NCBI GenBank assembly: GCA_045589295.1 | Contig: JAZNOU010000005.1 | Span: 64,001-128,000, forward strand | Reading direction: 5' to 3' | From: Clostridia bacterium | GTDB taxonomy: Bacteria > Bacillota > Clostridia > RGIG6154 | Length of the DNA: 64,000 nucleotides | Part shown: positions 1-64,000 of the stretch, piece after piece | Position numbering within the stretch: position 1 is the first letter of the stretch | How the letters are laid out: every line of letters starts with the position of its first letter | The notes under the pieces: model-generated | What the model saw: the letters and a program-made list of their open reading frames with translations, nothing else | The model's database searches: none | Told to the model about the DNA's origin: nothing | Position numbers and translations under genes: made by a program

Positions 1-778
1 GAACACAAGGATTTATTCCCTTATTTACATCCCTGAAATATTCTGTTGCCAAAGTATCCGCATCATATTCCATATGGCCTGTTATAAACAGCATTTTTCT
101 GTCTTTTGAAGAAATCAAAAGTTCTCCTGCCTCTTTTGACTCTGCTAAGATATCTAAATTCTCATTATTTTTAATTTGCTTTGATACAGATTTTGTATAT
201 CTTGAATGGGGTGCAAAAAATTCATCATCAAAGCCTCTTAAAAGTTTAACATTTTTCTTCTTCACTTTGTGGTTATAAACACCCGAAAGTTTTTTAGGCA
301 GAAGTTCTTTTTCTATACCATAATGGTAGTATAATCCCGCCTGAGCTCCCCAGCAGATATGAAGAGTTGAAGTAACGTGCGTTTTGCTCCACTCCATAAT
401 ATTGCAAAGCTCCTGCCAGTATTCAACATCATTAAATTCCATTATTTCAACAGGTGCACCTGTTATAATAAGACCGTCGTATTTTTGGTCTTTAATATCA
501 TCAAACACTTTGTAAAACGCTGTAAGATGCTCACGCGCAGTGTTTTTCGATTCATAAGTTTTTGTCTTTAGCAAGTCAACATCAACCTGAATTGGGGAAT
601 TCCCCAAAAGTCTTAAAAGTTGAGTTTCTGTCACTATTTTTGTAGGCATTATGTTTAAAATTGCAATTTTCAGCGGACGTATATCCTGTGATGATGCTCT
701 TTTTTCTGTCATCACAAAAATTCTTTCGTCTTTCAATGTTTTTGCAGCCGGTAATTTATCCGGAATTTTAATAGGCAT
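1..778 (-). CDS. metA: Homoserine O-acyltransferase MetA (5' part, runs off window start; likely acetyltransferase)
   Basis: Not in the ORF track. Manual translation from ATG at 778 (GGAGG RBS) gives [15 protein letters not shown]...[34 protein letters not shown]...ITGAPVE...[11 protein letters not shown]. Confidence 0.95.
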
Positions 779-950
779 ACCAACACCTCCGCTAATTATA
801 CTTATTCTAAAATATTATATCACAAAATATATTCTCAGTCAACAAACAAAAGTAGTATTTTGACATAAAAAACTTGATTTAATAACAATAAAAATATTGA
901 ATTTTTCTTTGTTTTGTGTTACTATAGATTTGAGAAAGGATGATTATGTT

Positions 951-2369
951 TTGAAAAAGGCATTTTTAACAATTTCAATACTGATTATTTTGGTTTTTAG
1001 TGCATTTTCAGTTTATGCACTTGAAAACACTATGACTAATACAAATGTGATTTCAAATACAAATGGATACACATTTGAGTGTGTTATAACACCCACAATT
1101 ACCGCAAGTTGCAAACCTGTTATTGCAATGTTTGATGTAAATGGTGCTTTATGCGGACTTATGTATGGAGATAACATTGCTCTCACTTCAGGTCAGCGAA
1201 CAGTAAAGACGTTTACTGCAAGTGCTTCTTCTACACCAACAGAGATCAAAGTTATGCTCTGGAAAACCGACGAAAGTTATGCTCCCCTTTCCAGATTTGA
1301 GCAAGTTTCAACCACGCTTTGCACAGAAAAATTCGGTATGATTACCGAGCTTAACTCATCAAACGGTGTGCAGATTTTTGCAACCGACGGAAGCTACAAT
1401 ACATACACCCTTGCAGACGATGTTATTTTATCACATAGCAAAGGTATTGAAGCGGGAAAAACCGCTGCAACAAACCATATTGAAGCATTAAAGTTGAGCT
1501 ATTACACAAGAAATAAAGTACCAACTACTTTATGGAAGATATTTGCAGATGAAAGAACATGCTTTAAAGACACAAGTGGAAGCACAGCTTCCGCTTACAA
1601 ATACCCTGACTTTTTAAATAACTACACAAAAAGAATGGTAAGATTTTTAGCAACAAGTGATAATCTGATAGTTTCAATGGCTTTTGAAGATGACAAACTT
1701 TTTAAAATTTTATCATCTGTAAAGACCTTAAATGAAGCTTTTTATACATCTTCAACCCGTTCTTTTAATGACTCATTGCAGATCACATCAAATGCAAGAA
1801 TTTTATACATTCCTGCAAAAGTTGGTTCAACTGAAAGTGAATACGCGGTAAAAGCGCCTACACAAATCAAAGAAGGAAACTATTACCACGCAAAAGTATA
1901 TACCGCAAACGGAAATAATATTGTCCTTATGACTTATATGTTTACTGACGCTGAAATTCAACTCTTTAACAAGAAACCGTTAGATAATATCACAATAGCG
2001 TTAAATGGTGATGGTAAAACTATCAATGGTATACAAAAATATGTGTTTAACATAGCATTGTCAGGTCAGACTGACCTGGATAACGATACAGCCTGTGACG
2101 CTGCAGATCTTGCGATGGAATATGTTGCAAACGGCCTTTCAGGTGCATTGGAAGCTGCAAACAACGGTTATGTTATAACGCCTGAATTTGTAAAGATAAA
2201 ATTTAAAGATGATATCCAGAAAGCCAAGGCACAAATCAACATTATTAAGCAACTTGATTCTAAGTTAGGACTATCTCCGGGTTACTATAGCGAATTTGAA
2301 AATGTCGTACCAAAAGCAATTGGAAATTCTGCTATGACATTCCTCAAAGACTATTTCTTAGGTGGTTAA
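951..2369 (+). CDS. Secreted/surface hypothetical protein
   Basis: Long ORF. TTG at 951 follows a GAAAGGA RBS and begins a signal peptide (KK, hydrophobic core, AFSVYA). No family recognised. Confidence 0.75.
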   Translation: MKKAFLTISILIILVFSAFSVYALENTMTNTNVISNTNGYTFECVITPTITASCKPVIAMFDVNGALCGLMYGDNIALTSGQRTVKTFTASASSTPTEIKVMLWKTDESYAPLSRFEQVSTTLCTEKFGMITELNSSNGVQIFATDGSYNTYTLADDVILSHSKGIEAGKTAATNHIEALKLSYYTRNKVPTTLWKIFADERTCFKDTSGSTASAYKYPDFLNNYTKRMVRFLATSDNLIVSMAFEDDKLFKILSSVKTLNEAFYTSSTRSFNDSLQITSNARILYIPAKVGSTESEYAVKAPTQIKEGNYYHAKVYTANGNNIVLMTYMFTDAEIQLFNKKPLDNITIALNGDGKTINGIQKYVFNIALSGQTDLDNDTACDAADLAMEYVANGLSGALEAANNGYVITPEFVKIKFKDDIQKAKAQINIIKQLDSKLGLSPGYYSEFENVVPKAIGNSAMTFLKDYFLGG

Positions 2370-2375
2370 AGCAAC

Positions 2376-2397
2376 CAGCCTCCTTTATAGGAGGCTG
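2376..2397 (+). terminator. Stem-loop after the secreted-protein gene
   Basis: CAGCCTCCT-ttat-AGGAGGCTG with only a weak U tail. Confidence 0.55.
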
Positions 2398-2399
2398 TA

Positions 2400-2426
2400 A
2401 CTTTATATATTATTTTGCATAATATG
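2400..2426 (+). promoter_or_regulatory. Putative sigmaK promoter
   Basis: AC(2400-2401)-N16-CATAATATG(2418-2426). Confidence 0.55.
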
Positions 2427-2470
2427 TATTGCAGACTTCTGTAAACTTAAAAAGTAAGGAGACAATATAT

Positions 2471-2752
2471 ATGTCATGCAGAAATAGAACAAACAACTGT
2501 GGTTGCACACCTGTAAGCCCTTGCGACAGTGCAAAACAATACTGTTGTCTTTGCTATTCACATCAGTGGTACAATGCACCTCGTTATTCAGAGTGCAGCA
2601 GAAGAGTTAAAGTAAATGATATATCTGATGGTTGTGGATGTGGATGCGCAACTCAAACTGTTGCTCAGGACAATTTTAGTTTTAACACCTGTGGTTGTGA
2701 CGCAGACACCGACAGCTCATTCAACGAGTTAGACGAAATTTACTGGCAATAA
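2471..2752 (+). CDS. Small Cys-rich protein, candidate spore coat/exosporium protein
   Basis: ATG at 2471 after AAGGAG. CGC/CC/GCGCGC motifs, acidic tail, sigmaK-like promoter upstream. Confidence 0.65.
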   Translation: MSCRNRTNNCGCTPVSPCDSAKQYCCLCYSHQWYNAPRYSECSRRVKVNDISDGCGCGCATQTVAQDNFSFNTCGCDADTDSSFNELDEIYWQ

Positions 2753-2783
2753 AAAAAGCCGTTGCTTTTTGCAACGGCTTTCT
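2751..2783. terminator. Bidirectional intrinsic terminator
   Basis: AAAAAAAGCCGTTGC-ttttt-GCAACGGCTTTCT between convergent genes. Confidence 0.85.
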
Positions 2784-2785
2784 AA

Positions 2786-3223
2786 TTAATCACAAAGTTT
2801 TGCTACAACTTGATTGATGAGCTTTCCATCTGCTTTTCCTTTGAGCTCCGGCATTACATTTTTCATAACCATGCCTTTGTTTTTTGCAGCAACTAAATCT
2901 GCAAATTTTTCTGTAATAAAAGCAGTAATTTCTTCTTCACTCATCATCTGAGGTGCATATTTTTCAATAATTGAAAGAGTTGTAGTATATTGATCTATAA
3001 GGTCAGTTCTCTCGGCTGGGCAAGTATCAATTTGCTCTTTAACAGATTTCACTTCTTTTAAAATTACTCTATCCACCAATTCTTCAGGAACATTATCTCT
3101 TGTTCCCTCATCAATTGCCACCTTTTTAATTGCTGCAATAAGTGATGAAACCGCATCTTTTGTAGTTTTATCTTTTGCTTTCATTGCTGCAATCATATCT
3201 TTTTGTAATGTTTCTAACTGCAT
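2786..3223 (-). CDS. GatB/YqeY domain protein
   Basis: LQKDMIAAMKAKD...YAPQMMSEEEI...KGMVMKNVMPELKGKADGK pattern. Confidence 0.9.
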   Translation of the reverse strand: MQLETLQKDMIAAMKAKDKTTKDAVSSLIAAIKKVAIDEGTRDNVPEELVDRVILKEVKSVKEQIDTCPAERTDLIDQYTTTLSIIEKYAPQMMSEEEITAFITEKFADLVAAKNKGMVMKNVMPELKGKADGKLINQVVAKLCD

Positions 3224-3225
3224 AA

Positions 3226-3627
3226 TTATTCTCCTTTATTTTTGAGTTCAGCTAAAATCTGTTCCAAAAGAACAGCTTCGTCTGATTTTTTAGGTTCTTC
3301 AATAACAACAGGCTCTGCAGGCTTTTCATATTTCTTTTTAAGAATGCTAATAAATTTCACAAACACAAACACACAAAGTGCCATTATAAAGAAATCAACT
3401 ACATTCTGAATAAATTTACCGTATGCAATTGTTGCATCGCCATACACCCATGCCAAACCTTCAAACTGCTTTCCGCCTATTACAATACCGATCAAAGGTG
3501 TGAACACATCAGCAACCAATGATGAAACAATTTTACTGAAAGCAGAACCAATGATAACACCGACTGCCATGTCGATTACGTTGCCTTTTAACGCAAACTC
3601 TTTAAATTCTTTGATAAACTTTTTCAT
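3226..3627 (-). CDS. mscL: Large-conductance mechanosensitive channel
   Basis: EFKEFALKGNVIDMAVGVIIGSAF and LLEQILAEL motifs. Confidence 0.96.
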   Translation of the reverse strand: MKKFIKEFKEFALKGNVIDMAVGVIIGSAFSKIVSSLVADVFTPLIGIVIGGKQFEGLAWVYGDATIAYGKFIQNVVDFFIMALCVFVFVKFISILKKKYEKPAEPVVIEEPKKSDEAVLLEQILAELKNKGE

Positions 3628-3641
3628 TTATTTTACCTCCA

Positions 3642-4991
3642 TTATTTAATAATAGTCATCTTTTTCCATTTTCCGCTTACATAGTAAATAAACGCTAAGG
3701 TGAGCGCTATAAATGATGCGATTGGCGCTCCAAGCCCAAAACCGAAAAGTCCTAAATCAAGCACCATTCCCAATATGTATGAAGCAGGAATTCTTCCAAG
3801 TAATGATGAAATACAGCTGTTTATAAGTGAAAACGTCGTGTGTCCAGAACCAATAAACAAGCCGTTGAAACAAAAAACCATAGGAACTATAAGATAATCA
3901 AAACTAAATGCATGAATATACTCTGTTCCTTTTTGTATCATTTCGGTATCATTTCCGAAAATCTTAAGCAATGGCTGAGGAAATATATTGAATATTGCAA
4001 AAACTACCACACTAATTGTCATACCTATTGCCATACCTGTAAGCATAGTTTTCTTTGCTCTGTCAATCTTACCTGCGCCAATATTTTGTGCTGCCATTGC
4101 AGACACACTTGAGCTCATTGCAACAGCAGGAAGTATTGCAAAGCCATTAAGCTTACCCACAGCGCCAACTGCTGCCGAGGCAACAACGCCAGCCGAATTT
4201 ACAAGTGAGGTTAAAAACAGAAACGATACACTTGTTGTAACATTCTGTACCGATGTAGGTACACCGATTTTCAAAAGCATTCCAAGTCTTTCTTTGTGAA
4301 AGGCAAACGAACTTAATTTAAAATCAAAAATGAAATTGTTTTTTACAAGGTAAATTATACAAAGTATCATACTTACTGCCTGTGAAATAACCGTGGCAAG
4401 TGCTGCACCGCCTGCCCCCATTTTAAATCCACAAACAAGTAAAATATCAAGAACTATGTTTATTCCACACGCAATTGATACAAATATAAGTGGATTTTTA
4501 CTGTCACCCATTCCACGCATTATTGCAGAAAGCGCATTGTATCCAAAAATAAATATCGTACCCAACATTGTTATGAAAAAATAAGATTTTGCTTCACTAA
4601 AAGACTCTTCAGGAGTTTTAATAAGCCTTAACAACGGTTCTTGTACTGCAATCATAACAACCGTTATTACAACCGCCAAAACAATAAGCGTTGATAAAAG
4701 CGTTCCTATCGTCTCTTTTAGTGCTTTCCTGTCTCCTGCACCTAAATACTGCCCGATTAAAACAGTAGCTCCCACCGAAAGCCCCAACACCATATTTGTA
4801 ATAAGCAGTGTAATCTGCGAACCTATGTTTACACCCGACATACTAGCCGTTCCCGCAAACTGCCCAACAACAATCATATCAACAACGCTGTAAAGCGTTT
4901 GTATAAGATTAGATAAAAGGAACGGGAGTGAAAACATTATAAGCTGCTTTACTACATTTCCCCTTGATAAATCATTTTCAAATTTTGCCAT
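3642..4991 (-). CDS. MATE family efflux transporter
   Basis: About 12 TM segments. FSLPFLLSNLIQTLYSVVD and RGMGDSKNP motifs. Start placed at ATG 4991. Confidence 0.92.
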   Translation of the reverse strand: MAKFENDLSRGNVVKQLIMFSLPFLLSNLIQTLYSVVDMIVVGQFAGTASMSGVNIGSQITLLITNMVLGLSVGATVLIGQYLGAGDRKALKETIGTLLSTLIVLAVVITVVMIAVQEPLLRLIKTPEESFSEAKSYFFITMLGTIFIFGYNALSAIMRGMGDSKNPLIFVSIACGINIVLDILLVCGFKMGAGGAALATVISQAVSMILCIIYLVKNNFIFDFKLSSFAFHKERLGMLLKIGVPTSVQNVTTSVSFLFLTSLVNSAGVVASAAVGAVGKLNGFAILPAVAMSSSVSAMAAQNIGAGKIDRAKKTMLTGMAIGMTISVVVFAIFNIFPQPLLKIFGNDTEMIQKGTEYIHAFSFDYLIVPMVFCFNGLFIGSGHTTFSLINSCISSLLGRIPASYILGMVLDLGLFGFGLGAPIASFIALTLAFIYYVSGKWKKMTIIK

Positions 4992-5097
4992 ATTAAGTCC
5001 CCATTCTGTGCACAAATAAATATCTATTTTATAGTATACCATAATAATTTCATTTTTCAAGTGAATTTGTCAGAATTTGCAATTCTTTTAAAAAATA

Positions 5098-5126
5098 TTG
5101 AAATATTTTTAGTTTTAGTGTATAAT
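5098..5126 (+). promoter_or_regulatory. sigmaA promoter
   Basis: TTGAAA-N17-TATAAT. Confidence 0.65.
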
Positions 5127-5164
5127 AAAATTTAACGTAATTCAAAACTGAAAGGTGATTTATC

Positions 5165-5998
5165 TTGGGATTATTTTTTAACTTTGACAGACCAGGTCCA
5201 GGCGTTAACAAAAACTCCGAAAGACCAAGAGGTTTAAAGTTGTTTTTTGAACTTTTCTTCAGAAAACTTGGCGCTTATGTTGCACTTAATCTTTTTTACC
5301 TTACAAGCCTTATTCCTGCAATCGCTGTTTTATGGTACATTTTTATGGTTATAATAAACGACCTTGCGCAGCTTGGGAATGATATGTTGATTGCGGCATC
5401 ATTCTTAGCACTTATACTCTCTGCGTTCGTTTGTATGATCTTTGGATTAAGTCCTTTTGCATCAGGATTTTACTATGTTTTGAGGAACTTCTCTTTTGAA
5501 AAACACGCGTTTATTTTTTCAGACTTTATTGAAAAATTCCGTCAAAACGCAAAAAACTCATGGATTATGTTTTTGGTTGATTTGGCAGCAGTTGCAATTT
5601 CGATTCTCCTGCTTAGAATTTATTTTATATTGTCATTAAGTAATCCGATACTTACAGCTCCTATGGTATTGCTTATCATAGCACTTGTAGTCTTTGCTTT
5701 AATGACTCCATACAAATGGACAATGCTTGTTACTTTTGACCTTAATAAAAAACAAATATACAAAAACTCACTATTTTTTGTACTTGGTGATTTTAAAACA
5801 ACAGTTAAGCACTTTTTGGCTTCTGCTTTGGTTGTTTTGATTTCCTTTATATTGGTATATTTGTTCCCCGCTTTCGGAATAATCATATTTGTACTGTTTG
5901 TACTTTCTGTATACGGCCTTGTATGCCAGCTCAACATATACAATCAGATGCAGGATTTCATCTCTCAAAGTCCTGGTGGCCACGATAATATAAAATAA
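5165..5998 (+). CDS. DUF624/YesL-like integral membrane protein
   Basis: N-terminal FDRPGPGV motif and about 6 TM helices. Confidence 0.7.
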   Translation: MGLFFNFDRPGPGVNKNSERPRGLKLFFELFFRKLGAYVALNLFYLTSLIPAIAVLWYIFMVIINDLAQLGNDMLIAASFLALILSAFVCMIFGLSPFASGFYYVLRNFSFEKHAFIFSDFIEKFRQNAKNSWIMFLVDLAAVAISILLLRIYFILSLSNPILTAPMVLLIIALVVFALMTPYKWTMLVTFDLNKKQIYKNSLFFVLGDFKTTVKHFLASALVVLISFILVYLFPAFGIIIFVLFVLSVYGLVCQLNIYNQMQDFISQSPGGHDNIK

Positions 5999-6021
5999 CA
6001 TAACTTTATTATTTATCTTAC

Positions 6022-6050
6022 TTGAATTTATACATTTTTTGGTATATAAT
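6022..6050 (+). promoter_or_regulatory. sigmaA promoter of degV-pgk-tpiA-gpmI
   Basis: TTGAAT-N17-TATAAT. Confidence 0.6.
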
Positions 6051-6077
6051 GTAATATTGGTGAAAAGAGGTGCTTTA

Positions 6078-6935
6078 ATGAGCAAAATCAAAATTTTGGT
6101 TGACAGCGGTTCTGACGTTTCTTTGGAACAAATCGAAAAATATGGTATGGGCTTTATACCTATTTGCCTGACTTTTGATGGTCAAAATGTTTTAACAGAC
6201 AAGTATGACATTACAACAGATGAGTTCTACTCTCGTTTAAGACAAACAGGAGACGTACCTAAAACTACTCAGATTACTCCTGGCAAATTTGCTGAAAGCT
6301 TTGAAGAACACGCAAAAGATTGCGATGAAATTATTGCGTTTTTGTTAGGTTCTAACACTAGCGGAACCTTCCAGAATGCTTTTAATGTTAAAGAAGAAGT
6401 GGAGCAAAAATGTGGTGTTAAAATACACCTTGTTGACACTCAATCTTTATCTTTGGGCTACGGCTACCCTGCTATTCGTGCCGCACAAATGGCACAAGAA
6501 GGTTTATCTGCCGAAGAAATCATTGAAAAATGCACAAAAATGATAAAATCTGCCTACACGCTTTTCGCAGTTGAAACACTAGATTTCCTAAAGAAAGGTG
6601 GAAGAATTAAAACTGCTACTGCAGTTATTGGCGGAATGCTTGATATAAGACCTATTTTAACTGTTACAGACGGACTTGTTCACTCAATAGATAAAGTTAA
6701 AGGCGAAAAGAAAGTCTTCCCTAAGTTTATGGACCTTTTAGCATCAGCTGTTGAAAATATGAAAAATCCAAAGATTATGATTTTAAACAGTGATGTTGCT
6801 GAAAAGGCTGAAAAGCTCAAACAACTGGTTAAAGAAAAGCTTGATCTTGAAGTAGAGCTTATAAATCAGGTAGGCGTTATTATTGGTGCTCACGCAGGAC
6901 CGGGTGTTTTAGGGATTATAGCAATAGACGATTAA
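6078..6935 (+). CDS. DegV/FakB family fatty acid-binding protein
   Basis: VDSGSD, PKTTQ, SGTFQNA, LKKGGRI and GAHAGPG motifs. Confidence 0.93.
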
Positions 6936-6976
6936 AATTTATTTGCCCGTTTTGGGCGGAAATGGAGATAAAAGTT

Positions 6977-8173
6977 ATGAATAAGAAGACAATCAGAGAC
7001 ATCGACGCAAAAGGCAAAAGAGTTTTGGTTCGTTGCGATTTCAACGTTCCACTAGATGAAAATCAGAACATTACTGATGAAACAAGAATTAACGGTGCCC
7101 TTCCTACAATTCAGTATCTTGTAGATGCAGGTGCTAAGGTTATTTTATGCTCTCACTTAGGTAAACCAAAGGGCGAAGCTGTTCCAAAGCTTTCACTTGC
7201 TCCTGTAGCAAAAAAGCTTTCAGAAAAACTTGGCAAAGAAGTAGTTTTCGCAGCAGATGCTGAAGTTGTTGGCGAAAATGCAAAAAAAGCTGTTGCAGCT
7301 ATGAACGATGGTGATGTTGTTTTACTTGAAAACACACGTTATCGTGCTGAAGAAACAAAGAACGTTGAAACATTTAGCAAAGATTTAGCTTCACTTGCTG
7401 ACATTTTTGTTAACGATGCTTTCGGCACAGCCCACAGAGCACACTGCTCAACTGTTGGTGTTACTGAATTTATCGACGGTGAAGCTGTTTGCGGTTTCTT
7501 AATCGAAAAAGAAATTGAATTTTTAGGAAACGCTGTTAACAATCCTGTAAGACCTTTGGTTGCTATCTTGGGCGGTTCTAAAGTTTCAAGCAAAATTTCT
7601 GTTATCAACAATCTTTTGGAAAAAGTTGATACTTTAATAATCGGTGGCGGTATGGCTTACACATTCATGAAAGCTAACGGCGAAGAAGTTGGCGATTCAC
7701 TCTTAGAAGAAGATTATCTCGATTATGCTAACGAAATGGTTGCTAAAGCTAAAGAAAAAGGTGTTAATCTTTTACTCCCTGTTGATACAGTAGTTGCTAA
7801 AGAATTCTCTAACGACGCCCAGCACAAAACTGTTAAAAGAGGTGGAATTGAAGCTGGCTGGCAGGGTCTTGACATCGGCGAAAAAACAGTTGAACTTTAT
7901 AAAGATGCTGTTAAAAACGCAAAAACAGTTGTTTGGAACGGTCCTATGGGTGTATTCGAAATGTCAAGCTTTGCAAAAGGAACAAACGCAATTGCAGAAG
8001 TTTTAGCTGAAATCGATGCTACAACAGTTATCGGCGGCGGTGACAGTGTTGCTGCAGTTAACCAGGCAGGTCTTGGTGACAAAATGAGCCACATCTCAAC
8101 AGGTGGCGGTGCTTCACTTGAATTCTTAGAAGGAAAAGACCTTCCAGGAATTGTTGCTTTAAACGATAAATAA
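6977..8173 (+). CDS. pgk: Phosphoglycerate kinase
   Basis: [18 protein letters not shown] and [11 protein letters not shown] motifs. Confidence 0.98.
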
Positions 8174-8183
8174 TTTTAAAATA

Positions 8184-8223
8184 TGCAAAATCAGTTAAAA
8201 CCCATGTTTTAGCTGATTTTGTA
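8184..8223 (+). other. Intergenic stem-loop between pgk and tpiA
   Basis: TGCAAAATCAGTTAAAAC...GTTTTAGCTGATTTTGTA inverted repeat without a U tail; possibly an mRNA stability or processing element. Confidence 0.6.
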
Positions 8224-8248
8224 GAATTGTTACATAAGGAGATTTATT

Positions 8249-8995
8249 ATGAGAAAGTATGTTATTGCAGGAAACTGGAAAATGAACAAAACTCCTTCAG
8301 AAGCAAAAGCTTTAATTCAGGAGTTAAAACCTTTGGTTGAAGATGCTAAATGTGATGTTGTTGTTATTCCTCCATTTACTTCACTTTGTGCAGTATTGGA
8401 AGAAACTAAGGGTACAAACATCAAAGTTGGTGCTCAGAATATGTATTTTGAAGAAAGTGGTGCTTTTACTGGCGAAATTGCTCCTTCAATGCTTAAAGAA
8501 CTCGGCGTTGAATATGTTGTAATCGGTCACTCAGAAAGAAGAGAATACTTTGCTGAAACTGATTTTACAGTTAACAAAAAGGTGAAAAAGGCATTGGAAC
8601 ACGGCATTACACCAATTCTTTGCTGCGGTGAAAGCTTAGAGCAGAGAGAACTCGGCATTACATTTGAACATATTGCAATGCAGATAAAAATCGGCTTAAC
8701 TGGAATTGAAGCAGAAGATGCTAAAAAAATCATCATTGCTTACGAACCTATCTGGGCTATCGGAACAGGTAAAACTGCTACTGACGAACAGGCAAACGAA
8801 GTTTGTAAAGCAATCAGAGATACATTAGCTAGCCTCTATGGTCAGGCTGTAGCTGATGAAATCACAATTCAGTACGGCGGAAGTGTAAATGCTAAAAATG
8901 CATCAGGTCTTATGGCTATGTCTGATATCGATGGTGGCTTGGTTGGCGGTGCAAGCTTAAAAGCTCCCGACTTTGCTACAATCGTGCACTTTTAA
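8249..8995 (+). CDS. tpiA: Triosephosphate isomerase
   Basis: [24 protein letters not shown] and YGGSV motifs. Confidence 0.98.
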
Positions 8996-9059
8996 TTAAA
9001 ACTTGATTTTATTGGGCGATTTTTTGGTCGCCCTACACTTTTGTATTAAGGAGAATTTT

Positions 9060-10580
9060 ATGAAACCATTAATGCTTATGATTTTAGACGGTTACGGCGT
9101 AAATCCGTGCACCGACAAAGGCGTAAATGCTATTTTTGAAGCAAATACACCTAATATGGACAAATTATTAAACACCTGCCCTAACACAACTCTTTCAGCA
9201 AGCGGAATGGATGTTGGTCTCCCTGAAGGTCAAATGGGCAACTCTGAAGTTGGTCATACAAACATCGGCGCAGGCAGAATTGTGTATCAGGAACTTACAA
9301 GAATTACAAAATCAATTTCAGATGGCGACTTTTTTGAAAACGAAGCACTCAAAAGCGCTATTAAAAACTGCCTTGATAACAACTCTTCACTTCATTTGAT
9401 GGGACTTTTATCAGACGGCGGTGTTCATTCACACAACAAGCACCTTTATGCTTTGGTTGAAATGGCTAAAAAAATGGGACTTGAAAAAGTTTACGTTCAT
9501 TGCTTTTTGGACGGACGTGACGTTCCCCCATCATCAGGTGCTGATTTTGTTAAAGAACTTGAAGAAGAACTCAAAAAGATTGGTACAGGTAAAATCGCAA
9601 CTGTTATGGGCAGATTTTATGCTATGGACAGAGATAATCGTTGGGAACGCGTAGGAAAAGCATACGATGCTATGGCAAAAGGTATCGGTAATATGGATAC
9701 TGATGCTTATGAAGCTGTTAAAAAGTCTTACGAACAGGATATTACAGATGAATTTGTTGTTCCTACTGTTATTACAACTGCAGGCGAAGCTACAGCAACA
9801 ATCAAATCAGAAGACAGTGTTGTTATGTTCAATTTCCGTCCTGACAGAGCAAGAGAAATCACAAGAACATTCGTAGACCATGAGTTTACAGGCTTTGAAA
9901 GAGAATTTATCAAACCACTTTACGTTTGTATGACTCAGTATGATGCTACAATGCCAAACGTTATGGTTGCATTTAAGCCTCAGACACTTGAAAATACTTT
10001 AGGCGAAGTTTTAAGCAAAAAAGGCTTAAAACAGTTAAGGATTGCAGAAACTGAAAAATATGCGCACGTTACATTCTTCTTTAACGGCGGTGTTGAAGCA
10101 GTGTCAGACGGCGAAGACAGAGCGCTGATTGCATCACCAAAAGTTGCAACCTATGACTTAAAGCCTGAAATGAGTGCTTATGAGGTTTGCGATGAAGCAA
10201 TTAAAAGAATTGACTCTGAAAAGTATGATGTTATAATCTTAAACTTTGCTAACTGCGATATGGTTGGTCATACAGGAATATTTGATGCCGCAGTAAGTGC
10301 GGTTGAGGCAGTTGACACCTGCGTTGGAAAAGTAGTTGACAAAATGCTTGAAAAAGGCGGCAGAGTGTTAATCACTGCCGACCACGGAAACGCAGACAAA
10401 ATGCTTGACACAGACGGAAGCGCATTTACCGCGCACACAACAAACCTTGTTCCGCTTATTTTGGTTGGCGATGATAAAGAGCTTAAAGAAGGTCGCCTCT
10501 GTGACCTCGCTCCTACAATGCTTGAACTTATGGGCATTGAAAAACCTGCCGAAATGGCAGGCGAAAGCTTAATAAAATAA
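9060..10580 (+). CDS. gpmI: 2,3-bisphosphoglycerate-independent phosphoglycerate mutase
   Basis: ILDGYG, GNSEVGH, DMVGHTG and TADHGN motifs. ATG at 9060 after AAGGAG. Confidence 0.98.
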
Positions 10581-10592
10581 TTTAAACAAACT

Positions 10593-10622
10593 AAAACCAG
10601 CCCTTTTAAAAGGGCTGGTTTT
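10593..10622. terminator. Bidirectional terminator
   Basis: AAAACCAGCCCTTTT/AAAAGGGCTGGTTTT palindrome overlapping the stop codon of the convergent gene. Confidence 0.8.
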
Positions 10623-11760
10623 CTTGTACTATTTTAATTTCTCTGTTATCACAAAGTTCGGCTTCTATTTTATCAATTCTTTTTGTAAGTTCTGCTATCA
10701 TTTTAAAAAGCATATCACCGTCTTCTTCTTTTTTATACTCAGGTGGTGGCGATAAAAGTGGTTCTTCTTCTATATAATTTTCAATGTCAGGCTTTATTTC
10801 TTCAAATGGTTTTGGCTTTTCTATTTTTATATTTTCTTCTAAAAACGATGGAACTAATTTACCGTTATCTGTTTCATAACCATATGTATAGTTGGTTCTT
10901 ATATCCGCTCCTGTTTTGTCTGCTGATATTATTTTTACAATTCCCTGTTTATTAAAACTTCCAGGGAAGAAGTATTTCGCACTTAAAAAACTGTCACCCA
11001 TATTGTCACTTACTGCCCTTAGCACTCTTCCCGCAAAATCAAACAAAATATTGATTTTATCATTAATAACTATAACAGGTTTTAAGACAGAATACCCTCC
11101 GCTAATTATTTCATGAGCCTTTTTCTCATTTGTATAGGCGATTTTATATTTATTTTCCTCCCCTATACACACTGCTACGTGGTAATTATTATTTTCATCA
11201 AAAGCAGCGGTTATATAGTGAATTTCTTCATTAAATTTAAAAATCCCTGTATAATTTGACCATTTCTTTTCATTCCACATATACTTTTTAAATCCAAGCT
11301 CTCGCCCTCTTGCAAAAAAGCAATAGATGTTTCCGAATTTATCAGAAAGTGCAAAATAGCTTTTAAAATCACCGCTTTTTTCAATTATTTCAGGCTCGGA
11401 TTCACCAAATATTATGTGGTGAACTATCAAGGTACTGTCTTTATGCTTTACTGTATAAAATGCATTAAGCCAACCACCTACATTTACGAGGGAGAAATTT
11501 TTGTTATACACTTCTTCAACGCTCGATTCAAGCATACACTTATTATGCCAGCAGTTTCCATCATACCAATACAAATAAAAATAATTTTTTTCATCCTGGC
11601 AAAGCATATAAATTTTCTCTTCCCCGTCTGCCGTTACATCAAAATCATCAAGTCCGCCACCAAAAAGTTCTTCATTTTTTCCATCTGGATAAATACACCT
11701 TATTCCGTTATCATAATAAAACTGCCAGAGACCATAAGATGTATAAACTGCCTTTTTCAT
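10606..11760 (-). CDS. Hypothetical protein, probably expressed in the sporulating mother cell
   Basis: Long ORF with a beta-rich N-terminus, a Pro/Glu linker and a C-terminal coiled coil. Consensus sigmaE promoter upstream. Confidence 0.75.
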   Translation of the reverse strand: MKKAVYTSYGLWQFYYDNGIRCIYPDGKNEELFGGGLDDFDVTADGEEKIYMLCQDEKNYFYLYWYDGNCWHNKCMLESSVEEVYNKNFSLVNVGGWLNAFYTVKHKDSTLIVHHIIFGESEPEIIEKSGDFKSYFALSDKFGNIYCFFARGRELGFKKYMWNEKKWSNYTGIFKFNEEIHYITAAFDENNNYHVAVCIGEENKYKIAYTNEKKAHEIISGGYSVLKPVIVINDKINILFDFAGRVLRAVSDNMGDSFLSAKYFFPGSFNKQGIVKIISADKTGADIRTNYTYGYETDNGKLVPSFLEENIKIEKPKPFEEIKPDIENYIEEEPLLSPPPEYKKEEDGDMLFKMIAELTKRIDKIEAELCDNREIKIVQENQPF

Positions 11761-11791
11761 ATTAATCAACCTTTCCGTAAAGTCTTTTTAA

Positions 11792-11820
11792 AATATATGA
11801 CTTTGGGATTATAAATATGA
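11792..11820 (-). promoter_or_regulatory. sigmaE promoter
   Basis: Minus strand TCATATT-N14-CATATATT. Confidence 0.7.
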
Positions 11821-11828
11821 AATTTGAC

Positions 11829-11855
11829 ACAAAACAAAAACTTTAACATATTATG
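11829..11855 (+). promoter_or_regulatory. sigmaK promoter
   Basis: AC(11829-11830)-N16-CATATTATG(11847-11855). Confidence 0.65.
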
Positions 11856-11893
11856 TATTGGGGAATACCTAAAAATAATCAGGAGGTACTTTT

Positions 11894-12736
11894 ATGAATA
11901 AAGGAATTTCACCCGGTCCTGTTGGTCCTAACACGGGCAGTTGCATAAAAGAAGCTGTTTGTATTCATACCGACAAGGTTTATGATGCGTGCAGGGACAA
12001 AGAATGTCTTCAAGATGTAAGGGTTTACTTAACTGTAGGCGATCAGGAAATTGTTGACCGTGCAGTCAGCATCAAAGCTACAACAGCTGAACTTATCTGG
12101 GTTACAAGCGATGTTGAGCCTGTACCATTCCATTCAGGCTATTATTCTGTTGATATCAGATTTTTCTTCAGAGTTACTTTAGATGTTTGCAGTGACACAG
12201 GCAGACCTAAACGTGTAGAAGGTCTTGCAGTATATGATAAAAAAGTAGTTTTATTTGGTTCAGAAGGAAAATCAAAAGTTTTCCGTTCTCTATACAGTGC
12301 AGGCGGCTGCGATAAACAACTTGCAGGTAAAACAAATCTTCCTCAAGCAGTCGTTGAGGCGGTAGACCCAATTACCCTTTCTGCGAAATTTGTTGACAGA
12401 TGCTGTCAGAGAAACATTGTTGATGACTGCTATGATATTGCAAGCACTCCCGATGTTGTTTGCGGATGCTTTGAAAACGTATTTTCTGACCCACGTGCAG
12501 AAAGAAGAGTTTATGTTACTTTGGGACTTTTCACTATTATCAAGCTTGAAAGAAGCGTTCAACTTTTAATTCCAGTATACGATTTCTGCATACCTGAAAA
12601 CGAATCTGTATCAAGCACACAAGGAGACCCTTGTGATTTATTTGATAAAATCAAGTTTCCTGTTGACGAATTTTATCCGCCACAAAAACACGATTTTGGT
12701 GACGGAACATCAAACGGTTGCAATAATTGCTGCTAA
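11894..12736 (+). CDS. Cys-rich uncharacterised protein, candidate spore coat protein
   Basis: AGGAGG RBS. CIHTDKVYDAC motif, many Cys, ends in GCNNCC. sigmaK-like promoter. Confidence 0.75.
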   Translation: MNKGISPGPVGPNTGSCIKEAVCIHTDKVYDACRDKECLQDVRVYLTVGDQEIVDRAVSIKATTAELIWVTSDVEPVPFHSGYYSVDIRFFFRVTLDVCSDTGRPKRVEGLAVYDKKVVLFGSEGKSKVFRSLYSAGGCDKQLAGKTNLPQAVVEAVDPITLSAKFVDRCCQRNIVDDCYDIASTPDVVCGCFENVFSDPRAERRVYVTLGLFTIIKLERSVQLLIPVYDFCIPENESVSSTQGDPCDLFDKIKFPVDEFYPPQKHDFGDGTSNGCNNCC

Positions 12737-12764
12737 AAAAATCCACCCTTACGGGTGGATTTTT
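12736..12764. terminator. Bidirectional terminator
   Basis: AAAAAATCCACCC-ttac-GGGTGGATTTTT. Confidence 0.85.
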
Positions 12765-12765
12765 A

Positions 12766-14949
12766 CTATTCTTCTGTTGGTGGAATTGCTGGTTCTGCCG
12801 TTGTAGAATGAGTACATATTTCCTCAGTTCCATCAGATGGTTGAACTCTCATTTCCACATCACTTAAATTACATTCAGGCCCTGCAATCATTCCTGTTGT
12901 TTTGTCAACCTGAACGTATTTATGAAGATCACATGTTGCATTTGTAAGACTTGCAACCCCTATATACTCTGTAACTACTCTGCTTCCTCTGTAATCCTGA
13001 TAGCAAAGGTCTGTTGCAAGTTTTCCGCTGTCCATACACATATTAGTAGCAGACGCCGTACTCTTTGACACATCAAACTGCTTACTCTTAAGCCCCTCAT
13101 GTGATTTTTGCATTACGGCTTTCCAAAGTGCAACAGCAGGGTTAACTCCGTAACCAGTTATTGTCTTAGGTTCATCAAAACCTACCCATACACCTGCCGC
13201 ATAATAAGGGGTTACACCCATAAACCATCTGTCTTTATCATCATCAGTTGTGCCTGTTTTTCCGCCTGCAGGGAAATTTGAAAGCCTTGCAGGTGTTCCT
13301 GTTCCGTAGTCAACAACACTCTTTAGAACACTAAGCATGGTTGCAGCTGTACTTTCAGACATAGCAACATTGCTTTTTTTGGAGTGTTCGTAAATAACTT
13401 TACCTTTATTATCCTTAATCATTTCGACAGTATATGGTACTGTATAAATACCTTTATTAACAAATGCAGAATATGCTGCTGTCATTTCAAGGACTGACAC
13501 ACCATTTGTAAGCCCGCCCAAAGCAAGCGGTGAATATGCCTTATCCCTGTTATCTATTGATGTAAAATTAAGATTTTTTGTTAAAAAGTCGTATGATTTA
13601 TCAAGTCCCACTTTTTCAAGTGCCTTAACCGCAACGGTATTGACTGATTGTTCTACTGCATATTTTACAGTCATAGGTCCTTTAAAGCCTTGATAATAAT
13701 TCTTTATTGAATGATTTCCTACAGAATATGCTTCATCTACAAACATTGTGCCTGGTGTAAACTTCTTATATTCAAATCCCGGCGCGTAAACACTAAGTGG
13801 TTTTATTGAGCTTCCAGGCTGACGCAAAGTCATTGTTGCTCTGTTTAATGTTCTTTCTGAAGTTTTTCTTCCAAGTCCTCCACCTACACCTTTAACCTGT
13901 CCTGTATATGGATCCATAACTACAATAGCTGCCTGAATTGGATATTCCTCGTTATAGTTTATAGTTTTTGAAGGATTTGAAAAAATTTGATCAATCGCTT
14001 TTTGTACTTTAGGATCAACTGTTGTATAAATTTGAAGTCCGCCTCTGTAAATCATCTGCGCTGCCATAGTTTTGTTAATACCAAGTTCTTTTTGGAGAAT
14101 TGGTATAACTTCTTCAATTACATGGTCTGTATAATATGACTGTGAGCTTACAGCGTCATCTGTGTCGTTATTCTGAATGTTAAGTTTTTCTGCTATCGCC
14201 TCATCATATTCATCTTGTGTAATCATCTCAAGCTCAAGCATTTTTTTAAGCACAAGCTCCTGCTTTTGCTTATTTGCTTCAGGATTTAAAATTGGATCGT
14301 ATCTTGTTGGATACTGTGTAATACCAGCTATTGATGCACATTCTGCCAAAGTAAGTTCGGAAACCGCCTTGCCAAAATACTTATTTGCCGCCGTTTCCAC
14401 ACCATTACATCCCTGACTTAAGTATATTGTATTAAGATACAATTCTAAAATCTGGGTTTTGGTCATTTTTCTGTCCATATCAATAGCCCTGATAATCTCA
14501 ATTATCTTTCGTTTTGCAGTCGTATCATCATAACCAGTAATATTTTTTACAAGCTGCTGGTTTATGGTACTGCCACCAAAAGACGAGTCTCTTTTTACAA
14601 GATAATTAAAAGTAGCTTTGAAAGTTCTCGGCAAATCGAAGCCTGAATGTTTATAAAATCTTTCGTCCTCGATAGCAACAAAAGCCTGCGGCAAATACTC
14701 AGGCATATCAGAGATATCCGCCCATAACCTGTTTTGCTCGCCATACACCTGATCGTACTCGAATTCCTTACCTTCGTTGTCAGTATAATAAACAACACTG
14801 GAAAAATTAAGTCCCACCGAACTATAATCCACACCTGAATCGCTAACCGCAAGAGCATAGATAATTACACCTGTAATTATCGCCCCGACTATACCGAAAA
14901 TTATTAAAGATTTCCAGAAAACTGACAAAAACTTCTTATTACAAATCAT
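12766..14949 (-). CDS. Class A penicillin-binding protein (PBP1A family)
   Basis: Transglycosylase EDERFYKH and GGSTINQQL motifs; transpeptidase SSIK, SVN and KTG motifs; N-terminal TM anchor. Confidence 0.95.
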   Translation of the reverse strand: MICNKKFLSVFWKSLIIFGIVGAIITGVIIYALAVSDSGVDYSSVGLNFSSVVYYTDNEGKEFEYDQVYGEQNRLWADISDMPEYLPQAFVAIEDERFYKHSGFDLPRTFKATFNYLVKRDSSFGGSTINQQLVKNITGYDDTTAKRKIIEIIRAIDMDRKMTKTQILELYLNTIYLSQGCNGVETAANKYFGKAVSELTLAECASIAGITQYPTRYDPILNPEANKQKQELVLKKMLELEMITQDEYDEAIAEKLNIQNNDTDDAVSSQSYYTDHVIEEVIPILQKELGINKTMAAQMIYRGGLQIYTTVDPKVQKAIDQIFSNPSKTINYNEEYPIQAAIVVMDPYTGQVKGVGGGLGRKTSERTLNRATMTLRQPGSSIKPLSVYAPGFEYKKFTPGTMFVDEAYSVGNHSIKNYYQGFKGPMTVKYAVEQSVNTVAVKALEKVGLDKSYDFLTKNLNFTSIDNRDKAYSPLALGGLTNGVSVLEMTAAYSAFVNKGIYTVPYTVEMIKDNKGKVIYEHSKKSNVAMSESTAATMLSVLKSVVDYGTGTPARLSNFPAGGKTGTTDDDKDRWFMGVTPYYAAGVWVGFDEPKTITGYGVNPAVALWKAVMQKSHEGLKSKQFDVSKSTASATNMCMDSGKLATDLCYQDYRGSRVVTEYIGVASLTNATCDLHKYVQVDKTTGMIAGPECNLSDVEMRVQPSDGTEEICTHSTTAEPAIPPTEE

Positions 14950-15011
14950 CTTATCACCTCTTAGGATAACTATAGTATATCAAATAAATCAATAAAAGTA
15001 AACAAAAAATA

Positions 15012-15040
15012 TTGACAAACCGTTTGACTGTATGTAAAAT
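15012..15040 (+). promoter_or_regulatory. sigmaA promoter
   Basis: TTGACA-N17-TAAAAT. Confidence 0.65.
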
Positions 15041-15064
15041 TTCTATATAAAAGGAGTGATTTAT

Positions 15065-15703
15065 ATGCAAAACATCATTAACGCATTGAAAAATAATAAT
15101 ATGGATGCTTTTTTTGCTGATACAAAAGAAGATGCATTAAAGCTTTTAAAAAAACTTTTAACCTCTGGTGAAACAATAGCAGTTGGCGGTTCTGTTACCC
15201 TCAATGAGCTTGGAGTAATAGATTTATTACGAAGTGGAGATTATAATTTTATTGACAGGTATGAAGATGGTATTTCACCGGAAGAAACAGCCAAGAGATT
15301 AAAAAAAGGACTTGCCGCAGACACATTTATCTGTTCAAGCAATGCTATTACAAAAGACGGATATCTTTATAATGTAGATGGTGTTGGAAATCGAGTTGCT
15401 GCCATTACTTATGGTCCTGAAAGTGTTATAATTATTGCAGGTAAGAATAAAATTGTAGAAGATTTAAAAGCAGCCGAAATCAGAGTAAAAACTATTGCTG
15501 CACCTAAAAATAGCAATAGGCTTAATGCTGATACCTACTGTCTAAAAGAAGGCAGTTGCCTTTCACTTAAAAACGATACCGCTGAAATGTGTAATGGTTG
15601 CACTGCGAATAATCGAATCTGTTGTAACTATGTTGTTACTGCAAAACAGAGAACTAAAGGAAGAATTAAAGTTATACTTGTGAACTGTGATTTAGGGTAT
15701 TGA
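15065..15703 (+). CDS. LUD-domain (LutC/YkgG-like) protein
   Basis: GGSVTL, SSNAITKDG.LYNVDGVGNRVA and GKNKIV motifs, plus a C-terminal Cys cluster. Confidence 0.85.
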   Translation: MQNIINALKNNNMDAFFADTKEDALKLLKKLLTSGETIAVGGSVTLNELGVIDLLRSGDYNFIDRYEDGISPEETAKRLKKGLAADTFICSSNAITKDGYLYNVDGVGNRVAAITYGPESVIIIAGKNKIVEDLKAAEIRVKTIAAPKNSNRLNADTYCLKEGSCLSLKNDTAEMCNGCTANNRICCNYVVTAKQRTKGRIKVILVNCDLGY

Positions 15704-15799
15704 TTTGTAACATAAATTTAACCTTTTTTTAATTGATTTTTTTATTTTGCTAGTCTATAATGTAGTTATATTTATTTGATAAAAAAGGAGATAGTTTAA

Positions 15800-17524
15800 G
15801 TGTCAGAAAATCGTTCTGTAATAGAACAAAAGCCAGTTAAAAAACTCACAAAAACACACATTGCATTAATTACTGCCGCAATTATTTTAATTGCAATCAT
15901 AACAGCATTTACATGTCTTGCCGCACAATATGATAAAATTTTCAGCGGCATTAGTGTATGTAATGCCGATTTAAGTGCAATGACTGCAAACGAGGCGGCA
16001 GAAGTTTTGGAGAAAAATTTTGCTGAAAAATCACCAAAAATACAAATCAATATCAAAAATCAAAATGTTAATTTTTCTTTTAAAGATGTTGGCGAGTATG
16101 ACTACGTTACCTCTGCAGAAAACGCTTTAGGTTATGGCAAGGATAACATTTTTTCAAAATTCTTCACATACATAACTCCGTTTGTAAACAGAAATCTCCC
16201 TATGGAGTTTTATCTTGATGAAGAAAAAGTTTCTTCACTTATGGATGCTGAATACGAAAGACTTGAACAACACTTCACTCCCACAACTTACAAAATAGAG
16301 GACGATAAACTTATTATTACCTCTGGAAATGCAGGTTATGGGATTGACTCATCGGATATCATTTCCCAGATTAAAGACGGCATTTCAAAGTGCGAAGACC
16401 TCACAATTGATTCAAAAATCACCTACAAAGAATACGATGGCATTGACATTGAAAAAATATATAAAGAAGTAACCGGAAACCCTGTAGACGCGTATTACGA
16501 TAAGGAAAGCGGAGTAATTGTTCCCCATAAAAACGGATACAAATTTGATTTAAATTCCGCAAAGGAACAAACAAGAAGTGTTCCCGAAAACTCAGAAGTT
16601 ACAATTTCACTTGAAATAACATACCCGGAAATTACAGAAGCAAAACTCACTGGTAAAATGTTTGAAGATGTTTTGGCAACATATACTACAAAGTATAACT
16701 CCGCAGAAGTTGACAGAACGCACAATATGCGCCTTGCAGGAAACAAGGTAAACGGAACAGTTTTAGCTCCCGGTCAGGTATTCTCCTATAACGAGGTTGT
16801 TGGGCAAAGAACTGTCGCAAAGGGATACAGGAATGCAAAAATATTTGAAAATGGCAGAGTTGTTGATGGTTTGGCGGGTGGAATTTGTCAAGTGTCTACT
16901 ACAATTTATAATGCCGCACTTTATTCAAATATGGAAATTGTAGAAAGAAAAAATCATTCTTTTCCTGTGTCTTATGCACCCAAAGGTCAAGACGCAACCG
17001 TTGTTATGGGAGCTATAGACTTTAAATTCAAAAACTCAACAAGCAATCCAATTAAGATTACTTGTTCTATAAGCGGTGGAAATTGCACTGTTTCAATTAT
17101 GGGAATTAAGGAAAAAAATTATAAAGTGGAAATAAACAATATAATAACAGGCTCTACCCCATTTAAAACAGAATATGAAAATGATAGCACATTAGAACCA
17201 GGCAAAGAAGTTGTTAAGCAAACCGGTTCAAACGGCTATACTATAAAATCATCAAGAACTGTATATGAAAACGGAAAAGTAATAAAAACTGAAAGTCTTC
17301 CGTCAAGCTACTACATTCCGCTTTCAAAAATTGTTTTGCGAAACGAAACAGCAACAGAGGTTCCACCCGAGGAAAACATAGAGGTTTCAGTTCCTGTTGA
17401 AGATCCAGCCTCAACTGATAATCCTTCCGCAGAAACGGGCACAGATACCCCCCCTGTAAGCGAATCTGAGTCACAAGAAGTTACATCTCCCGAGCTTAAT
17501 CTTGAAACTGAAATTTATTCATAA
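15800..17524 (+). CDS. VanW family protein with peptidoglycan-binding and G5 domains
   Basis: TM anchor. FSYNEVVG, GGICQVSTTIYNA, ERKNHS and GQDATV motifs. G5-like VKQTGSNG segment and acidic tail. Confidence 0.9.
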   Translation: MSENRSVIEQKPVKKLTKTHIALITAAIILIAIITAFTCLAAQYDKIFSGISVCNADLSAMTANEAAEVLEKNFAEKSPKIQINIKNQNVNFSFKDVGEYDYVTSAENALGYGKDNIFSKFFTYITPFVNRNLPMEFYLDEEKVSSLMDAEYERLEQHFTPTTYKIEDDKLIITSGNAGYGIDSSDIISQIKDGISKCEDLTIDSKITYKEYDGIDIEKIYKEVTGNPVDAYYDKESGVIVPHKNGYKFDLNSAKEQTRSVPENSEVTISLEITYPEITEAKLTGKMFEDVLATYTTKYNSAEVDRTHNMRLAGNKVNGTVLAPGQVFSYNEVVGQRTVAKGYRNAKIFENGRVVDGLAGGICQVSTTIYNAALYSNMEIVERKNHSFPVSYAPKGQDATVVMGAIDFKFKNSTSNPIKITCSISGGNCTVSIMGIKEKNYKVEINNIITGSTPFKTEYENDSTLEPGKEVVKQTGSNGYTIKSSRTVYENGKVIKTESLPSSYYIPLSKIVLRNETATEVPPEENIEVSVPVEDPASTDNPSAETGTDTPPVSESESQEVTSPELNLETEIYS

Positions 17525-17530
17525 AACTTA

Positions 17531-17559
17531 TTGACAAAAACACTAAAATATGTTAATAT
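17531..17559 (+). promoter_or_regulatory. sigmaA promoter of secG
   Basis: TTGACA-N17-TAATAT with extended TG. Confidence 0.65.
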
Positions 17560-17586
17560 GTTTAAGTACTATGGAGGTGTAAAATT

Positions 17587-17823
17587 ATGCAGATAGCTTT
17601 AACAATAGTTCAGATTATTATTACCGTTGCTTTAATAATTACAGTTTTAATGCAATCTGGTAAAACTCAAGGCTTGTCAGGCAGCATTGCAGGCGGTGCT
17701 GAAACATTTTTTGGTAAAAACAAAGGCCGCACATTAGACGGCATTTTAAGCAAGATAACATCTGTTCTTGCAGTATTGTTCATCATTTCTTCAATTGCTT
17801 TGTCAATTGTTATGATGAAATAA
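17587..17823 (+). CDS. secG: Preprotein translocase subunit SecG
   Basis: VLMQSGK.QGLSGSIAGGA between two TM helices, upstream of rnr. Confidence 0.95.
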   Translation: MQIALTIVQIIITVALIITVLMQSGKTQGLSGSIAGGAETFFGKNKGRTLDGILSKITSVLAVLFIISSIALSIVMMK

Positions 17824-17837
17824 TTAAAAGAAAATTT

Positions 17838-17889
17838 ATGCAGGCAAGTTATTTTTCCTATTGGGAATAATACACTTGCCTGCATTTTT
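17838..17889 (+). terminator. Long terminator-like hairpin between secG and rnr
   Basis: ATGCAGGCAAGT...ACTTGCCTGCAT followed by a T run. Confidence 0.75.
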
Positions 17890-17933
17890 ATTGTGAATAC
17901 AATTATTTTTGCTTCTTATTACTTAGGAAAGGA

Positions 17934-20042
17934 ATGATATATATAGAAACAAAACAACAGCTAGTTTATGATTTTATAAATGATAAAGATTACGTTCCCA
18001 TGAAATTTAATGATATAGCAGCAATTCTATCTGTTCCTGATGATGATAAATATATCTTAAGCAAAATTTTAGACACCTTAGTCTATGAAGGAGAAATTAT
18101 AAAGGAACGTGATGGGAAATATAAAAGTGCTTCAAAAGAAGGTCTTATCACTGGCATTTTCTCAGGTTCAAAAAAAGGTTTTGGCTTTTTAAGACCACAT
18201 GCAAAAGATACCGCGGATATTTTTATTTCGAATGAAAACTCAAATTATGCTATGAACGGTGACGAAGTTTTGGTCAAAATAACCAAAATTGCCGAGGGTA
18301 CTAACAGCGCTGAGGGCAAAGTTGTTAAAATAATTAAACGTGCAAACAACACATTAGTCGGCACAGTTCATGTTAATAAAAATATTGTTTTTGTCATTCC
18401 TGATGACAAAAAAATAGGTTCTGATGTTTTTATATCAAATAAAAACAACAAAAAGTATAAAAAAGGACAAAAGGTTGTTGTAAAAATCACAAAATGGCCT
18501 GACAAAATAAAAGGTGCAGCAGGTGAAATCATCGAGGTTTTAGGATATGCCGATGAAATAGGTGTTGACGTAATGTCAGTGATTAGAAATCATCACATTA
18601 AAGACTTTTTTGACAAAAAAACACTGGAACAGGCTGACCATCTTAAAGTTACCGACAACGATTTTTATGACCGCACAGACCTTACGGATATGCTTACAAT
18701 TACCATTGACGGCGCAGATGCAAAAGATTTGGATGATGCAGTAAGTCTTGAAATTAAAGATGGTTTTTATAAATTGGGTGTTCACATTGCTGACGTAAGC
18801 CACTTTGTAACAGAAAACTCACCTATTGACAAAGAGGCCTTAAAACGTGGTACAAGCGTGTATTTCGCAGACCGCGTTATACCTATGCTTCCTGTTAAAC
18901 TTTCAAACGGGCTTTGCTCATTAAACCCGAATGAAAAAAAACTTACACTCTCAGTCATTATGACAATAGATAAAAGTGGTAATGTGGTAAGCTATGATAT
19001 TTTAAAAAGCTTTATTTTATCCGATTACCGTATGACTTACAGTGATGTTACCAAAATTTTAGACGGAGATAAAAAACTTTGCAAAGCATACGAACCGATT
19101 GTTCCTATGCTTAAAAATATGGATGAGCTAAGGGAAATTCTCCACTCAAAAAGACTTAACCGAGGCAGTGTTAACTTTGATTTTCCTGAAGCGAAAATTA
19201 TTTTTGACGAAAACGGATTTGTAACAGACATTGTAAAACGTGAATTTACAAATGCCAATTCGATAATTGAAGAATTTATGCTCATTTGTAATGAAACAGT
19301 AGCGGAACATATGTTTTGGGCAGAGCTTCCATCTGTATACAGGGTGCACGAAACGCCCGATGCCGCTAAAATCGAAAATTTTAAAAAAATGCTGTCAGTG
19401 TTGGGATACGCGATGAAAAATTCACAAAAACTTCATTCATCGGAATTCAATAAAATTCTTGCACAAATCGAAGGAAAACCTGAAGAAAGAATTTTAAGCA
19501 CGCTTATGCTTCGTTCTTTTATGAAAGCAAGATACAGTCCCGAAAATTTAGGGCATTTTGGTCTTGCATCGAAATATTACTGTCACTTTACCTCTCCCAT
19601 CAGACGTTATCCTGATTTGGTAGTACACAGAATATTAAAAGAAAGCTTAAATGGTCAGCTTAGTGAAAAACGTACAAATTTCCTTTGTGCATTTACCGAA
19701 AAAGCCTCAAATATGTCATCAGATGCAGAAATCACTGCAATGGAAGCTGAGCGTGAAGTTGAGGATATTAAGAAAGCTGAATATATGAAAAACTTCATTG
19801 GAGAAGACTTTGAAGGAAATATTTCATCCGTTACAAACTTTGGTATTTTTGTGGAGCTTGACAACACTGTTGAAGGTCTTGTAAGATATGCTGACATCCC
19901 CGGGGATTATTTTGAATTTGATCCTGAAACCTTATCCGCTTACGGAAGAAATTCAGGTAAAACTTATAAAATCGGTCAAAAGGTATCCATTTGCGTTATA
20001 GCTTCCAACCCGCTTACAGGCGAAATCGACTTTATGTTTTAA
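17934..20042 (+). CDS. rnr: Ribonuclease R
   Basis: TIDGADAKDLDDA and HFTSPIRRYPDL motifs; cold-shock and S1 domains. Confidence 0.97.
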   Translation: MIYIETKQQLVYDFINDKDYVPMKFNDIAAILSVPDDDKYILSKILDTLVYEGEIIKERDGKYKSASKEGLITGIFSGSKKGFGFLRPHAKDTADIFISNENSNYAMNGDEVLVKITKIAEGTNSAEGKVVKIIKRANNTLVGTVHVNKNIVFVIPDDKKIGSDVFISNKNNKKYKKGQKVVVKITKWPDKIKGAAGEIIEVLGYADEIGVDVMSVIRNHHIKDFFDKKTLEQADHLKVTDNDFYDRTDLTDMLTITIDGADAKDLDDAVSLEIKDGFYKLGVHIADVSHFVTENSPIDKEALKRGTSVYFADRVIPMLPVKLSNGLCSLNPNEKKLTLSVIMTIDKSGNVVSYDILKSFILSDYRMTYSDVTKILDGDKKLCKAYEPIVPMLKNMDELREILHSKRLNRGSVNFDFPEAKIIFDENGFVTDIVKREFTNANSIIEEFMLICNETVAEHMFWAELPSVYRVHETPDAAKIENFKKMLSVLGYAMKNSQKLHSSEFNKILAQIEGKPEERILSTLMLRSFMKARYSPENLGHFGLASKYYCHFTSPIRRYPDLVVHRILKESLNGQLSEKRTNFLCAFTEKASNMSSDAEITAMEAEREVEDIKKAEYMKNFIGEDFEGNISSVTNFGIFVELDNTVEGLVRYADIPGDYFEFDPETLSAYGRNSGKTYKIGQKVSICVIASNPLTGEIDFMF

Positions 20043-20059
20043 ATTTTTTTAAAAAATAA

Positions 20060-20086
20060 AAAGGAAATTAGATTTTCTTGAAGAAT
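20060..20086 (+). promoter_or_regulatory. sigmaH promoter of hpf
   Basis: AAAGGAAAT-N11-GAAGAAT matches the sigmaH consensus; hpf (yvyD) is sigmaH-controlled in Bacillus. Confidence 0.75.
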
Positions 20087-20151
20087 ATATACAGTGAAAA
20101 CACCAAGATGGTGCTTACAATATAAGGTAAACTTTTTTAGGGGTGATTCCA

Positions 20152-20184
20152 ATGGTTATTGAAGAGAGTTCTAAAACCAAGTAG
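20152..20184 (+). CDS. Candidate 10-codon leader ORF (MVIEESSKTK) in the hpf 5'UTR
   Basis: AGGGGTGA SD 5 nt before the ATG; the TAG stop lies in the 5' arm of a hairpin. Confidence 0.4.
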   Translation: MVIEESSKTK

Positions 20185-20271
20185 GTTTGTGACTGCTAAT
20201 CCGTCATGCAACCTGCAATAAACTTTGCATTTATGCCTTAATCCAAAGGACATGCATGAGAGGAGTTTACC

Positions 20272-20796
20272 ATGAAGATTAAAGTTGTTGAAAGAAAAGT
20301 AACTATTAATGACAGTACAAGAGAAAAACTGGAAAGTAAGCTTTTGAAATTTGATAAGCTTCTGGGTGAGTCGGCAGAAGCTGTAGCGACCTTTAACACT
20401 CAAAAGGACAAGATTTTTCTTGAAATTTCAATTCGCTCCGATGATATGATAATAAGAGCAGAAAGCTCAGACCCTGATGCAAAAATTGCCATTGATAAAA
20501 TAATAGATGTTCTTGAGGGGCAATTCAGAAAGTACAAGACAAAACTTGCAAGAAAAATTAAGACATTTACTCCGGATGTGTATTTTGCTGACGCACCGGT
20601 AGCAGAAGAAGAAACTGAGTTTAAGGTAGTTAAATCTAAAAAGTTCTTCATGAAACCCATGAGCGTGGACGAGGCAATTCTGCAAATGAATTTGTTAGGT
20701 CATGAATTCTTTGTATTTACTAACGGCGAAACCGAAAAGGTAAACATTGTGTATAAAAGAAAAGACTTAAACTATGGTCTTATAGAAACAGATTAA
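20272..20796 (+). CDS. hpf: Long-type hibernation promoting factor (RaiA/Hpf)
   Basis: S30AE domain plus C-terminal KPMSVDEAILQMNLLGHEFFVF...YKRKD.NYGLI. Confidence 0.96.
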   Translation: MKIKVVERKVTINDSTREKLESKLLKFDKLLGESAEAVATFNTQKDKIFLEISIRSDDMIIRAESSDPDAKIAIDKIIDVLEGQFRKYKTKLARKIKTFTPDVYFADAPVAEEETEFKVVKSKKFFMKPMSVDEAILQMNLLGHEFFVFTNGETEKVNIVYKRKDLNYGLIETD

Positions 20797-20813
20797 TACA
20801 ATTTAATAAATTT

Positions 20814-20843
20814 AAAGCATCGTTAAAAACGATGCTTTTTTTT
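20814..20843 (+). terminator. Intrinsic terminator of hpf
   Basis: AAAGCATCGTT-aaa-AACGATGCTTTTTTTT. Confidence 0.85.
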
Positions 20844-20953
20844 GAAAAATTTTGCAAGGTTTTTTTAAGCTTAAGTGCACCTTATTTACAGTATATAAAT
20901 TTTTTAAAATCAAAAATTAATATTGTAAATTTCAAAAAATCGAGGTGTTATTA

Positions 20954-21997
20954 TTGAAAAATGCAAAAAAAGGACTTTTTTCTTTATTACTTATAATTAT
21001 ATTTTTCGCTTATGGGTTTGTTACTTTTGCTACTGCAGACGTTTCAACAAAAAACAAAACATACTCTCCTAAAATGCTTATCCCGGGCGGAAATGTTATA
21101 GGAGTAAAGTTCTACATCGATGGTGTTCATATCTTAAGTTTGGAAGATATAAAAACGCCTTCAGGCAAAAAAAATCCTGCCAAAGACGCGGGACTTAAAA
21201 GCGGTGACTATATTATAAAAGTAAATTCTGCCCCGGTATTTACAAATGAAGATTTAAGTAGTGCTCTTCAAATGTCAAAAACCTCAGAGCTAACCATTAT
21301 AAGAAACGGATATGAATTTAAAACTAATATTACACCTGTTACAGAACAAGACGGTAGCAAGAGAATAGGCATATGGGTCCGTGATAGTACCGCAGGAATA
21401 GGAACAGTAACTTTTTATGACCCTGAAAGACATATTTTTGGTGCGCTTGGTCACGCAATAAGCGACCAGGACACAAAAAAAGTTTTATCAATGAAAAACG
21501 CAAGCGCTTATAACGCAAAAATAACTACAATAAGAAAAGGTGAAAAAGGTGAACCCGGCGAGCTTGGTGGTGTGTTTTTAGGAAATGACAGATATCTTGG
21601 CGAACTTTTTATAAACTCGTCATCAGGAATTTTTGGCACATATACCTCATCAAAGGTAAATCACACCCCTGTTCCTGTTGCAAAACACGATGAAATAACC
21701 GAAGGCAAAGCAACCATTTACTGCAGTCTTGAAAACGAAGAAGTTAAAGAATATGAAATTGAAATTTCCAAAATTATAAAAAGCAGTCTTTACACCTCAA
21801 AAGGTATGATTATAAAAATAACAGACCCTGCTCTTTTGCAAAAAACTGATGGCATTGTGCAAGGAATGAGCGGTTCACCAATATTACAAAATGGTAAGCT
21901 TGTAGGTGCAATTACACACGTTTTCGTAAATGACCCAACCCGTGGGTATGGAATATTTATTGAAAATATGCTTAACGAAACAGAGCGTTTTAAATAA
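20954..21997 (+). CDS. spoIVB: SpoIVB peptidase (S55)
   Basis: PDZ domain, WVRDSTAGIGT, FGALGH, GIVQGMSGSPI and THVFVNDPTRGYG; lies upstream of spo0A. Confidence 0.96.
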   Translation: MKNAKKGLFSLLLIIIFFAYGFVTFATADVSTKNKTYSPKMLIPGGNVIGVKFYIDGVHILSLEDIKTPSGKKNPAKDAGLKSGDYIIKVNSAPVFTNEDLSSALQMSKTSELTIIRNGYEFKTNITPVTEQDGSKRIGIWVRDSTAGIGTVTFYDPERHIFGALGHAISDQDTKKVLSMKNASAYNAKITTIRKGEKGEPGELGGVFLGNDRYLGELFINSSSGIFGTYTSSKVNHTPVPVAKHDEITEGKATIYCSLENEEVKEYEIEISKIIKSSLYTSKGMIIKITDPALLQKTDGIVQGMSGSPILQNGKLVGAITHVFVNDPTRGYGIFIENMLNETERFK

Positions 21998-22121
21998 ATA
22001 TATACTATATATTATAACAATAACGCACTCTTTTATAGGGTGCGTTTGCTGTATTTATAAGCATTTTTATGTCACTAAAAACTGCTATAAAAAATATTTT
22101 GAAAAAATTTTAAGAAAAGGC

Positions 22122-22150
22122 TTGAATTTTTTACCATTTTTTGGTATAAT
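22122..22150 (+). promoter_or_regulatory. sigmaA promoter of spo0A
   Basis: TTGAAT-N17-TATAAT with extended TG. Confidence 0.65.
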
Positions 22151-22191
22151 TTGAATATACCAAAAATTACCAATAAAGGATGGGGTTAAAA

Positions 22192-22947
22192 ATGTCAAAA
22201 ATAAGAGTATTAATTGCAGAAGACAACAAAGAATATGCTTTAACTTTAAAGGCACATTTCGACAAGGTAGAAGATGTTATGGTAGTAGGTGTTGCAGCAG
22301 ATGGGCTTGAAGCTGTTGAATACATTAAGAATACAAGTCCCGATGTTGTAATTTTAGACCTGGTAATGCCAAAATTAGACGGCATTGGTGTTATGGAAAA
22401 GAAGTACCCCAAAACACCCGAATACATTATTATTTCTGCAGCTGCTCAAGATAAAATAATTGCAAAAGCAATTGACGCGGGTGCAAGTTACTATATGTTA
22501 AAACCGGTTGAACACGAAATAATTGTAGACAGAATAAGAGGATTGTTTAAAAAGAGCAAGACACAAGATGGATTTACTCAAAAATCACCTGTGTTTGATA
22601 TAGAAACAAAAGTTACTTCGGTAATTCACGAAGTTGGTGTTCCTGCACATATTAAGGGTTATCAATATTTAAGAGAAGCCATTATGATGACAATTGACAA
22701 TATGGACGTCATAAACTCAATAACAAAACTTTTGTACCCTACCGTTGCTAAAAAATATTCAACTACCGCATCACGTGTAGAACGTGCCATCCGACACGCT
22801 ATTGAAGTGGCATGGGACAGAGGTGACACAGATGTTTTAAATGGAATATTTGGCTACACTATTGCAAGCGGTAAAGGTAAACCTACAAATTCTGAATTTA
22901 TTGCAATGATTGCAGACCGTCTAAGACTTCAGCTAAAAGCTAGCTAA
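22192..22947 (+). CDS. spo0A: Sporulation master regulator Spo0A
   Basis: Receiver domain plus [21 protein letters not shown] and [10 protein letters not shown] motifs. Confidence 0.98.
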
Positions 22948-22982
22948 AAAAAAACAGGTGGATAAAATCCACCTGTTTTTTA
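22946..22982. terminator. Bidirectional terminator
   Basis: AAAAAAACAGGTGGAT-aaa-ATCCACCTGTTTTTT. Confidence 0.88.
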
Positions 22983-23714
22983 ATATGTGACATCAATGAG
23001 TGTAAGTCCGTGCGGAGGCATTGTATAACCCGCACCTTGCCTGTCTTTTTTTTCAAATATCTCAGGTATTATTTCAGCCTTAAGCTTTCCCATCCCTACT
23101 TCCACTATCGTACCTACAATAATTCTTACCATATTATGCAAAAATCCGTTTCCGCATATTTTTATACTAATAACGTCGGTTCTTTCTATCTTAATATCAT
23201 ATATTTCTCTTACAGTTGATTTTTTATACCTTTTATTTGAACAAAACGATAAAAAGTCGTGTTTTCCTAAAAAATATTCAGCCGCTTTAGCCATTTCATT
23301 CAAATCAAGTTTTTCTTCAATATAGGCACAGTATTTACTTTCAAAAACAGGCGCTTTTTCCACATTTGCAATTTTATATTCATATGTTTTGGTTTTTGCA
23401 TTCAATCTTGCATGAAAACGTTCATTTTCAAAGCTTATAGAATTTACCTTTATATCAAGCGGAAGGTATTTGTTAAGATAATTCTTTATTTTATCACAAG
23501 GCAATTTTTCATCAAGTTTAAAACTTGCAACCTGCGCCCTTGCATGAACACCCTTATCTGTTCTGCCTGAGCCTGAAACTTCAACTGTCTTGTTTGCAAG
23601 CTGAGTTAAAATATTTTCAACTTTTCCCTGAATTGTATTTTTCGTATTCCCCTGCTTTTGCCATCCGTCATATTTTGTGCCAACATACTCTAAAACCATT
23701 TTATAATTCTGCAA
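22980..23714 (-). CDS. truA: tRNA pseudouridine(38-40) synthase
   Basis: EYVGTKYDGWQ, GRTDKGVHA and GFLHNMVR motifs. Confidence 0.96.
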   Translation of the reverse strand: MQNYKMVLEYVGTKYDGWQKQGNTKNTIQGKVENILTQLANKTVEVSGSGRTDKGVHARAQVASFKLDEKLPCDKIKNYLNKYLPLDIKVNSISFENERFHARLNAKTKTYEYKIANVEKAPVFESKYCAYIEEKLDLNEMAKAAEYFLGKHDFLSFCSNKRYKKSTVREIYDIKIERTDVISIKICGNGFLHNMVRIIVGTIVEVGMGKLKAEIIPEIFEKKDRQGAGYTMPPHGLTLIDVTY

Positions 23715-24018
23715 GTTTCTTACCTCTGTAAAGTTCTACATACATCTCCTGTTTTACGCCTGCTTTATACAGTTCCATATTTTTGCATCTTACAATGTCA
23801 ATATTTTGTTCAATCAGCATCATAATTGCCAAAAAAGTATCCCATTTAAGCGGCATAGTCTGTCTTTCGATTGAAGATATTGTTTGTCTTTTTTTTCCAA
23901 GTCGTTCTCCGAGTGCAGTTTGCGATAACTTAAGCTGTTTTCTGATAGATGGCAAATCTTTTACCATACTTTCAACCAGCTTTTTTCTGTTATCATTTAA
24001 TGATAATTCAATACTCAA
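23701..24018 (-). CDS. XRE family HTH protein
   Basis: IRKQLKLSQTALGERLGKKRQTISSIE helix-turn-helix. Confidence 0.85.
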   Translation of the reverse strand: MSIELSLNDNRKKLVESMVKDLPSIRKQLKLSQTALGERLGKKRQTISSIERQTMPLKWDTFLAIMMLIEQNIDIVRCKNMELYKAGVKQEMYVELYRGKKLAEL

Positions 24019-24081
24019 AATTCACCCTTCTTTACAACATATATCATTTTCATTTTATCATTTTATATCCCCTTTGTCAAA

Positions 24082-24110
24082 TAAAAAACATCGCTTAAAA
24101 AGCGATGTTT
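24082..24110 (-). terminator. Terminator of the lysA-scpAB-ytfIJ-PPTase operon
   Basis: AAACATCGCTT-aaa-AAGCGATGTTT with an A run on the left (U tail on the minus strand). Confidence 0.75.
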
Positions 24111-24724
24111 AAGTTCAATCTTTCAGGATTATTAAACATATTTTCATATGCACATACAACAAGATGCAAATTCTCTAAAACAGTATACTCCTTAAAATGC
24201 AACCCTTGTGAGTTTTCTTCAGTGCAATAAGTATTTCCTATAAGTTTAAAACTACTTTCTTTTCTGCACCACACTTTAAAAAATTCATCCTCTGGATTTT
24301 TAGAGCTAAAAACTTTTTGTTGTTCTTTTGGTAAAAAAAACCTTTTGGTGACCTTTAAATTAGCATTTTGTTTAAGCTGGATATCGCAACCTGATGGTAT
24401 TTTCCCAAACGAACAAGCAGCATATCCTTTTGAGTGAGAAATGCTGAAATGAAAATCGCAGTCATTAACATAAGGCTTACCGTCTTTGGTATAACAAACA
24501 CTGTCTGCATCAACACCAAATCTTTTTGCCGCCTCATTCAAAAGAAGTGCACCGCCAAGAGAATTAACCCGTGCATCAAAATCTTTCATAGCAAGAATTC
24601 TTTCCTGTCTTTTGGGTGAAAGCTTTTTTAAAAATTCGTCAAAGTTATTATAAACGGGATTCAGAGAAGCATAAAGTGTACTTATTTTATTCACTTTTTT
24701 CTGATTTTTTTGAGAAAAAGTCAC
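24095..24724 (-). CDS. Sfp-type 4'-phosphopantetheinyl transferase
   Basis: GKP, FSISHS, GCDIQ and WCRKES motifs. The true start may be GTG at 24694. Confidence 0.88.
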   Translation of the reverse strand: MTFSQKNQKKVNKISTLYASLNPVYNNFDEFLKKLSPKRQERILAMKDFDARVNSLGGALLLNEAAKRFGVDADSVCYTKDGKPYVNDCDFHFSISHSKGYAACSFGKIPSGCDIQLKQNANLKVTKRFFLPKEQQKVFSSKNPEDEFFKVWCRKESSFKLIGNTYCTEENSQGLHFKEYTVLENLHLVVCAYENMFNNPERLNLNIAF

Positions 24725-25070
24725 AAACTTTATTTACCGCAACAGGAATATAGTCAACTAATTTTGAAGCTGCATTATCCCCATCCATAGGAAGAAGTTT
24801 TACATTGTCATTAGTTGCAACTAAGAATGCTACGGGAGTAATAGTAACACCCGCACCAACACCACCTGCAAACGGGTTTGCTTTTTCTGCAAACTTACCT
24901 GAATATTCTCCACCACCTGCTGCAAGTCCAAAACTTACCTTTGAAATCGGAATAATCACACTTCCGTCATTTGCAGTAACAGGATTTCCCACAATAGTAT
25001 CAACATCCACCATGGTTTTTAAATTTTCCATCGCTGTGCTCATAATTCCGTTAATTGGATGGTCTGACAT
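24687..25070 (-). CDS. ytfJ: Sporulation/germination protein YtfJ (GerW)
   Basis: MVDVDTIVG.P, IIPISKVSFG.AAGG and GGVGAGVTITPVAFLV motifs. Confidence 0.93.
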   Translation of the reverse strand: MSDHPINGIMSTAMENLKTMVDVDTIVGNPVTANDGSVIIPISKVSFGLAAGGGEYSGKFAEKANPFAGGVGAGVTITPVAFLVATNDNVKLLPMDGDNAASKLVDYIPVAVNKVCDFFSKKSEKSE

Positions 25071-25073
25071 AAA

Positions 25074-25652
25074 TTACACTTCCTTTTTTTCATGAATTAG
25101 TTTTAACAATCTATTAAATACAGGGATAAAAAACATCACCCGTATAACAAGTACTATTTTTGCTTCAAATTCCTGAACATTATTGTCAAAATCAGGAACA
25201 ATGTCAAGTTTTTGATTTTCAATCTTAAAATAGTTTCTAAGATATGCGGCAAAGCCGTTTACAACACCATAAACCACACCAGAATATATGCCTGTAATGG
25301 CGGCATCCGAAAGCCCAAATCGATACTTAACCTCTATATTTTCAATTATAGCATATTTTTTTGCTTTTTCAACAATAAGTTTTATAATTTGCTTTAAAAT
25401 ATCAAAATTCTTTTTAAGTTTTTCTAAAAACGTGCTTTCATCATTTGGTTTTTGTTCTTCTTGTTGCACATTTTGCTGTTGTTTTTTGGATTTTCTTTCA
25501 CGTTTTTTCTCAGAGTCGTATACCTTAAACCCATATGCATAAACCCTTAAAATTGATTCACCCTTATATTTAAAAACAACTTTGAGCGGAAAAAGCAAGG
25601 TTAACAACGCAATTAGTGCTATTATACCCAGAATAATCAAAATAATTTTCAT
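25074..25652 (-). CDS. DUF2953 (YtfI-like) protein
   Basis: N-terminal TM and FGLSDAAITGIYSG motif; adjacent to ytfJ. Confidence 0.85.
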   Translation of the reverse strand: MKIILIILGIIALIALLTLLFPLKVVFKYKGESILRVYAYGFKVYDSEKKRERKSKKQQQNVQQEEQKPNDESTFLEKLKKNFDILKQIIKLIVEKAKKYAIIENIEVKYRFGLSDAAITGIYSGVVYGVVNGFAAYLRNYFKIENQKLDIVPDFDNNVQEFEAKIVLVIRVMFFIPVFNRLLKLIHEKKEV

Positions 25653-25653
25653 A

Positions 25654-26208
25654 TCAATCCTCGTTATCAGATTCTTCTAAATCGTCAATAGTAAGCTGAA
25701 TTGCCTCCAGATCAGGAATATCAGCTAAATTTTTAAGCCCGAAAATTTTTAAAAATTCCTTTGTTGTTCCGTAAAGGATAGGTCTTCCCGGGGCATCAAG
25801 CCTTCCAACCTCTTCTACAATCTCTTTGTTTATAAGCTTTTCTAACGGTCCAAAACTGTCGACGCCTCTGATTTTATCAATAGTTGACCTTGTAACAGGC
25901 TGATTGTATGCAATAATTGACAAAACTTCCAACGCTGCATTTGAAAGATTATTAGGCTTTTTACTTCCTGCAAATATTTCTAAGTACTCTTTATATTCAG
26001 GTCTTGTGGCAAGCTGAAAATTATCTCCAAATCTTAAAATTTTAAGCCCACGCGATTCGTAATTATATCGGTCTGAAAAATTGACAATAATTTTCTCAAT
26101 TTCGCTCTCAGGCATATCAAACACTTCGGCAAACCTTTTTATTTCAACACTTTCACCCGAAATAAAAAGTATTGCCTCAACGGCATTTTCTATTGTTTTA
26201 ATATCCAT
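25654..26208 (-). CDS. scpB: SMC-Scp complex subunit ScpB
   Basis: LSNAALEVLSIIAYNQPVTR and PGRPILYGTT..FL..FGL motifs. Confidence 0.96.
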   Translation of the reverse strand: MDIKTIENAVEAILFISGESVEIKRFAEVFDMPESEIEKIIVNFSDRYNYESRGLKILRFGDNFQLATRPEYKEYLEIFAGSKKPNNLSNAALEVLSIIAYNQPVTRSTIDKIRGVDSFGPLEKLINKEIVEEVGRLDAPGRPILYGTTKEFLKIFGLKNLADIPDLEAIQLTIDDLEESDNED

Positions 26209-26209
26209 T

Positions 26210-26935
26210 TTACTCACCTGCACCGCTTAAAATTATCTGATTATCTACTGTTTCAAATCCTACCTCGTTATTTCTCACCAGTTCTAAAACAGCAAGGAAT
26301 ATTGCTACAATTTCGCTTCTTGATTCAACCTCGATAAATAAATCATCAAATGAAACCTGCCCTCTTATTTTCAAAACCTTGCTCACTGACTGCATTTTAG
26401 ATTTTACCGAAACAGGCTCTCTGCCAACCATTCCCGAAAAGAGCATTTTTGATGGCGGAAGCTTGTCCTCAAACCGCTTCATTACACGTTCAAATGCTTT
26501 TGTTAAAACATCTATCTCAAGATTTGGGTTTACATTGATTTTAAATTCGTCGGTATTAACTGCATTTTTAAAATACAAAAAGTCGCATATATTTTTTCTG
26601 TCCGAAAAAAAGTGCGAAACCTCTTTATACTTTTTATACTCAACAAGATTTTGAATAAGTTCTTGTCTTGGGTCTTCCTCTTCTTCGCTTTCAAGTTCTT
26701 CGTGCTTTGGAAGAAGCATTTTTGACTTTATATACAAAAGACGTGCCGCCATTACAAGAAACTCGCTTGAAATTTCAAGATCGTGTTTCTCCATTTCTTC
26801 CAAATGCTTTAAATACTGCTCTGTAATAAGACTTATTGGAATATCGTAAATATTAACTTTATTTTTCTGTATCAAAAACAGCAACAGGTCCAACGGCCCT
26901 TCAAAAATCTCCAGTTTAAAAGAAAGCTCTGACAA
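26210..26935 (-). CDS. scpA: Segregation and condensation protein ScpA
   Basis: FEGPLDLLLFLI, EFLVMAARLLYIKSKMLLP and FLAVLEL motifs. Confidence 0.96.
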   Translation of the reverse strand: MSELSFKLEIFEGPLDLLLFLIQKNKVNIYDIPISLITEQYLKHLEEMEKHDLEISSEFLVMAARLLYIKSKMLLPKHEELESEEEEDPRQELIQNLVEYKKYKEVSHFFSDRKNICDFLYFKNAVNTDEFKINVNPNLEIDVLTKAFERVMKRFEDKLPPSKMLFSGMVGREPVSVKSKMQSVSKVLKIRGQVSFDDLFIEVESRSEIVAIFLAVLELVRNNEVGFETVDNQIILSGAGE

Positions 26936-27583
26936 TTAAAACACTCCCAAGATAAACTCAATTACACAACTGTATCCTAAAATCAAAAGTTGCTGAAAAT
27001 AAACAAGAAAAGATGAAAAAATACTATTAAGCGGACGTATCGCAAAGATTAAAAGTAATACCAAAGATCCGTATCTTTCAAAACTTAAATACCTGTATTT
27101 TGCCCCGCCTTTTAAAAATTCACCTATTATTTTTGAACCATCAAGCGGTGGAATTGGTATAAGATTAAAAACTCCAAGACCAATATTCAAATATACAAGC
27201 GTTATCAAAAATGTAGCTAAAATCTGTGTTGGGTAGTTAGTTATCACCAGCACCGACACCAAAAACATTGAAACAAATGCCAAAACAAAATTTGAAACAG
27301 GTCCTGCCAAACTAACAATTATTATCCCGCTTTTACGATTTCTAAAATTATATTGATTAACAGGAACCGGCTTTGCCCAGCCAAATTTAAAAAACACAAG
27401 GCAAAAAGCTCCAATCCAGTCGATATGCTTTAAGGGATTTAGCGAAAGTCTACCGTAAATTTTTGCGGTATCATCGCCACACTTATATGCTGCAAACCCA
27501 TGTGAAACTTCGTGCACGGTAATAGATATAATTGCCGCAACCACAGTTATTAAAATGTCTAAAACTCTCAAAATTATGTCCAT
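26936..27583 (-). CDS. Site-2 protease (M50 family)
   Basis: HEVSH, AGPVSN and FNLIPIPPLDG motifs. Confidence 0.94.
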   Translation of the reverse strand: MDIILRVLDILITVVAAIISITVHEVSHGFAAYKCGDDTAKIYGRLSLNPLKHIDWIGAFCLVFFKFGWAKPVPVNQYNFRNRKSGIIIVSLAGPVSNFVLAFVSMFLVSVLVITNYPTQILATFLITLVYLNIGLGVFNLIPIPPLDGSKIIGEFLKGGAKYRYLSFERYGSLVLLLIFAIRPLNSIFSSFLVYFQQLLILGYSCVIEFILGVF

Positions 27584-28888
27584 TTATTCCTCCACGTCAT
27601 TTTTTATAACGTCTTCATAACTTTGCCTTTTTACAACAACTCTTGCGTTCCCATCTTTAACCATAACAACTGCAGGTTTTGGTATTCTGTTGTAATTGCT
27701 TGACATTGAATAGTTATATGCACCGGTTGCTAAAACCGCTAAAACATCGCCTCTTTCGGGGTTTGCCAAAGCAATATTTTCTTGAATTAAGTCTCCTGAC
27801 TCACAACATTTTCCCGCAATAGTAACAATATCGTTTGCTTCTTTATCTGCTTTGTTGGCAACAACTGCAGAATATGGTGCACCATACATAATATATCTTG
27901 GATTATCTGCCATTCCACCATCAACCGAAACATATGTTCTTATTCCCGGAATATTTTTAACATTGCCAATTTTGTAAAGAGTAACACCGGCCGAAGCAAC
28001 CAAAGAACGTCCTGGTTCCATTAAAATTTCAGGCATTTCAAGACCATATTCATTTGACAGACGTTCAACCTCTTTTGCAATATCACCGATATATTCGTCA
28101 TAACCGATAGGGTCATCATCTTTTGTGTATCTTATCCCATATCCGCCGCCTAAATTAAGTTTTGAAAGTGAAACTCCGCAAGTATCTTTGATTGTTTTCA
28201 TCAAATTCATCATAACTCTTGCAGCCTCGATAAATGGTGAAATTTCAAAAATCTGCGAACCGATATGGCAATGAATTCCAACAAGATTTAAATTCTTCAA
28301 AGAAATTGCTTTTTTTACCGCGTCCATCGCCTCGCCTGTTTCTATGGCAAAACCAAATTTAGAGTCGATTTGTCCTGTTTTTATAAAGTCATGTGTATGG
28401 GCATCGACACCAGGTTTAATTCTTAGCATAATATTAACTGTTTTACTGTTCTTCTCCGCAATTTCGTTAATATCCTCAAGCTCATCCATATTGTCTGCAA
28501 CAAAGCACCCTATATTTTCACCAACCGCAAATTCTATTTCATCATAAGTTTTATTGTTCCCATGAAAATATACTTTTTCCATTGGAAATCCTGCTTTTTT
28601 TGCAGTATACAGCTCACCGCCTGAAACAACATCCAACCCCATTCCTTCTTGTGCGGCAATTTTCAAAACGCTTATACAACTGAATGCCTTGGACGCATAT
28701 AGCGCAAGACCTTTATCACCACAAGCTTTTTTTAAAGAATCGAGATAAAGTCTGCAGTTCTTTCTAATAAGATTTTCATCCATCACATAAAGCGGTGTTT
28801 TATATTTTTCGGCCAAAGCAACAGTATCAAGCCCGCCGATTGTAAGGTTTCCCTTTTCATTTAGTCCAAGTGATTCTGATAAAAACAT
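27584..28888 (-). CDS. lysA: Diaminopimelate decarboxylase
   Basis: YASKAF, HCHIGSQ, EPGR, CESGD and GAYNYSMSSNYN motifs. Confidence 0.97.
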   Translation of the reverse strand: MFLSESLGLNEKGNLTIGGLDTVALAEKYKTPLYVMDENLIRKNCRLYLDSLKKACGDKGLALYASKAFSCISVLKIAAQEGMGLDVVSGGELYTAKKAGFPMEKVYFHGNNKTYDEIEFAVGENIGCFVADNMDELEDINEIAEKNSKTVNIMLRIKPGVDAHTHDFIKTGQIDSKFGFAIETGEAMDAVKKAISLKNLNLVGIHCHIGSQIFEISPFIEAARVMMNLMKTIKDTCGVSLSKLNLGGGYGIRYTKDDDPIGYDEYIGDIAKEVERLSNEYGLEMPEILMEPGRSLVASAGVTLYKIGNVKNIPGIRTYVSVDGGMADNPRYIMYGAPYSAVVANKADKEANDIVTIAGKCCESGDLIQENIALANPERGDVLAVLATGAYNYSMSSNYNRIPKPAVVMVKDGNARVVVKRQSYEDVIKNDVEE

Positions 28889-29016
28889 TTTATGCCCTTC
28901 TTCCAAAAGTATTTAATAAATTATTTTACCATATTAATTAAAAAAAGTCAATTTTGCAAATAAACATTGCATTTTTTTCATGAAAGTTTTATAATTAACA
29001 ATAAGGAGTGGTAAAT

Positions 29017-29880
29017 GTGCACGGTATTATTTGTTTTAACGAATATAACAAAATGCAATCTTATGTTGACAATATAGATATGTATTATAAAGCTATTACA
29101 CCTGTTTGCAAAAGTCTTAAAGTTGTTTCAACAACTCAAATTACACCAATAATTGAAAATAAAAAATCATATTTTGAAGGAATTGATTTTGCACTTTTCC
29201 TTGACAAAGATATTAGCCTGGCTAAGATACTTGAAAACTTTGGTGTAAGAGTATTTAACTCTGCTCTTTCTATTGCAATTTGTGACAACAAAGCGTATAC
29301 CCACAGTGTTTTGACAAACAAAGGAATTTTAATGCCAAAAACTTATATCACACCTTTTACATTCAACACATTCGGCTATCCTGATTATGATTTTCTAGAC
29401 AAAATAAACTTCTTCCCCGTTGTTGTAAAACAATCCTATGGTTCGCTAGGTCAGCAGGTTTTTCTTGCAAAAGATAAGTCTGAACTTTTGACCATATCAA
29501 GGAATTTACCAAAAGAACAGTTTTTAATTCAGGAATATATTGAGTGCAATAATACTGACACAAGAGTATTTGTATGTGGTGGCAAAGCGATTTGCGCTAT
29601 GAATCGCCATAATGACAATGATTTTAGGAGTAATGCTGAGCTTGGCGGTATATGTTCAAAAGCACATCTCGACGAAGAAACAATTAAGATTGCCGAAAAG
29701 ACTGCTAAACTTCTTGGGCTTGATTTTTGCGGAATTGATATTGTAACATCAGGTGGCAAAAAATATCTTTTAGAAGTAAATTCCAATGCCATGATAAACT
29801 CTCTAGCAAAGATAACGGGCAAAAACCCCGCCGATTACATTGCAAATCACATATTAAAAACAATAAAAGGTCAGGACTAA
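29017..29880 (+). CDS. RimK/LysX family ATP-grasp ligase
   Basis: CDNK, FPVVVK..YGS.G..V, IQEYI, FRSN...GG, GIDI and LEVNS motifs. Confidence 0.88.
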   Translation: MHGIICFNEYNKMQSYVDNIDMYYKAITPVCKSLKVVSTTQITPIIENKKSYFEGIDFALFLDKDISLAKILENFGVRVFNSALSIAICDNKAYTHSVLTNKGILMPKTYITPFTFNTFGYPDYDFLDKINFFPVVVKQSYGSLGQQVFLAKDKSELLTISRNLPKEQFLIQEYIECNNTDTRVFVCGGKAICAMNRHNDNDFRSNAELGGICSKAHLDEETIKIAEKTAKLLGLDFCGIDIVTSGGKKYLLEVNSNAMINSLAKITGKNPADYIANHILKTIKGQD

Positions 29881-30983
29881 ACCTGACCTTTATTTATGTC
29901 GTCTTTTACAATTTTATAAATAGCTGCCGTCAATGGCACGCCCAAAAGCATTCCCGGTATGCCCAATATACCACCGCCTACAGTAACCGCCGCAAGTACT
30001 AAAATTCCCGGAAGTCCAATTGAGTTACCTACTACCTTAGGATAAATTATATTCCCCTCAATCTGTTGCAAAACAACGAGAAATATTAAAAATATCAACG
30101 CTTTAACAGGTGATACCATAAGAATCATAAATGCCCCTACAGCTGCACCAATATATGCACCTGCAACAGGTATAAGTGCAGTAAACGCAACCAAAGCTCC
30201 AATCATAGCCGCATAAGGAAGCCTTAACACAAGCATACCAAGTGTACACAAAACACCTAAAATAACTGCCTCTACACACTGTCCAACGATATACTTGTGA
30301 AAACATTCATTAACTACTTTAAGAATATAGTATATCCTTTGCCTTGCCTTATGAGGCACATAATGAACAAACAACTTATCGGCTTTAGCAACAAGACTAT
30401 CCTTGCCAATCAGCAAATATATGGCAAAGATAATGCTTAAAAATGTTGTAACTGTTCCGGAAAGAACCGATGTTGCAGCCTTTATGACTCTATCCATAAC
30501 ATTTCCAAAACCTGATGTAATAACACTAGAATTTAAGGAAATTATATTTTGCACATCAATGTTTTCAATATATTCAACTACATTTTCCGGTACTGCAGGA
30601 AGGGTTTGAATATACTTTGCAATATTATTTATTGCAGAAGGCAACATTGTTATAATAAGCTTTATACAAGACACAAACTGCGGAACAACTAATCCTACTA
30701 TAAGCGTAACAATAGCAAGTAATGTAAGTATTGCACAAATAAGCGCAACTGGTCTTATGAGTTTTTTAAGCTTTTGTTTTTTTATTTTAGAAAAACACTT
30801 ATTTTCATAAAAGTTCATCAGTATATTTATGATATACGCAATTACAAATCCTACAACAAGCGGCACTAAAGCACCAAAAAACTTTGCAAGCAATGCAGAA
30901 AATGTACTCCAGTATATAATTAAAATATAAACTATAAATACACTAAGCCCTACTTTAAAGCAACTTTTCCATTCTACCTTCAA
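29877..30983 (-). CDS. AI-2E (PerM) family transporter
   Basis: LIPVAGAYIG, QQIEGNIIYP and GMLLGVP motifs. Confidence 0.9.
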   Translation of the reverse strand: MKVEWKSCFKVGLSVFIVYILIIYWSTFSALLAKFFGALVPLVVGFVIAYIINILMNFYENKCFSKIKKQKLKKLIRPVALICAILTLLAIVTLIVGLVVPQFVSCIKLIITMLPSAINNIAKYIQTLPAVPENVVEYIENIDVQNIISLNSSVITSGFGNVMDRVIKAATSVLSGTVTTFLSIIFAIYLLIGKDSLVAKADKLFVHYVPHKARQRIYYILKVVNECFHKYIVGQCVEAVILGVLCTLGMLVLRLPYAAMIGALVAFTALIPVAGAYIGAAVGAFMILMVSPVKALIFLIFLVVLQQIEGNIIYPKVVGNSIGLPGILVLAAVTVGGGILGIPGMLLGVPLTAAIYKIVKDDINKGQV

Positions 30984-30995
30984 ACGCCCATCTCC

Positions 30996-31643
30996 TTAAT
31001 TGGTCATTTTTTCCTGTTTTACTTTTTTGTCAATTACATGTCTTGACGCAAGTTCTTTGTGAATATCTTCCAGAGAAATGCCCATTTCAATCATTAAAAC
31101 CATAACGTGATAAGCAAGATCCGCTATTTCATAAACTGTTTCTTTCTTATCATCCGCTTTTGCAGCAATGATAACTTCTGTACATTCCTCGCCTACTTTT
31201 TTAAGTATTTTGTCAAGTCCTTTTTCAAAAAGATATGTTGTGTATGAACCCTCTTTTTTATCCGTTCTTCTGCCCCTTATAAGTTCCATTAAACCCTCTA
31301 ATGAAAACTCTGAAAGTTCTTCACTTTCCCACAAGGTATTTTCAAAGCAACTGTCTGTTCCCTTGTGGCACGCAGGTCCATCTTTTTCTACCATTACAAC
31401 TAAAGCATCATTATCACAGTCTGCAGTGATTGATACTATATGCTGATAGTTTCCACTTGTTTCACCTTTTAGCCAAAGTTCGTTTCTTGAGCGACTGTAA
31501 AAACAGGTAAGTCCTTTTTCCATTGAAATTTCAAGACTTTCTTTATTCATATACGCAAGTGTTAAAACCTTTTTTGTAACGCTGTCAACAACTATTGCAG
31601 GAATTAACCCCTTATCATCAAATTTAAGTTTACTTATATCCAT
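30996..31643 (-). CDS. hisIE: Bifunctional PRAMP cyclohydrolase / PRATP pyrophosphatase
   Basis: KGETSG, DCDND, ACHKG..SCF and KKVGEE motifs. Confidence 0.96.
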
Positions 31644-31655
31644 TTTAACTTCCTC

Positions 31656-32414
31656 CTAAATTCTTACAGGAATATTATTTTTCTTTAATTCTTCTTTTAA
31701 GTCTTTGATTTTCACTTCGCCAAAATGAAAGATTGATGCCGCAAGTCCCGCATCAACTGTAGGAAGCGTCTTAAATAGTTTAACAAAATCTTGTATTGAA
31801 CCTGCACCACCTGATGCAATAACCGGCACGTTAACTGCATTCAAAACTGCTTCTAACATTTCCAAATCAAAGCCCTTTTTAACACCATCGGTATCAATTG
31901 AGTTTAAAACGACCTCGCCTGCGCCACTACCTACACATCTTTTAATCCATTCTATCGCTTCCATACCGGTGTTTTCTCTTCCACCTTTTGCAAACACACG
32001 AAACACTCCGTCAACACGTTTAACATCTGCAGAAATTACAACACACTGATTGCCGTAAAGCTTTGCGGCTTCGTATATCAAATTAGGATTTTTAATTGCC
32101 CCAGAATTTACACTTACCTTGTCTGCACCGCATTTTAACACCCTGTCAAAATCGGTAACTGTGTTTATCCCGCCCCCAACAGTAAGCGGAATAAATATAG
32201 TTTTTGCCACATCGGTTAAAATATCAGTAAAAAGCTTTCTACCCTCATGAGACGCTGTAATATCATAAAACACAAGCTCGTCTGCGCCCAAATCACTATA
32301 CATTTTTGCAAGTTCTACAGGCGATGAAACATCAGAAAGCCCCTCAAAATTAACACCTTTTACAACTCTTCCGTCTTTAACATCAAGGCACGGAATTATT
32401 CTTTTTGTTATCAT
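31656..32414 (-). CDS. hisF: Imidazole glycerol phosphate synthase cyclase subunit
   Basis: [15 protein letters not shown] motif. Confidence 0.97.
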
Positions 32415-33124
32415 TTTGCCACCTCGATTGCCTCTTTTAAGCATATAGCATTGGTGTAATATGCCTTTCCTATAATTGCACCATAAAGGTTTAATTTTCT
32501 CAATTTTTTAACATCTTCAATTGAGGAAACGCCGCCGGATGCAGTGATATTTACACTTAATTTTTCAGAAAGCAATTTATAAAGTTCGTGGTTTGTCCCC
32601 TGCATTGCACCATCTTTTGAAATGTCAGTACAGATAAGGGTTTTAACCCCAGCCTCTACCATTTTTTTGCAAAAGTCCATAAATGAATACTCAGACTTTT
32701 CAAGCCATCCTTTAACCGCAACAAACCCGTCTTTTATATCAACACCAACTGCAATTTTTTCGCCGTATTTACAAACCGCTTCTTTCAAAAACTCAGGGTC
32801 TTTTACTGCGGCAGTTCCCAAAATAACTCTGTCAACCCCTGCTGAAATATATTTTTCAACAGTTTCAATACTTCGTATTCCGCCGCCTACTTCGGTAAAA
32901 AGATTTGTTCCTGAAATAATGGTTTTTATTGTTTCCAAATTAGGTGTTGTACCGTCTTTTGCACCCTCCAAATCAACGATATGTATATACTTTGCTCCCT
33001 GATTTTGAAAATCGAGAGCAATTTCTATTGGGTTATCACTGTAAACAGTCATTTTATCGTAATCGCCTTTTAAAAGGCGCACCGCTTTACCCTCTACCAA
33101 ATCAATAGCAGGAAATATAAACAC
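32411..33124 (-). CDS. hisA: ProFAR isomerase
   Basis: PAIDL..GKAVRL, VGGGIR and TDISKDG motifs. Confidence 0.96.
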
Positions 33125-33127
33125 TTA

Positions 33128-33742
33128 CTATTCCTCCGTTTCACAAAATGCTTTTAAAATCTTAAGTCCCACTTCACCGCTTTTTTCGGGGTGAAACTGA
33201 CAGCCGTACACATTGTCCTTTCCCACTGCTGCAACCAAATCACTTCCGTACTCTGAAACCGCAATAACATCGTTGCAGTTTTCGGCATGGTAGGAATGTA
33301 CAAAATACACGTGATCTCCCTCATTTAAATATTTGAAAATTTTACTTTTACTGCCTTTGAATTTTAAAGCATTCCAGCCTATATGAGGGATTTTTAAATC
33401 TTTCGGAATCACATCTCCTATATACTTTATTTCGCCTTTTATAAGTCCTAAACCCTCATGCTCACCATACTCGTAGCTTTTTTCGAGTAAAAGTTGCATA
33501 CCAAGGCAAATACCTAAAACAGGCTTTCCTTTTTTAGCCTCTGAAACTATCAAGTCGCCAAGACCTGATTCTTTAAGCTTTTTTGCGGCGTCGGAAAATG
33601 CACCGACACCAGGAAGAATTATTTTGTCTGCATTTATTATGTCCTCGGCATTACCTGTAATTTTAACATCCACACCAATTGCCTCAAAAGAGCTTTTGAG
33701 TGAAAAAAGGTTTCCTACTCCATAATCAACTATTGCTATCAT
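33128..33742 (-). CDS. hisH: IGP synthase glutaminase subunit
   Basis: LPGVG, GICLGMQ and QFHPEKS motifs. Confidence 0.97.
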   Translation of the reverse strand: MIAIVDYGVGNLFSLKSSFEAIGVDVKITGNAEDIINADKIILPGVGAFSDAAKKLKESGLGDLIVSEAKKGKPVLGICLGMQLLLEKSYEYGEHEGLGLIKGEIKYIGDVIPKDLKIPHIGWNALKFKGSKSKIFKYLNEGDHVYFVHSYHAENCNDVIAVSEYGSDLVAAVGKDNVYGCQFHPEKSGEVGLKILKAFCETEE

Positions 33743-34330
33743 TTAAAGTACTCCTTTGGTTGACGGAATTTCATCTTTGTAATTTTCATCAATTTCAACA
33801 GCCTGTTTCAAGCTTCTTGCAACTGATTTGAATGCTCCCTCAATAATGTGATGAGAGTTAGTTCCGGCAAGACTTTTTATGTGCAAAGTAATATTTGCAT
33901 TTCTTGCAAATGCAATAAAAAATTCCCATACAAGTTCTGTGTCAAATGTTCCTACTTTCTGTGCAGGAATTTCGAGGTTATATTCTAAAGCACCTCTGCC
34001 TGACAAATCAACTGCAGATAAAATCAATGCTTCATCCATAGGAAGAATTGTACTGCCATATCTTTCAACGCCTTTTTTATCACCTGCAGCCTCATTAAAT
34101 GCAGCACCCAAGGCAATACCGATATCTTCTACTGTGTGGTGATCATCAACAAAAGTATCACCTTTGCAATTAACGCTTAAATCAAATCTTGCATGTTTTG
34201 CAAAAAGTGTTAACATGTGATCTAAAAAGCCACAACCTGAATTAATTTCACTTTTCCCAATTCCGTCTAAGTTAAGTTTGAGTAAAATATCAGTTTCTTT
34301 AGTTTTTCTTTTAATCTCTGAAGTTCTCAT
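33743..34330 (-). CDS. hisB: Imidazoleglycerol-phosphate dehydratase
   Basis: DDHHTVED, NSHHIIE and PSTKG motifs. Confidence 0.97.
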   Translation of the reverse strand: MRTSEIKRKTKETDILLKLNLDGIGKSEINSGCGFLDHMLTLFAKHARFDLSVNCKGDTFVDDHHTVEDIGIALGAAFNEAAGDKKGVERYGSTILPMDEALILSAVDLSGRGALEYNLEIPAQKVGTFDTELVWEFFIAFARNANITLHIKSLAGTNSHHIIEGAFKSVARSLKQAVEIDENYKDEIPSTKGVL

Positions 34331-35400
34331 TTGTTTTCCTCCAAAATCTTTTTTACTGCATTTATTAAAGCTTTCATCTCATCAATATTTCCTACTGTTA
34401 TGCGATTATAATCTGAAATTTCATTTTTGTCAAAGTGACGGACTAAAATTCCATTTTCCTTTAGCTTTAAATAAAGTTCTTTTCCCGATATATCTGGACT
34501 TTTTGCAAATAAAAAGTTAGCTTTTGAGTCAGTCACTATAAACCCTAAATTTTCCAGTTCTTTTTTTGCAAACTCTCTGTTGCTTATGATGGTTTGGCAG
34601 TTGTCTAATACAGCATCATTATCCTCTAATATGCCTATTCCTGCCGCCATTGTCATTTTGTTGATGTTATACGGGTTGGTTGAATACTTAACTGTATTAA
34701 GGTCTTTTATAACCTCTTTTGAGCCAACACCAAAACCAAGCCTTGCCCCCGCCATTGAACGTGATTTTGAAAAAGTCTGCGTCACTAAAAGATTGTCATA
34801 TTTTTTAATAAGCGGAATACTGCTTGTTCCCCCAAAATCCACATATGCCTCATCAATTACAACAATGTTATCAGGGTTATTCTTTAAGATTTCTTCTATT
34901 TCGCTTAAAGTTAATGCTATTCCTGTAGGCGCATTAGGATTGGCTATGATAATAGTCTTTTTAAGTCCAAAATAATCGCTTATATTTATTGTAAAATCAT
35001 CTTTTAACGGAATTTCTTCATATTCTATTCCGTTAAGGGCTGCAAATACTGGATAAAATCCGTATGTAATATTTGGAAAAGCTACTCCTGTTTTGTCATC
35101 ACAAAACGCCATAAATGCAAAATTCAGAATTTCATCCGAACCATTTGTAACCAAAACTTCTTCATATTCCACACCTAAAAGTGCTGCAATTTTTTCTGTA
35201 AGTTCTCTGCACTCAGGATCCGGATATAAATTCAAATCCTGTGCCGCTTTTGCTGCCTTTTCAATCGCCTTTTTAGTTGGTCTAAAAGGAGATTCGTTTG
35301 TATTAAGCTTAATGTACTTCATATCCTTTGGCTGTTCGCCCGGCGTATAGGGAGTAAGCTTATTTAGTTTTTCGCTGAAAAATCTGCTCAATGTTTTCAC
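34327..35400 (-). CDS. hisC: Histidinol-phosphate aminotransferase
   Basis: KLNTNESP, NPNAPTG, DEAY and TFSKS motifs. The start may be TTG at 35391. Confidence 0.96.
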   Translation of the reverse strand: MKTLSRFFSEKLNKLTPYTPGEQPKDMKYIKLNTNESPFRPTKKAIEKAAKAAQDLNLYPDPECRELTEKIAALLGVEYEEVLVTNGSDEILNFAFMAFCDDKTGVAFPNITYGFYPVFAALNGIEYEEIPLKDDFTINISDYFGLKKTIIIANPNAPTGIALTLSEIEEILKNNPDNIVVIDEAYVDFGGTSSIPLIKKYDNLLVTQTFSKSRSMAGARLGFGVGSKEVIKDLNTVKYSTNPYNINKMTMAAGIGILEDNDAVLDNCQTIISNREFAKKELENLGFIVTDSKANFLFAKSPDISGKELYLKLKENGILVRHFDKNEISDYNRITVGNIDEMKALINAVKKILEENK

Positions 35401-36671
35401 TCCTTAATGCGTATAACTGCACTTTTTGCGTGTGCCGTAAGTCCTTCTTTTTTTGCAAAGTACTCTACATCTTCTGCAACTTTTGACAAAGCGTCTTTTG
35501 TGTAGTATGTGTACTGAGTTTTCTTAACAAAATCGTCTACTGAAAGCGGACTCGAAAATTTTGCTGTCCCGCTTGTGGGAAGTGTGTGATTAGGTCCTGC
35601 AAAGTAATCACCTAACGCTTCCGGACAGTTTTTACCCATAAATATTGAGCCTGCATGACGGATTGCATCTAAGTAATCAAACGGATTGTCCACACAAAGT
35701 TCCAAATGTTCAGGAGCAATCTCATTTGCAATTTCTATCGCTATATTAAGGTTATCCGCAACAATGAGTTTTCCATTGTTATCAATAGATGCTCTTGCAA
35801 TTTCTGCACGTTCAAGCTGTGGAATTTGTACTTCTAACTCTTCTGCTACCGCTCTTGCCAAATCAATACTGTCAGTAACCAAAACCGCACTTGCAAGCTT
35901 ATCGTGTTCTGCCTGAGATAAAAGGTCCGCTGCTAAATGCTTTGGATTTGAAGTGCTGTCTGCAACAATTAAAATTTCGCTCGGTCCTGCAATCATATCT
36001 ATCGAAACCATACCAAACACTTGCTTTTTAGCCTCTGCCACAAAAGCATTTCCAGGTCCTACAATTTTGTCAACTTTAGGAACGCTTTGTGTTCCTAAAG
36101 CAAGTGCCGCAATAGCCTGAGCACCACCTATTTTAAAGATTTTATCAACACCTGCAATTTTTGCTGCCGCAAGTATTACAGGGTTGATTTTTCCGTCACA
36201 AGACGGCGGTGTTACCATTACAATCTCTTTTACACCTGCAATTTTTGCAGGAATTGAATCCATTAAAACGGTAGATGGATAAGCTGCGGTTCCCCCGGGT
36301 ACATATAAACCTGCTCTGTCTACAGGAACTACTTTCTGCCCCATTATAATGCCATTTTCATCGTTAATGATAAAGCTGTTTCGCACCTGTTTTTCGTGAA
36401 ATTTTTTTATGTTTGCTGATGCCTTTTTAAGTATTTCAATAAATTCGGGTTCAACTAAAGAAAATGCTTCATCAATTTCCTCTTTTGTTACCAAAAGGGT
36501 ATCTAGCTTTGCTTTATCAAACTTTTCACAGTATTTATAAAGAGCACTGTCGCCATTTTCTTTGACATCTTTTATAATTTCTGTAACTATATCTTCAACA
36601 TTAACTATAGGTTCAACACGGGCAAAAATATCTTGGTTTTTTACCTCACCGTATTTTAAAATCTTAATCAT
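35397..36671 (-). CDS. hisD: Histidinol dehydrogenase
   Basis: GLYVPGG, AGPSE, QAEHD, PEHLEL and GPNHTLPT motifs. Confidence 0.97.
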   Translation of the reverse strand: MIKILKYGEVKNQDIFARVEPIVNVEDIVTEIIKDVKENGDSALYKYCEKFDKAKLDTLLVTKEEIDEAFSLVEPEFIEILKKASANIKKFHEKQVRNSFIINDENGIIMGQKVVPVDRAGLYVPGGTAAYPSTVLMDSIPAKIAGVKEIVMVTPPSCDGKINPVILAAAKIAGVDKIFKIGGAQAIAALALGTQSVPKVDKIVGPGNAFVAEAKKQVFGMVSIDMIAGPSEILIVADSTSNPKHLAADLLSQAEHDKLASAVLVTDSIDLARAVAEELEVQIPQLERAEIARASIDNNGKLIVADNLNIAIEIANEIAPEHLELCVDNPFDYLDAIRHAGSIFMGKNCPEALGDYFAGPNHTLPTSGTAKFSSPLSVDDFVKKTQYTYYTKDALSKVAEDVEYFAKKEGLTAHAKSAVIRIKE

Positions 36672-38235
36672 TTTTATCCTCCGCTTTAAAGCCATCTAAA
36701 AGTTTCTCTATCAAATCATTTTTAAACTTAAAGCTTGACTTGTTGGAAATAAGTCTTGCACTTATAGGTACAATTGTTTCTACAACATCTAAATTGTTTT
36801 CTTTTAATGTTGTACCCGTTTCTACAATATCTACTATAACATCTGAAAGTCCTAAAATAGGCGCAATTTCTATTGATCCATTCAAATGAATAATATCAAT
36901 TTCTCTTCCTTGGGATGCATAATAATTTTTTGTAATATTTGTAAATTTTGTAGCAACTCTCAGTGTTTTTTGTGTGTCATCCGTAAAGTCTTTCTTTGCA
37001 GCAACAGCCATCTTACACTTTCCTACATCAAGGTCTAAAAGCTCATAAACATCAGGACAGTATTCGAGCAAAATGTCTTTACCCGCAACACCGATATCTG
37101 CTGCGCCACGTTCTACATAGATTGCAACATCAGACGGTTTTACCCAAAAATATCTTACATTTACTTCTTTATTTTCAAAAATAAGTTTTCTGTTGTTTTC
37201 TTCTATTGAGGGACATGGAAAACCTGCCTCTTTGAACATTTTATAAACTTTTTCACCAAGTCTGCCTTTAGGAAGTGCAATATTAAGATATTTATTATTT
37301 GTATCGGTTTCGTAATTTTCCGTCTGTATATCACTGTTCTCCATACGCTCTAACATATCAAGATATACCGCAAACCCTATAGCCTTTGATTTTTTGCGCA
37401 TTTTGTGCATTAAATTATCGTACTGTCCACCTGACAGAACACCTGTCCAGACCCCATTGATAAATCCTTTAAACACAAACCCGTTGTAATAACTCATATC
37501 GTTGATAACAGAGAAGTCTATTCTTACATTATATCCGTTTTTTGAAAGCTCATCAGTCACTTCTTTAAGTTGATTTAAACTTTCACCTTGAACAAACTCT
37601 TTGAGTTCTTCAATTACTTTTCCGCTTTCTCCGTAAAGGGAAATAAGCTTTTCAAGTTTTTGGGAATCTGCCCCTTCATTTTCGCAGATATTCTTAATTT
37701 CATGAATGTTTCTTTCGCCTATACATTTTATGAGTGCTTTTTCAGACTTGGCAGATACTCCCAAAGACTCAATAACCTCTGATACAATTCCCATGTGCGA
37801 TATATCAAGAACATAATCTTTTGAAATGCTCTTTAAACTTTCACACGCAAGCATAATTACCTCATAAATATTTGAGTTATCTATATTCCCGATACACTCA
37901 AGACCCGCCTGCATAATTTCTTTATAGCTTTCCGTTCCTTTTGAAACCCTGTATACATTTTCATTATAATAAACTTTTTTAACTTTATCTTTATTATCAT
38001 CGGTATTTTTGATTATAGACAAAGTAACGTCAGGTTTTAATGCCATAAGTTTTCCGTCGGTATCAGTAAATGTTATAATATTGTCAGATACTAAAAAATC
38101 TTTATTTCTTACATAAAGGTCGTATTCTTCAAACTTACTCATTTTGTACTGCTTATATCCATATTTTTGATATAAAGTACGAAGTGTAAAAATTGCCTTT
38201 TCGTCATTTTTAAGTACACTTATGTCAATATTCAT
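36664..38235 (-). CDS. hisG: Fused HisZ (regulatory) - short-form HisG ATP phosphoribosyltransferase
   Basis: N-terminal HisRS-like HisZ (ALKPDVT, SYYNGFVFKG, GGQYD) continues in frame into HisG (IALPKGRL, ADIGVAGKD, DIVETGTTLKEN). Confidence 0.92.
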   Translation of the reverse strand: MNIDISVLKNDEKAIFTLRTLYQKYGYKQYKMSKFEEYDLYVRNKDFLVSDNIITFTDTDGKLMALKPDVTLSIIKNTDDNKDKVKKVYYNENVYRVSKGTESYKEIMQAGLECIGNIDNSNIYEVIMLACESLKSISKDYVLDISHMGIVSEVIESLGVSAKSEKALIKCIGERNIHEIKNICENEGADSQKLEKLISLYGESGKVIEELKEFVQGESLNQLKEVTDELSKNGYNVRIDFSVINDMSYYNGFVFKGFINGVWTGVLSGGQYDNLMHKMRKKSKAIGFAVYLDMLERMENSDIQTENYETDTNNKYLNIALPKGRLGEKVYKMFKEAGFPCPSIEENNRKLIFENKEVNVRYFWVKPSDVAIYVERGAADIGVAGKDILLEYCPDVYELLDLDVGKCKMAVAAKKDFTDDTQKTLRVATKFTNITKNYYASQGREIDIIHLNGSIEIAPILGLSDVIVDIVETGTTLKENNLDVVETIVPISARLISNKSSFKFKNDLIEKLLDGFKAEDKND

Positions 38236-38525
38236 TTTGTTCCTCCCGTAAGTTTATCAAGAATTTCCCTGTAACCACCGTTTCCGTAAACAAGACATCT
38301 GTTTACTCTGCTGATGGTTGTTGTGCTGGCACCCGTATTTTTTGATATTTCCTGATAACTTTTGCCCTCTTTTAGCTGACAAGCAACATCAAGACGCTGA
38401 GATATATCCTGAAGTTCCTTGATAGTACAAACGTCTTCAAAAAACTTTTTGCAATCCTCTTTTGACTTTAGAAGAAGTATTGCATCAAATAATTTTTCAA
38501 CTGATTTGGTGTTAAAAATATCCAT
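38232..38525 (-). CDS. TrpR-like YerC/YecD family repressor (HisR)
   Basis: FFEDVCTIKEL..ISQR and TGASTTTISRV.RCL.YG.GGY motifs; first gene of the his operon. Confidence 0.9.
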   Translation of the reverse strand: MDIFNTKSVEKLFDAILLLKSKEDCKKFFEDVCTIKELQDISQRLDVACQLKEGKSYQEISKNTGASTTTISRVNRCLVYGNGGYREILDKLTGGTK

Positions 38526-38540
38526 AAAAAAATCACCTTT

Positions 38541-38586
38541 CGCTTTATTACTTTACCATATTAACACATTAAAGTGATAAAGTCAA
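38541..38586 (-). promoter_or_regulatory. his operon sigmaA promoter overlapped by a HisR operator array
   Basis: Minus strand TTGACT-N17-TAATAT. YACTTTA/TAAAGTR-like half-sites recur every 8 bp. Confidence 0.75.
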
Positions 38587-38620
38587 TAGCAAAAGGTGAT
38601 AAATTTTAAATTTTTTCGCT

Positions 38621-40906
38621 TTACAGCTTATTTCTCTGAATTTTTCCGCTTACAGTTTTAGGTAAGCTGTCACGGAACTCAACAATTCTGGGATATTTAT
38701 AAGGAGCAGTTCTTTCCTTAACATAGTTTTGAATTTCCTTTTTAAGTTCTTCGGTTGCATTTGTTCCGTCAACAAGCACAATACTTGCTTTAACAATCTG
38801 TCCCCTAACTTCATCAGGAACAGCGGAAACGCCACATTCCAAAACATAAGGAAGTTCCATAATAACACTTTCAATTTCAAATGGTCCGATTCTGTAACCT
38901 GAAGATTTGATAACGTCGTCCGCACGACCTACATACCAGAAGAATCCATCTTCATCGCGCCAAGCAACGTCACCTGTATGATAGTAGCCATCATACCAAA
39001 CCTCATCGGTTTTTTCCTGATCGCGATAGTACCCTGTAAACAATCCGCATGGTGCGCCATTTGATACATTGATACAAATTTCGCCTGATTCTGAAGTTTT
39101 TACTTCATTTCCGTCTGAATCCAAAAGTTTAACATCATATATCGGCGCAGGCTTGCCCATTGAACCGATTTTATGCGGTGCTCCTGTCATATTTCCGATA
39201 ATCATTGTACTTTCTGTTTGTCCAAAACCTTCAACAATCTGAAGTCCTGTTGCCTTTTCAAACTGGCGATAAACTTCAGGATTTAATGCCTCACCCGCTG
39301 TTGTCATATGCTGAACAGATGAAAAATCATACTTTGAAATATCCTGCTTTATAAGCATTCTAAGCATTGTAGGCGGTGCACAGAATGTAGTAATCTTATA
39401 TTTAGCAAACATAGGCAGTATATCAGATGCGTCAAATCTGTCAAAATCATATACAAAAAGTGCTCCCTCGCAAAGCCACTGACCATAGAGTTTACCCCAC
39501 ATTGCTTTTGCCCAGCCTGTATCTGAAATAGTAAAGTGAAGTCCGTCAGGGTCTACATTATGCCAATATTTTGCAGTGTGAAAATGACCTAACGGGTACT
39601 TGTAATTATGTGCCGCAATTTTTGGATAACCTGATGTTCCCGATGTAAAATACATAAGCATTAAATCATTTCCGCAAGGTGACTCTTCACTTCTGTTAAA
39701 GTGAGTTGAAAATCTTTGATATTCTTCATCAAAGGTTCTCCAACCCTCACGAGTTCCATTAACAATAATCTTATTTACAAGTTCAGGACATTTTTCTGCA
39801 GCCATCTCAACCTGATGTGAAACATCTCCATCTGCTGTACAGATAATTGTACTTACTCCCGCAGATTTGAATCTGTATTCAATATCCTTTTCAAGAAGCT
39901 GATTTACAGCAGGAATTGCAATAGCACCAAGCTTATTTAAGCCAATCATAGCAAACCAGAACTGATAGTGACGCTTTAAAATAAGCATAACTCTGTCGCC
40001 TTTTTTAATACCAAGTGATGCAAAATAGTTTGCACACTGGTTTGATGCTTTTTTAATATCTTTAAATGTAAATCTTCTTTCTGTCTTATCTCCTGCGATA
40101 TGAAGAAGTGCCAACTTTTCAGGTTCGCGGTCAGCTAAAGCGTCAATAAGATCAAATCCAAAATTAAACTTGTCCTCATTTTTGAATTTAATTGAAAGCG
40201 GTGTTCCTTTTTCATTTTCTTCAATATCTATATAGCTATTATAAATTCTTTCTTTATCATCTCTATGAATACGACCTATAATTCTTTCAGGTGATGCCTG
40301 TTTTTTATCCTCTTCTGCATCTTCGCCCTTTAATACAATAGCATAGAAAAGGCAGTCTTTTCCGTTAACCGCAATCATACCATGAGGTGTGCTGCTCTTA
40401 TAATAAATGCTGTCGCCAGGGCCTAAAACTTCTTTATGGTCGCCAATTTGCACCATTAAGTTACCTTCAATAACAATGTCACATTCCTGACCTTCGTGAG
40501 TTGTAAGCTCAATGTCTTTATTTTCTGCATTTTCATCATAAACACTTCTTACAAAAAGCGGTTCAGCAACACGGTCTCTGAAAGAATATGCCATATTGTA
40601 ATATGTCATACCATGAGCTTTTGCAATCTGCTGACCTGCACCTGCACGTGTTAATGTGTAAGACTTAAGATTAGGACTGTAACCTTCAATAATATCGGTG
40701 ACATTAACCTTAAGAGCCTGTGCACAAAGGTAGATAAACGCAAAGTTCAAGTCTTTTTCACCGTTTTCACATGCTGCATATTCCTCTGCTGTAACGCCTG
40801 TTTTTTCGGCCATAAATTCTACTGTGTAATTTTCAATTTCACGAAGCTCTCTTATACGCTCCGCCATTTCCTTGATTTTTAAATCGAGTGCGTTAAAATT
40901 ATCCAT
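38621..40906 (-). CDS. XRE-HTH/cupin domain fused to a medium-chain acyl-CoA synthetase
   Basis: N-terminal HTH and cupin (THEGQE, GDSIYYKSSTPHGM); AMP-binding motifs YFTSGTSGYPK, EGFGQTE, YHTGD and PKTVSGKI. Confidence 0.93.
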   Translation of the reverse strand: MDNFNALDLKIKEMAERIRELREIENYTVEFMAEKTGVTAEEYAACENGEKDLNFAFIYLCAQALKVNVTDIIEGYSPNLKSYTLTRAGAGQQIAKAHGMTYYNMAYSFRDRVAEPLFVRSVYDENAENKDIELTTHEGQECDIVIEGNLMVQIGDHKEVLGPGDSIYYKSSTPHGMIAVNGKDCLFYAIVLKGEDAEEDKKQASPERIIGRIHRDDKERIYNSYIDIEENEKGTPLSIKFKNEDKFNFGFDLIDALADREPEKLALLHIAGDKTERRFTFKDIKKASNQCANYFASLGIKKGDRVMLILKRHYQFWFAMIGLNKLGAIAIPAVNQLLEKDIEYRFKSAGVSTIICTADGDVSHQVEMAAEKCPELVNKIIVNGTREGWRTFDEEYQRFSTHFNRSEESPCGNDLMLMYFTSGTSGYPKIAAHNYKYPLGHFHTAKYWHNVDPDGLHFTISDTGWAKAMWGKLYGQWLCEGALFVYDFDRFDASDILPMFAKYKITTFCAPPTMLRMLIKQDISKYDFSSVQHMTTAGEALNPEVYRQFEKATGLQIVEGFGQTESTMIIGNMTGAPHKIGSMGKPAPIYDVKLLDSDGNEVKTSESGEICINVSNGAPCGLFTGYYRDQEKTDEVWYDGYYHTGDVAWRDEDGFFWYVGRADDVIKSSGYRIGPFEIESVIMELPYVLECGVSAVPDEVRGQIVKASIVLVDGTNATEELKKEIQNYVKERTAPYKYPRIVEFRDSLPKTVSGKIQRNKL

Positions 40907-40927
40907 TAAAATCCTCCTGTAAGGGAC

Positions 40928-41183
40928 AAAAAAACCCGTCCCAAAGTAATTTCTTTGAGACGAGTAAAGTCAACCCGCGGTACCACTCAAATTGCGTAAT
41001 CACGCCACTCTCGGAATCCAACAATCCCTATGCCTTAACGCAGCAATCACGGAGAGGTTCTACTTGCAAAGCGCTTTCTTCCTCCCGGCTCAGAAGCTAC
41101 AAACAAAACAGCCTTTCCTATGGCTTGCACCAACCGCCACTTCTCTTAAAAGGACCAACTGTAATGCACTCTTCGTCCATGCC
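40928..41183 (-). promoter_or_regulatory. T-box riboswitch, probable Val (GUA) specifier
   Basis: Stem I with AGAGA and GGTGCAA boxes and a GA motif; AGTA box; T-box AATTTGAGTGGTACCGCG (40993-40976); terminator CTCGTCTCAAAG/CTTTGGGACGGG plus U run. Confidence 0.9.
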
Positions 41184-41202
41184 TTTTGTTCAATTTGATG
41201 AT

Positions 41203-41231
41203 ATTATAACATTTAATTTAATTACAGTCAA
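41203..41231 (-). promoter_or_regulatory. sigmaA promoter of the T-box leader
   Basis: TTGACT-N17-TATAAT with extended TG. Confidence 0.8.
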
Positions 41232-41334
41232 GAAAATATACATTTTTGTAGTGTGTAGCTACCAAAATGTACAACGCATTAGATATTTTTACATTTTGGT
41301 ATATATAAGTTACAAAAACGTATGTTTTCTTGAC
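41227..41334. repeat. Imperfect inverted repeat with four TAC-N6-GTA boxes between divergent promoters
   Basis: Arms of about 45 bp; boxes start at 41239, 41260, 41290 and 41311. Confidence 0.85.
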
Positions 41335-41358
41335 AAAAATGTCGCATTATGCTATCAT
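41330..41358 (+). promoter_or_regulatory. sigmaA promoter of the rightward operon
   Basis: TTGACA-N17-TATCAT with extended TG. Confidence 0.75.
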
Positions 41359-41401
41359 ATCTTTATTATTTATTTTAATGTAACAAAAGGAGTCAAGGTA
41401 A

Positions 41402-41635
41402 ATGTTGTTTTCAAGCTTTACAACTAAAAACAACACCAAAGATGCAAACAGTTTTGCACCTTCTTGTTCTTCTGCCGATAAAAATTCTAATATTGTTATT
41501 TTAGCAGGCATTGCTTTTGCAGTGTCTGTTTTTTTGTCACTTATATGCTTTGACATTATATGCATTATTATTGCGCTAAGCGCACTAATTATTAAGGCTT
41601 CGGCCGTTAAACGAAAAAAGCATTTTGTTTGTTGA
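41402..41635 (+). CDS. Ile/Leu/Val-rich leader ORF (candidate attenuator peptide or small membrane protein)
   Basis: AAGGAG RBS. 11 Ile, 6 Leu and 5 Val in 77 codons. A terminator separates it from the first structural gene. Confidence 0.6.
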   Translation: MLFSSFTTKNNTKDANSFAPSCSSADKNSNIVILAGIAFAVSVFLSLICFDIICIIIALSALIIKASAVKRKKHFVC

Positions 41636-41664
41636 ATTTCAATCTAAGTAGTTGGTAATTTGGC

Positions 41665-41693
41665 GGCTTTGCTTTTTTCAGCAAAGCCTTTTT
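41665..41693 (+). terminator. Leader terminator (candidate attenuator)
   Basis: GGCTTTGCT-tttttc-AGCAAAGCC-TTTTT ends 4 nt before the GGAGG RBS of the next gene. Confidence 0.8.
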
Positions 41694-41707
41694 CTATGGA
41701 GGTAAAA

Positions 41708-42508
41708 ATGGACATCATTGACTTTCACGTGCACATATATCCTGAAAAAATTGCTGAAAAAGCAGTACAGAGTGTTGGTGATTTTTACAACTTAAAAATG
41801 AGCGGCAGCGGAACCTGTGAAACAATCTTAGATACTGGCAAAAAGATTGGTATTACATCTTACGTTGTTCATTCTGTTGCAGTTTCAGCATCTCGCGTTG
41901 AAACTATAAATGATTATATTGCATCTGAATGTAAAAAGCACAGTGAATTTTATGGATTTGGTACAATGCATGCTGACTATGATAATAAAATAGAAGAAAC
42001 CAAACGTTTTTTAAATCTTGGCTTAAAAGGTGTAAAAATTCACCCCGATACTCAGCTTTTTGATATGGATGATAAAAGAATGTTTGAACTTTATGATTTC
42101 CTGCAGCAAACCAAAACCCCCATTTTAATACACACAGGCGACTACAGATACGACTTTTCTCATCCAAGACGACTTAAAAATCTGTTGAAACTTTTTCCAG
42201 ATTTAATCGCAATAGGTGCCCACTTCGGCGGATGGTCTGTTTATGATCTTGCCCTTGAATACCTAAAAGATGAAAAATGTTACCTTGACACCTCTAGTTC
42301 ACTTCCTATGATTGGTCTTAAAAGAGCTAAAGAGCTTATAAGGCTCTATGGTGCTGAACGAATGGTTTATGGTACCGACTTCCCTATGTGGAATCCCGAA
42401 AAATCTTTAGAGGATTTCTTTAACATAGGTCTTACCGATGAAGAAAACGAACTTATTTTAAATAAAAATGCTAAGGGAATATTAAATATTAAGGAGTGTA
42501 AAAAATGA
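41708..42508 (+). CDS. Amidohydrolase_2 family metal-dependent hydrolase
   Basis: IDFHVH, GVKIHP, IHTG, AHFGG and YGTDFP motifs. ATG at 41708 after GGAGG. Confidence 0.9.
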   Translation: MDIIDFHVHIYPEKIAEKAVQSVGDFYNLKMSGSGTCETILDTGKKIGITSYVVHSVAVSASRVETINDYIASECKKHSEFYGFGTMHADYDNKIEETKRFLNLGLKGVKIHPDTQLFDMDDKRMFELYDFLQQTKTPILIHTGDYRYDFSHPRRLKNLLKLFPDLIAIGAHFGGWSVYDLALEYLKDEKCYLDTSSSLPMIGLKRAKELIRLYGAERMVYGTDFPMWNPEKSLEDFFNIGLTDEENELILNKNAKGILNIKECKK

Positions 42509-43893
42509 GAAAAATTAACACAACAGACATTACTCTTAAAAAACTTTCGGAAGAACGTGAAGTTTTGCTACTATTCCGTGAGAAAACAGCCATTGCCACT
42601 TGTGCAGATTCACTTGGAGCTGATGCTGTTGAACTCGCTCCTGTAAAAAATCTTCGTGAAGATACAATAATTTACAAAACCATCTCACAGAAAGTGCAAA
42701 ATGCAGTTGTTGCCATTCCCGTTGGCTTTTCTGTTGAAGATTTAGAAAATGCTTGGGAATGCATTAAAGATGCTAAAAATCCACGTCTTCAGATTGAAGT
42801 TCCCGTTTCTACTGTTCAGATGGAATACACATATCATATCAAATCAGACAAAATGCTTATGAAAATTGCAGAACTTATTAATGCAGCCAAAAACCTTTGC
42901 TCTGATGTTGAATTTTGCGCACTTGATGCAACAAGAGCCGATAAAGATTTTGTTATCAGTGCAATAAAAGAGGCTGAAAGTTGCGGCGCAAACATTATCA
43001 CAATCTGTGACGATGCTGGTGTATCACTTCCAGAGGCAATTGCGTCTTTAACTAAAAAAGTAAAAGATTCGGTAAAAGTTCCTGTATTCGTTCAGGTTTC
43101 TGACAAAATCAGCATGGGTGTTGCATCGGCAATAGCAGCTGTTCAAGCAGGTGCCGATGGTCTTAAATGCGCTATGGCAGGCAAAGATGCCCTTTTAACC
43201 GGCAAACTTTCTGATGCATTAAAAGCTTGTTCATCCGAAACAATGGTAGAAACTAATCTTAATGATACAAAAATCCATACAAGCATTGAAGATATGTTAG
43301 AAAGTATAAATCACCAGGAATACAGCGACGCTTCTTCTGTAAGTGAAAAAAACAAAATTCTCCTTGACAGCGACAGCTCTATTTCTCAGGTTGCACAGGC
43401 TGCTGAAGTATTAGGTTATGACCTTTCTGATTCTGATCTTGGTAATGTTCACAAAGCACTTATAGGAATTTGTGAGAAAAAAGATGATGTAGGTGCTAAA
43501 GAATTTGAGGCACTTATTGCAAGCACTGCTATGCAGGCACCATCTACCTATCATCTTGAAAGCTACACCACAACAAGTTCTAATGTATCAAGCTCAATGA
43601 GTCAGGTTACACTCAAATGCGGTGATGAAATTATGAGCGGTGTTGCAAACGGAGATGGTCCTATCGACTCTGCTTTCCGTGCAATAGAGCAGTGCATTGG
43701 TCACCACTACGAGCTTGATGATTTCCAGGTTCAGTCCGTAACTGAAGGAAAGGAAGCATTAGGTTCTGCCGTTGTAAAACTTAGAAATAACGGAAAACTC
43801 TACTCAGGTAACGGAATTTCAACTGACATTGTTGCCGCAAGCATAAGAGCATATATAAACGCTCTTAACAAAATCATATTCGAGGAGGCATAA
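42505..43893 (+). CDS. LeuA (2-isopropylmalate synthase)-like protein with degenerate active site and intact regulatory domain
   Basis: DRE-TIM barrel remnants (DATRAD, ITICDDAG) and a conserved C-terminal allosteric domain (GDGPIDSAF, STDIVAAS..AYINAL). The TLRDGEQ, HxHND and GERAGN motifs are lost. Confidence 0.85.
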   Translation: MRKINTTDITLKKLSEEREVLLLFREKTAIATCADSLGADAVELAPVKNLREDTIIYKTISQKVQNAVVAIPVGFSVEDLENAWECIKDAKNPRLQIEVPVSTVQMEYTYHIKSDKMLMKIAELINAAKNLCSDVEFCALDATRADKDFVISAIKEAESCGANIITICDDAGVSLPEAIASLTKKVKDSVKVPVFVQVSDKISMGVASAIAAVQAGADGLKCAMAGKDALLTGKLSDALKACSSETMVETNLNDTKIHTSIEDMLESINHQEYSDASSVSEKNKILLDSDSSISQVAQAAEVLGYDLSDSDLGNVHKALIGICEKKDDVGAKEFEALIASTAMQAPSTYHLESYTTTSSNVSSSMSQVTLKCGDEIMSGVANGDGPIDSAFRAIEQCIGHHYELDDFQVQSVTEGKEALGSAVVKLRNNGKLYSGNGISTDIVAASIRAYINALNKIIFEEA

Positions 43894-43894
43894 A

Positions 43895-46354
43895 ATGAAA
43901 ATTGTATTTTCAACTAAAAACGTAAATCGTGGTTCCTTCCTTGATGTTTGTCGTTATACTTATGACTACGGTTTTGCAGGGTTTGAAATTTACGATGCTA
44001 TTAAAGAACGCAAAGCTCACCACGACAGTATTTTACGTCGTGACCGTGTAGCTGATGCAAAAAGAAAACTTGTTAATCGCAATATTGCCGTTGCTGCTCT
44101 TCGTATGCCATCTCCTGTTGAAAGTGATGACACTACAGCAGAAATATTGATTAAATATGTAGATATGGCAGCAAACGCAGGTATTGAAAACGTTATTGTT
44201 CGTGTTGAAGAAAAAACGCCTTTTTATATTTTAAGCGAAAAACTTTCAGATGCAGTAAAACGTGCTGAAAAAGCTGATGTTAACATTCTTTTTGAAACTG
44301 TAGGATATCTTTCAGAAACCGAAAATGTTTTAGATATTATAAACTTCTTTTCATCTGCGGCAATCGGCGCAGCTTGGAATGTAAGAGGAACATATTTCGG
44401 TGCTGGAGAAAGTGCAGAAGCAACTATTAAAACACTCGGCGCTTACATTAAATATGTAAGACTTGGTGATATGGCCGATGGCAAAACTGTTTTGATCGGC
44501 GAAGGTACACTTCCTGTTGAAAACTTAATCAACGCGCTTTCATCACTTAATTTTGACGGTTTTATCTGTGCCGCTTGGAATGACGAAATCAACGATGCTG
44601 ATATCGTTTTAACTCATTTTGCAAACTACATTTCATCTCTTAAAAGAGAAAAGAAAAGTTATGATAAAGCATACTACAACAGAGCTAAAACAGGTACTTT
44701 TGTATGGAAAAAATATGACGTAATTGATTATACTTTCCCTGAAGTGCTTGACACAATGGCAGAAAAGTATCCTGACCAGTATGCATTTAAATACCCTACT
44801 CTTGATTACACAAGAACATATCAGCAATTCAGAAAAGATGTTGATGAATGTGCGGCAGCACTTATATCGCTTGGTGTAAAAGCAGGAGATCATGTTGCAG
44901 TTTGGGCAACAAATGTGCCTGAATGGTTTATCACATTTTGGGCTACAACGAAAATCGGTGCAGTTTTAGTTACTGTAAACACTGCCTACAAAATTCATGA
45001 AATCGAATATCTTTTAAGGCAGTCTGACACACATACTCTCGTTATGATTGAGTACTGCAAGGAAATAAATTACAAAGAAATCATTGAAGAGCTTTGTCCC
45101 GAACTTAAAAATCTTGCTCCGGGCGAACCTTTATACTCTAAAAACCTTCCGTTTTTAAGAAATGTTGTAACGGTAGGATTTTCAATGGATGGATGTCTCA
45201 CATGGGAGCAGATGCTTTCACGTTCTTCACTTGTTCCCCGCGAAGAAGTAAGAAGAAGAGCGTCACTTGTTAAACCCGACGATGTTTGTAATATGCAGTA
45301 TACATCAGGTACAACAGGATTTCCAAAGGGTGTTATGCTCACCCACAGAAACATTGTTAACAACGGCAAAACAATTGGTGACAGAATGGATTTATCAACA
45401 GCAGACCGTATGATGATCCAAGTTCCTATGTTCCATTGCTTTGGCATGGTACTTTCAATGACATCAATGATGACTCATGGTGGAACGCTCTGCCCTATTC
45501 CTTATTTTTCACCCAAATCATCACTTGCATGTGTAAATGATGAAAGAATAACCTGTTTTAACGGTGTGCCAACAATGTTTATTGCAATGTTCAATCATCC
45601 AGATTTTGCAAAAACAGATTTCTCATACATGAGAACAGGCATTATGGCAGGTGCTAACTGTCCTGCCGACCTTATGAGACGTGCAGCAGAGGAAATGAAT
45701 ATGAAAGAAATCATTTCTGTTTATGGTCAAACCGAAGCATCACCGGGTTGTACAATGGGTGAAGTTAATGAAGATCTTGACCACAGAGTTGAAACTGTAG
45801 GTAGTGCCTTCCCTGGTGTTGAATGTAAAATCATCGACCCTGAAACTGGCGAAGAACTTCCAGATGGTGAAAGCGGCGAATTTGTTGCAAGAGGATTTAA
45901 CATTATGAAGGGGTATTACAAAATGCCTGAGGCAACTGCTCAGGCAATTGACGAAGACGGATGGCTTCATTCAGGTGACATCTGTTGCAAAACCCCTGAT
46001 GGATATTACAAGGTAACCGGCAGACTTAAAGATATGATTATCCGCGGAGGCGAAAATCTTTATCCCCGTGAAATTGAAGAGTTTTATCTTACCAACCCGA
46101 AACTTCGTGATGTTCAGGTGGTTGGTGTCCCTGATGAAAGATATGGCGAAGAATGTTGTGCATGGATTATTCTTCACAAAGGTGAAACCGCTGACGAAAA
46201 TGAAATGAAAGAATTTGGTAATGCCTCTATTGCAAGACATAAAGTACCAAGATACTTTATGTTTGTAGATGAATTTCCAATGAATGCGGCAGGAAAAATT
46301 CTTAAATACAAAATGCGTGACATTTCCGCAGAAAAATTAGGCTTAAAAAAATAA
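43895..46354 (+). CDS. Xylose-isomerase-like TIM barrel fused to an acyl-CoA synthetase
   Basis: N-terminal ~250 aa AP-endonuclease-2-like barrel; AMP-binding motifs QYTSGTTGFPKG, YGQTE, WLHSGD and PMNAAGKI. Confidence 0.9.
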   Translation: MKIVFSTKNVNRGSFLDVCRYTYDYGFAGFEIYDAIKERKAHHDSILRRDRVADAKRKLVNRNIAVAALRMPSPVESDDTTAEILIKYVDMAANAGIENVIVRVEEKTPFYILSEKLSDAVKRAEKADVNILFETVGYLSETENVLDIINFFSSAAIGAAWNVRGTYFGAGESAEATIKTLGAYIKYVRLGDMADGKTVLIGEGTLPVENLINALSSLNFDGFICAAWNDEINDADIVLTHFANYISSLKREKKSYDKAYYNRAKTGTFVWKKYDVIDYTFPEVLDTMAEKYPDQYAFKYPTLDYTRTYQQFRKDVDECAAALISLGVKAGDHVAVWATNVPEWFITFWATTKIGAVLVTVNTAYKIHEIEYLLRQSDTHTLVMIEYCKEINYKEIIEELCPELKNLAPGEPLYSKNLPFLRNVVTVGFSMDGCLTWEQMLSRSSLVPREEVRRRASLVKPDDVCNMQYTSGTTGFPKGVMLTHRNIVNNGKTIGDRMDLSTADRMMIQVPMFHCFGMVLSMTSMMTHGGTLCPIPYFSPKSSLACVNDERITCFNGVPTMFIAMFNHPDFAKTDFSYMRTGIMAGANCPADLMRRAAEEMNMKEIISVYGQTEASPGCTMGEVNEDLDHRVETVGSAFPGVECKIIDPETGEELPDGESGEFVARGFNIMKGYYKMPEATAQAIDEDGWLHSGDICCKTPDGYYKVTGRLKDMIIRGGENLYPREIEEFYLTNPKLRDVQVVGVPDERYGEECCAWIILHKGETADENEMKEFGNASIARHKVPRYFMFVDEFPMNAAGKILKYKMRDISAEKLGLKK

Positions 46355-46390
46355 TTAAAATATATTTATCAACAGAAAGGAAGATAAATT

Positions 46391-47449
46391 ATGAATATCT
46401 CTATTGAAAAAACAACAGCTCCAAAAGCTATTCCTACAGAAAACTTAGGCTTTGGAAAACATTTTACAGACCATATGTTCTTAATGGACTATGACAAAGA
46501 AACAGGTTGGGAAAATGCAAGAATTGTTCCGTTCGGCAGACTTTCAATGCACCCTGCTGCAACCGTTTTCCATTATGGTTCTGAAATTTTTGAAGGTCTT
46601 AAAGCATACAGAACAGAAAGTGGTAAAGTTCAGCTTTTCAGACCTTACGAAAATGCAAAGAGAATGAATTCTTCTGCTGAAAGATTAAGACTTCCTATAA
46701 TCCCTGAAGATGACTTTGTTGAAGCAATCAAAGCGCTTGTTAAAATCGACGAAGCTTGGATTCCTAAAAACTTTGGTGAATCACTTTACATCAGACCATT
46801 CCTCTTTGGAAATGATGAATCACTCGGTGTTCACTCAATCAAAAGAGCAACATTTGTAATTATTCTTTCACCAAGCGGAAGCTACTATCCGGAAGGAATT
46901 AACCCTGTTAAAATTATGATTGAAAAAGACGATGTTCGTGCAGTTAAAGGCGGAACAGGTTATGCTAAATGCGGCGGTAACTACGCAGCATCAATCAGAG
47001 CAGGTGAAAATGCTGAACTCAAAGGCTACACACAGGTTCTCTGGCTTGACGGTGTTCACAGAAAGTACATCGAAGAAGTTGGTGCTATGAACGTTATGTT
47101 CAAAATTGATGGCGAAATTGTTACTCCTGAACTTTCAGGTTCAATTCTCCCTGGTATTACAAGAAAATCTTGCATCGAAGTTTTAAAAGACAAAGGATAC
47201 AAAGTTTCAGAAAGACTTCTTTCAATCGACGAATTGGTTGCTGCTATGGAAGCAGGTAAACTTGAGGAAGCTTGGGGTTGCGGTACTGCAGCTGTTGTAT
47301 CTCCTATCGGCAAGCTTTTCTATGACGGCAAAGAATACATTGTTAACAATAGTGAAATCGGCGAAGTTACTCAGGCTCTTTATGATGAACTTACAGGAAT
47401 TCAGTGGGGTAAAGTTGAGGACAAATATCAATGGACAGTAGAAATCTAA
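46391..47449 (+). CDS. ilvE: Branched-chain amino acid aminotransferase
   Basis: FTDHMF, HYG.EIFEGLKAY, AKCGGNYA and LPGITR motifs. Confidence 0.97.
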   Translation: MNISIEKTTAPKAIPTENLGFGKHFTDHMFLMDYDKETGWENARIVPFGRLSMHPAATVFHYGSEIFEGLKAYRTESGKVQLFRPYENAKRMNSSAERLRLPIIPEDDFVEAIKALVKIDEAWIPKNFGESLYIRPFLFGNDESLGVHSIKRATFVIILSPSGSYYPEGINPVKIMIEKDDVRAVKGGTGYAKCGGNYAASIRAGENAELKGYTQVLWLDGVHRKYIEEVGAMNVMFKIDGEIVTPELSGSILPGITRKSCIEVLKDKGYKVSERLLSIDELVAAMEAGKLEEAWGCGTAAVVSPIGKLFYDGKEYIVNNSEIGEVTQALYDELTGIQWGKVEDKYQWTVEI

Positions 47450-48129
47450 GCTACAAACGAACAACTGTATTTGCAGGTCATTACGGAAGTGGGAAAACAA
47501 ATGTTGCAGTAAACTATGCACTTTGGCTTAAAAATTTCGAAAAAAATGTTTCTGTCGCGGATTTGGATATTGTAAATCCTTACTTCAGAACAAAAGATTC
47601 TGCTAAAGTTTTAGAAAAAAGCGGCATAAAACTTATCTCTTCCGAGTTTGCAAATTCAAATGTTGACACCCCTGCCCTTCCCGGCGAGATATACTCTGTT
47701 TTCGATGACAAAACCGTTTATTCTGTTTTAGATATTGGCGGAGATGACAGAGGGGCTTTAGCACTTGGCAGATATGTCCCACATTTGCTTGAAGAAAACA
47801 ATTACGAGTTTTTATTCGTAATAAACAAGTTCAGATTTTTAACAAAAGATGCTAAAGATACAGTTGAAGTTATGAGAGAAATCGAAGAAGCTTCAAAGTT
47901 GAAATTCACAGCTATCGTTAACAATTCAAATATTGGCGAAGAAACTACAAAAGAAGATGTTTTATCATCTGTTGCTTATGCAAACGAAGTTTCTGCTATT
48001 ACGGGTCTTGAAATAAAAATGACTACAATTAAAAGTGATCTTTATGACTTACTAAAAAATGATATTTTAAACTTACAGCCTATTGACCTTTATGTAAGAC
48101 AATCCTGGCTGAGAGAGGAGCAAAAATAA
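47431..48129 (+). CDS. P-loop NTPase (MinD/CobQ-like) of unknown function
   Basis: Walker A GHYGSGKT, DLDIVNPYFR and DIGGDDRGA motifs; overlaps the ilvE stop. Confidence 0.85.
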   Translation: MDSRNLSYKRTTVFAGHYGSGKTNVAVNYALWLKNFEKNVSVADLDIVNPYFRTKDSAKVLEKSGIKLISSEFANSNVDTPALPGEIYSVFDDKTVYSVLDIGGDDRGALALGRYVPHLLEENNYEFLFVINKFRFLTKDAKDTVEVMREIEEASKLKFTAIVNNSNIGEETTKEDVLSSVAYANEVSAITGLEIKMTTIKSDLYDLLKNDILNLQPIDLYVRQSWLREEQK

Positions 48130-48332
48130 TGGCAAAAGTTACATTCAATGAAAATTTGTGTAAAGGTTGCGGACTTTGCGTTACAGCTTGTCCTAAAAAA
48201 ATCGTTGCACTTAAAAACACTTTAAACGCAAAAGGTTATCACCCTGCAGGCGTTGAAAAACAGGAGGACTGCATTGGTTGTGCATTCTGTGCTACAATGT
48301 GCCCTGACTGTGTAATTACAGTAGAAAGATAA
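48129..48332 (+). CDS. 2x[4Fe-4S] ferredoxin, delta subunit of a 2-oxoacid:ferredoxin oxidoreductase
   Basis: Two CxxCxxCxxxCP motifs. Confidence 0.95.
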   Translation: MAKVTFNENLCKGCGLCVTACPKKIVALKNTLNAKGYHPAGVEKQEDCIGCAFCATMCPDCVITVER

Positions 48333-48344
48333 GGAGGCAAAAAA

Positions 48345-49415
48345 ATGAGCGAAAAAGTATTAATGAAAGGTAACGAAGCATTAGCTGAAGCTGCTATTAT
48401 GGCAGGTTGTAAGCACTACTTGGGTTACCCAATTACCCCGCAGACAGAAATTGCGGCATATATGTCAAAAAGACTTCCAAAAATTGATGGTGGAGTATTT
48501 TTACAGGCAGAAAGCGAAGTTGCTGCTATCAATATGCTTATTGGTGTTGCATCTACCGGCAAAAGAGCTATGACATCTTCATCAAGCCCTGGAATATCCT
48601 TAAAGAGCGAAGGTATTTCATACCTTGCAGGCTGCGACCTTCCAGCACTCATCGTAAACGTTCAGCGTGGTGGCCCTGGTCTTGGTGGTATTCAACCATC
48701 ACAGTCAGACTATTTCCAGGCTACACGTGGTTTAGGTCATGGTGACTTTCATTTAATGGTTTTAGCACCTGCCTCAGTTCAGGAAATGGTTGACCTTGTA
48801 TTTAAGGGTTTTGATTTGGCTGAAAAATACAGAGTTCCTGCAATGCTTTTATCAGATGGTACAATGGGTCAGATGATGGAACCTGTATCATTGGACGCAG
48901 GCGTTATCAATAACTATGACAAATCTTGGGCAGTTACAGGTACAAACGGAGAAAGAAAACCTAACATCGTTAACTCACTTTATCTTAAACCTGAAGAACT
49001 CGAAGACAAAAACATTGAAAGATTTGAAAGATATGCTCAGATTGAAAAGAACGAAGTTATGTATGAAGAATACAAAATGGAAGATGCTGAAATCTGTATC
49101 GTAGCTTTTGGTGTTGCAGCAAGAGTTTCACAGAACGCTATTGATATCGCAAGAGAAAAAGGTATCAAAGTTGGTATGATAAGACCTATCACACTCTGGC
49201 CGTTCCCTAAAGATGCTTTAAACAAAGCAGCAGATAAAGTTAACACATTCATTTCAGTTGAACTTAACATGGGTCAGATGATTGAAGATATTCAGCTTGC
49301 TACAAAATGCAGAAGAGACGTTCTTCTTTGCAGCCGTACAGGCGGTATGATTCCTACAACTGAAAACGTTTTAGACAAGATTGAAGAAGCAGTTAAATTG
49401 GGAGGTGCAAAATAA
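48345..49415 (+). CDS. vorB: 2-oxoacid:ferredoxin oxidoreductase alpha subunit (VorB-like, 3-methyl-2-oxobutanoate type)
   Basis: KGNEA, GYPITPQ, TSSSSPG and RGGPGLG.IQPSQSDY motifs. Confidence 0.88.
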   Translation: MSEKVLMKGNEALAEAAIMAGCKHYLGYPITPQTEIAAYMSKRLPKIDGGVFLQAESEVAAINMLIGVASTGKRAMTSSSSPGISLKSEGISYLAGCDLPALIVNVQRGGPGLGGIQPSQSDYFQATRGLGHGDFHLMVLAPASVQEMVDLVFKGFDLAEKYRVPAMLLSDGTMGQMMEPVSLDAGVINNYDKSWAVTGTNGERKPNIVNSLYLKPEELEDKNIERFERYAQIEKNEVMYEEYKMEDAEICIVAFGVAARVSQNAIDIAREKGIKVGMIRPITLWPFPKDALNKAADKVNTFISVELNMGQMIEDIQLATKCRRDVLLCSRTGGMIPTTENVLDKIEEAVKLGGAK

Positions 49416-50158
49416 TGGCAGTAGTATTTGAAAAACCAAAGGCACTTACAGATGCAGTTTTGCATTATTGCCCAGGTTGTACTCACGGTATTATCCACAG
49501 ACTCGTTGCTGAAGTTATGGACGAACTTGGTATCACAGGTAAAACAATCGGTGTTGCTCCTGTTGGTTGCTCAGTTATGGCATACAACTATTTCAATTGT
49601 GATATGGTTCAGGCGGCTCACGGTAGAGCTCCTGCTGTTGCAACAGGCGTAAAAAGAGCAGACGCAGATAAAATTGTATTCACATATCAGGGCGATGGTG
49701 ACTTGGCTGCTATCGGTACTGCAGAAACAGTTCACTCTGCAGCTCGTGGTGAAAACATCACAGTTATTTTCGTTAACAATGCAATTTATGGTATGACAGG
49801 CGGTCAGATGGCTCCTACAACCCTCCCAGGTCAGGTTACACAGACATCACCTTACGGCAGAGATGTTGAAAAAGTAGGTTACCCATTAAAAGTTTGCGAA
49901 CTTTTGTCAAACGTAGACGGTGCAACATACTTAGAAAGAGTTGCAGTTAACAACGTTAAAAACATTAAAGCGGCTAAAGCTGCTATCAAAAAAGCTTTCC
50001 AGAATCAGGTTGAAGGTAAAGGTTTCTCATTAGTTGAAGTTTTATCTACTTGCCCAACAAACTGGGGCTTAGCACCTGATAAAGCTATCGCATGGCTTGA
50101 AGAAAATATGATGCCTTATTACCCACTCGGCGTATATAAGGACAAATTTGCAGAATAA
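49415..50158 (+). CDS. 2-oxoacid:ferredoxin oxidoreductase beta (TPP-binding) subunit
   Basis: YCPGCTHG, GDGD...NN.IYGMTGGQ and CPTNW motifs. Confidence 0.93.
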   Translation: MAVVFEKPKALTDAVLHYCPGCTHGIIHRLVAEVMDELGITGKTIGVAPVGCSVMAYNYFNCDMVQAAHGRAPAVATGVKRADADKIVFTYQGDGDLAAIGTAETVHSAARGENITVIFVNNAIYGMTGGQMAPTTLPGQVTQTSPYGRDVEKVGYPLKVCELLSNVDGATYLERVAVNNVKNIKAAKAAIKKAFQNQVEGKGFSLVEVLSTCPTNWGLAPDKAIAWLEENMMPYYPLGVYKDKFAE

Positions 50159-50171
50159 GGAGGAAATAGCA

Positions 50172-50705
50172 ATGAATAAACAAGTTTTAATCGCAGGCTT
50201 CGGCGGTCAGGGTATTTTGTTCTCAGGTAAATTCCTTGCATACGAAGGCTTAATTGACGGAAAAGAAGTTTCATGGCTTCCTTCATACGGTCCTGAAATG
50301 AGAGGCGGTACTGCAAACTGCAGTATCATCGTAAGCGATACAAAAATCGGCTCACCTATCGTAGATAAGCCTGATGTATTGATTGCAATGAACACACCAT
50401 CATTTGATAAGTATATAGATGCAGTAGTACCTGGCGGTCAGGTGTTTATTGACAGCGCTTTAATTGACAGAAAAGTTGAAAGAACTGATATTGAAGCCTA
50501 CTATATTCCAGCTACTAAAATCGCATCTGACGAAAATTTACCAGGACTTGCGAATATGATTATTTTAGGTATGATGATTAAAAAGTCGGGTATTATGCCT
50601 TTTGAAAATATTGAAAAAGCTTTAAATAAGGTTGTATCAGCCAAAAAAGCAAACCTTTTAGAGCTTAATAAAAAAGCAATTCAAATTGGATACGATTATG
50701 AATAA
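50172..50705 (+). CDS. 2-oxoacid:ferredoxin oxidoreductase gamma subunit
   Basis: AGFGGQG, SYGPEMRGG and ANMIILG motifs. Confidence 0.93.
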   Translation: MNKQVLIAGFGGQGILFSGKFLAYEGLIDGKEVSWLPSYGPEMRGGTANCSIIVSDTKIGSPIVDKPDVLIAMNTPSFDKYIDAVVPGGQVFIDSALIDRKVERTDIEAYYIPATKIASDENLPGLANMIILGMMIKKSGIMPFENIEKALNKVVSAKKANLLELNKKAIQIGYDYE

Positions 50706-50721
50706 TTGAGGAGGATTTCCT

Positions 50722-51273
50722 ATGAACGACCAGATTAAAGATATTGGTATGCGTCTTGCAGGTCTGCGTGACGATATGGAAATTTCTACAGCCGAAATGG
50801 CAGAAAAACTTGGTGTTGACCAGGCGACTTACGAGGCATACGAAAGCGGAGAAAAAGATTTTTCATTCAGCTTTATGTATAATGCAGCCGAAATTTTGGG
50901 CGTTGATGTTTTGGATATTATAAGCGGTGATGCACCAAAGCTTTCTATGTGCTGCATGGTTAAAAAAGGAAAAGGTTACTCTGTAAAACGCGGTCACGAA
51001 TATGACTACAAGCACTTAGCTTATACTTTCCGCGGCAAAAAAGGTGAGCCTTTCTTGGTAACAATTACTCCCGATGGTAAACCTCCCGTTATGCACGGAC
51101 ATGAAGGGCAGGAATTCAATTATGTTATTTCGGGAAAAATGATGCTCTATATCGGTGATATTTCATACGAGCTTTCTGAAGGAGACAGTGTTTATTTTGA
51201 TTCAAGTGTGCCTCACGCAGAGGTTGCACTCGGCGATAAGGAAGCTCAATTTATCGCCGTTGTAATTAAATAA
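50722..51273 (+). CDS. XRE-HTH/cupin transcriptional regulator
   Basis: HTH plus HEGQEF and GDSVYFDSSVPH motifs. Confidence 0.92.
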   Translation: MNDQIKDIGMRLAGLRDDMEISTAEMAEKLGVDQATYEAYESGEKDFSFSFMYNAAEILGVDVLDIISGDAPKLSMCCMVKKGKGYSVKRGHEYDYKHLAYTFRGKKGEPFLVTITPDGKPPVMHGHEGQEFNYVISGKMMLYIGDISYELSEGDSVYFDSSVPHAEVALGDKEAQFIAVVIK

Positions 51274-51304
51274 TAAGACACATAAACTCTAAAGGAGAAT
51301 TATT

Positions 51305-52999
51305 ATGCCAATATACGAAAAGTACGTCGGTGCTCACCGAGATGATTTCATCTCTCTCGCCGACGCACAGAAAAACTATACACTTACATATCCTGAGGAC
51401 TTTAACTTTGCATATGATGTAATTGATGAACTTGGCACAAACAAGCCTGATAAGCTTGCTATGATTTGGGTTTCCAAAGATGGTGAAGAAAAACGCTTTA
51501 CTTTCCGCGATATGATGATTTATTCAAATAAAGCGGCAAATTATCTTCACTATATGGGAATCAGAAAAGGTGACAAAGTTTTACTAACTCTTAAAAGAAG
51601 CTACTATTTCTGGTTTATAATTTTAGCTCTTCATAAAATTGGTGCTGTTGCAGTTCAGGCAACAAACATGCTTAAAGCAAAGGACTATGTTTACCGCTGT
51701 AATGCCGGCAAAATCAAAGCAGTTGTTATAACCGGCGATGGTCCTGAAACCGAGTATTTTGACGAAGGCGAACCAAATTACGAAACTGTAGAGCTTAAGT
51801 TTGTAACAGGTCACAAAAATGCAGGCGAAAGTTGGATTGACTTTGAAGCAGGCTTTGAAATGGCAAGCGACTCCTGGCAGCGTCCTACCGGTGATGCGGC
51901 TGTTATGGCTGATGATATGATGCTTATGGCATTTTCATCAGGCACATCAGGATATCCTAAAATTATAACCCACAATTTCAAATATCCGCTCGGACACATT
52001 ATGACAGGTGTTTTCTGGCACAGAGTTGTAGATGGTGGTCTTCACTTTACAATTTCTGATACAGGATGGCTTAAATCACTTTGGGGAAAAATTTACGGTC
52101 AATGGTTTGGCGAATCTGCAGTTTTTGTTTATGATTTTGAAAAATTTGATGGTGCTGATATCTTAGAAAAACTTGAAAAATACAAAGTTACAACTTTCTG
52201 TGTTCCGCCTACAATGTATCGAATGATTTTACAAAACGACGTAGAAAAATATGACCTTTCTTCCCTTGCCCATTGTTGTACTGCGGGTGAAGCGTTAAAC
52301 CCTGAAATTTATAACAAGTGGCTTAAAGCGACAGGTCATAAAATTTATGAGGGTTTTGGACAGACCGAAACAACACTTTGCGTTGCTACAATATATCCGT
52401 GGTCAGAACCTGTTCCGGGTGCTATCGGCTACCCTGTTCCAGGCTATGACGTCCACATTTTAGGTGATGATGGTGAATCACTTCCACGTGGTGCTACCGG
52501 TGAAATCAGCATCCGAGTATTAAGCAAAATGAGAAAATCCTGTGGTCTATTAGACTCATACAATTTCAGCAAAGAAGATACATTTAAAGCTCTTCACGAC
52601 GGATTTTACCATACAGGTGATACTGCTTATCGCGATGAAAAAGGAATGTTTAGATATGTCGGCAGAAATGATGATGTCATTAAATCATCAGGATACCGCA
52701 TAGGTCCCTTTGAGATTGAAAGTGTGCTTTTAGAACATCCTTCCGTATCAGAGGTTGCTGTAACAGGTGTTCCTGATAAAATAAGAGGGTTTGCAGTAAA
52801 GGCTACCATTGTTTTATCTAAAGGATACGAAGGTACTGACGAGCTTACAAAGGAACTTCAAAAATATGTTAAGGACAACACTGCTCCTTACAAATACCCA
52901 AGAGTTATTGAATATGTTGAAGCACTTCCAAAAACCTTTAATGGTAAAATAAGAAGAGCTGAAATACGAGATAACGATTCTGAAAAAACTTCGGAGTAA
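51305..52999 (+). CDS. Medium-chain acyl-CoA synthetase (MACS/AAE-like)
   Basis: PEDFNFAYDVID, SSGTSGYPK, EGFGQTE, YHTGD and PKTFNGKI motifs. Confidence 0.93.
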   Translation: MPIYEKYVGAHRDDFISLADAQKNYTLTYPEDFNFAYDVIDELGTNKPDKLAMIWVSKDGEEKRFTFRDMMIYSNKAANYLHYMGIRKGDKVLLTLKRSYYFWFIILALHKIGAVAVQATNMLKAKDYVYRCNAGKIKAVVITGDGPETEYFDEGEPNYETVELKFVTGHKNAGESWIDFEAGFEMASDSWQRPTGDAAVMADDMMLMAFSSGTSGYPKIITHNFKYPLGHIMTGVFWHRVVDGGLHFTISDTGWLKSLWGKIYGQWFGESAVFVYDFEKFDGADILEKLEKYKVTTFCVPPTMYRMILQNDVEKYDLSSLAHCCTAGEALNPEIYNKWLKATGHKIYEGFGQTETTLCVATIYPWSEPVPGAIGYPVPGYDVHILGDDGESLPRGATGEISIRVLSKMRKSCGLLDSYNFSKEDTFKALHDGFYHTGDTAYRDEKGMFRYVGRNDDVIKSSGYRIGPFEIESVLLEHPSVSEVAVTGVPDKIRGFAVKATIVLSKGYEGTDELTKELQKYVKDNTAPYKYPRVIEYVEALPKTFNGKIRRAEIRDNDSEKTSE

Positions 53000-53002
53000 A
53001 TT

Positions 53003-53698
53003 ATGATAAGTAATGAAAATTTTTATGACCGACTTGTAAAATCATTATTCCTGCTTGCAGGAGAGATAATTTTAGACAAAGAGAATACAAGCGTGCGTTT
53101 TTATGATGCCAGAAGCGATTTAAAGCCCGAAGTTTTAAGTCTTGAGGGCTTAAGAAAATTGCTTTCAGAAAAAATCATAACCGACCTTAACGGCATATTA
53201 AAATTGACATACGATGATTTCCATGCGATAAAACGTGCAACCACCTTTGCTTTCAGCGCTCAGACGCGCCCAAGAATTGTGCGACGTTATACCGCGGTAA
53301 TTTACCCCTCGGAAGATAATAACAGATTATACTTTACAGTACGTGAAACTGAAAACACCGAAAATATTATAACATTCCAGCTTAAAAAAAGTTCTGCTAA
53401 CTTTAATATTAATGATATTTTATATATTGGATACGGCAACCACTGTGTGCAGATTCACAAGGCTGATGAATGTATAAATATGTTCAGTATTTCTTTTTCT
53501 GATGCGGCTGACGTTTTCTTAAAACACAAGAATTTTGTAAGAAGCTACAAAAACTGTCTTGTAAATATGGATAAAGTCAAATGCATCGAAAACGATTTGT
53601 TTGTTATGACAAACGGTGAAGTTATTTCAATTCCGAAAAGAAGACTTAAAGAAATCAAAAACATTTACAAAGAATATGTAATATTAAACAATCAATAA
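53003..53698 (+). CDS. LytTR DNA-binding domain protein with a non-receiver N-terminus
   Basis: INDILYI...FVRSYKNCLVNMDKV....M.NGEVISIPKRR. Confidence 0.8.
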   Translation: MISNENFYDRLVKSLFLLAGEIILDKENTSVRFYDARSDLKPEVLSLEGLRKLLSEKIITDLNGILKLTYDDFHAIKRATTFAFSAQTRPRIVRRYTAVIYPSEDNNRLYFTVRETENTENIITFQLKKSSANFNINDILYIGYGNHCVQIHKADECINMFSISFSDAADVFLKHKNFVRSYKNCLVNMDKVKCIENDLFVMTNGEVISIPKRRLKEIKNIYKEYVILNNQ

Positions 53699-53725
53699 AA
53701 AAAGAGAGCATCAGCTCTCTTTTTT
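53697..53725. terminator. Bidirectional terminator
   Basis: AAAAAAGAGAGC-atca-GCTCTCTTTTTT. Confidence 0.88.
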
Positions 53726-55214
53726 ATTGCACTTTTCCGTCTGCATAACCTTCATATTCTTTCATAAAGTCTTCTGCTACTTTACTCATAGAAAGAGCAA
53801 TTGTATTTTCGTCTTTGAAAGCAAATTTTATATAAAGTCTGCCAAAATACTTGTCTATAACCTGAACAAAAACAGCCAGCTGGTTTTCGTGTGTCCAAGC
53901 TCCGCTCGCAGCACAATCGTAATAATTGCCCGGGGCTTCTTGTCCCCCTACCAAGTCCGAATATCCTTCTTGAGGGAACTTTCCAAAAACATTTTCGTTT
54001 ATTCCAAACTTTATCTGCTTTTCTCCTTGTTCGTTTTTATACTCAAAAATTCCTTCTTTTTCATCAAATGTAAGCTTTACATACTCAATTCCCATCGGGT
54101 TTTTGTTAAGAATATAAGTTTTTCCATTGATTTTTTCCTGCATTATTGTTTGTTTGCTGTTCTTCAATGAAAAAAGCTTCAAATTATTACTGTACTCTAA
54201 AAGGTCATTATGTGCTTTCTCATTTTCTTCCAATTCATCATCTTCTACGTTATGTACTAACAGTTCATAAAACAAATCAATGATTGTAGATTTAGCAGTT
54301 TCAATGCCCTGATTATCTGAGTTTATAACAAACACCATATCTTTATCAGGAATCGCAATACCAAACTGGCATCCCAATCCGTTAAAGAAGAAGCTATTTT
54401 CTCTTGTTCTCCATATCAAATAACCATAACCGTAGCTGCCATAGTGAATTGCAACCGAGCTTGTACTTACAAGGTCGCTTGTTGCTGCTTTAACATATTC
54501 TTTGTTTAAAATCTGCTCACCTTGGAAATTCCCCATATTCATTGTAAACTGAACAACTTTTGCAAGGTCAAGCGATGTACATATAACTGCGGAATCTCCC
54601 CATGCATTTCCCCCGGGGCAGTCTAAACAGTAAGCTTCTTTTGACACCCCGATTTTATCAAACATTTTTTCTCTCAAATAGTCCATAAGCTTTTTGCCGG
54701 TCTTTTTCTCAACCAAAGCACCTAATACAAATGAACCCGTGCTGTCATATTCAAATATTGTGCCTGGAATTTTATGAGTTTCTTCATTTTCATTTGAAGA
54801 GTCAAAATACCACTTTACTCTGTCGGGTGCTTTTGCTTCAAACCAGTTCCATGGCACAAGAGGTTTTCCTGTACTCATCATAAGCATATCTCTTATGGTT
54901 TGCATTTTTATTTTTTCATTTGCATTCTTCGTTGTTTCTTTATCAAGACAATCAATAATTTTATCGTCAAGACTGATAAGACCATCTTGCTCCAAAAATC
55001 CTATTGCAAGTCCTACAAAGCTTTTGCTTACTGAATACATTCTGTGAAGAAAGTTTTTGTTAAAAGGTTTCCAATAGGCTTCATAAAACACTTTTCCATG
55101 TCTTAACATAACTATACTATGGGTTGAAAGATTAGCATTTTCAAGTGCTTTTACATATTTTTTTATATCTTCAGACCTTACCCCAACCTTTTCGGGAGTC
55201 ACTTTTTCAAACAT
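53724..55214 (-). CDS. Beta-lactamase-related serine hydrolase (cytoplasmic)
   Basis: SxxK (YSVSKS), LMMSTG, PG..FEYDS and YGYLIW motifs; no signal peptide. Confidence 0.88.
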   Translation of the reverse strand: MFEKVTPEKVGVRSEDIKKYVKALENANLSTHSIVMLRHGKVFYEAYWKPFNKNFLHRMYSVSKSFVGLAIGFLEQDGLISLDDKIIDCLDKETTKNANEKIKMQTIRDMLMMSTGKPLVPWNWFEAKAPDRVKWYFDSSNENEETHKIPGTIFEYDSTGSFVLGALVEKKTGKKLMDYLREKMFDKIGVSKEAYCLDCPGGNAWGDSAVICTSLDLAKVVQFTMNMGNFQGEQILNKEYVKAATSDLVSTSSVAIHYGSYGYGYLIWRTRENSFFFNGLGCQFGIAIPDKDMVFVINSDNQGIETAKSTIIDLFYELLVHNVEDDELEENEKAHNDLLEYSNNLKLFSLKNSKQTIMQEKINGKTYILNKNPMGIEYVKLTFDEKEGIFEYKNEQGEKQIKFGINENVFGKFPQEGYSDLVGGQEAPGNYYDCAASGAWTHENQLAVFVQVIDKYFGRLYIKFAFKDENTIALSMSKVAEDFMKEYEGYADGKVQ

Positions 55215-55299
55215 AATTATCCCCTCTTTCTCTGTCTTTTTGTATTCTAGCATACAAAGTATCTATTGTCAAATATAAATTTTCAATAATTCCTACAAA

Positions 55300-55393
55300 A
55301 ATGCATAATTATTCTATGCAAAACACTTGACAAATGGTAAGTTTTGGTGTATAATATGCAAATATATGAAATATTTTTGCATATTTATTCACA
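55300..55393 (+). promoter_or_regulatory. arg operon sigmaA promoter with ARG boxes (ArgR/AhrC)
   Basis: TTGACA(55327)-N17-TATAAT(55350). Boxes at 55300-55317 and a tandem pair at 55355-55372 / 55376-55393 spaced 3 bp apart. Confidence 0.85.
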
Positions 55394-55411
55394 ATGAAAG
55401 GGTTTTTATAC

Positions 55412-56344
55412 ATGGCTAAGGTTTTTATTGACGGAAGTGCCGGAACAACGGGCTTAAGAATATACGACAGACTGTCATTAAGAGATGATATTTCTCTTAT
55501 AATTCTCCCCGACGAAATTAGAAAAGATACTTCCGCAAGAAAAGAAGCAATTAACAGTGCAGACATAGTTTTTTTATGTCTTCCAGATGATGCAGCAAGA
55601 GAAGCTGTAACCCTTCTTGAAAACAAAAACACTGTTATAATTGATACTTCTACTGCTCACCGAACAAATCCCGATTGGACGTATGGGTTCCCCGAGCTTA
55701 CCGCAATGAAAGAAAAAATAAAAAACTCAAAGCTTATTGCAAATCCGGGTTGTCACGCAAGCGGATTCATTGCTCTTGTTAAACCTTTGATAGAAAATGG
55801 GGCTTTAGATAAAGATGCTCTTCTTACATGTTTTTCAATCACAGGATACTCAGGTGGCGGCAAGAAAATGATAGCTGAATACGAAACGCCAAATAAAGAC
55901 AAGCTTTTTATGGCTCCAAGACAGTATGGACTTTCACAGATGCATAAACACCTGAAAGAAATGAAAGCAATTACAGGTATTTTAAACGACGCTGCATTTT
56001 GCCCAATTGTTGCTGACTTTTATAGCGGAATGGAAGTTACAATCCCGCTTTTTGCAAAAAACTTAAATGTAGACCTTGCACAAATCAAGGAAATATATAA
56101 AAACTGCTACCACTCAAAAATTGTTCACTATAACGAAGGTGTAGACGAAAACGGATTTTTATCTGCCGCAGCACTATCAGGCAGGGACGATATGCAGATT
56201 TCAGTTTTTGGGAATGATGAACGAATTACTGTTACTGCACGTTATGACAACCTTGGAAAAGGTGCATCAGGATCTGCAATTCAGAATATGAATATTGTTT
56301 TAGGTGTAGATGAAACAACAGGTCTTATTACGGAGGAATATTAA
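55412..56344 (+). CDS. argC: N-acetyl-gamma-glutamyl-phosphate reductase (short, type 2)
   Basis: KVFIDG.AGTTGL, ANPGC, GYSGGGK and DNLGKGASG motifs. Confidence 0.96.
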   Translation: MAKVFIDGSAGTTGLRIYDRLSLRDDISLIILPDEIRKDTSARKEAINSADIVFLCLPDDAAREAVTLLENKNTVIIDTSTAHRTNPDWTYGFPELTAMKEKIKNSKLIANPGCHASGFIALVKPLIENGALDKDALLTCFSITGYSGGGKKMIAEYETPNKDKLFMAPRQYGLSQMHKHLKEMKAITGILNDAAFCPIVADFYSGMEVTIPLFAKNLNVDLAQIKEIYKNCYHSKIVHYNEGVDENGFLSAAALSGRDDMQISVFGNDERITVTARYDNLGKGASGSAIQNMNIVLGVDETTGLITEEY

Positions 56345-56345
56345 A

Positions 56346-57560
56346 ATGAAAATCATAAACGGCGGTGTTACTGCTGCAAAAGGTTTTACTGCAGGCGGTG
56401 TACATTGCGGAATAAGGAAAAATAAAACAAAAAGAGATTTAGCTCTCATTTTAAGTGAAACAAGAGCTGCAGCTGCAGGGGTTTACACCACAAATCTCGT
56501 AAAGGGAGCTCCGCTTACAGTTACAAAAAATCATTTAGCCGACGGGTACGCTCAGGCAATAATCTGCAATAGCGGTAATGCAAACACTTGTAATGCTGAT
56601 GGTATCGAAGTTGCCGAAAACATGTCCACTCTTATCGCAAATGCGCTCGGCATTTCTGAAAATGATGTAATTGTAGCTTCAACAGGCGTAATCGGACAGC
56701 CTCTCGATATAACTCCTATTAAAGACGGAATTGGTGATTTAGTTTCATCACTTTCTAAAGACGGCTCTGAAAATGCTGCTGAAGGAATTATGACAACAGA
56801 TACTGTAAAAAAAGAAGTTGCAGTAGAGTTTGAAATTGGCGGAAAAGTATGCAAAATTGGCGGCATTGCAAAAGGCAGCGGTATGATACACCCAAATATG
56901 GCAACTATGCTTGTTTTTATCACAACTGACGTTAATATCTCTCCAAAAATGCTTCAGAATGCACTTTCAAATGATATAAAAAGCACTTTTAATATGGTCA
57001 GTGTTGATGGTGATACTTCAACAAACGATATGGTTACAGTTTTAGCTAATGGTATGGCAGAAAACCAGGAAATTGTATCAGAAGGAAAAGATTTTGACGT
57101 ATTTATGGAAGCATTAAATACTGTAACAGTTACGCTCTGCAGAATGATTGCAGGTGATGGCGAGGGTGCTACTAAGCTCTTAGAATGTAATGTTTTTAAT
57201 GCAAACAATGAACAAAACGCAAAAATTGTTGCAAAAAGTGTAATCTGTTCAAGCCTTTTAAAAGCAGCTATGTTTGGGGCTGACGCTAACTGGGGCCGCA
57301 TACTTTGTGCAATAGGTTACAGCGGTGCTGATGTTGACGTTAACAAAATTGATGTTTCATTCAAATCCTTAAAAGGTGAAATTTTAGTTTGCAAAAACGG
57401 AGCAGGCGTTGATTTTTCAGAAGAAAAAGCAAAAGAAATTCTTTTGGAAAAAGAAATCGAAATCAATATTAACTTAAATTCAGGCAATATCAACACTTCT
57501 GCCTGGGGTTGCGATTTAACTTATGACTATGTAAGAATCAACGGTGACTACCGCACCTGA
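56346..57560 (+). CDS. argJ: Ornithine acetyltransferase / N-acetylglutamate synthase
   Basis: KGSGMIHPNMATML, DTSTND, DGEGATK and INGDYRT motifs. Confidence 0.97.
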   Translation: MKIINGGVTAAKGFTAGGVHCGIRKNKTKRDLALILSETRAAAAGVYTTNLVKGAPLTVTKNHLADGYAQAIICNSGNANTCNADGIEVAENMSTLIANALGISENDVIVASTGVIGQPLDITPIKDGIGDLVSSLSKDGSENAAEGIMTTDTVKKEVAVEFEIGGKVCKIGGIAKGSGMIHPNMATMLVFITTDVNISPKMLQNALSNDIKSTFNMVSVDGDTSTNDMVTVLANGMAENQEIVSEGKDFDVFMEALNTVTVTLCRMIAGDGEGATKLLECNVFNANNEQNAKIVAKSVICSSLLKAAMFGADANWGRILCAIGYSGADVDVNKIDVSFKSLKGEILVCKNGAGVDFSEEKAKEILLEKEIEININLNSGNINTSAWGCDLTYDYVRINGDYRT

Positions 57561-57575
57561 TATTAGGAGGAAATT

Positions 57576-58451
57576 ATGCTTAAAAATTTTTCTAATGCTC
57601 AAAGAGCAGAAGTTTTAACCCAGGCTCTACCCTACATAAAACGTTACAATGGTAAAGTTGTTGTTGTAAAATACGGCGGAAACGCAATGGTAAATGAACA
57701 GCTAAAGCAACAAGTTATGGAAGATATTGTTCTTTTGTGGCTTATCGGCGTTAAAATTGTTCTTGTTCACGGTGGTGGACCTGAAATCAGCGAAACAATG
57801 GAAAAGCTGGGTAAAAAAGCCGAATTTGTGGACGGGCTGAGAGTTACAGATAAAGAAACCGTTGACATAGTTCAAATGGTGCTTGCCGGCAAGGTTAACA
57901 AAACTTTAGTTAATCTTTTGGAAATGTATGGCGGTAAAGCTATGGGTATTTCAGGTATGGACGGACGTCTTATTGAAGCTAAAGCCAAAAATGAAAAATT
58001 AGGATTTGTCGGCTCTATTACAAACATAAATATCAAGCCTGTTACAGACCTTTTGGAAAAAGGATACATTCCTGTTATCTCAACACTTGGCTGTGACAAA
58101 GATGGAAATACATATAATATTAACGGTGACACCGCAGCAGCTTATATTGCAGGTGCATTAAATGCAAAAAGACTTATTATGATGACCGACATCGCAGGTC
58201 TTTTAAAAGACAAAGACGACCCTTCAACTTTAATTCCAGAAATCACAATCAAAGAATGTGAAAATCTAAAAGAAACCGGTGTGATTTCAGGTGGTATGAT
58301 TCCAAAAATTGATTGCTGTATTGAAGCAATCAACGAAGGTGTTAAAAATGTAATTATTATGGACGGAAGAGTCCCCCACTCTATTTTAATGGAACTTTTA
58401 ACCGATGAGGGTGCGGGAACTATGGTTATAGGAGACCATGAAAATGAGTAA
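57576..58451 (+). CDS. argB: Acetylglutamate kinase
   Basis: VKYGGNA, VHGGGP, NINGD and GGMIPK motifs. Confidence 0.97.
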   Translation: MLKNFSNAQRAEVLTQALPYIKRYNGKVVVVKYGGNAMVNEQLKQQVMEDIVLLWLIGVKIVLVHGGGPEISETMEKLGKKAEFVDGLRVTDKETVDIVQMVLAGKVNKTLVNLLEMYGGKAMGISGMDGRLIEAKAKNEKLGFVGSITNINIKPVTDLLEKGYIPVISTLGCDKDGNTYNINGDTAAAYIAGALNAKRLIMMTDIAGLLKDKDDPSTLIPEITIKECENLKETGVISGGMIPKIDCCIEAINEGVKNVIIMDGRVPHSILMELLTDEGAGTMVIGDHENE

Positions 58452-59613
58452 CATCACAAACATTGATAAAACTTATGTTGCATCAACCTACGCACGTTTT
58501 CCTGTTGAAATTGTATCGGGAAAAGGTTCAATGGTTTATGACACTTCAGGCAAAGAATATATTGATATGGGTACCGGAATCGGCGTAACAGCTTTCGGTA
58601 TAGCAGATGAAATCTGGGTCAATGCAGTAACTAATCAACTTGGCAAACTTCAACACATGTCAAACCTTTATTATACCGAGCCTTGCGCACTTTTAGCCAA
58701 AGCTCTATGTGAAAAAACAGGAATGAAAAAAGTATTTTTCGGAAACTCAGGCGCTGAAGCAAACGAATGTGCCATTAAAGTTGCAAGAAAGTACGCTCAG
58801 GATAAAAAAGGCAGTGATTATTACACGATTATCACTTTGGAAAAAAGCTTTCACGGAAGAACTTTAACCACCCTTGCCGCAACAGGTCAGGATAATTTTC
58901 ATCAGCTTTTCAACCCTCTTACACCCGGATTTGTCCACACTCCTGCAAATGATATTGAGGCATTAAAAAGCACTGTCAAAAACAATAAAACTGCCGCAAT
59001 TATGATTGAATGCATTCAGGGTGAAGGCGGCGTTGTAGCACTTAATGAAGACTTTATTAAAGGTGTTTATGAAATTTGTCAGAAAGAAGACATTATTTTA
59101 ATAGTCGATGAAGTGCAAACAGGCAACGGCAGATGCGGCAAGCTTTATTCATATATGAATTTTGGCATTACTCCTGATGTTGTTACAACCGCAAAGGGAT
59201 TAGGCGGTGGTCTTCCTCTTGGTGCTTCAATATTAGGTGATAAAGTAAAAGATGTTTTAGGTTTTGGCGACCACGGCTCAACATTTGGCGGAAACCCTGT
59301 CGCTTGTGCAGGTGCACTCAGCATTATAGACCGAATTGATGACACTCTTTTAAACGAAGTCAGTGAAAAAAGCAAATTTATATTTGACAGTTTTAAAAAC
59401 GCCGACGGTGTTGAAAGTGTAAGTGGTATGGGACTTATGATTGGCATAAAAACAAAAAAAGCTGCCAAAGACATTGTAAATAAATGTATCGAAAATGGGG
59501 TTTTGTGTCTTACCGCAAAAGACAAAGTGCGTCTTTTACCTGCGCTTAACATTCCAATGGATGTTTTAAAGCGTGCAGTAGAGGTTATAAAAGACGCTTG
59601 CAAGGAGAACTGA
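58444..59613 (+). CDS. argD: Acetylornithine aminotransferase
   Basis: [19 protein letters not shown] and AKGLGGG motifs. Confidence 0.96.
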
Positions 59614-59615
59614 TT

Positions 59616-60599
59616 ATGAATTTAAAAGAAAAAAACTTTTTAAAACTTTTGGATTTTACTCCGGAAGAAATTAATTATTTAATTGACTATGCAGCACAGC
59701 TCAAAAAACAGAAAAAAGAGAATGTATCACACAAATTATTCCCAGATAAAAATATTGCTCTTATCTTTGAAAAAACTTCTACAAGAACACGTTGTGCTTT
59801 TGAGGTTGCAGCCTCAGACCTTGGTATGCACCCTGTTTACTTAGACCCTCAAGGCTCTCAAATCGGCAAAAAGGAAAGCATTGCAGACACAGCAAGAGTT
59901 TTAGGCAGAATGTTTGACGGAATTGAGTACCGAGGCTTTGGTCAGGAAATCGTAGAAGAGCTTGCTGAGTTTGCTGGGGTACCTGTGTGGAATGGCCTTA
60001 CGAACGAGTTTCACCCAACTCAGATTTTGGCGGACTTTTTAACGATAAAAGAACATTTTGGTTCTTTAAAAGGCAAAAAACTTGTTTATATGGGCGATGC
60101 AAGATACAATATGGGAAATTCTTTAATGGTTGGATGTGCAAAGATGGGTATGAACTTTGTTGCCTGTGCACCAAAAAAATATTTCCCCGATGATGCGCTT
60201 ATTAACGAATGCCTTGAAGTTGCAAAACAAACAGGTGCAGTCTTAGAATTTATCGAAGACCCAATTGAAGCTACAAAAAATGCAGATGTGATTTACACAG
60301 ATGTGTGGGTTTCAATGGGTGAACCTGCTGAGGTTTGGGAAGAACGTATAAAAGAGCTTTCACCTTACAGAGTAACTATGCAGCTTTTAGAAAATGCAGG
60401 CGAAAACTGCAAGTTTATGCACTGTCTGCCTGCTTTCCATGACTTAAAAACAACTGTTGGTAAAGAAATTTATGAAAAATTCGGTTTGACTTGTATGGAA
60501 GTTACTGATGAAGTGTTTGAAAGTGACAGTTCAATCGTATTTGACGAAGCCGAAAACCGTATGCACACAATAAAAGCTGTTATGGCAGCAACACTTTAA
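59616..60599 (+). CDS. argF: Ornithine carbamoyltransferase
   Basis: STRTR, HPTQ, SMG and HCLP motifs. Confidence 0.97.
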
Positions 60600-60603
60600 A
60601 ATT

Positions 60604-60637
60604 AAATGCAGAAACTTATTGGGTTTCTGCATTTTTT
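60604..60637 (+). terminator. Terminator of the arg operon
   Basis: AAATGCAGAAAC-ttattgg-GTTTCTGCATTTTTT. Confidence 0.85.
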
Positions 60638-60701
60638 ATTGATTTTTTTAACGATAAGTGATAAAATATTTTAAAGTTAGTCTTATATAACGGAGGTATT
60701 T

Positions 60702-63122
60702 ATGAAGCAGTATACAATTACGGGCATGAGTTGTGCCGCTTGCAGCAGTCGTGTTGAAAAAGCAGTCTGTACTGTTGATGGTGTTGAACAATGTTCGGTT
60801 AATCTTTTAACAAACACATTATCAGTAGAAGGTACTGCCAAAGATGATGATATAATTGTAGCTGTCATTCACGCAGGATATGGGGCATATCAAAAAGAAG
60901 AAAATATTAAAACAACCCAAAGTGGATCTGATATTTTTTCTTCTTTAAAAGCGCGACTTATTTCATCTTCAATTTTTTTGCTTGTGCTTATGTACATTTC
61001 GATGGGTCATACTATGTGGCATTTCCCGCTTCCCGAATTTCTTGAAAATAACCATTTCCTCCTGGGGTTTTCACAATTGATTTTATCAGCAATTGTCCTT
61101 ATTATAAACAAAAGCTTTTTTATAAATGGTATAAAAGGATTTTGGAATAAATCGCCTAATATGGATAGTTTAGTCGCTTTAGGTGCAGGCGTTTCTTTCG
61201 TCTACAGTGTCGCCGTTTTGTTCTTTGCCAACAATATTCACGACCTTTACTTTGAATCGGCAGCTATGATTTTGGTTTTAATAACAGTAGGAAAATTGCT
61301 TGAAGCCTACTCAAAAGGAAAAACAACTAATGCAATAAACTCCCTTATTAATCTTGCACCACAAACTGCAGTTGTTTTAAAAGACAATAATGAAATTGTT
61401 GTTCCAATTAACGAGCTTAAAGTTAGTGATATATTTGTTGTAAAACCAGGAGAAAGTATTCCTGCAGATGGGATAATAATTGAAGGTTTAACCACAGTTG
61501 ACGAGTCGATGCTAACAGGTGAGAGTATCCCTGTTGATAAAAATATCGGTGACAGCATTTCTGCTGCAACAGTAAATCAGACAGGTTATATAAAAGTTAA
61601 AACTACAGGTGTTGGTAATGATACTTTTTTAGCTCAAATAATAAAAATGGTAAGTGATGCATCAAGCACAAAAGCACCTATTGCTAAAACGGCAGATAAA
61701 GTATCAGGTATTTTTGTTCCAATTATAATTTTAATTGCAATTATAACGGTTATAGGTTGGATGATATTTGGGCAAACATTCGAATTTGCTCTTACAAGAG
61801 GTATTGGCGTTTTAGTGATCAGTTGCCCATGTGCATTGGGACTTGCAACACCGGTCGCTATTATGGTTGGCGGCGGCAAAGGCGCCCAAAACGGGATTCT
61901 TTTTAAAAACGCATCCTCACTCGAATACGCAGGTAAAATTACCGCCGTTGTACTGGACAAAACAGGAACTTTAACCAAAGGAACTCCCTGTGTTACTGAT
62001 ATAATTCCTCACGAATGTGAAGAAAAAGAACTTTTGACACTCGCATACTCACTTGAAAAACAAAGCGAGCACCCACTCGCCCGTGCAATAGTAAGTCACG
62101 CACAAGAAAAGAACGTTACAAGTATTGCGTGCGAAAATTTCAAAACCCTGCCCGGCAACGGACTTGAATGCTATATAAACCAAAAATTAATTCGTGGAGG
62201 AAACTTAAATTTTGTAAGTAAATTCACCTCCATTCCTCCAAATCTGATTACAGAAGCCGAATTTTTAGCTCTAAATGGCAAAACTCCTATGTTTTTCTGT
62301 TCAGATGACAAGTGCATTGGTATCATTGCTGTTGCAGATACATTAAAGGATGACTCCGCGCAGGATATAAAAACATTAAAACAGATGGGACTTTATGTTG
62401 TTATGCTCACAGGTGATAACAAAAAAACTGCTTCTGCTATTGCAAAATCCTTAGATATTGATGATGTTATCGCAGAAGTTTTGCCTGACGGAAAAGCTGA
62501 TGCAATCAAAATTCTTCAAAATAAACACAAAGTTATGATGGTAGGTGATGGAATTAACGACTCACCCGCTCTCACACAAGCAGACATTGGGATTGCAATA
62601 GGAACCGGAACGGATATTGCCATAAATTCTGCTGATGTAGTTTTAATGAGCGGAAGTCTTAAAAATGTGCCTGCAGCAATAACCTTGAGCAGAAAAACTC
62701 TCAAAAATATAAAAGAGAATCTCTTCTGGGCGTTTATTTATAATATAATTTCAATTCCGCTTGCAGCTGGACTTTTTATCATTCCCTTTGGTATAAAATT
62801 AAGTCCAATGATAGGCGCTGCAGCAATGAGTTTGTCCAGTTTTTGTGTTGTCACAAACGCACTTAGATTAAATTTTGTAAAACTATATAAAGAAGATAAG
62901 GAGAAAAAAGCTATGAAAAAAACATTAACAATTCAAGGTATGATGTGCCCTCACTGTGAGGCTGCAGTAAAAAAATGCTTAGAAGCACTCCCCGAAGTTA
63001 TTTCAGCGCACCCTAGCCATGAAACAAAAACAGCAATAGTTGAATTAAACACAGAAGTTGATACAAACTACTTAAAAAAAGCAGTCGAAGATGCAGGCTA
63101 TACCGTTTTGGATGTGAAATAA
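60702..63122 (+). CDS. copA: Cu(I)-type heavy-metal P1B ATPase with N- and C-terminal HMA domains
   Basis: GMSCAAC, TGES, CPC, DKTGT, SEHP, GDGIND, YN, MSLSS and C-terminal GMMCPHC. Confidence 0.93.
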
Positions 63123-63134
63123 TAATTGCAATAT

Positions 63135-63166
63135 AAAAAGGGCGAAATCAAATCGCCCTTTTTATT
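63135..63166 (+). terminator. Terminator after copA
   Basis: AAAAGGGCGA-aatcaaa-TCGCCCTTTTT. Confidence 0.85.
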
Positions 63167-63182
63167 ATTTTTTAAAAAACTC

Positions 63183-63211
63183 TTTACTTAACAACAAATT
63201 TATGGTATTAT
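63183..63211 (+). promoter_or_regulatory. sigmaA promoter of the tRNA locus
   Basis: TTTACT-N17-TATTAT with extended TG. Confidence 0.55.
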
Positions 63212-63236
63212 ATTACTTGTTTGATAAATCATATTT

Positions 63237-63382
63237 CGAGGTGTGGCTCAGTTTGGTAGTACACCTTGGACACAGAGTATACTCAATAAAATTTAATAAT
63301 TATCCATTCATTAACCAAAATGAATGGTATTATCGGGAATTAGCGCAGTTTGGTAGTACACCTTGGACACAGAGTATACTCA
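63237..63382 (+). repeat. Two tRNA-Pro 5' fragments each followed by an identical 26-nt non-tRNA tail (37-bp direct repeat)
   Basis: CAGTTTGGTAGTACACCTTGGACACAGAGTATACTCA at 63249-63285 and 63346-63382. 63237-63259 is identical to tRNA nt 1-23 at 63515. Confidence 0.9.
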
Positions 63383-63514
63383 TTATATTTTTGTCACTAC
63401 AAAAAAATTCGCCGTTTTTTGACCTTTCGTTCAAAATCGGAGTAGTCATTAAAATGCCTTGCCGTATTTGGCCGACTACAATTTATATTTTGAAAATTGA
63501 ATAAATAATAATAT

Positions 63515-63591
63515 CGAGGTGTGGCTCAGTTTGGTAGAGTACTTCGTTCGGGACGAAGGGGCCGCAGGTTCAAATCCTGTCACCTCGACCA
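63515..63591 (+). tRNA. tRNA-Pro (CGG)
   Basis: CGAGGTG/CACCTCG acceptor stem, CTTCG-TTCGGGA-CGAAG anticodon arm, GGTTCAAATCC T arm and encoded CCA. Confidence 0.97.
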
Positions 63592-63592
63592 T

Positions 63593-63636
63593 AAAAAGGG
63601 ATTGCTATTCAAAAGACGAATAGTAATCCTTTTTTA
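63593..63636. terminator. Bidirectional terminator after the tRNA
   Basis: AAAAAGGGATTGCTATTC...GAATAGTAATCCTTTTTT. Confidence 0.8.
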
Positions 63637-63663
63637 TTATATCAACCACTAATATTGATTTAT

Positions 63664-64000
63664 TTAAGAAGATAATGCTTGAAACCCTAATCCGTTTTCA
63701 AACTGTTCTAAGTTAATTTTGAAATTAACTGTTAATTCATACCCTTTCTTTACTGATATACTATCTATAAGATGTGCAACAATAATTTGTTTTGTTTGTA
63801 AATCAGCATTTTCATAAACATCAGCCCATTTGATAATGTTGTTATATTCTTGTTCTATTTCATAACAGTTTTTCTGTAGCTCCTCAAAGTCTGTTTCACA
63901 TCTTTGTACTTGTTCTAATAAAGGCTGTACTTCATTTTTCAATCTCTTTAGAATTTGAAGTAATTCTTTGACAACTTCATCAAATTGAGATGCACTTACA
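63664..64000 (-). CDS. C-terminus of a probable large serine recombinase (runs off window end)
   Basis: The frame is open to the window edge. A coiled coil is followed by WADVYENADLQTKQIIVAHLIDSISVKKGYELTVNF, typical of recombinase C-termini. The catalytic domain is not visible. Confidence 0.6.
   Translation of the reverse strand, partial: VSASQFDEVVKELLQILKRLKNEVQPLLEQVQRCETDFEELQKNCYEIEQEYNNIIKWADVYENADLQTKQIIVAHLIDSISVKKGYELTVNFKINLEQFENGLGFQALSS

Follow-up and report, generated by a model that had tools for sequence, protein, structure and literature searches.

The locus described here very probably rebuilds valine, leucine and, with somewhat less certainty, isoleucine from CO2 and the branched short-chain fatty acids that other microbes produce. 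It lies in a 64,000-nucleotide window, the whole stretch of DNA analysed, from a Clostridia bacterium. In the pathway that we propose, AMP-forming ligases would first spend ATP to produce acyl-CoAs: ligase 1 would take isobutyrate and ligase 2 isovalerate, and 2-methylbutyrate would go to ligase 3 or be a second substrate of ligase 1. The 2-oxoacid:ferredoxin oxidoreductase Vor would then use reduced ferredoxin and CO2 to carboxylate the acyl-CoAs to 2-oxo acids, which IlvE would aminate. Uncharged tRNA-Val would open a T-box ahead of ligase 1; a ribosome stalling on Ile, Leu and Val codons of a leader would let an antiterminator form and turn the rightward operon on. Finally, a catalytically dead LeuA would bind leucine and most likely feedback-inhibit ligase 2, perhaps by contact with it.

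Gene content of the locus

The locus is divergent, with one leftward gene (ligase 1) opposite a tightly packed rightward unit whose intergenic gaps range from -19 to +36 nt. The latter encodes, in order, an amidohydrolase, a LeuA-like protein, a TIM-barrel::ligase fusion (ligase 2), IlvE, a P-loop ATPase, Vor delta, alpha, beta and gamma, an XRE-cupin protein, ligase 3 and a LytTR protein (Table 1). The gene inventory of the earlier note was confirmed: the three acyl-CoA ligases are distinct (pairwise identities 48%, 25% and 25%) and retain the adenylation P-loop and GQTE motifs, all four Vor subunits are present, IlvE passes its NCBIfam cut-offs, and two XRE-cupin modules and the LytTR protein are in place. 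None of the three ligases passes a curated NCBIfam cut-off. Four features absent from the earlier note are an amidohydrolase, a P-loop ATPase, a TIM-barrel domain on ligase 2 and a probable leader-peptide attenuator ahead of the rightward operon.

Table 1. Features of the locus, in window coordinates.
Feature	Coordinates	Strand	Support or remark
Ligase 1, XRE-HTH-cupin::MACS/MbcS-like AMP-forming acyl-CoA synthetase fusion	38621..40906	-	Pfam HTH_19, Cupin_2, AMP-binding
T-box leader including terminator	40934..41188	-	RF00230
Sigma70-like promoter of T-box/ligase 1 unit	41203..41231	-	11/12, extended -10
Sigma70-like promoter of rightward operon	41330..41358	+	11/12, extended -10; consensus match
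77-aa leader ORF, unannotated	41402..41635	+	Strong ribosome-binding site
20-aa Leu-rich ORF, +1 frame, overlapping the 77-aa ORF	41442..41504	+	Weak ribosome-binding site
Conserved hairpin and U-tract inside leader; pause site or first terminator	41503..41530	+	Fold
Antiterminator (5' strand from 41613) and terminator (41665-41688), each excluding the other, just ahead of first gene	41613..41688	+	Fold
Amidohydrolase (Amidohydro_2 metallohydrolase)	41708..42508	+	Pfam
Catalytically dead LeuA paralogue	42505..43893	+	HMGL-like barrel and LeuA allosteric domain
Ligase 2, degenerate xylose-isomerase-like TIM barrel::PRK12583-like acyl-CoA synthetase	43895..46354	+	Pfam, NCBIfam
IlvE branched-chain aminotransferase	46391..47449	+	NF009897 481 bits (cut-off 307); TIGR01123 403 (cut-off 250)
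ParA/CbiA-like P-loop ATPase	47431..48129	+	Accompanies Vor
Vor delta, 2x[4Fe-4S] ferredoxin, 67 aa	48129..48332	+	Pfam
Vor alpha, VorB subfamily	48345..49415	+	NF005507 535.7 bits (cut-off 399)
Vor beta	49415..50158	+	TPP and Fe-S motifs intact
Vor gamma	50172..50705	+	PF01558
Stand-alone XRE-cupin regulator	50722..51273	+	39% identical to ligase 1 N-terminus
Ligase 3, MACS-like acyl-CoA synthetase, without T-box	51305..52999	+	Best PDB match 3ETC, E 9.6e-188
LytTR-domain protein	53003..53698	+	PF04397 E 1.4e-8

Of 80 loci with the dead-LeuA pair, 20 have an amidohydrolase nearby, one of the 20 being a distant 28% match. The LytTR protein is confined to close relatives (1/80 dead-LeuA loci) and is probably accessory.

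Genomic context suggests that Vor prefers branched 2-oxo acids and runs reductively. Methanogens possess an anabolic 2-ketoisovalerate oxidoreductase (VOR) with adjoining acyl-CoA synthetases; the alpha subunit above its VorB cut-off and the ligase neighbours recall that system. Unlike it, the present enzyme is of the clostridial type, encoded by four genes with a P-loop ATPase, has IlvE in its operon, and is joined to tRNA-sensing control and a dead LeuA. No close IlvE paralogue was detected in the genome by blastp.

Ligase 1 and its valine T-box

A T-box precedes ligase 1. Its RF00230 match (41188 to 40953, 80.1 bits, E 2.9e-16, model positions 1-219) lies under the Rfam gathering score of 93, so that it is seen by an E-value scan and missed at the gathering threshold; folding of its stem I is no better than that of shuffles (z -0.40). 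On the minus strand it shows a Val specifier GUA (41100-41098), a UGGU bulge (40985-40982) and a terminator (40965-40934). GUA and UGGU fit tRNA-Val(UAC) ending in ACCA, for which the genome has two genes. The T-box control invoked by the earlier note is real and reads a Val codon; it governs the leftward ligase only, and none precedes the rightward operon.

In relatives, the T-box pattern was found upstream of 34/34 XRE-MACS fusions, 68/86 LeuA-like genes, 5/7 unfused ligase-2 genes and 11/106 TIM-ligases (most of them internal to an operon). It was absent from vorB (0/39), ferredoxin (0/38), ATPase (0/31), amidohydrolase (0/28) and ilvE (0/23) genes. Infernal, run on six of about 175 loci of relatives, returned nine T-box matches, five above the gathering score and four below. 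Specifiers of LeuA-like genes were CUC in 65 cases, with one CUG, one CCC and one unparsed (66/68 Leu). The 16 T-boxes of ligase 2 gave CUC in eight parsed cases and, by eye, in seven more, the last being truncated. MACS fusions carried AUC (32) or GUA (5), and 36 further MACS genes yielded 11 AUC and 11 GUA.

These codons are matched by one residue beside a conserved pocket Trp: every one of the 37 Ile-type ligases read has Gly there, and every one of the 17 Val-type ligases has Ala. From the alignment, we take this position to line the acyl pocket. The counts (Ile plus Val) come from three sets of 24+5, 2+1 and 11+11, and exclude 7 of 40 fetched regions without a motif match. For the tree and pocket set, a ligase had to align over more than 480 residues (29 of 37 with a T-box, and those of the window). 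In this quick tree the five Val-type ligases form one clade (99 SH-aLRT), so that the Ala/Gly match may reflect a single evolutionary event; Ala also occurs in six ligases without a T-box. Two further pocket positions, 469 and 566, failed as Val/Ile markers in a larger set.

Ligase 1 has Ala466, as do the 17 Val-type ligases, and we predict with good confidence that it is an isobutyrate:CoA ligase forming the Val arm. Its best PDB match is 3ETC (E 4e-188), the Methanosarcina acetivorans MacsMa, and its top NCBIfam model is MbcS (NF047394; 438 bits, below the cut-off of 850). According to an excerpt of PMC10455477, from whose YHTGD motif our pocket numbering was mapped, MacsMa prefers 2-methylbutyrate and its pocket Trp is critical. 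By alignment this Trp is conserved in ligases 1 and 3; 3ETC has Gly at the neighbouring position, unlike ligase 1 (Ala) and ligase 3 (Leu). An excerpt of PMC10026030 reports that S. aureus MbcS activates 2-methylbutyrate and isobutyrate, and isovalerate poorly, which agrees with the way the T-box codons are divided among two families of ligases. MacsMa, to whose structure ligases 1 and 3 come closest (E about 1e-187), and MbcS act on the branched C4/C5 acids that are candidate substrates of these two. They differ from ligase 1 in its XRE-cupin fusion and Val T-box (Val or Ile T-boxes in its family); ligases 1 and 3 score about half the MbcS cut-off, and MbcS itself serves fatty-acid synthesis.

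Ligase 2 and the dead LeuA

The LeuA paralogue is degenerate, as previously claimed: the catalytic and metal motifs DxxLRDGEQ and HxH are missing across 84 aligned rows. Its C-terminal allosteric domain is retained (PF08502, E 2e-32), with conservation of 0.90-0.97 across the greater part of its length versus 0.72-0.84 in the barrel. Ligase 2 follows the dead LeuA immediately in 77 of 80 loci; the remaining three stop at a contig edge. Barrel, allosteric domain and the Leu T-box of relatives are shared with 2-isopropylmalate synthase LeuA (TIGR00973; 3EWB, 3RMJ), but here the motifs are lost and the neighbour is ligase 2 instead of leuBCD. From these features we predict, slightly in favour, that the dead LeuA is a leucine-sensing regulator of ligase 2. 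An Atlas search with the dead LeuA and the ATPase gave only look-alike clusters without a name.

Ligase 2 reaches 681 bits with the PRK12583 model NF009233 (cut-off 832), and no solved structure matches it better than E 2e-79. The metal ligands of its TIM barrel are gone in this lineage and present in stand-alone forms. We regard isovalerate:CoA ligase, the Leu arm, as its likely activity.

Ligase 3 and a possible isoleucine arm

Ligase 3, also closest to MbcS among NCBIfam models (NF047394; 408 bits, cut-off 850), has Leu at the pocket position and falls in a separate clade of the quick tree. The host genome has two MACS matches, none of the Gly/Ile type. By elimination, ligase 3 is a candidate 2-methylbutyrate ligase, an assignment that we would put at just under an even chance. 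A version of the scheme that we rate about the same keeps the Leu and Val arms, gives ligase 3 and its XRE-cupin partner to propionate or a thio-acid, and supplies isoleucine by a second activity of ligase 1 or from peptides. The divergent pocket, the lack of a T-box and the separate clade speak for it, as do a relative's locus without ligase 3 (G003) and a genome (G008) in which ligase 3 coexists with both Val- and Ile-type ligases. Against it, ligase 3 is the sole MACS match in another genome (G112), which has the rest of the kit and in which neither IlvD nor LeuC was found, and in our locus it shares a transcript that begins with an Ile-rich leader. This version fits within the main reading and alters one assignment only. 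A simple substitution of ligase 3 for an Ile-type ligase is weakened by G008.

The earlier suggestion of one ligase per acid describes the family pattern, with Leu T-boxes on the ligase-2 family and two MACS subtypes, one under Ile and one under Val T-boxes, that often share a genome. In this locus it holds for ligases 1 (Val-type) and 2 (Leu-type) and falters at ligase 3, given its missing T-box, its pocket residue and the coexistence in G008.

A probable leader attenuator on the rightward operon

A second T-box was sought for the rightward operon and is absent; a probable leader attenuator is present instead. Promoter calls are by consensus match alone (51 sites found versus 44.9 expected in shuffles), and relatives show corresponding -35/-10 elements ahead of the leader. 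The 77-aa leader ORF contains 11 Ile, 6 Leu and 5 Val, and its stop codon falls within the antiterminator hairpin. Of nine family genomes that have a close amidohydrolase, six carry an ORF of 77-80 aa in this position; the I/L/V fraction of these long ORFs (0.27-0.32) is modestly above the genome background of 0.24. The overlapping 20-aa ORF has 8 Leu, 3 Ile and 2 Val, and windows of 20 aa with at least 13 I/L/V are rare across the genome's long ORFs (44/79,319). A short overlapping ORF of 14-36 aa recurs in 6/6 leaders. Both frames are rich in branched-chain amino acids (BCAA), and synonymous and non-synonymous counts favoured neither.

All six leaders place the leader ORF over alternative hairpins, an antiterminator of -18 to -22 kcal/mol and a terminator of -11 to -13 kcal/mol, conserved with paired strands that co-changed between two genera. 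From these alternative folds, the leader is probably a BCAA attenuator with an Ile/Leu-rich peptide. The S. aureus ilv-leu operon has a leucine-rich leader attenuator (PMC5794164, in excerpt), likewise combining a BCAA-rich upstream ORF with an alternative terminator and antiterminator. Here, in contrast, the leader is 77-80 aa long with an overlapping Leu-rich short ORF, and the putative attenuator takes the place of a T-box in one lineage and would govern a salvage operon.

Direction of the pathway

The host genome, small and of gut type (1.54 Mb, 97.4% complete), was searched with profiles, the controls giving matches in 14/14. Genome-wide, the lack reported for the locus holds for ilvB, ilvC, ilvD, leuB and leuC, none of which was found, IlvD and TPP_enzyme_N/IlvB giving no match at all. 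The sole KARI_N match is adenosylhomocysteinase (AhcY), the sole aconitase-family match a 752-aa hydratase, and the sole Iso_dh match is IDH-like (159 bits with the LeuB model, cut-off 353); a weak LeuA-like match elsewhere is oxaloacetate decarboxylase. The genome also contains an aromatic-acid counterpart of the same design, with a ligase, IorA, IorB and a PaaK-like ligase.

IlvE and Vor might instead oxidize amino acids taken up by the cell, yielding acyl-CoA and reduced ferredoxin, with the ligases incidental. Indeed, 2-oxoacid:ferredoxin oxidoreductases are reversible and run oxidatively in amino-acid fermenters, and the Vor locus of one class relative (L018) has an adjoining kinase-like ORF. 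However, AMP-forming ligases cost ATP, the switches come on at amino-acid shortage, and the genome yielded no acyl-CoA dehydrogenase, second acetate/butyrate kinase, BrnQ or Liv-type importer (both PF02653 permeases lie within sugar ABC operons). Such BCAA fermentation is extremely unlikely.

Alternatively, IlvE with an oxidative Vor, and ligases scavenging isoacids, could both feed branched-chain fatty acid synthesis. MbcS, the top model for ligases 1 and 3, primes membrane fatty acids in S. aureus (PMC10026030, in excerpt), and in an excerpt of PMC11300592 the Bacteroidales BCAT, VOR and a 3ETC-like ligase are read as suppliers of branched lipid precursors; many prototroph-like genomes also retain Vor. 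Yet T-boxes sense uncharged tRNA, their codons fit the amino acid that each acid should give, the protein next to ligase 2 retains an allosteric domain of leucine type, and the FabH C-terminal domain was not found in the genome, which together make lipid priming very unlikely.

The anabolic direction advanced in the earlier note is thus upheld by the T-box codons, through which starvation for the right amino acid would switch on the ligase families, by the de novo genes not found and by the catabolic and lipid-priming outlets not found. We assign the locus an anabolic purpose with high confidence.

Distribution across the class

We scored 120 genomes of at least 97% completeness (one of 121, G156, was unscored and excluded), mostly draft assemblies among which kin are not independent. 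Vor and a MACS ligase accompany ligase 2 in all 59 of its carriers; of the 75 genomes with MACS, 71 have Vor. Of this complete kit, 26 genomes lack both high-scoring IlvD and LeuC. At least two MACS ligases occur in 32/40 Vor genomes without a high-scoring IlvD and in 10/47 with it. An IlvD-family gene is kept in 53/87 Vor genomes (p 0.41); Vor as a marker of ilvD loss (19/21 versus 13/20 in the first 41 relatives) failed in the 120, and ligase 2 as a marker of leuC loss failed over the whole family (p 0.35). LeuC is kept by 33/59 ligase-2 genomes, so the kit is not solely a replacement; it is kept by 2/20 of the dead-LeuA type and 31/39 of the others. Among 50 dead-LeuA genomes, whose completeness is not given, 46 have VorB, 6 an IlvD-family gene (2 high-scoring) and 49 an aconitase-family gene, with a clear LeuC-sized ORF in one. 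The expectation that the cluster tracks ilv/leu loss therefore fails for Vor alone and holds for the dead-LeuA type and for genomes with at least two MACS ligases.

Implications

Allison and co-workers reportedly showed that rumen bacteria and methanogens form Val, Leu and Ile by reductive carboxylation of isobutyrate, isovalerate and 2-methylbutyrate. That anaerobes of the rumen and gut require isoacids is decades-old knowledge, on which the use of isoacids as feed supplements is based. Our scheme shares the order of acyl-CoA formation, ferredoxin-dependent carboxylation and transamination with that pathway, which is known from labelling and extracts. Methanogens use 2-methylbutyrate for Ile and isovalerate for Leu (PMC10658910, in excerpt). 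Our literature search found neither bacterial ligase genes of the activation step nor their T-box control, although T-box surveys may already list such regulons. Excerpts of PMC3766115, PMC2700814, PMC10176493, PMC11304471, PMC4902934 and bioRxiv 10.1101/2024.10.14.618325 hold nothing bearing on the question. The chemistry is long known; the literature searched did not yield the gene assignments.

More speculatively, gut Clostridia may share a widespread, undescribed CO2-fixing "isoacid code", with one ligase per acid, each controlled through the tRNA for the amino acid it leads to, and a Gly/Ala pocket switch. LeuA would moonlight as a subunit through which the isovalerate ligase senses leucine, kept dead after leuBCD loss, and here the Leu T-box would have given way to a dual-frame attenuator reading Leu and Ile separately. 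We put this forward tentatively, as the less likely outcome.

Altogether, the locus offers testable genes for a long-known rumen and gut cross-feeding route, and three purifiable ligases with specific substrate predictions. The dead LeuA is a candidate for a biosynthetic enzyme retained solely as an allosteric sensor. As a marker set, these genes would predict which uncultured Clostridia need which isoacid, aiding their culture, and could correct false "BCAA auxotroph" calls in metabolic models.

Gene content of the locus

Every part that the earlier note had named is present at the locus, as judged from the ORF map and family scans. Opposite the leftward fusion gene, the rightward unit encodes, in order, an amidohydrolase, a LeuA-like protein, a TIM-barrel–ligase fusion (ligase 2), IlvE, a P-loop ATPase, a ferredoxin, the Vor (2-ketoisovalerate:ferredoxin oxidoreductase) alpha, beta and gamma subunits, an XRE-cupin protein, a third ligase and a LytTR protein. 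In the family scan, Vor alpha scores above the VorB cut-off and IlvE above two equivalog cut-offs; none of the three ligases reaches a curated cut-off.

The ATPase is ParA/CbiA-like, with unnamed look-alikes across several phyla. In most of the class's Vor loci it immediately precedes the ferredoxin gene, and it is possibly a maturation or regulatory factor of Vor. Directly downstream of ligase 1 come a YerC/TrpR-like gene and then the his operon. A beta-lactamase-fold serine hydrolase converges on the rightward operon; among NCBIfam models it comes closest to 3-succinylated cholic acid synthase, at 184, far under the cut-off of 800.

Features of the locus and of compared regions (window positions unless a contig, C, or locus, L, is named)
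Feature	Position	Strand	Remark
HisZ fused to short HisG	36664-38235	-	single 523-aa ORF; two genes in compared genome G002
Ligase 1, XRE-cupin::acyl-CoA ligase fusion	38621-40906	-	ORF map, family scans
T-box	40953-41188	-	full-length; 80.1 bits, below gathering score (E-value scan)
Promoter	41330-41358	+	strong match; upstream of rightward leader
Hairpin in leader	41503-41530	+	
Terminator	41665-41688	+	immediately 5' of first gene
Rightward unit	41708-53698	+	intergenic gaps -19 to +36 nt
P-loop ATPase	47431-48129	+	
Serine hydrolase	53724-55253	-	
Further T-boxes, same genome	C5:5109-5336; C5:145239-145487; C21:93161-93392		
Aromatic-acid set, same genome	L025:3541-10316 (contig C2)		143-aa ORF close by
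Tandem XRE-MACS paralogues	L012:4641-9595		immediately 5' of Vor operon
Ligase 2 and TIM-barrel as separate adjoining genes	L153:4218-6681; L154:4997-7571		metal ligands intact; amidohydrolase follows in L154
Gut-1 RNA motif	L158:793-863	-	RF01706, 61 bits; beside tRNA, upstream of Val T-box

T-boxes and predicted acid specificity of the ligases

The specifier of the ligase 1 T-box is the Val codon GUA; together with the bulge UGGU it fits the genome's tRNA-Val(UAC). A bulge pattern search of the fetched loci placed T-boxes upstream of 34/34 XRE-MACS fusions (MACS being the family of ligases 1 and 3) and 68/86 LeuA-like genes, and upstream of none of 159 vorB, ferredoxin, ATPase, amidohydrolase and ilvE genes; Infernal returned nine T-box matches across the six loci submitted. 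The fusions carry Ile (32) or Val (5) specifiers, and 36 additional genes divide into 11 with Ile, 11 with Val and 14 with no T-box. Those of LeuA-like genes read CUC in 65 cases, CUG and CCC once each, with one unparsed, and ligase 2 genes of distant lineages have Leu specifiers (8 parsed, 7 by eye, 1 truncated). The CCC and CUG cases lie upstream of L066:2125 and L104:1889, for which mutation, assembly error or an alternative Leu codon are candidate explanations. Val-type and Ile-type ligases occur together in several genomes; in L012, L180, L184 and L185 they are tandem paralogues, one under each kind of T-box. The three further T-boxes of the genome precede genes that, from their N-termini, presumably resemble pheS, a DAHP synthase and aspS. 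Specifier codons are reported to agree with downstream gene function (PMC2494555).

Ligases 1 and 3 have as nearest match 3ETC, which favours 2-methylbutyrate (PMC10455477), and as best-scoring model MbcS, which accepts 2-methylbutyrate and isobutyrate but isovalerate poorly (PMC10026030). The residue adjoining the pocket Trp motif is Gly in 3ETC and in 37/37 Ile-T-box ligases read, and Ala in 17/17 Val-T-box ligases read, as expected if a smaller pocket selected the acid one carbon shorter. Val-type ligases form a single clade in a quick tree, and Ala also occurs in six ligases without a T-box. Two further positions considered as Val/Ile markers failed in the enlarged set. The MACS search found no Gly-type ligase in the genome. 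Ligase 3 has Leu at this position and no T-box; it is the sole MACS match in genome G112, which favours a branched substrate, but in G008 it accompanies both Val- and Ile-type ligases.

In L004, L005 and L007, two genes that resemble metY and metA by their N-termini separate the ligases from ilvE-vor. L004 and L005 also have an additional MACS subtype, whose pocket motif differs.

A degenerate LeuA paired with ligase 2

The LeuA-like protein is without catalytic and metal motifs in 84/84 aligned rows, while its allosteric domain is 0.90-0.97 conserved over most of its length. Relatives were found in 356 stretches of the genome collection, of which 80 were kept, all from Clostridia assemblies and from ruminant hindgut wherever the title names a source. 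Ligase 2 directly follows in 77/80 loci, the remaining three stopping at a contig edge; at lower identity (36-46%), LeuA-like partners are likewise dead and immediately upstream. Vor is close by in only 5/80 loci but present in 46/50 dead-LeuA genomes searched. Among these 50, IlvD-family matches number six (two high-scoring), and a LeuC-sized ORF is clear in one, with truncated candidates in up to three. Stand-alone forms of the ligase 2 TIM domain retain the metal ligands, which have been lost in the lineage of the window.

A predicted attenuator

No T-box precedes the rightward operon in the window. Its leader includes a 77-aa ORF that is preceded by a good ribosome-binding site and contains 22 I/L/V codons; a 20-aa ORF with 13 such codons overlaps it. 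This layout is common to 6/9 family genomes having a close amidohydrolase; in 6/6 leaders the last part of the long ORF offers the terminator 5' arm an alternative partner strand, and these two strands co-vary between the two genera. A ribosome completing the ORF would cover the partner strand and allow termination, and one stalled at branched-chain codons would leave it free and prevent termination. Control of this predicted kind follows the logic seen in known branched-chain attenuators (PMC5794164).

Pathways not detected and the proposed route

The earlier note had suggested checking the genome for missing ilv/leu genes. In the 1.54 Mb assembly (97.4% complete), IlvD and TPP_enzyme_N were not detected (controls 14/14), and KARI_N, aconitase and Iso_dh matches belong to other enzymes. 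The sole match of each is, respectively, an adenosylhomocysteinase, a 752-aa hydratase and an IDH-like enzyme. Among importers, the search covered BrnQ, which was not detected in the genome, and PF02653 permeases, of which the two present sit within sugar ABC operons. The assembly holds no tRNA-Ile.

Genome searches for outlets of branched acyl-CoA gave no acyl-CoA dehydrogenase and, as kinase, only a single-copy acetate kinase; no FabH C-terminal domain was detected. A supply of lipid primers, the reading applied to Bacteroidales in PMC11300592, and a catabolic role both fit poorly with the regulation and these gene absences.

It is very probable that the locus instead serves synthesis of branched-chain amino acids under starvation control, with substrates and flux direction that we infer. 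The ligases would turn the acid into acyl-CoA, ATP going to AMP; Vor would combine acyl-CoA, CO2 and reduced ferredoxin into the 2-oxo acid, which IlvE would aminate. Scarcity of charged tRNA would switch the route on, with leucine damping probably exerted via the dead LeuA. The acyl-CoA ligase, IorA, IorB and PaaK-like ligase set on contig C2 is the aromatic-acid counterpart of this design.

The same chemistry is known from rumen work, and anabolic VOR enzymes are known too. For methanogens, the chemistry is described in PMC10658910. We found no publication assigning these genes in a search that most subscription papers lay beyond, so some of the assignments may already be in print.

Distribution across the class

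In 120 class genomes at least 97% complete, kin among them not being independent, we counted Vor in 87, MACS in 75, ligase 2 in 59, IlvD-family in 70 and LeuC in 73; 59/59 ligase 2 genomes have both Vor and MACS. The expectation that the cluster would accompany ilv/leu loss held only for part of it. Vor does not track IlvD loss (IlvD-family retained in 53/87), nor ligase 2 LeuC loss (LeuC retained in 33/59). The dead-LeuA type does, with LeuC retained in 2/20 genomes (11 with close ligase 2 homologues, nine with dead LeuA seen at the locus), and at least two MACS ligases occur in 32/40 Vor genomes without a high-scoring IlvD versus 10/47 with one. We read this salvage route as a cheap option in many prototrophs, on which dependence evolved in some lineages.

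Follow-up and report, generated by a model that had tools for sequence, protein, structure and literature searches.

In tRNA-dependent lysogeny, described for actinobacteriophages, tyrosine integrases recombine at cores of 8-17 bp; the requirement for the tRNA was tested in that work, and in the accessible part of its text the authors only speculate on tandem integration into an element-borne tRNA (Guerrero-Bustamante and Hatfull 2024, PMC10865867). In Rhizobium vTRX32-1-like prophages, as given in the available portion of PMC8631192, the host tRNA gene is interrupted and replaced by a whole phage tRNA, which is without the 12-bp site, and the authors presume that super-integration is prevented. 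Tandem accretion of ICEs, IMEs and CIMEs involves tyrosine integrases, the 3' ends of genes and kb-sized remnants, and site-specific serine IMEs break dispensable genes (both from sections of PMC5704250). A preference of serine integrases for coding sequences is reported in the accessible text of a provirus survey (PMC13626063). The word 'tRNA' has no occurrence in the available text, supplements aside, of a survey of large serine recombinases (LSRs; PMC10083194), and the accessible parts of PMC12884075 and PMC11476347 hold nothing on D-loop sites. Our literature search found no description of a serine integrase that acts on the D-loop of a tRNA gene; such sites may stand unremarked in att tables that accompany large surveys.

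Here, we describe a stack of split tRNA-Pro(CGG) 5' ends in a Clostridia bacterium. With a probability of roughly 85%, we read the array as two stacked attL junctions that stem from successive integrations of LSR elements, each carrying a whole spare tRNA inside its left end.

The locus, its resident island and the putative attachment site

The window, i.e. the whole 64,000-nt stretch of DNA that was analysed, corresponds to positions 64001-128000 of contig C5 of a 1.54-Mb assembly (genome G000); plain positions refer to the window and positions with the prefix C5 to the contig. An earlier note on the window had described three modules, and all three lie where it placed them: two tRNA fragments each followed by a tail (63237-63285 and 63334-63382) and an intact tRNA (63515-63591), with spacings of 97 and 181 nt and with each fragment ending after nt 23 (Table 1). 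The promoter it had set before them holds in part: a promoter-like site is present at 63183-63211, but this is a 9/12 match only, and three such sites were found against 2.7 expected from shuffling. The left flank (55394-63122) contains arginine biosynthesis genes and a copper-type P-ATPase, which we take to be ordinary host genes.

Table 1. Coordinates of features at the locus; roles as attachment-site arms and element ends are predicted from the sequence.
Feature	Position	Strand	Basis or match
Promoter-like site, extended -10	63183..63211	+	9/12 consensus match only
Host tRNA-Pro(CGG) nt 1-23, B arm of outer attL	63237..63259	+	same as intact gene of G001
Central dinucleotide AG, outer attL	63258-63259	+	
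26-nt tail, P' arm of attP, outer attL	63260..63285	+	inverted match C5:143134-143159
Type-a spacer, putative left end of earlier element	63286..63333	+	matches G403, G404
Hairpin in type-a spacer	about 63304-63327		z -3.37; stem kept, loop variable in G403-G405
Probable spare tRNA-Pro 5' half of earlier element, B arm of inner attL	63334..63356	+	same allele in G403/G404
Central AG, inner attL	63355-63356	+	
Second tail copy, identical, P' arm of inner attL	63357..63382	+	
Type-b spacer, left end of resident island	63383..63514	+	matches L052
Whole tRNA-Pro(CGG) inside island, itself an intact target site	63515..63591	+	ARAGORN; Rfam 64.1 bits
Hairpin flanked on each side by A/T runs, in the gap separating the convergent tRNA and recombinase genes	63593..63636	.	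sequence inspection
LSR gene, 3' end	63664..64000, onward to C5:129316	-	Pfam
attR (P arm, AG, host tRNA 3' part)	C5:143134-143215		

The tail is found exactly twice in the 1.54-Mb genome, even with five mismatches allowed, so that its repetition is not a matter of chance. The 3' partner of the host 5' half at 63237 is tRNA nt 24-77 at C5:143162-143215, and in two further genomes, G403 and G404, the whole tRNA borne by the element has the same nt 1-23 as the second 5' half (63334..63356). Only the internal gene is called as a tRNA by ARAGORN, and neither attL nor attR rebuilds a functional tRNA. This internal gene is the sole tRNA-Pro(CGG) of the assembly, in which a tRNA-Pro(UGG) is also present.

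The stack belongs to a low-GC island of 15,900 bp (29.3% GC, with flanks at 37.4% and 36.4%) whose right end, beyond the window, is a perfect 60-nt copy of tRNA nt 18-77 (C5:143156-143215). The whole tRNA and an intact LSR gene are situated between attL and attR; judged by sequence, module 1 represents the host junction attL, attR forms the right end, and the intact tRNA belongs to the island. The earlier note had suggested comparing empty with filled alleles, and such a pair exists: in the congener G001 the tRNA is uninterrupted, the promoter region standing directly before an identical whole tRNA with no tail, and the site of G000 is filled. Of the promoter region, 56 of 74 columns are conserved between the two genomes (the G001 contig stops 49 nt past the tRNA, and the comparison covers the left flank). 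On the other side, the 45 nt past attR agree at 36 positions with the sequence that follows the tRNA 3' part in the congener G002.

The LSR comprises 550 aa and its gene points toward the intact tRNA. PF00239 (Resolvase) and PF07508 (Recombinase) pass the Pfam cut-off over residues 40-550, the zinc ribbon PF13408 lies slightly under it (23.5 vs 25.3 bits), and homologues carry all three domains. The motif L-Y-R-x-S is invariant across 25 LSR homologues; in G000 it reads LYRNS, with Asn replacing the usual Val of YRxS, and the protein sits on a long branch, two traits that speak against taking its activity for granted. The tree, a quick version used solely for the grouping of the Pro(CGG) LSRs, places these together. 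A PDB sequence search with the LSR returned no match, hence no solved-structure relative by sequence. We predict that the enzyme crosses over at the D-loop AG of tRNA-Pro(CGG). A 59-aa ORF (C5:129285-129464) overlaps the LSR start and is 64-81% conserved in G403, G095 and L053; as a guess, it might encode a directionality factor. The hairpin at 63593..63636, kept in the same three relatives, was not listed by the terminator scan and is likely to act as a bidirectional terminator.

Among 13 island proteins scanned, four pass Pfam cut-offs; the island encodes a rolling-circle Rep, a Ser/Thr kinase, a small tyrosine recombinase and AbiH, and no virion gene was detected with Pfam. The abortive-infection protein AbiH lies at C5:139887-140744 and the kinase, beside an HTH regulator, at C5:136890-138434. 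Several hairpins of the type-b spacer (63383-63514) are kept in both the G000 and the L052 copies (two sequences, n=2). Elsewhere on the contig, a second low-GC island (C5:151000-175100) with a tyrosine-integrase-like ORF ends at tRNA-Leu(TAA).

The tail and the arm at C5:143134-143159 form an inverted match of 19/26 positions in a sole register, centred on the D-loop AG; other registers give 3-9 matches, and 0 of 20,000 shuffles reach 19/26. Since the inverted copy is centred on AG, tail and right arm appear to be two halves of one attachment site. All six attL/attR pairs tested (G000, G403, G337, G134, G073 and G068) are palindromic at 19-21 of 26 positions, though the pairs of G073 and G134 are not independent, their LSRs being identical, and each of the three Asn pairs was assembled across contigs. 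In each pair this is seen in the AG-centred register only (20/26 in G403; best other register 9-12; 0/20,000 shuffles), and the tRNA side of the site is symmetric at only 4-8 of 21 positions. The attP of Bxb1 measures 48 bp and has interrupted inverted repeats around a central dinucleotide (accessible text of PMC1470463), and the shape of the site described here fits a serine-integrase attP of that kind. No free attP carrying the G000 tail was found, the exact 26-nt tail having no occurrence in viral contigs. A 17-nt tail pattern gave one match, in GC-rich DNA, which was taken as chance; a 13-nt attR pattern (five genomes) was dropped because its reversed control was equally frequent, and a tRNA query was used instead.

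Relatives in other genomes and in viral contigs

The tRNA-plus-tail pattern was found in 2 of 401 class genomes, at six loci in a species-level genome collection (one being G095) and on two metagenome contigs. Together with G000, nine tRNA-Pro(CGG) loci carry the tail, six with one unit and three with two. The earlier note had expected the tail to recur across Clostridia with varying unit number, rather than to be unique and invariant, and in this it was borne out; the cargo it had sought within the units was not there, as these contain only spacers of 40-132 nt. An LSR at 82-100% identity is located near the tRNA in five of the nine loci, L052 covering only the last 60 residues.

In G403, attL, whole tRNA, LSR and attR lie on a single contig, in a locus of 13.6 kb. 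Both split halves, whose acceptor stem matches, belong to one allele and the whole gene to another, which identifies the whole tRNA as cargo. Across the tail loci, outer 5' half and whole gene are unlike in 5/9 and identical in 4/9; G000 belongs to the latter, and since its whole tRNA is identical to the host allele, import is not demonstrable from G000 alone. A whole Pro(CGG) tRNA is borne by the element in G000, G403, G095, L052 and L053, and relatives bear Pro(TGG), Ala or Asn tRNAs.

Distant LSRs (30-40% identity) were detected in 13 of 399 class genomes, with four further among 401 phylum genomes. Fifteen of 19 places with an LSR homologue adjoin a tRNA junction at the same AG (read by eye), the genes concerned being tRNA-Pro(CGG), Pro(TGG), Ala or Asn. 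The remaining four are two contig ends, one fragment and one place inside a protein gene, which we take to be radC-like from its motif. At this AG, related LSRs also cut the genes of tRNA-Pro(TGG), -Ala, -Asn and -Val, and the homologues amount to 2,639 protein clusters at E <= 1e-30.

Three of the five D-loop arrays are mixed (G000, L053 and L174) and two consist of identical units (G095 and G093). The two units of L053 are unlike, and the three of L174 follow an x-y-x order; the units of G095 (98 + 98 nt) and G093 (101 + 101 nt) are identical or near-identical. Four unit-bearing genomes gave no LSR homologue (0/4, with G403 as positive control), and a search of three of these four found no attR-type fragment, these genomes being metagenome assemblies, in which absence is not proved. 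On the G404 contig, about 12 kb of housekeeping-type ORFs lie downstream, and its tRNA is of the element's allele, at 100% over 74 nt. By their layout, the LSR-less units look like orphan scars before a permanently adopted, element-supplied tRNA.

Single parts of the architecture were seen at further places. On contig C1 of G073 (L097/L105), two tandem attR-like tRNA-Asn 3' parts with different arms follow an LSR, and on contig C59 of the same genome (L100) an orphan attR-like tRNA-Asn 3' part lies behind a whole tRNA-Asn. The Ruminococcus albus 7 plasmid pRUMAL02 encodes an LSR-family member (WP_013483758.1; L132:19992-21760) followed by a tRNA-Asn 3' part that is broken at the D-loop AG; neither a partner attL nor a whole tRNA-Asn was found in the 90 kb read.

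A single LSR query retrieved no close viral relative; a search of viral contigs with an alignment of 25 homologues retrieved 78 loci. Thirteen were too short, 13 have an attR-like D-loop junction, 15 have a whole tRNA beside the LSR and 36 have no tRNA junction within 1 kb (by rule); L154, flagged attR-like by the rule, was dropped as it breaks elsewhere. The phage contigs L219 and L220 contain an AG-centred palindrome of 16 and 17/22 (reached by 3 and 0 of 1000 shuffles), situated 89 nt before a whole tRNA-Ala. The convergent LSR comes next, and the genes on its other side are phage-like. To judge by this order, the two contigs show the un-integrated site of a relative element. Weak palindromes before whole tRNAs in L202, L204 and L209 (12-13/22; 69-117 of 1000 shuffles) were not counted as attP.

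Some element-borne tRNA-Ala genes have altered D-loops, namely those of L185 (central AG changed), L062 (G012) and L129 (G576); such spare tRNAs are possibly immune to their own integrase. In L178, an LSR and a whole tRNA-Ala stand directly behind the host promoter with no attL, and the close relative L174 has three; in L178 a deletion between repeated 5' halves may have removed attL and locked the element. ARAGORN sometimes calls attR junctions as whole tRNAs (L158-L160, L197, L201 and L059-L061) because the P arm imitates the acceptor strand, and genes called in this way may be miscounted in annotations.

A second stack system exists in congeners at the same tRNA, with the break in the anticodon loop and a shared core of 9 bp. 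Its units measure about 200 bp and contain repeated arm-like motifs (loci L022, L026, L031, L024, L030, L032, L033 and L035). Two 5' fragments are present in G002 (L022, G002:C4:1-260) and two plus a whole tRNA in G003 (L026:3208-3690), where a tyrosine integrase is encoded 1.4 kb downstream; matching 3' fragments occur in G002, G011, G013 and G017.

Origin of the stack and competing explanations

Over a stretch of 111 nt, unit 1 (tail, 48-nt spacer and second 5' half) shares 95.5% identity with the left end of the G403 element; its identity to G404 is 93.7%. Unit 2, with its 132-nt type-b spacer, shows 79.6% identity over 280 nt (flanks included) to the left end of the L052 element, in which the type-b spacer follows a single attL. 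Module 2 is likely the cut spare tRNA of an earlier element, as its spacer and allele suggest. The two successive insertions proposed in the earlier note survive, and so does the crossover in the D-loop, but not as mini-cassettes of 97 and 181 bp: the 97-bp unit matches the left end of the full-size G403 element, the 181-bp unit forms the left border of an island of 15.9 kb that has not been lost, and instead of a replacement 5' end that restores the gene the element carries a whole tRNA.

The simplest history of the stack is a serial one of three steps. An element a, with the type-a spacer and its own tRNA allele, would have entered the host gene at the D-loop AG, leaving its spare tRNA 97 bp downstream, where it was likely transcribed from the host promoter. 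An element b would then have integrated into the spare of a, which was open to it because the spare keeps the target site, and this would have created the inner attL. One body and one attR would then have been lost, a single attR being present and no second one found inside the island, most likely when the two elements, being alike, recombined; an exchange between their similar LSR genes or cargo would suffice. Alternatively, the stack might have been built in an earlier host and have arrived on one circle. Where an element excises from an inner attL, or its body is lost, what stays behind would be an orphan scar before an element-supplied tRNA, the state seen in four other genomes.

Strong promoter matches (10-12/12) precede the outer fragment at 8 of 15 loci, and in tail plus spacer no promoter above 9/12 was found in any of the 15, for which reason the tail was rejected as a promoter for the spare tRNA. 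The distance between the crossover and the spare tRNA is 89-181 bp in 15/15 loci. In these islands the spare tRNA is likely read through from the host promoter, with its leader trimmed; this is not general, since the phage forms L219, L220 and L209 have a promoter-like site within the spacer (by eye). One guess is that the short distance hinders an element from recombining with its own tRNA. tRNA-Pro(UGG) can serve by wobble reading, and tRNA-Pro(CGG) may be dispensable beside it, in which case replacement would be needed less than for tRNA-Asn.

Four other explanations were weighed against that of two stacked attL junctions. Free-standing mini-cassettes of 97 and 181 bp, integrating serially at the D-loop like integron cassettes and mobilised in trans by the neighbouring recombinase, would agree with a unit number that varies from 1 to 3 and with the four genomes that have the unit without an LSR, and recombination of attP with the element's own tRNA could in principle release such a small circle. 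Each spacer type, however, is also the left end of a full LSR element (G403 with attR; L052, L053), the units hold no cargo, and a circle of tail, spacer and 5' half would carry an attL-type junction, the wrong substrate: serine integrases join attP to attB, not attL to attB (available part of PMC1470463). With the attR in place, which largely refutes it, we regard this explanation as very unlikely. A plain integron or gene-cassette array, to which the earlier note had likened the locus, was rejected on the lack of an attC-like fold and of cargo and on the adjacent enzyme being an LSR. A classical tRNA island, with the 3' part duplicated and the gene rebuilt at attL, was likewise rejected, since the arm before the 3' fragment pairs with the upstream tail and not with the tRNA; it is also excluded by G403, where the allele of the intact gene differs from both halves. 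A history of one integration, local tandem duplication by slippage between tRNA 5' halves, and then decay is most unlikely for G000, where the two spacers are unrelated (48 vs 132 nt) and each matches another element (G403 and L052), and where the 5' halves are different alleles beside identical tails; L053 and L174 are mixed as well, so that three of the five D-loop arrays are not duplications. For the identical or near-identical units of G095 and G093, slippage fits equally well as self-superinfection.

That the fragments are functional tRNA-like small RNAs freed by RNase P, as the earlier note had offered as an alternative, is extremely unlikely. A promoter-like site does precede them and they are probably part of a transcribed leader, and the first 7-9 nt of module 1 can pair with the tail; this pairing is limited to one allele, however, and the tail is conserved beside non-pairing alleles. 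The DNA palindrome accounts for the conservation of the tail, no Rfam match was obtained for the fragments, and folding compared with shuffles gave z -1.29, no improvement on shuffled sequence, for module 1 and +1.17, i.e. worse than shuffled, for module 2. Equally hard to credit is that the junctions are made by the small tyrosine recombinase encoded within the island (191 aa, C5:138939-139514) and not by the LSR. It occurs in both complete Pro(CGG) islands, G000 and G403, at 94% identity, but in only 2 of 18 loci tested (most of them partial), and the AG junction tracks the LSR family across four tRNA types. Moreover, the arms meet directly at a 2-bp centre, the two junctions share no overlap of 6-8 bp, and the protein is without an arm-binding domain.

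Comparison with known systems

Beyond the locus, a wider picture suggests itself, which we offer tentatively and at slightly under even odds. A widespread LSR clade in Clostridia and their phages, represented by the clusters counted above, would cut the tRNA D-loop and deliver a whole tRNA that regenerates its own landing site. The process would act as a ratchet in which each visit leaves a junction of about 100 bp, in order of arrival, and where the body is lost the host would keep the element tRNA for good. tRNA genes, that of the essential tRNA-Asn included, would be replaced horizontally in this way, and some elements would alter the D-loop of the spare and block super-integration. If our reading of the locus itself holds, tRNA-dependent integration extends from tyrosine to serine integrases and to a D-loop crossover, each stack amounts to a chronological record of the elements that visited it, and the orphan scars point to a way in which lineages could exchange 'core' tRNA genes. 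The reconstructed attP/attB pairs for four tRNA types are testable in a simple plasmid assay, and an integrase with target-restoring cargo offers a ready-made design for repeated insertion at a single clostridial site. Island finders that seek a tRNA plus a 3' fragment would meet a 60-bp direct repeat here and misplace the left border and the core.

Among LSR systems, the locus shares the combination of Resolvase, Recombinase and zinc ribbon, an imperfectly palindromic attP of about 50 bp with a central dinucleotide, a dissimilar attB and the position of the gene at the element end. phiC31 and A118 are further LSR systems with attP, attB, attL and attR. Known site-specific LSRs, in contrast, mostly break dispensable protein genes without repair. 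The elements of Zhao and Williams (2002) reportedly carry a tRNA 5' copy that rebuilds the gene at the junction; as in such 5'-restoring elements, a tRNA 5' fragment lies beside the element, but here neither junction rebuilds the gene.

As in ICE/IME/CIME accretion, the newcomer enters the site of a resident or decayed element, inner junctions stay and the composite can move as a whole. Unlike in ICE accretion, the target is a complete cargo gene, and the remnant is about 100 bp long and lies upstream of a working tRNA. In the Rhizobium prophages super-integration is presumed to be prevented, whereas here the spare keeps the site and super-integration left stacks.

The likeness to tRNA-dependent lysogeny lies in the short core within a tRNA, the absence of a rebuilt tRNA at either junction and the whole cognate tRNA that is carried. 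The differences are the serine integrase, the 2-bp centre in the D-loop, the distance of 89-181 bp to the tRNA and the natural stacks; moreover, the hosts here are Clostridia islands and phages, and the accessible text of PMC10865867 does not contain 'D-loop'. The island itself does not qualify as a temperate phage, and it has relatives in viral contigs. By analogy, the system works like tRNA-dependent lysogeny and is not a member of it, since its integrase would not be of the tyrosine type. What this locus adds to the known systems is mixed attL stacks and orphan scars.
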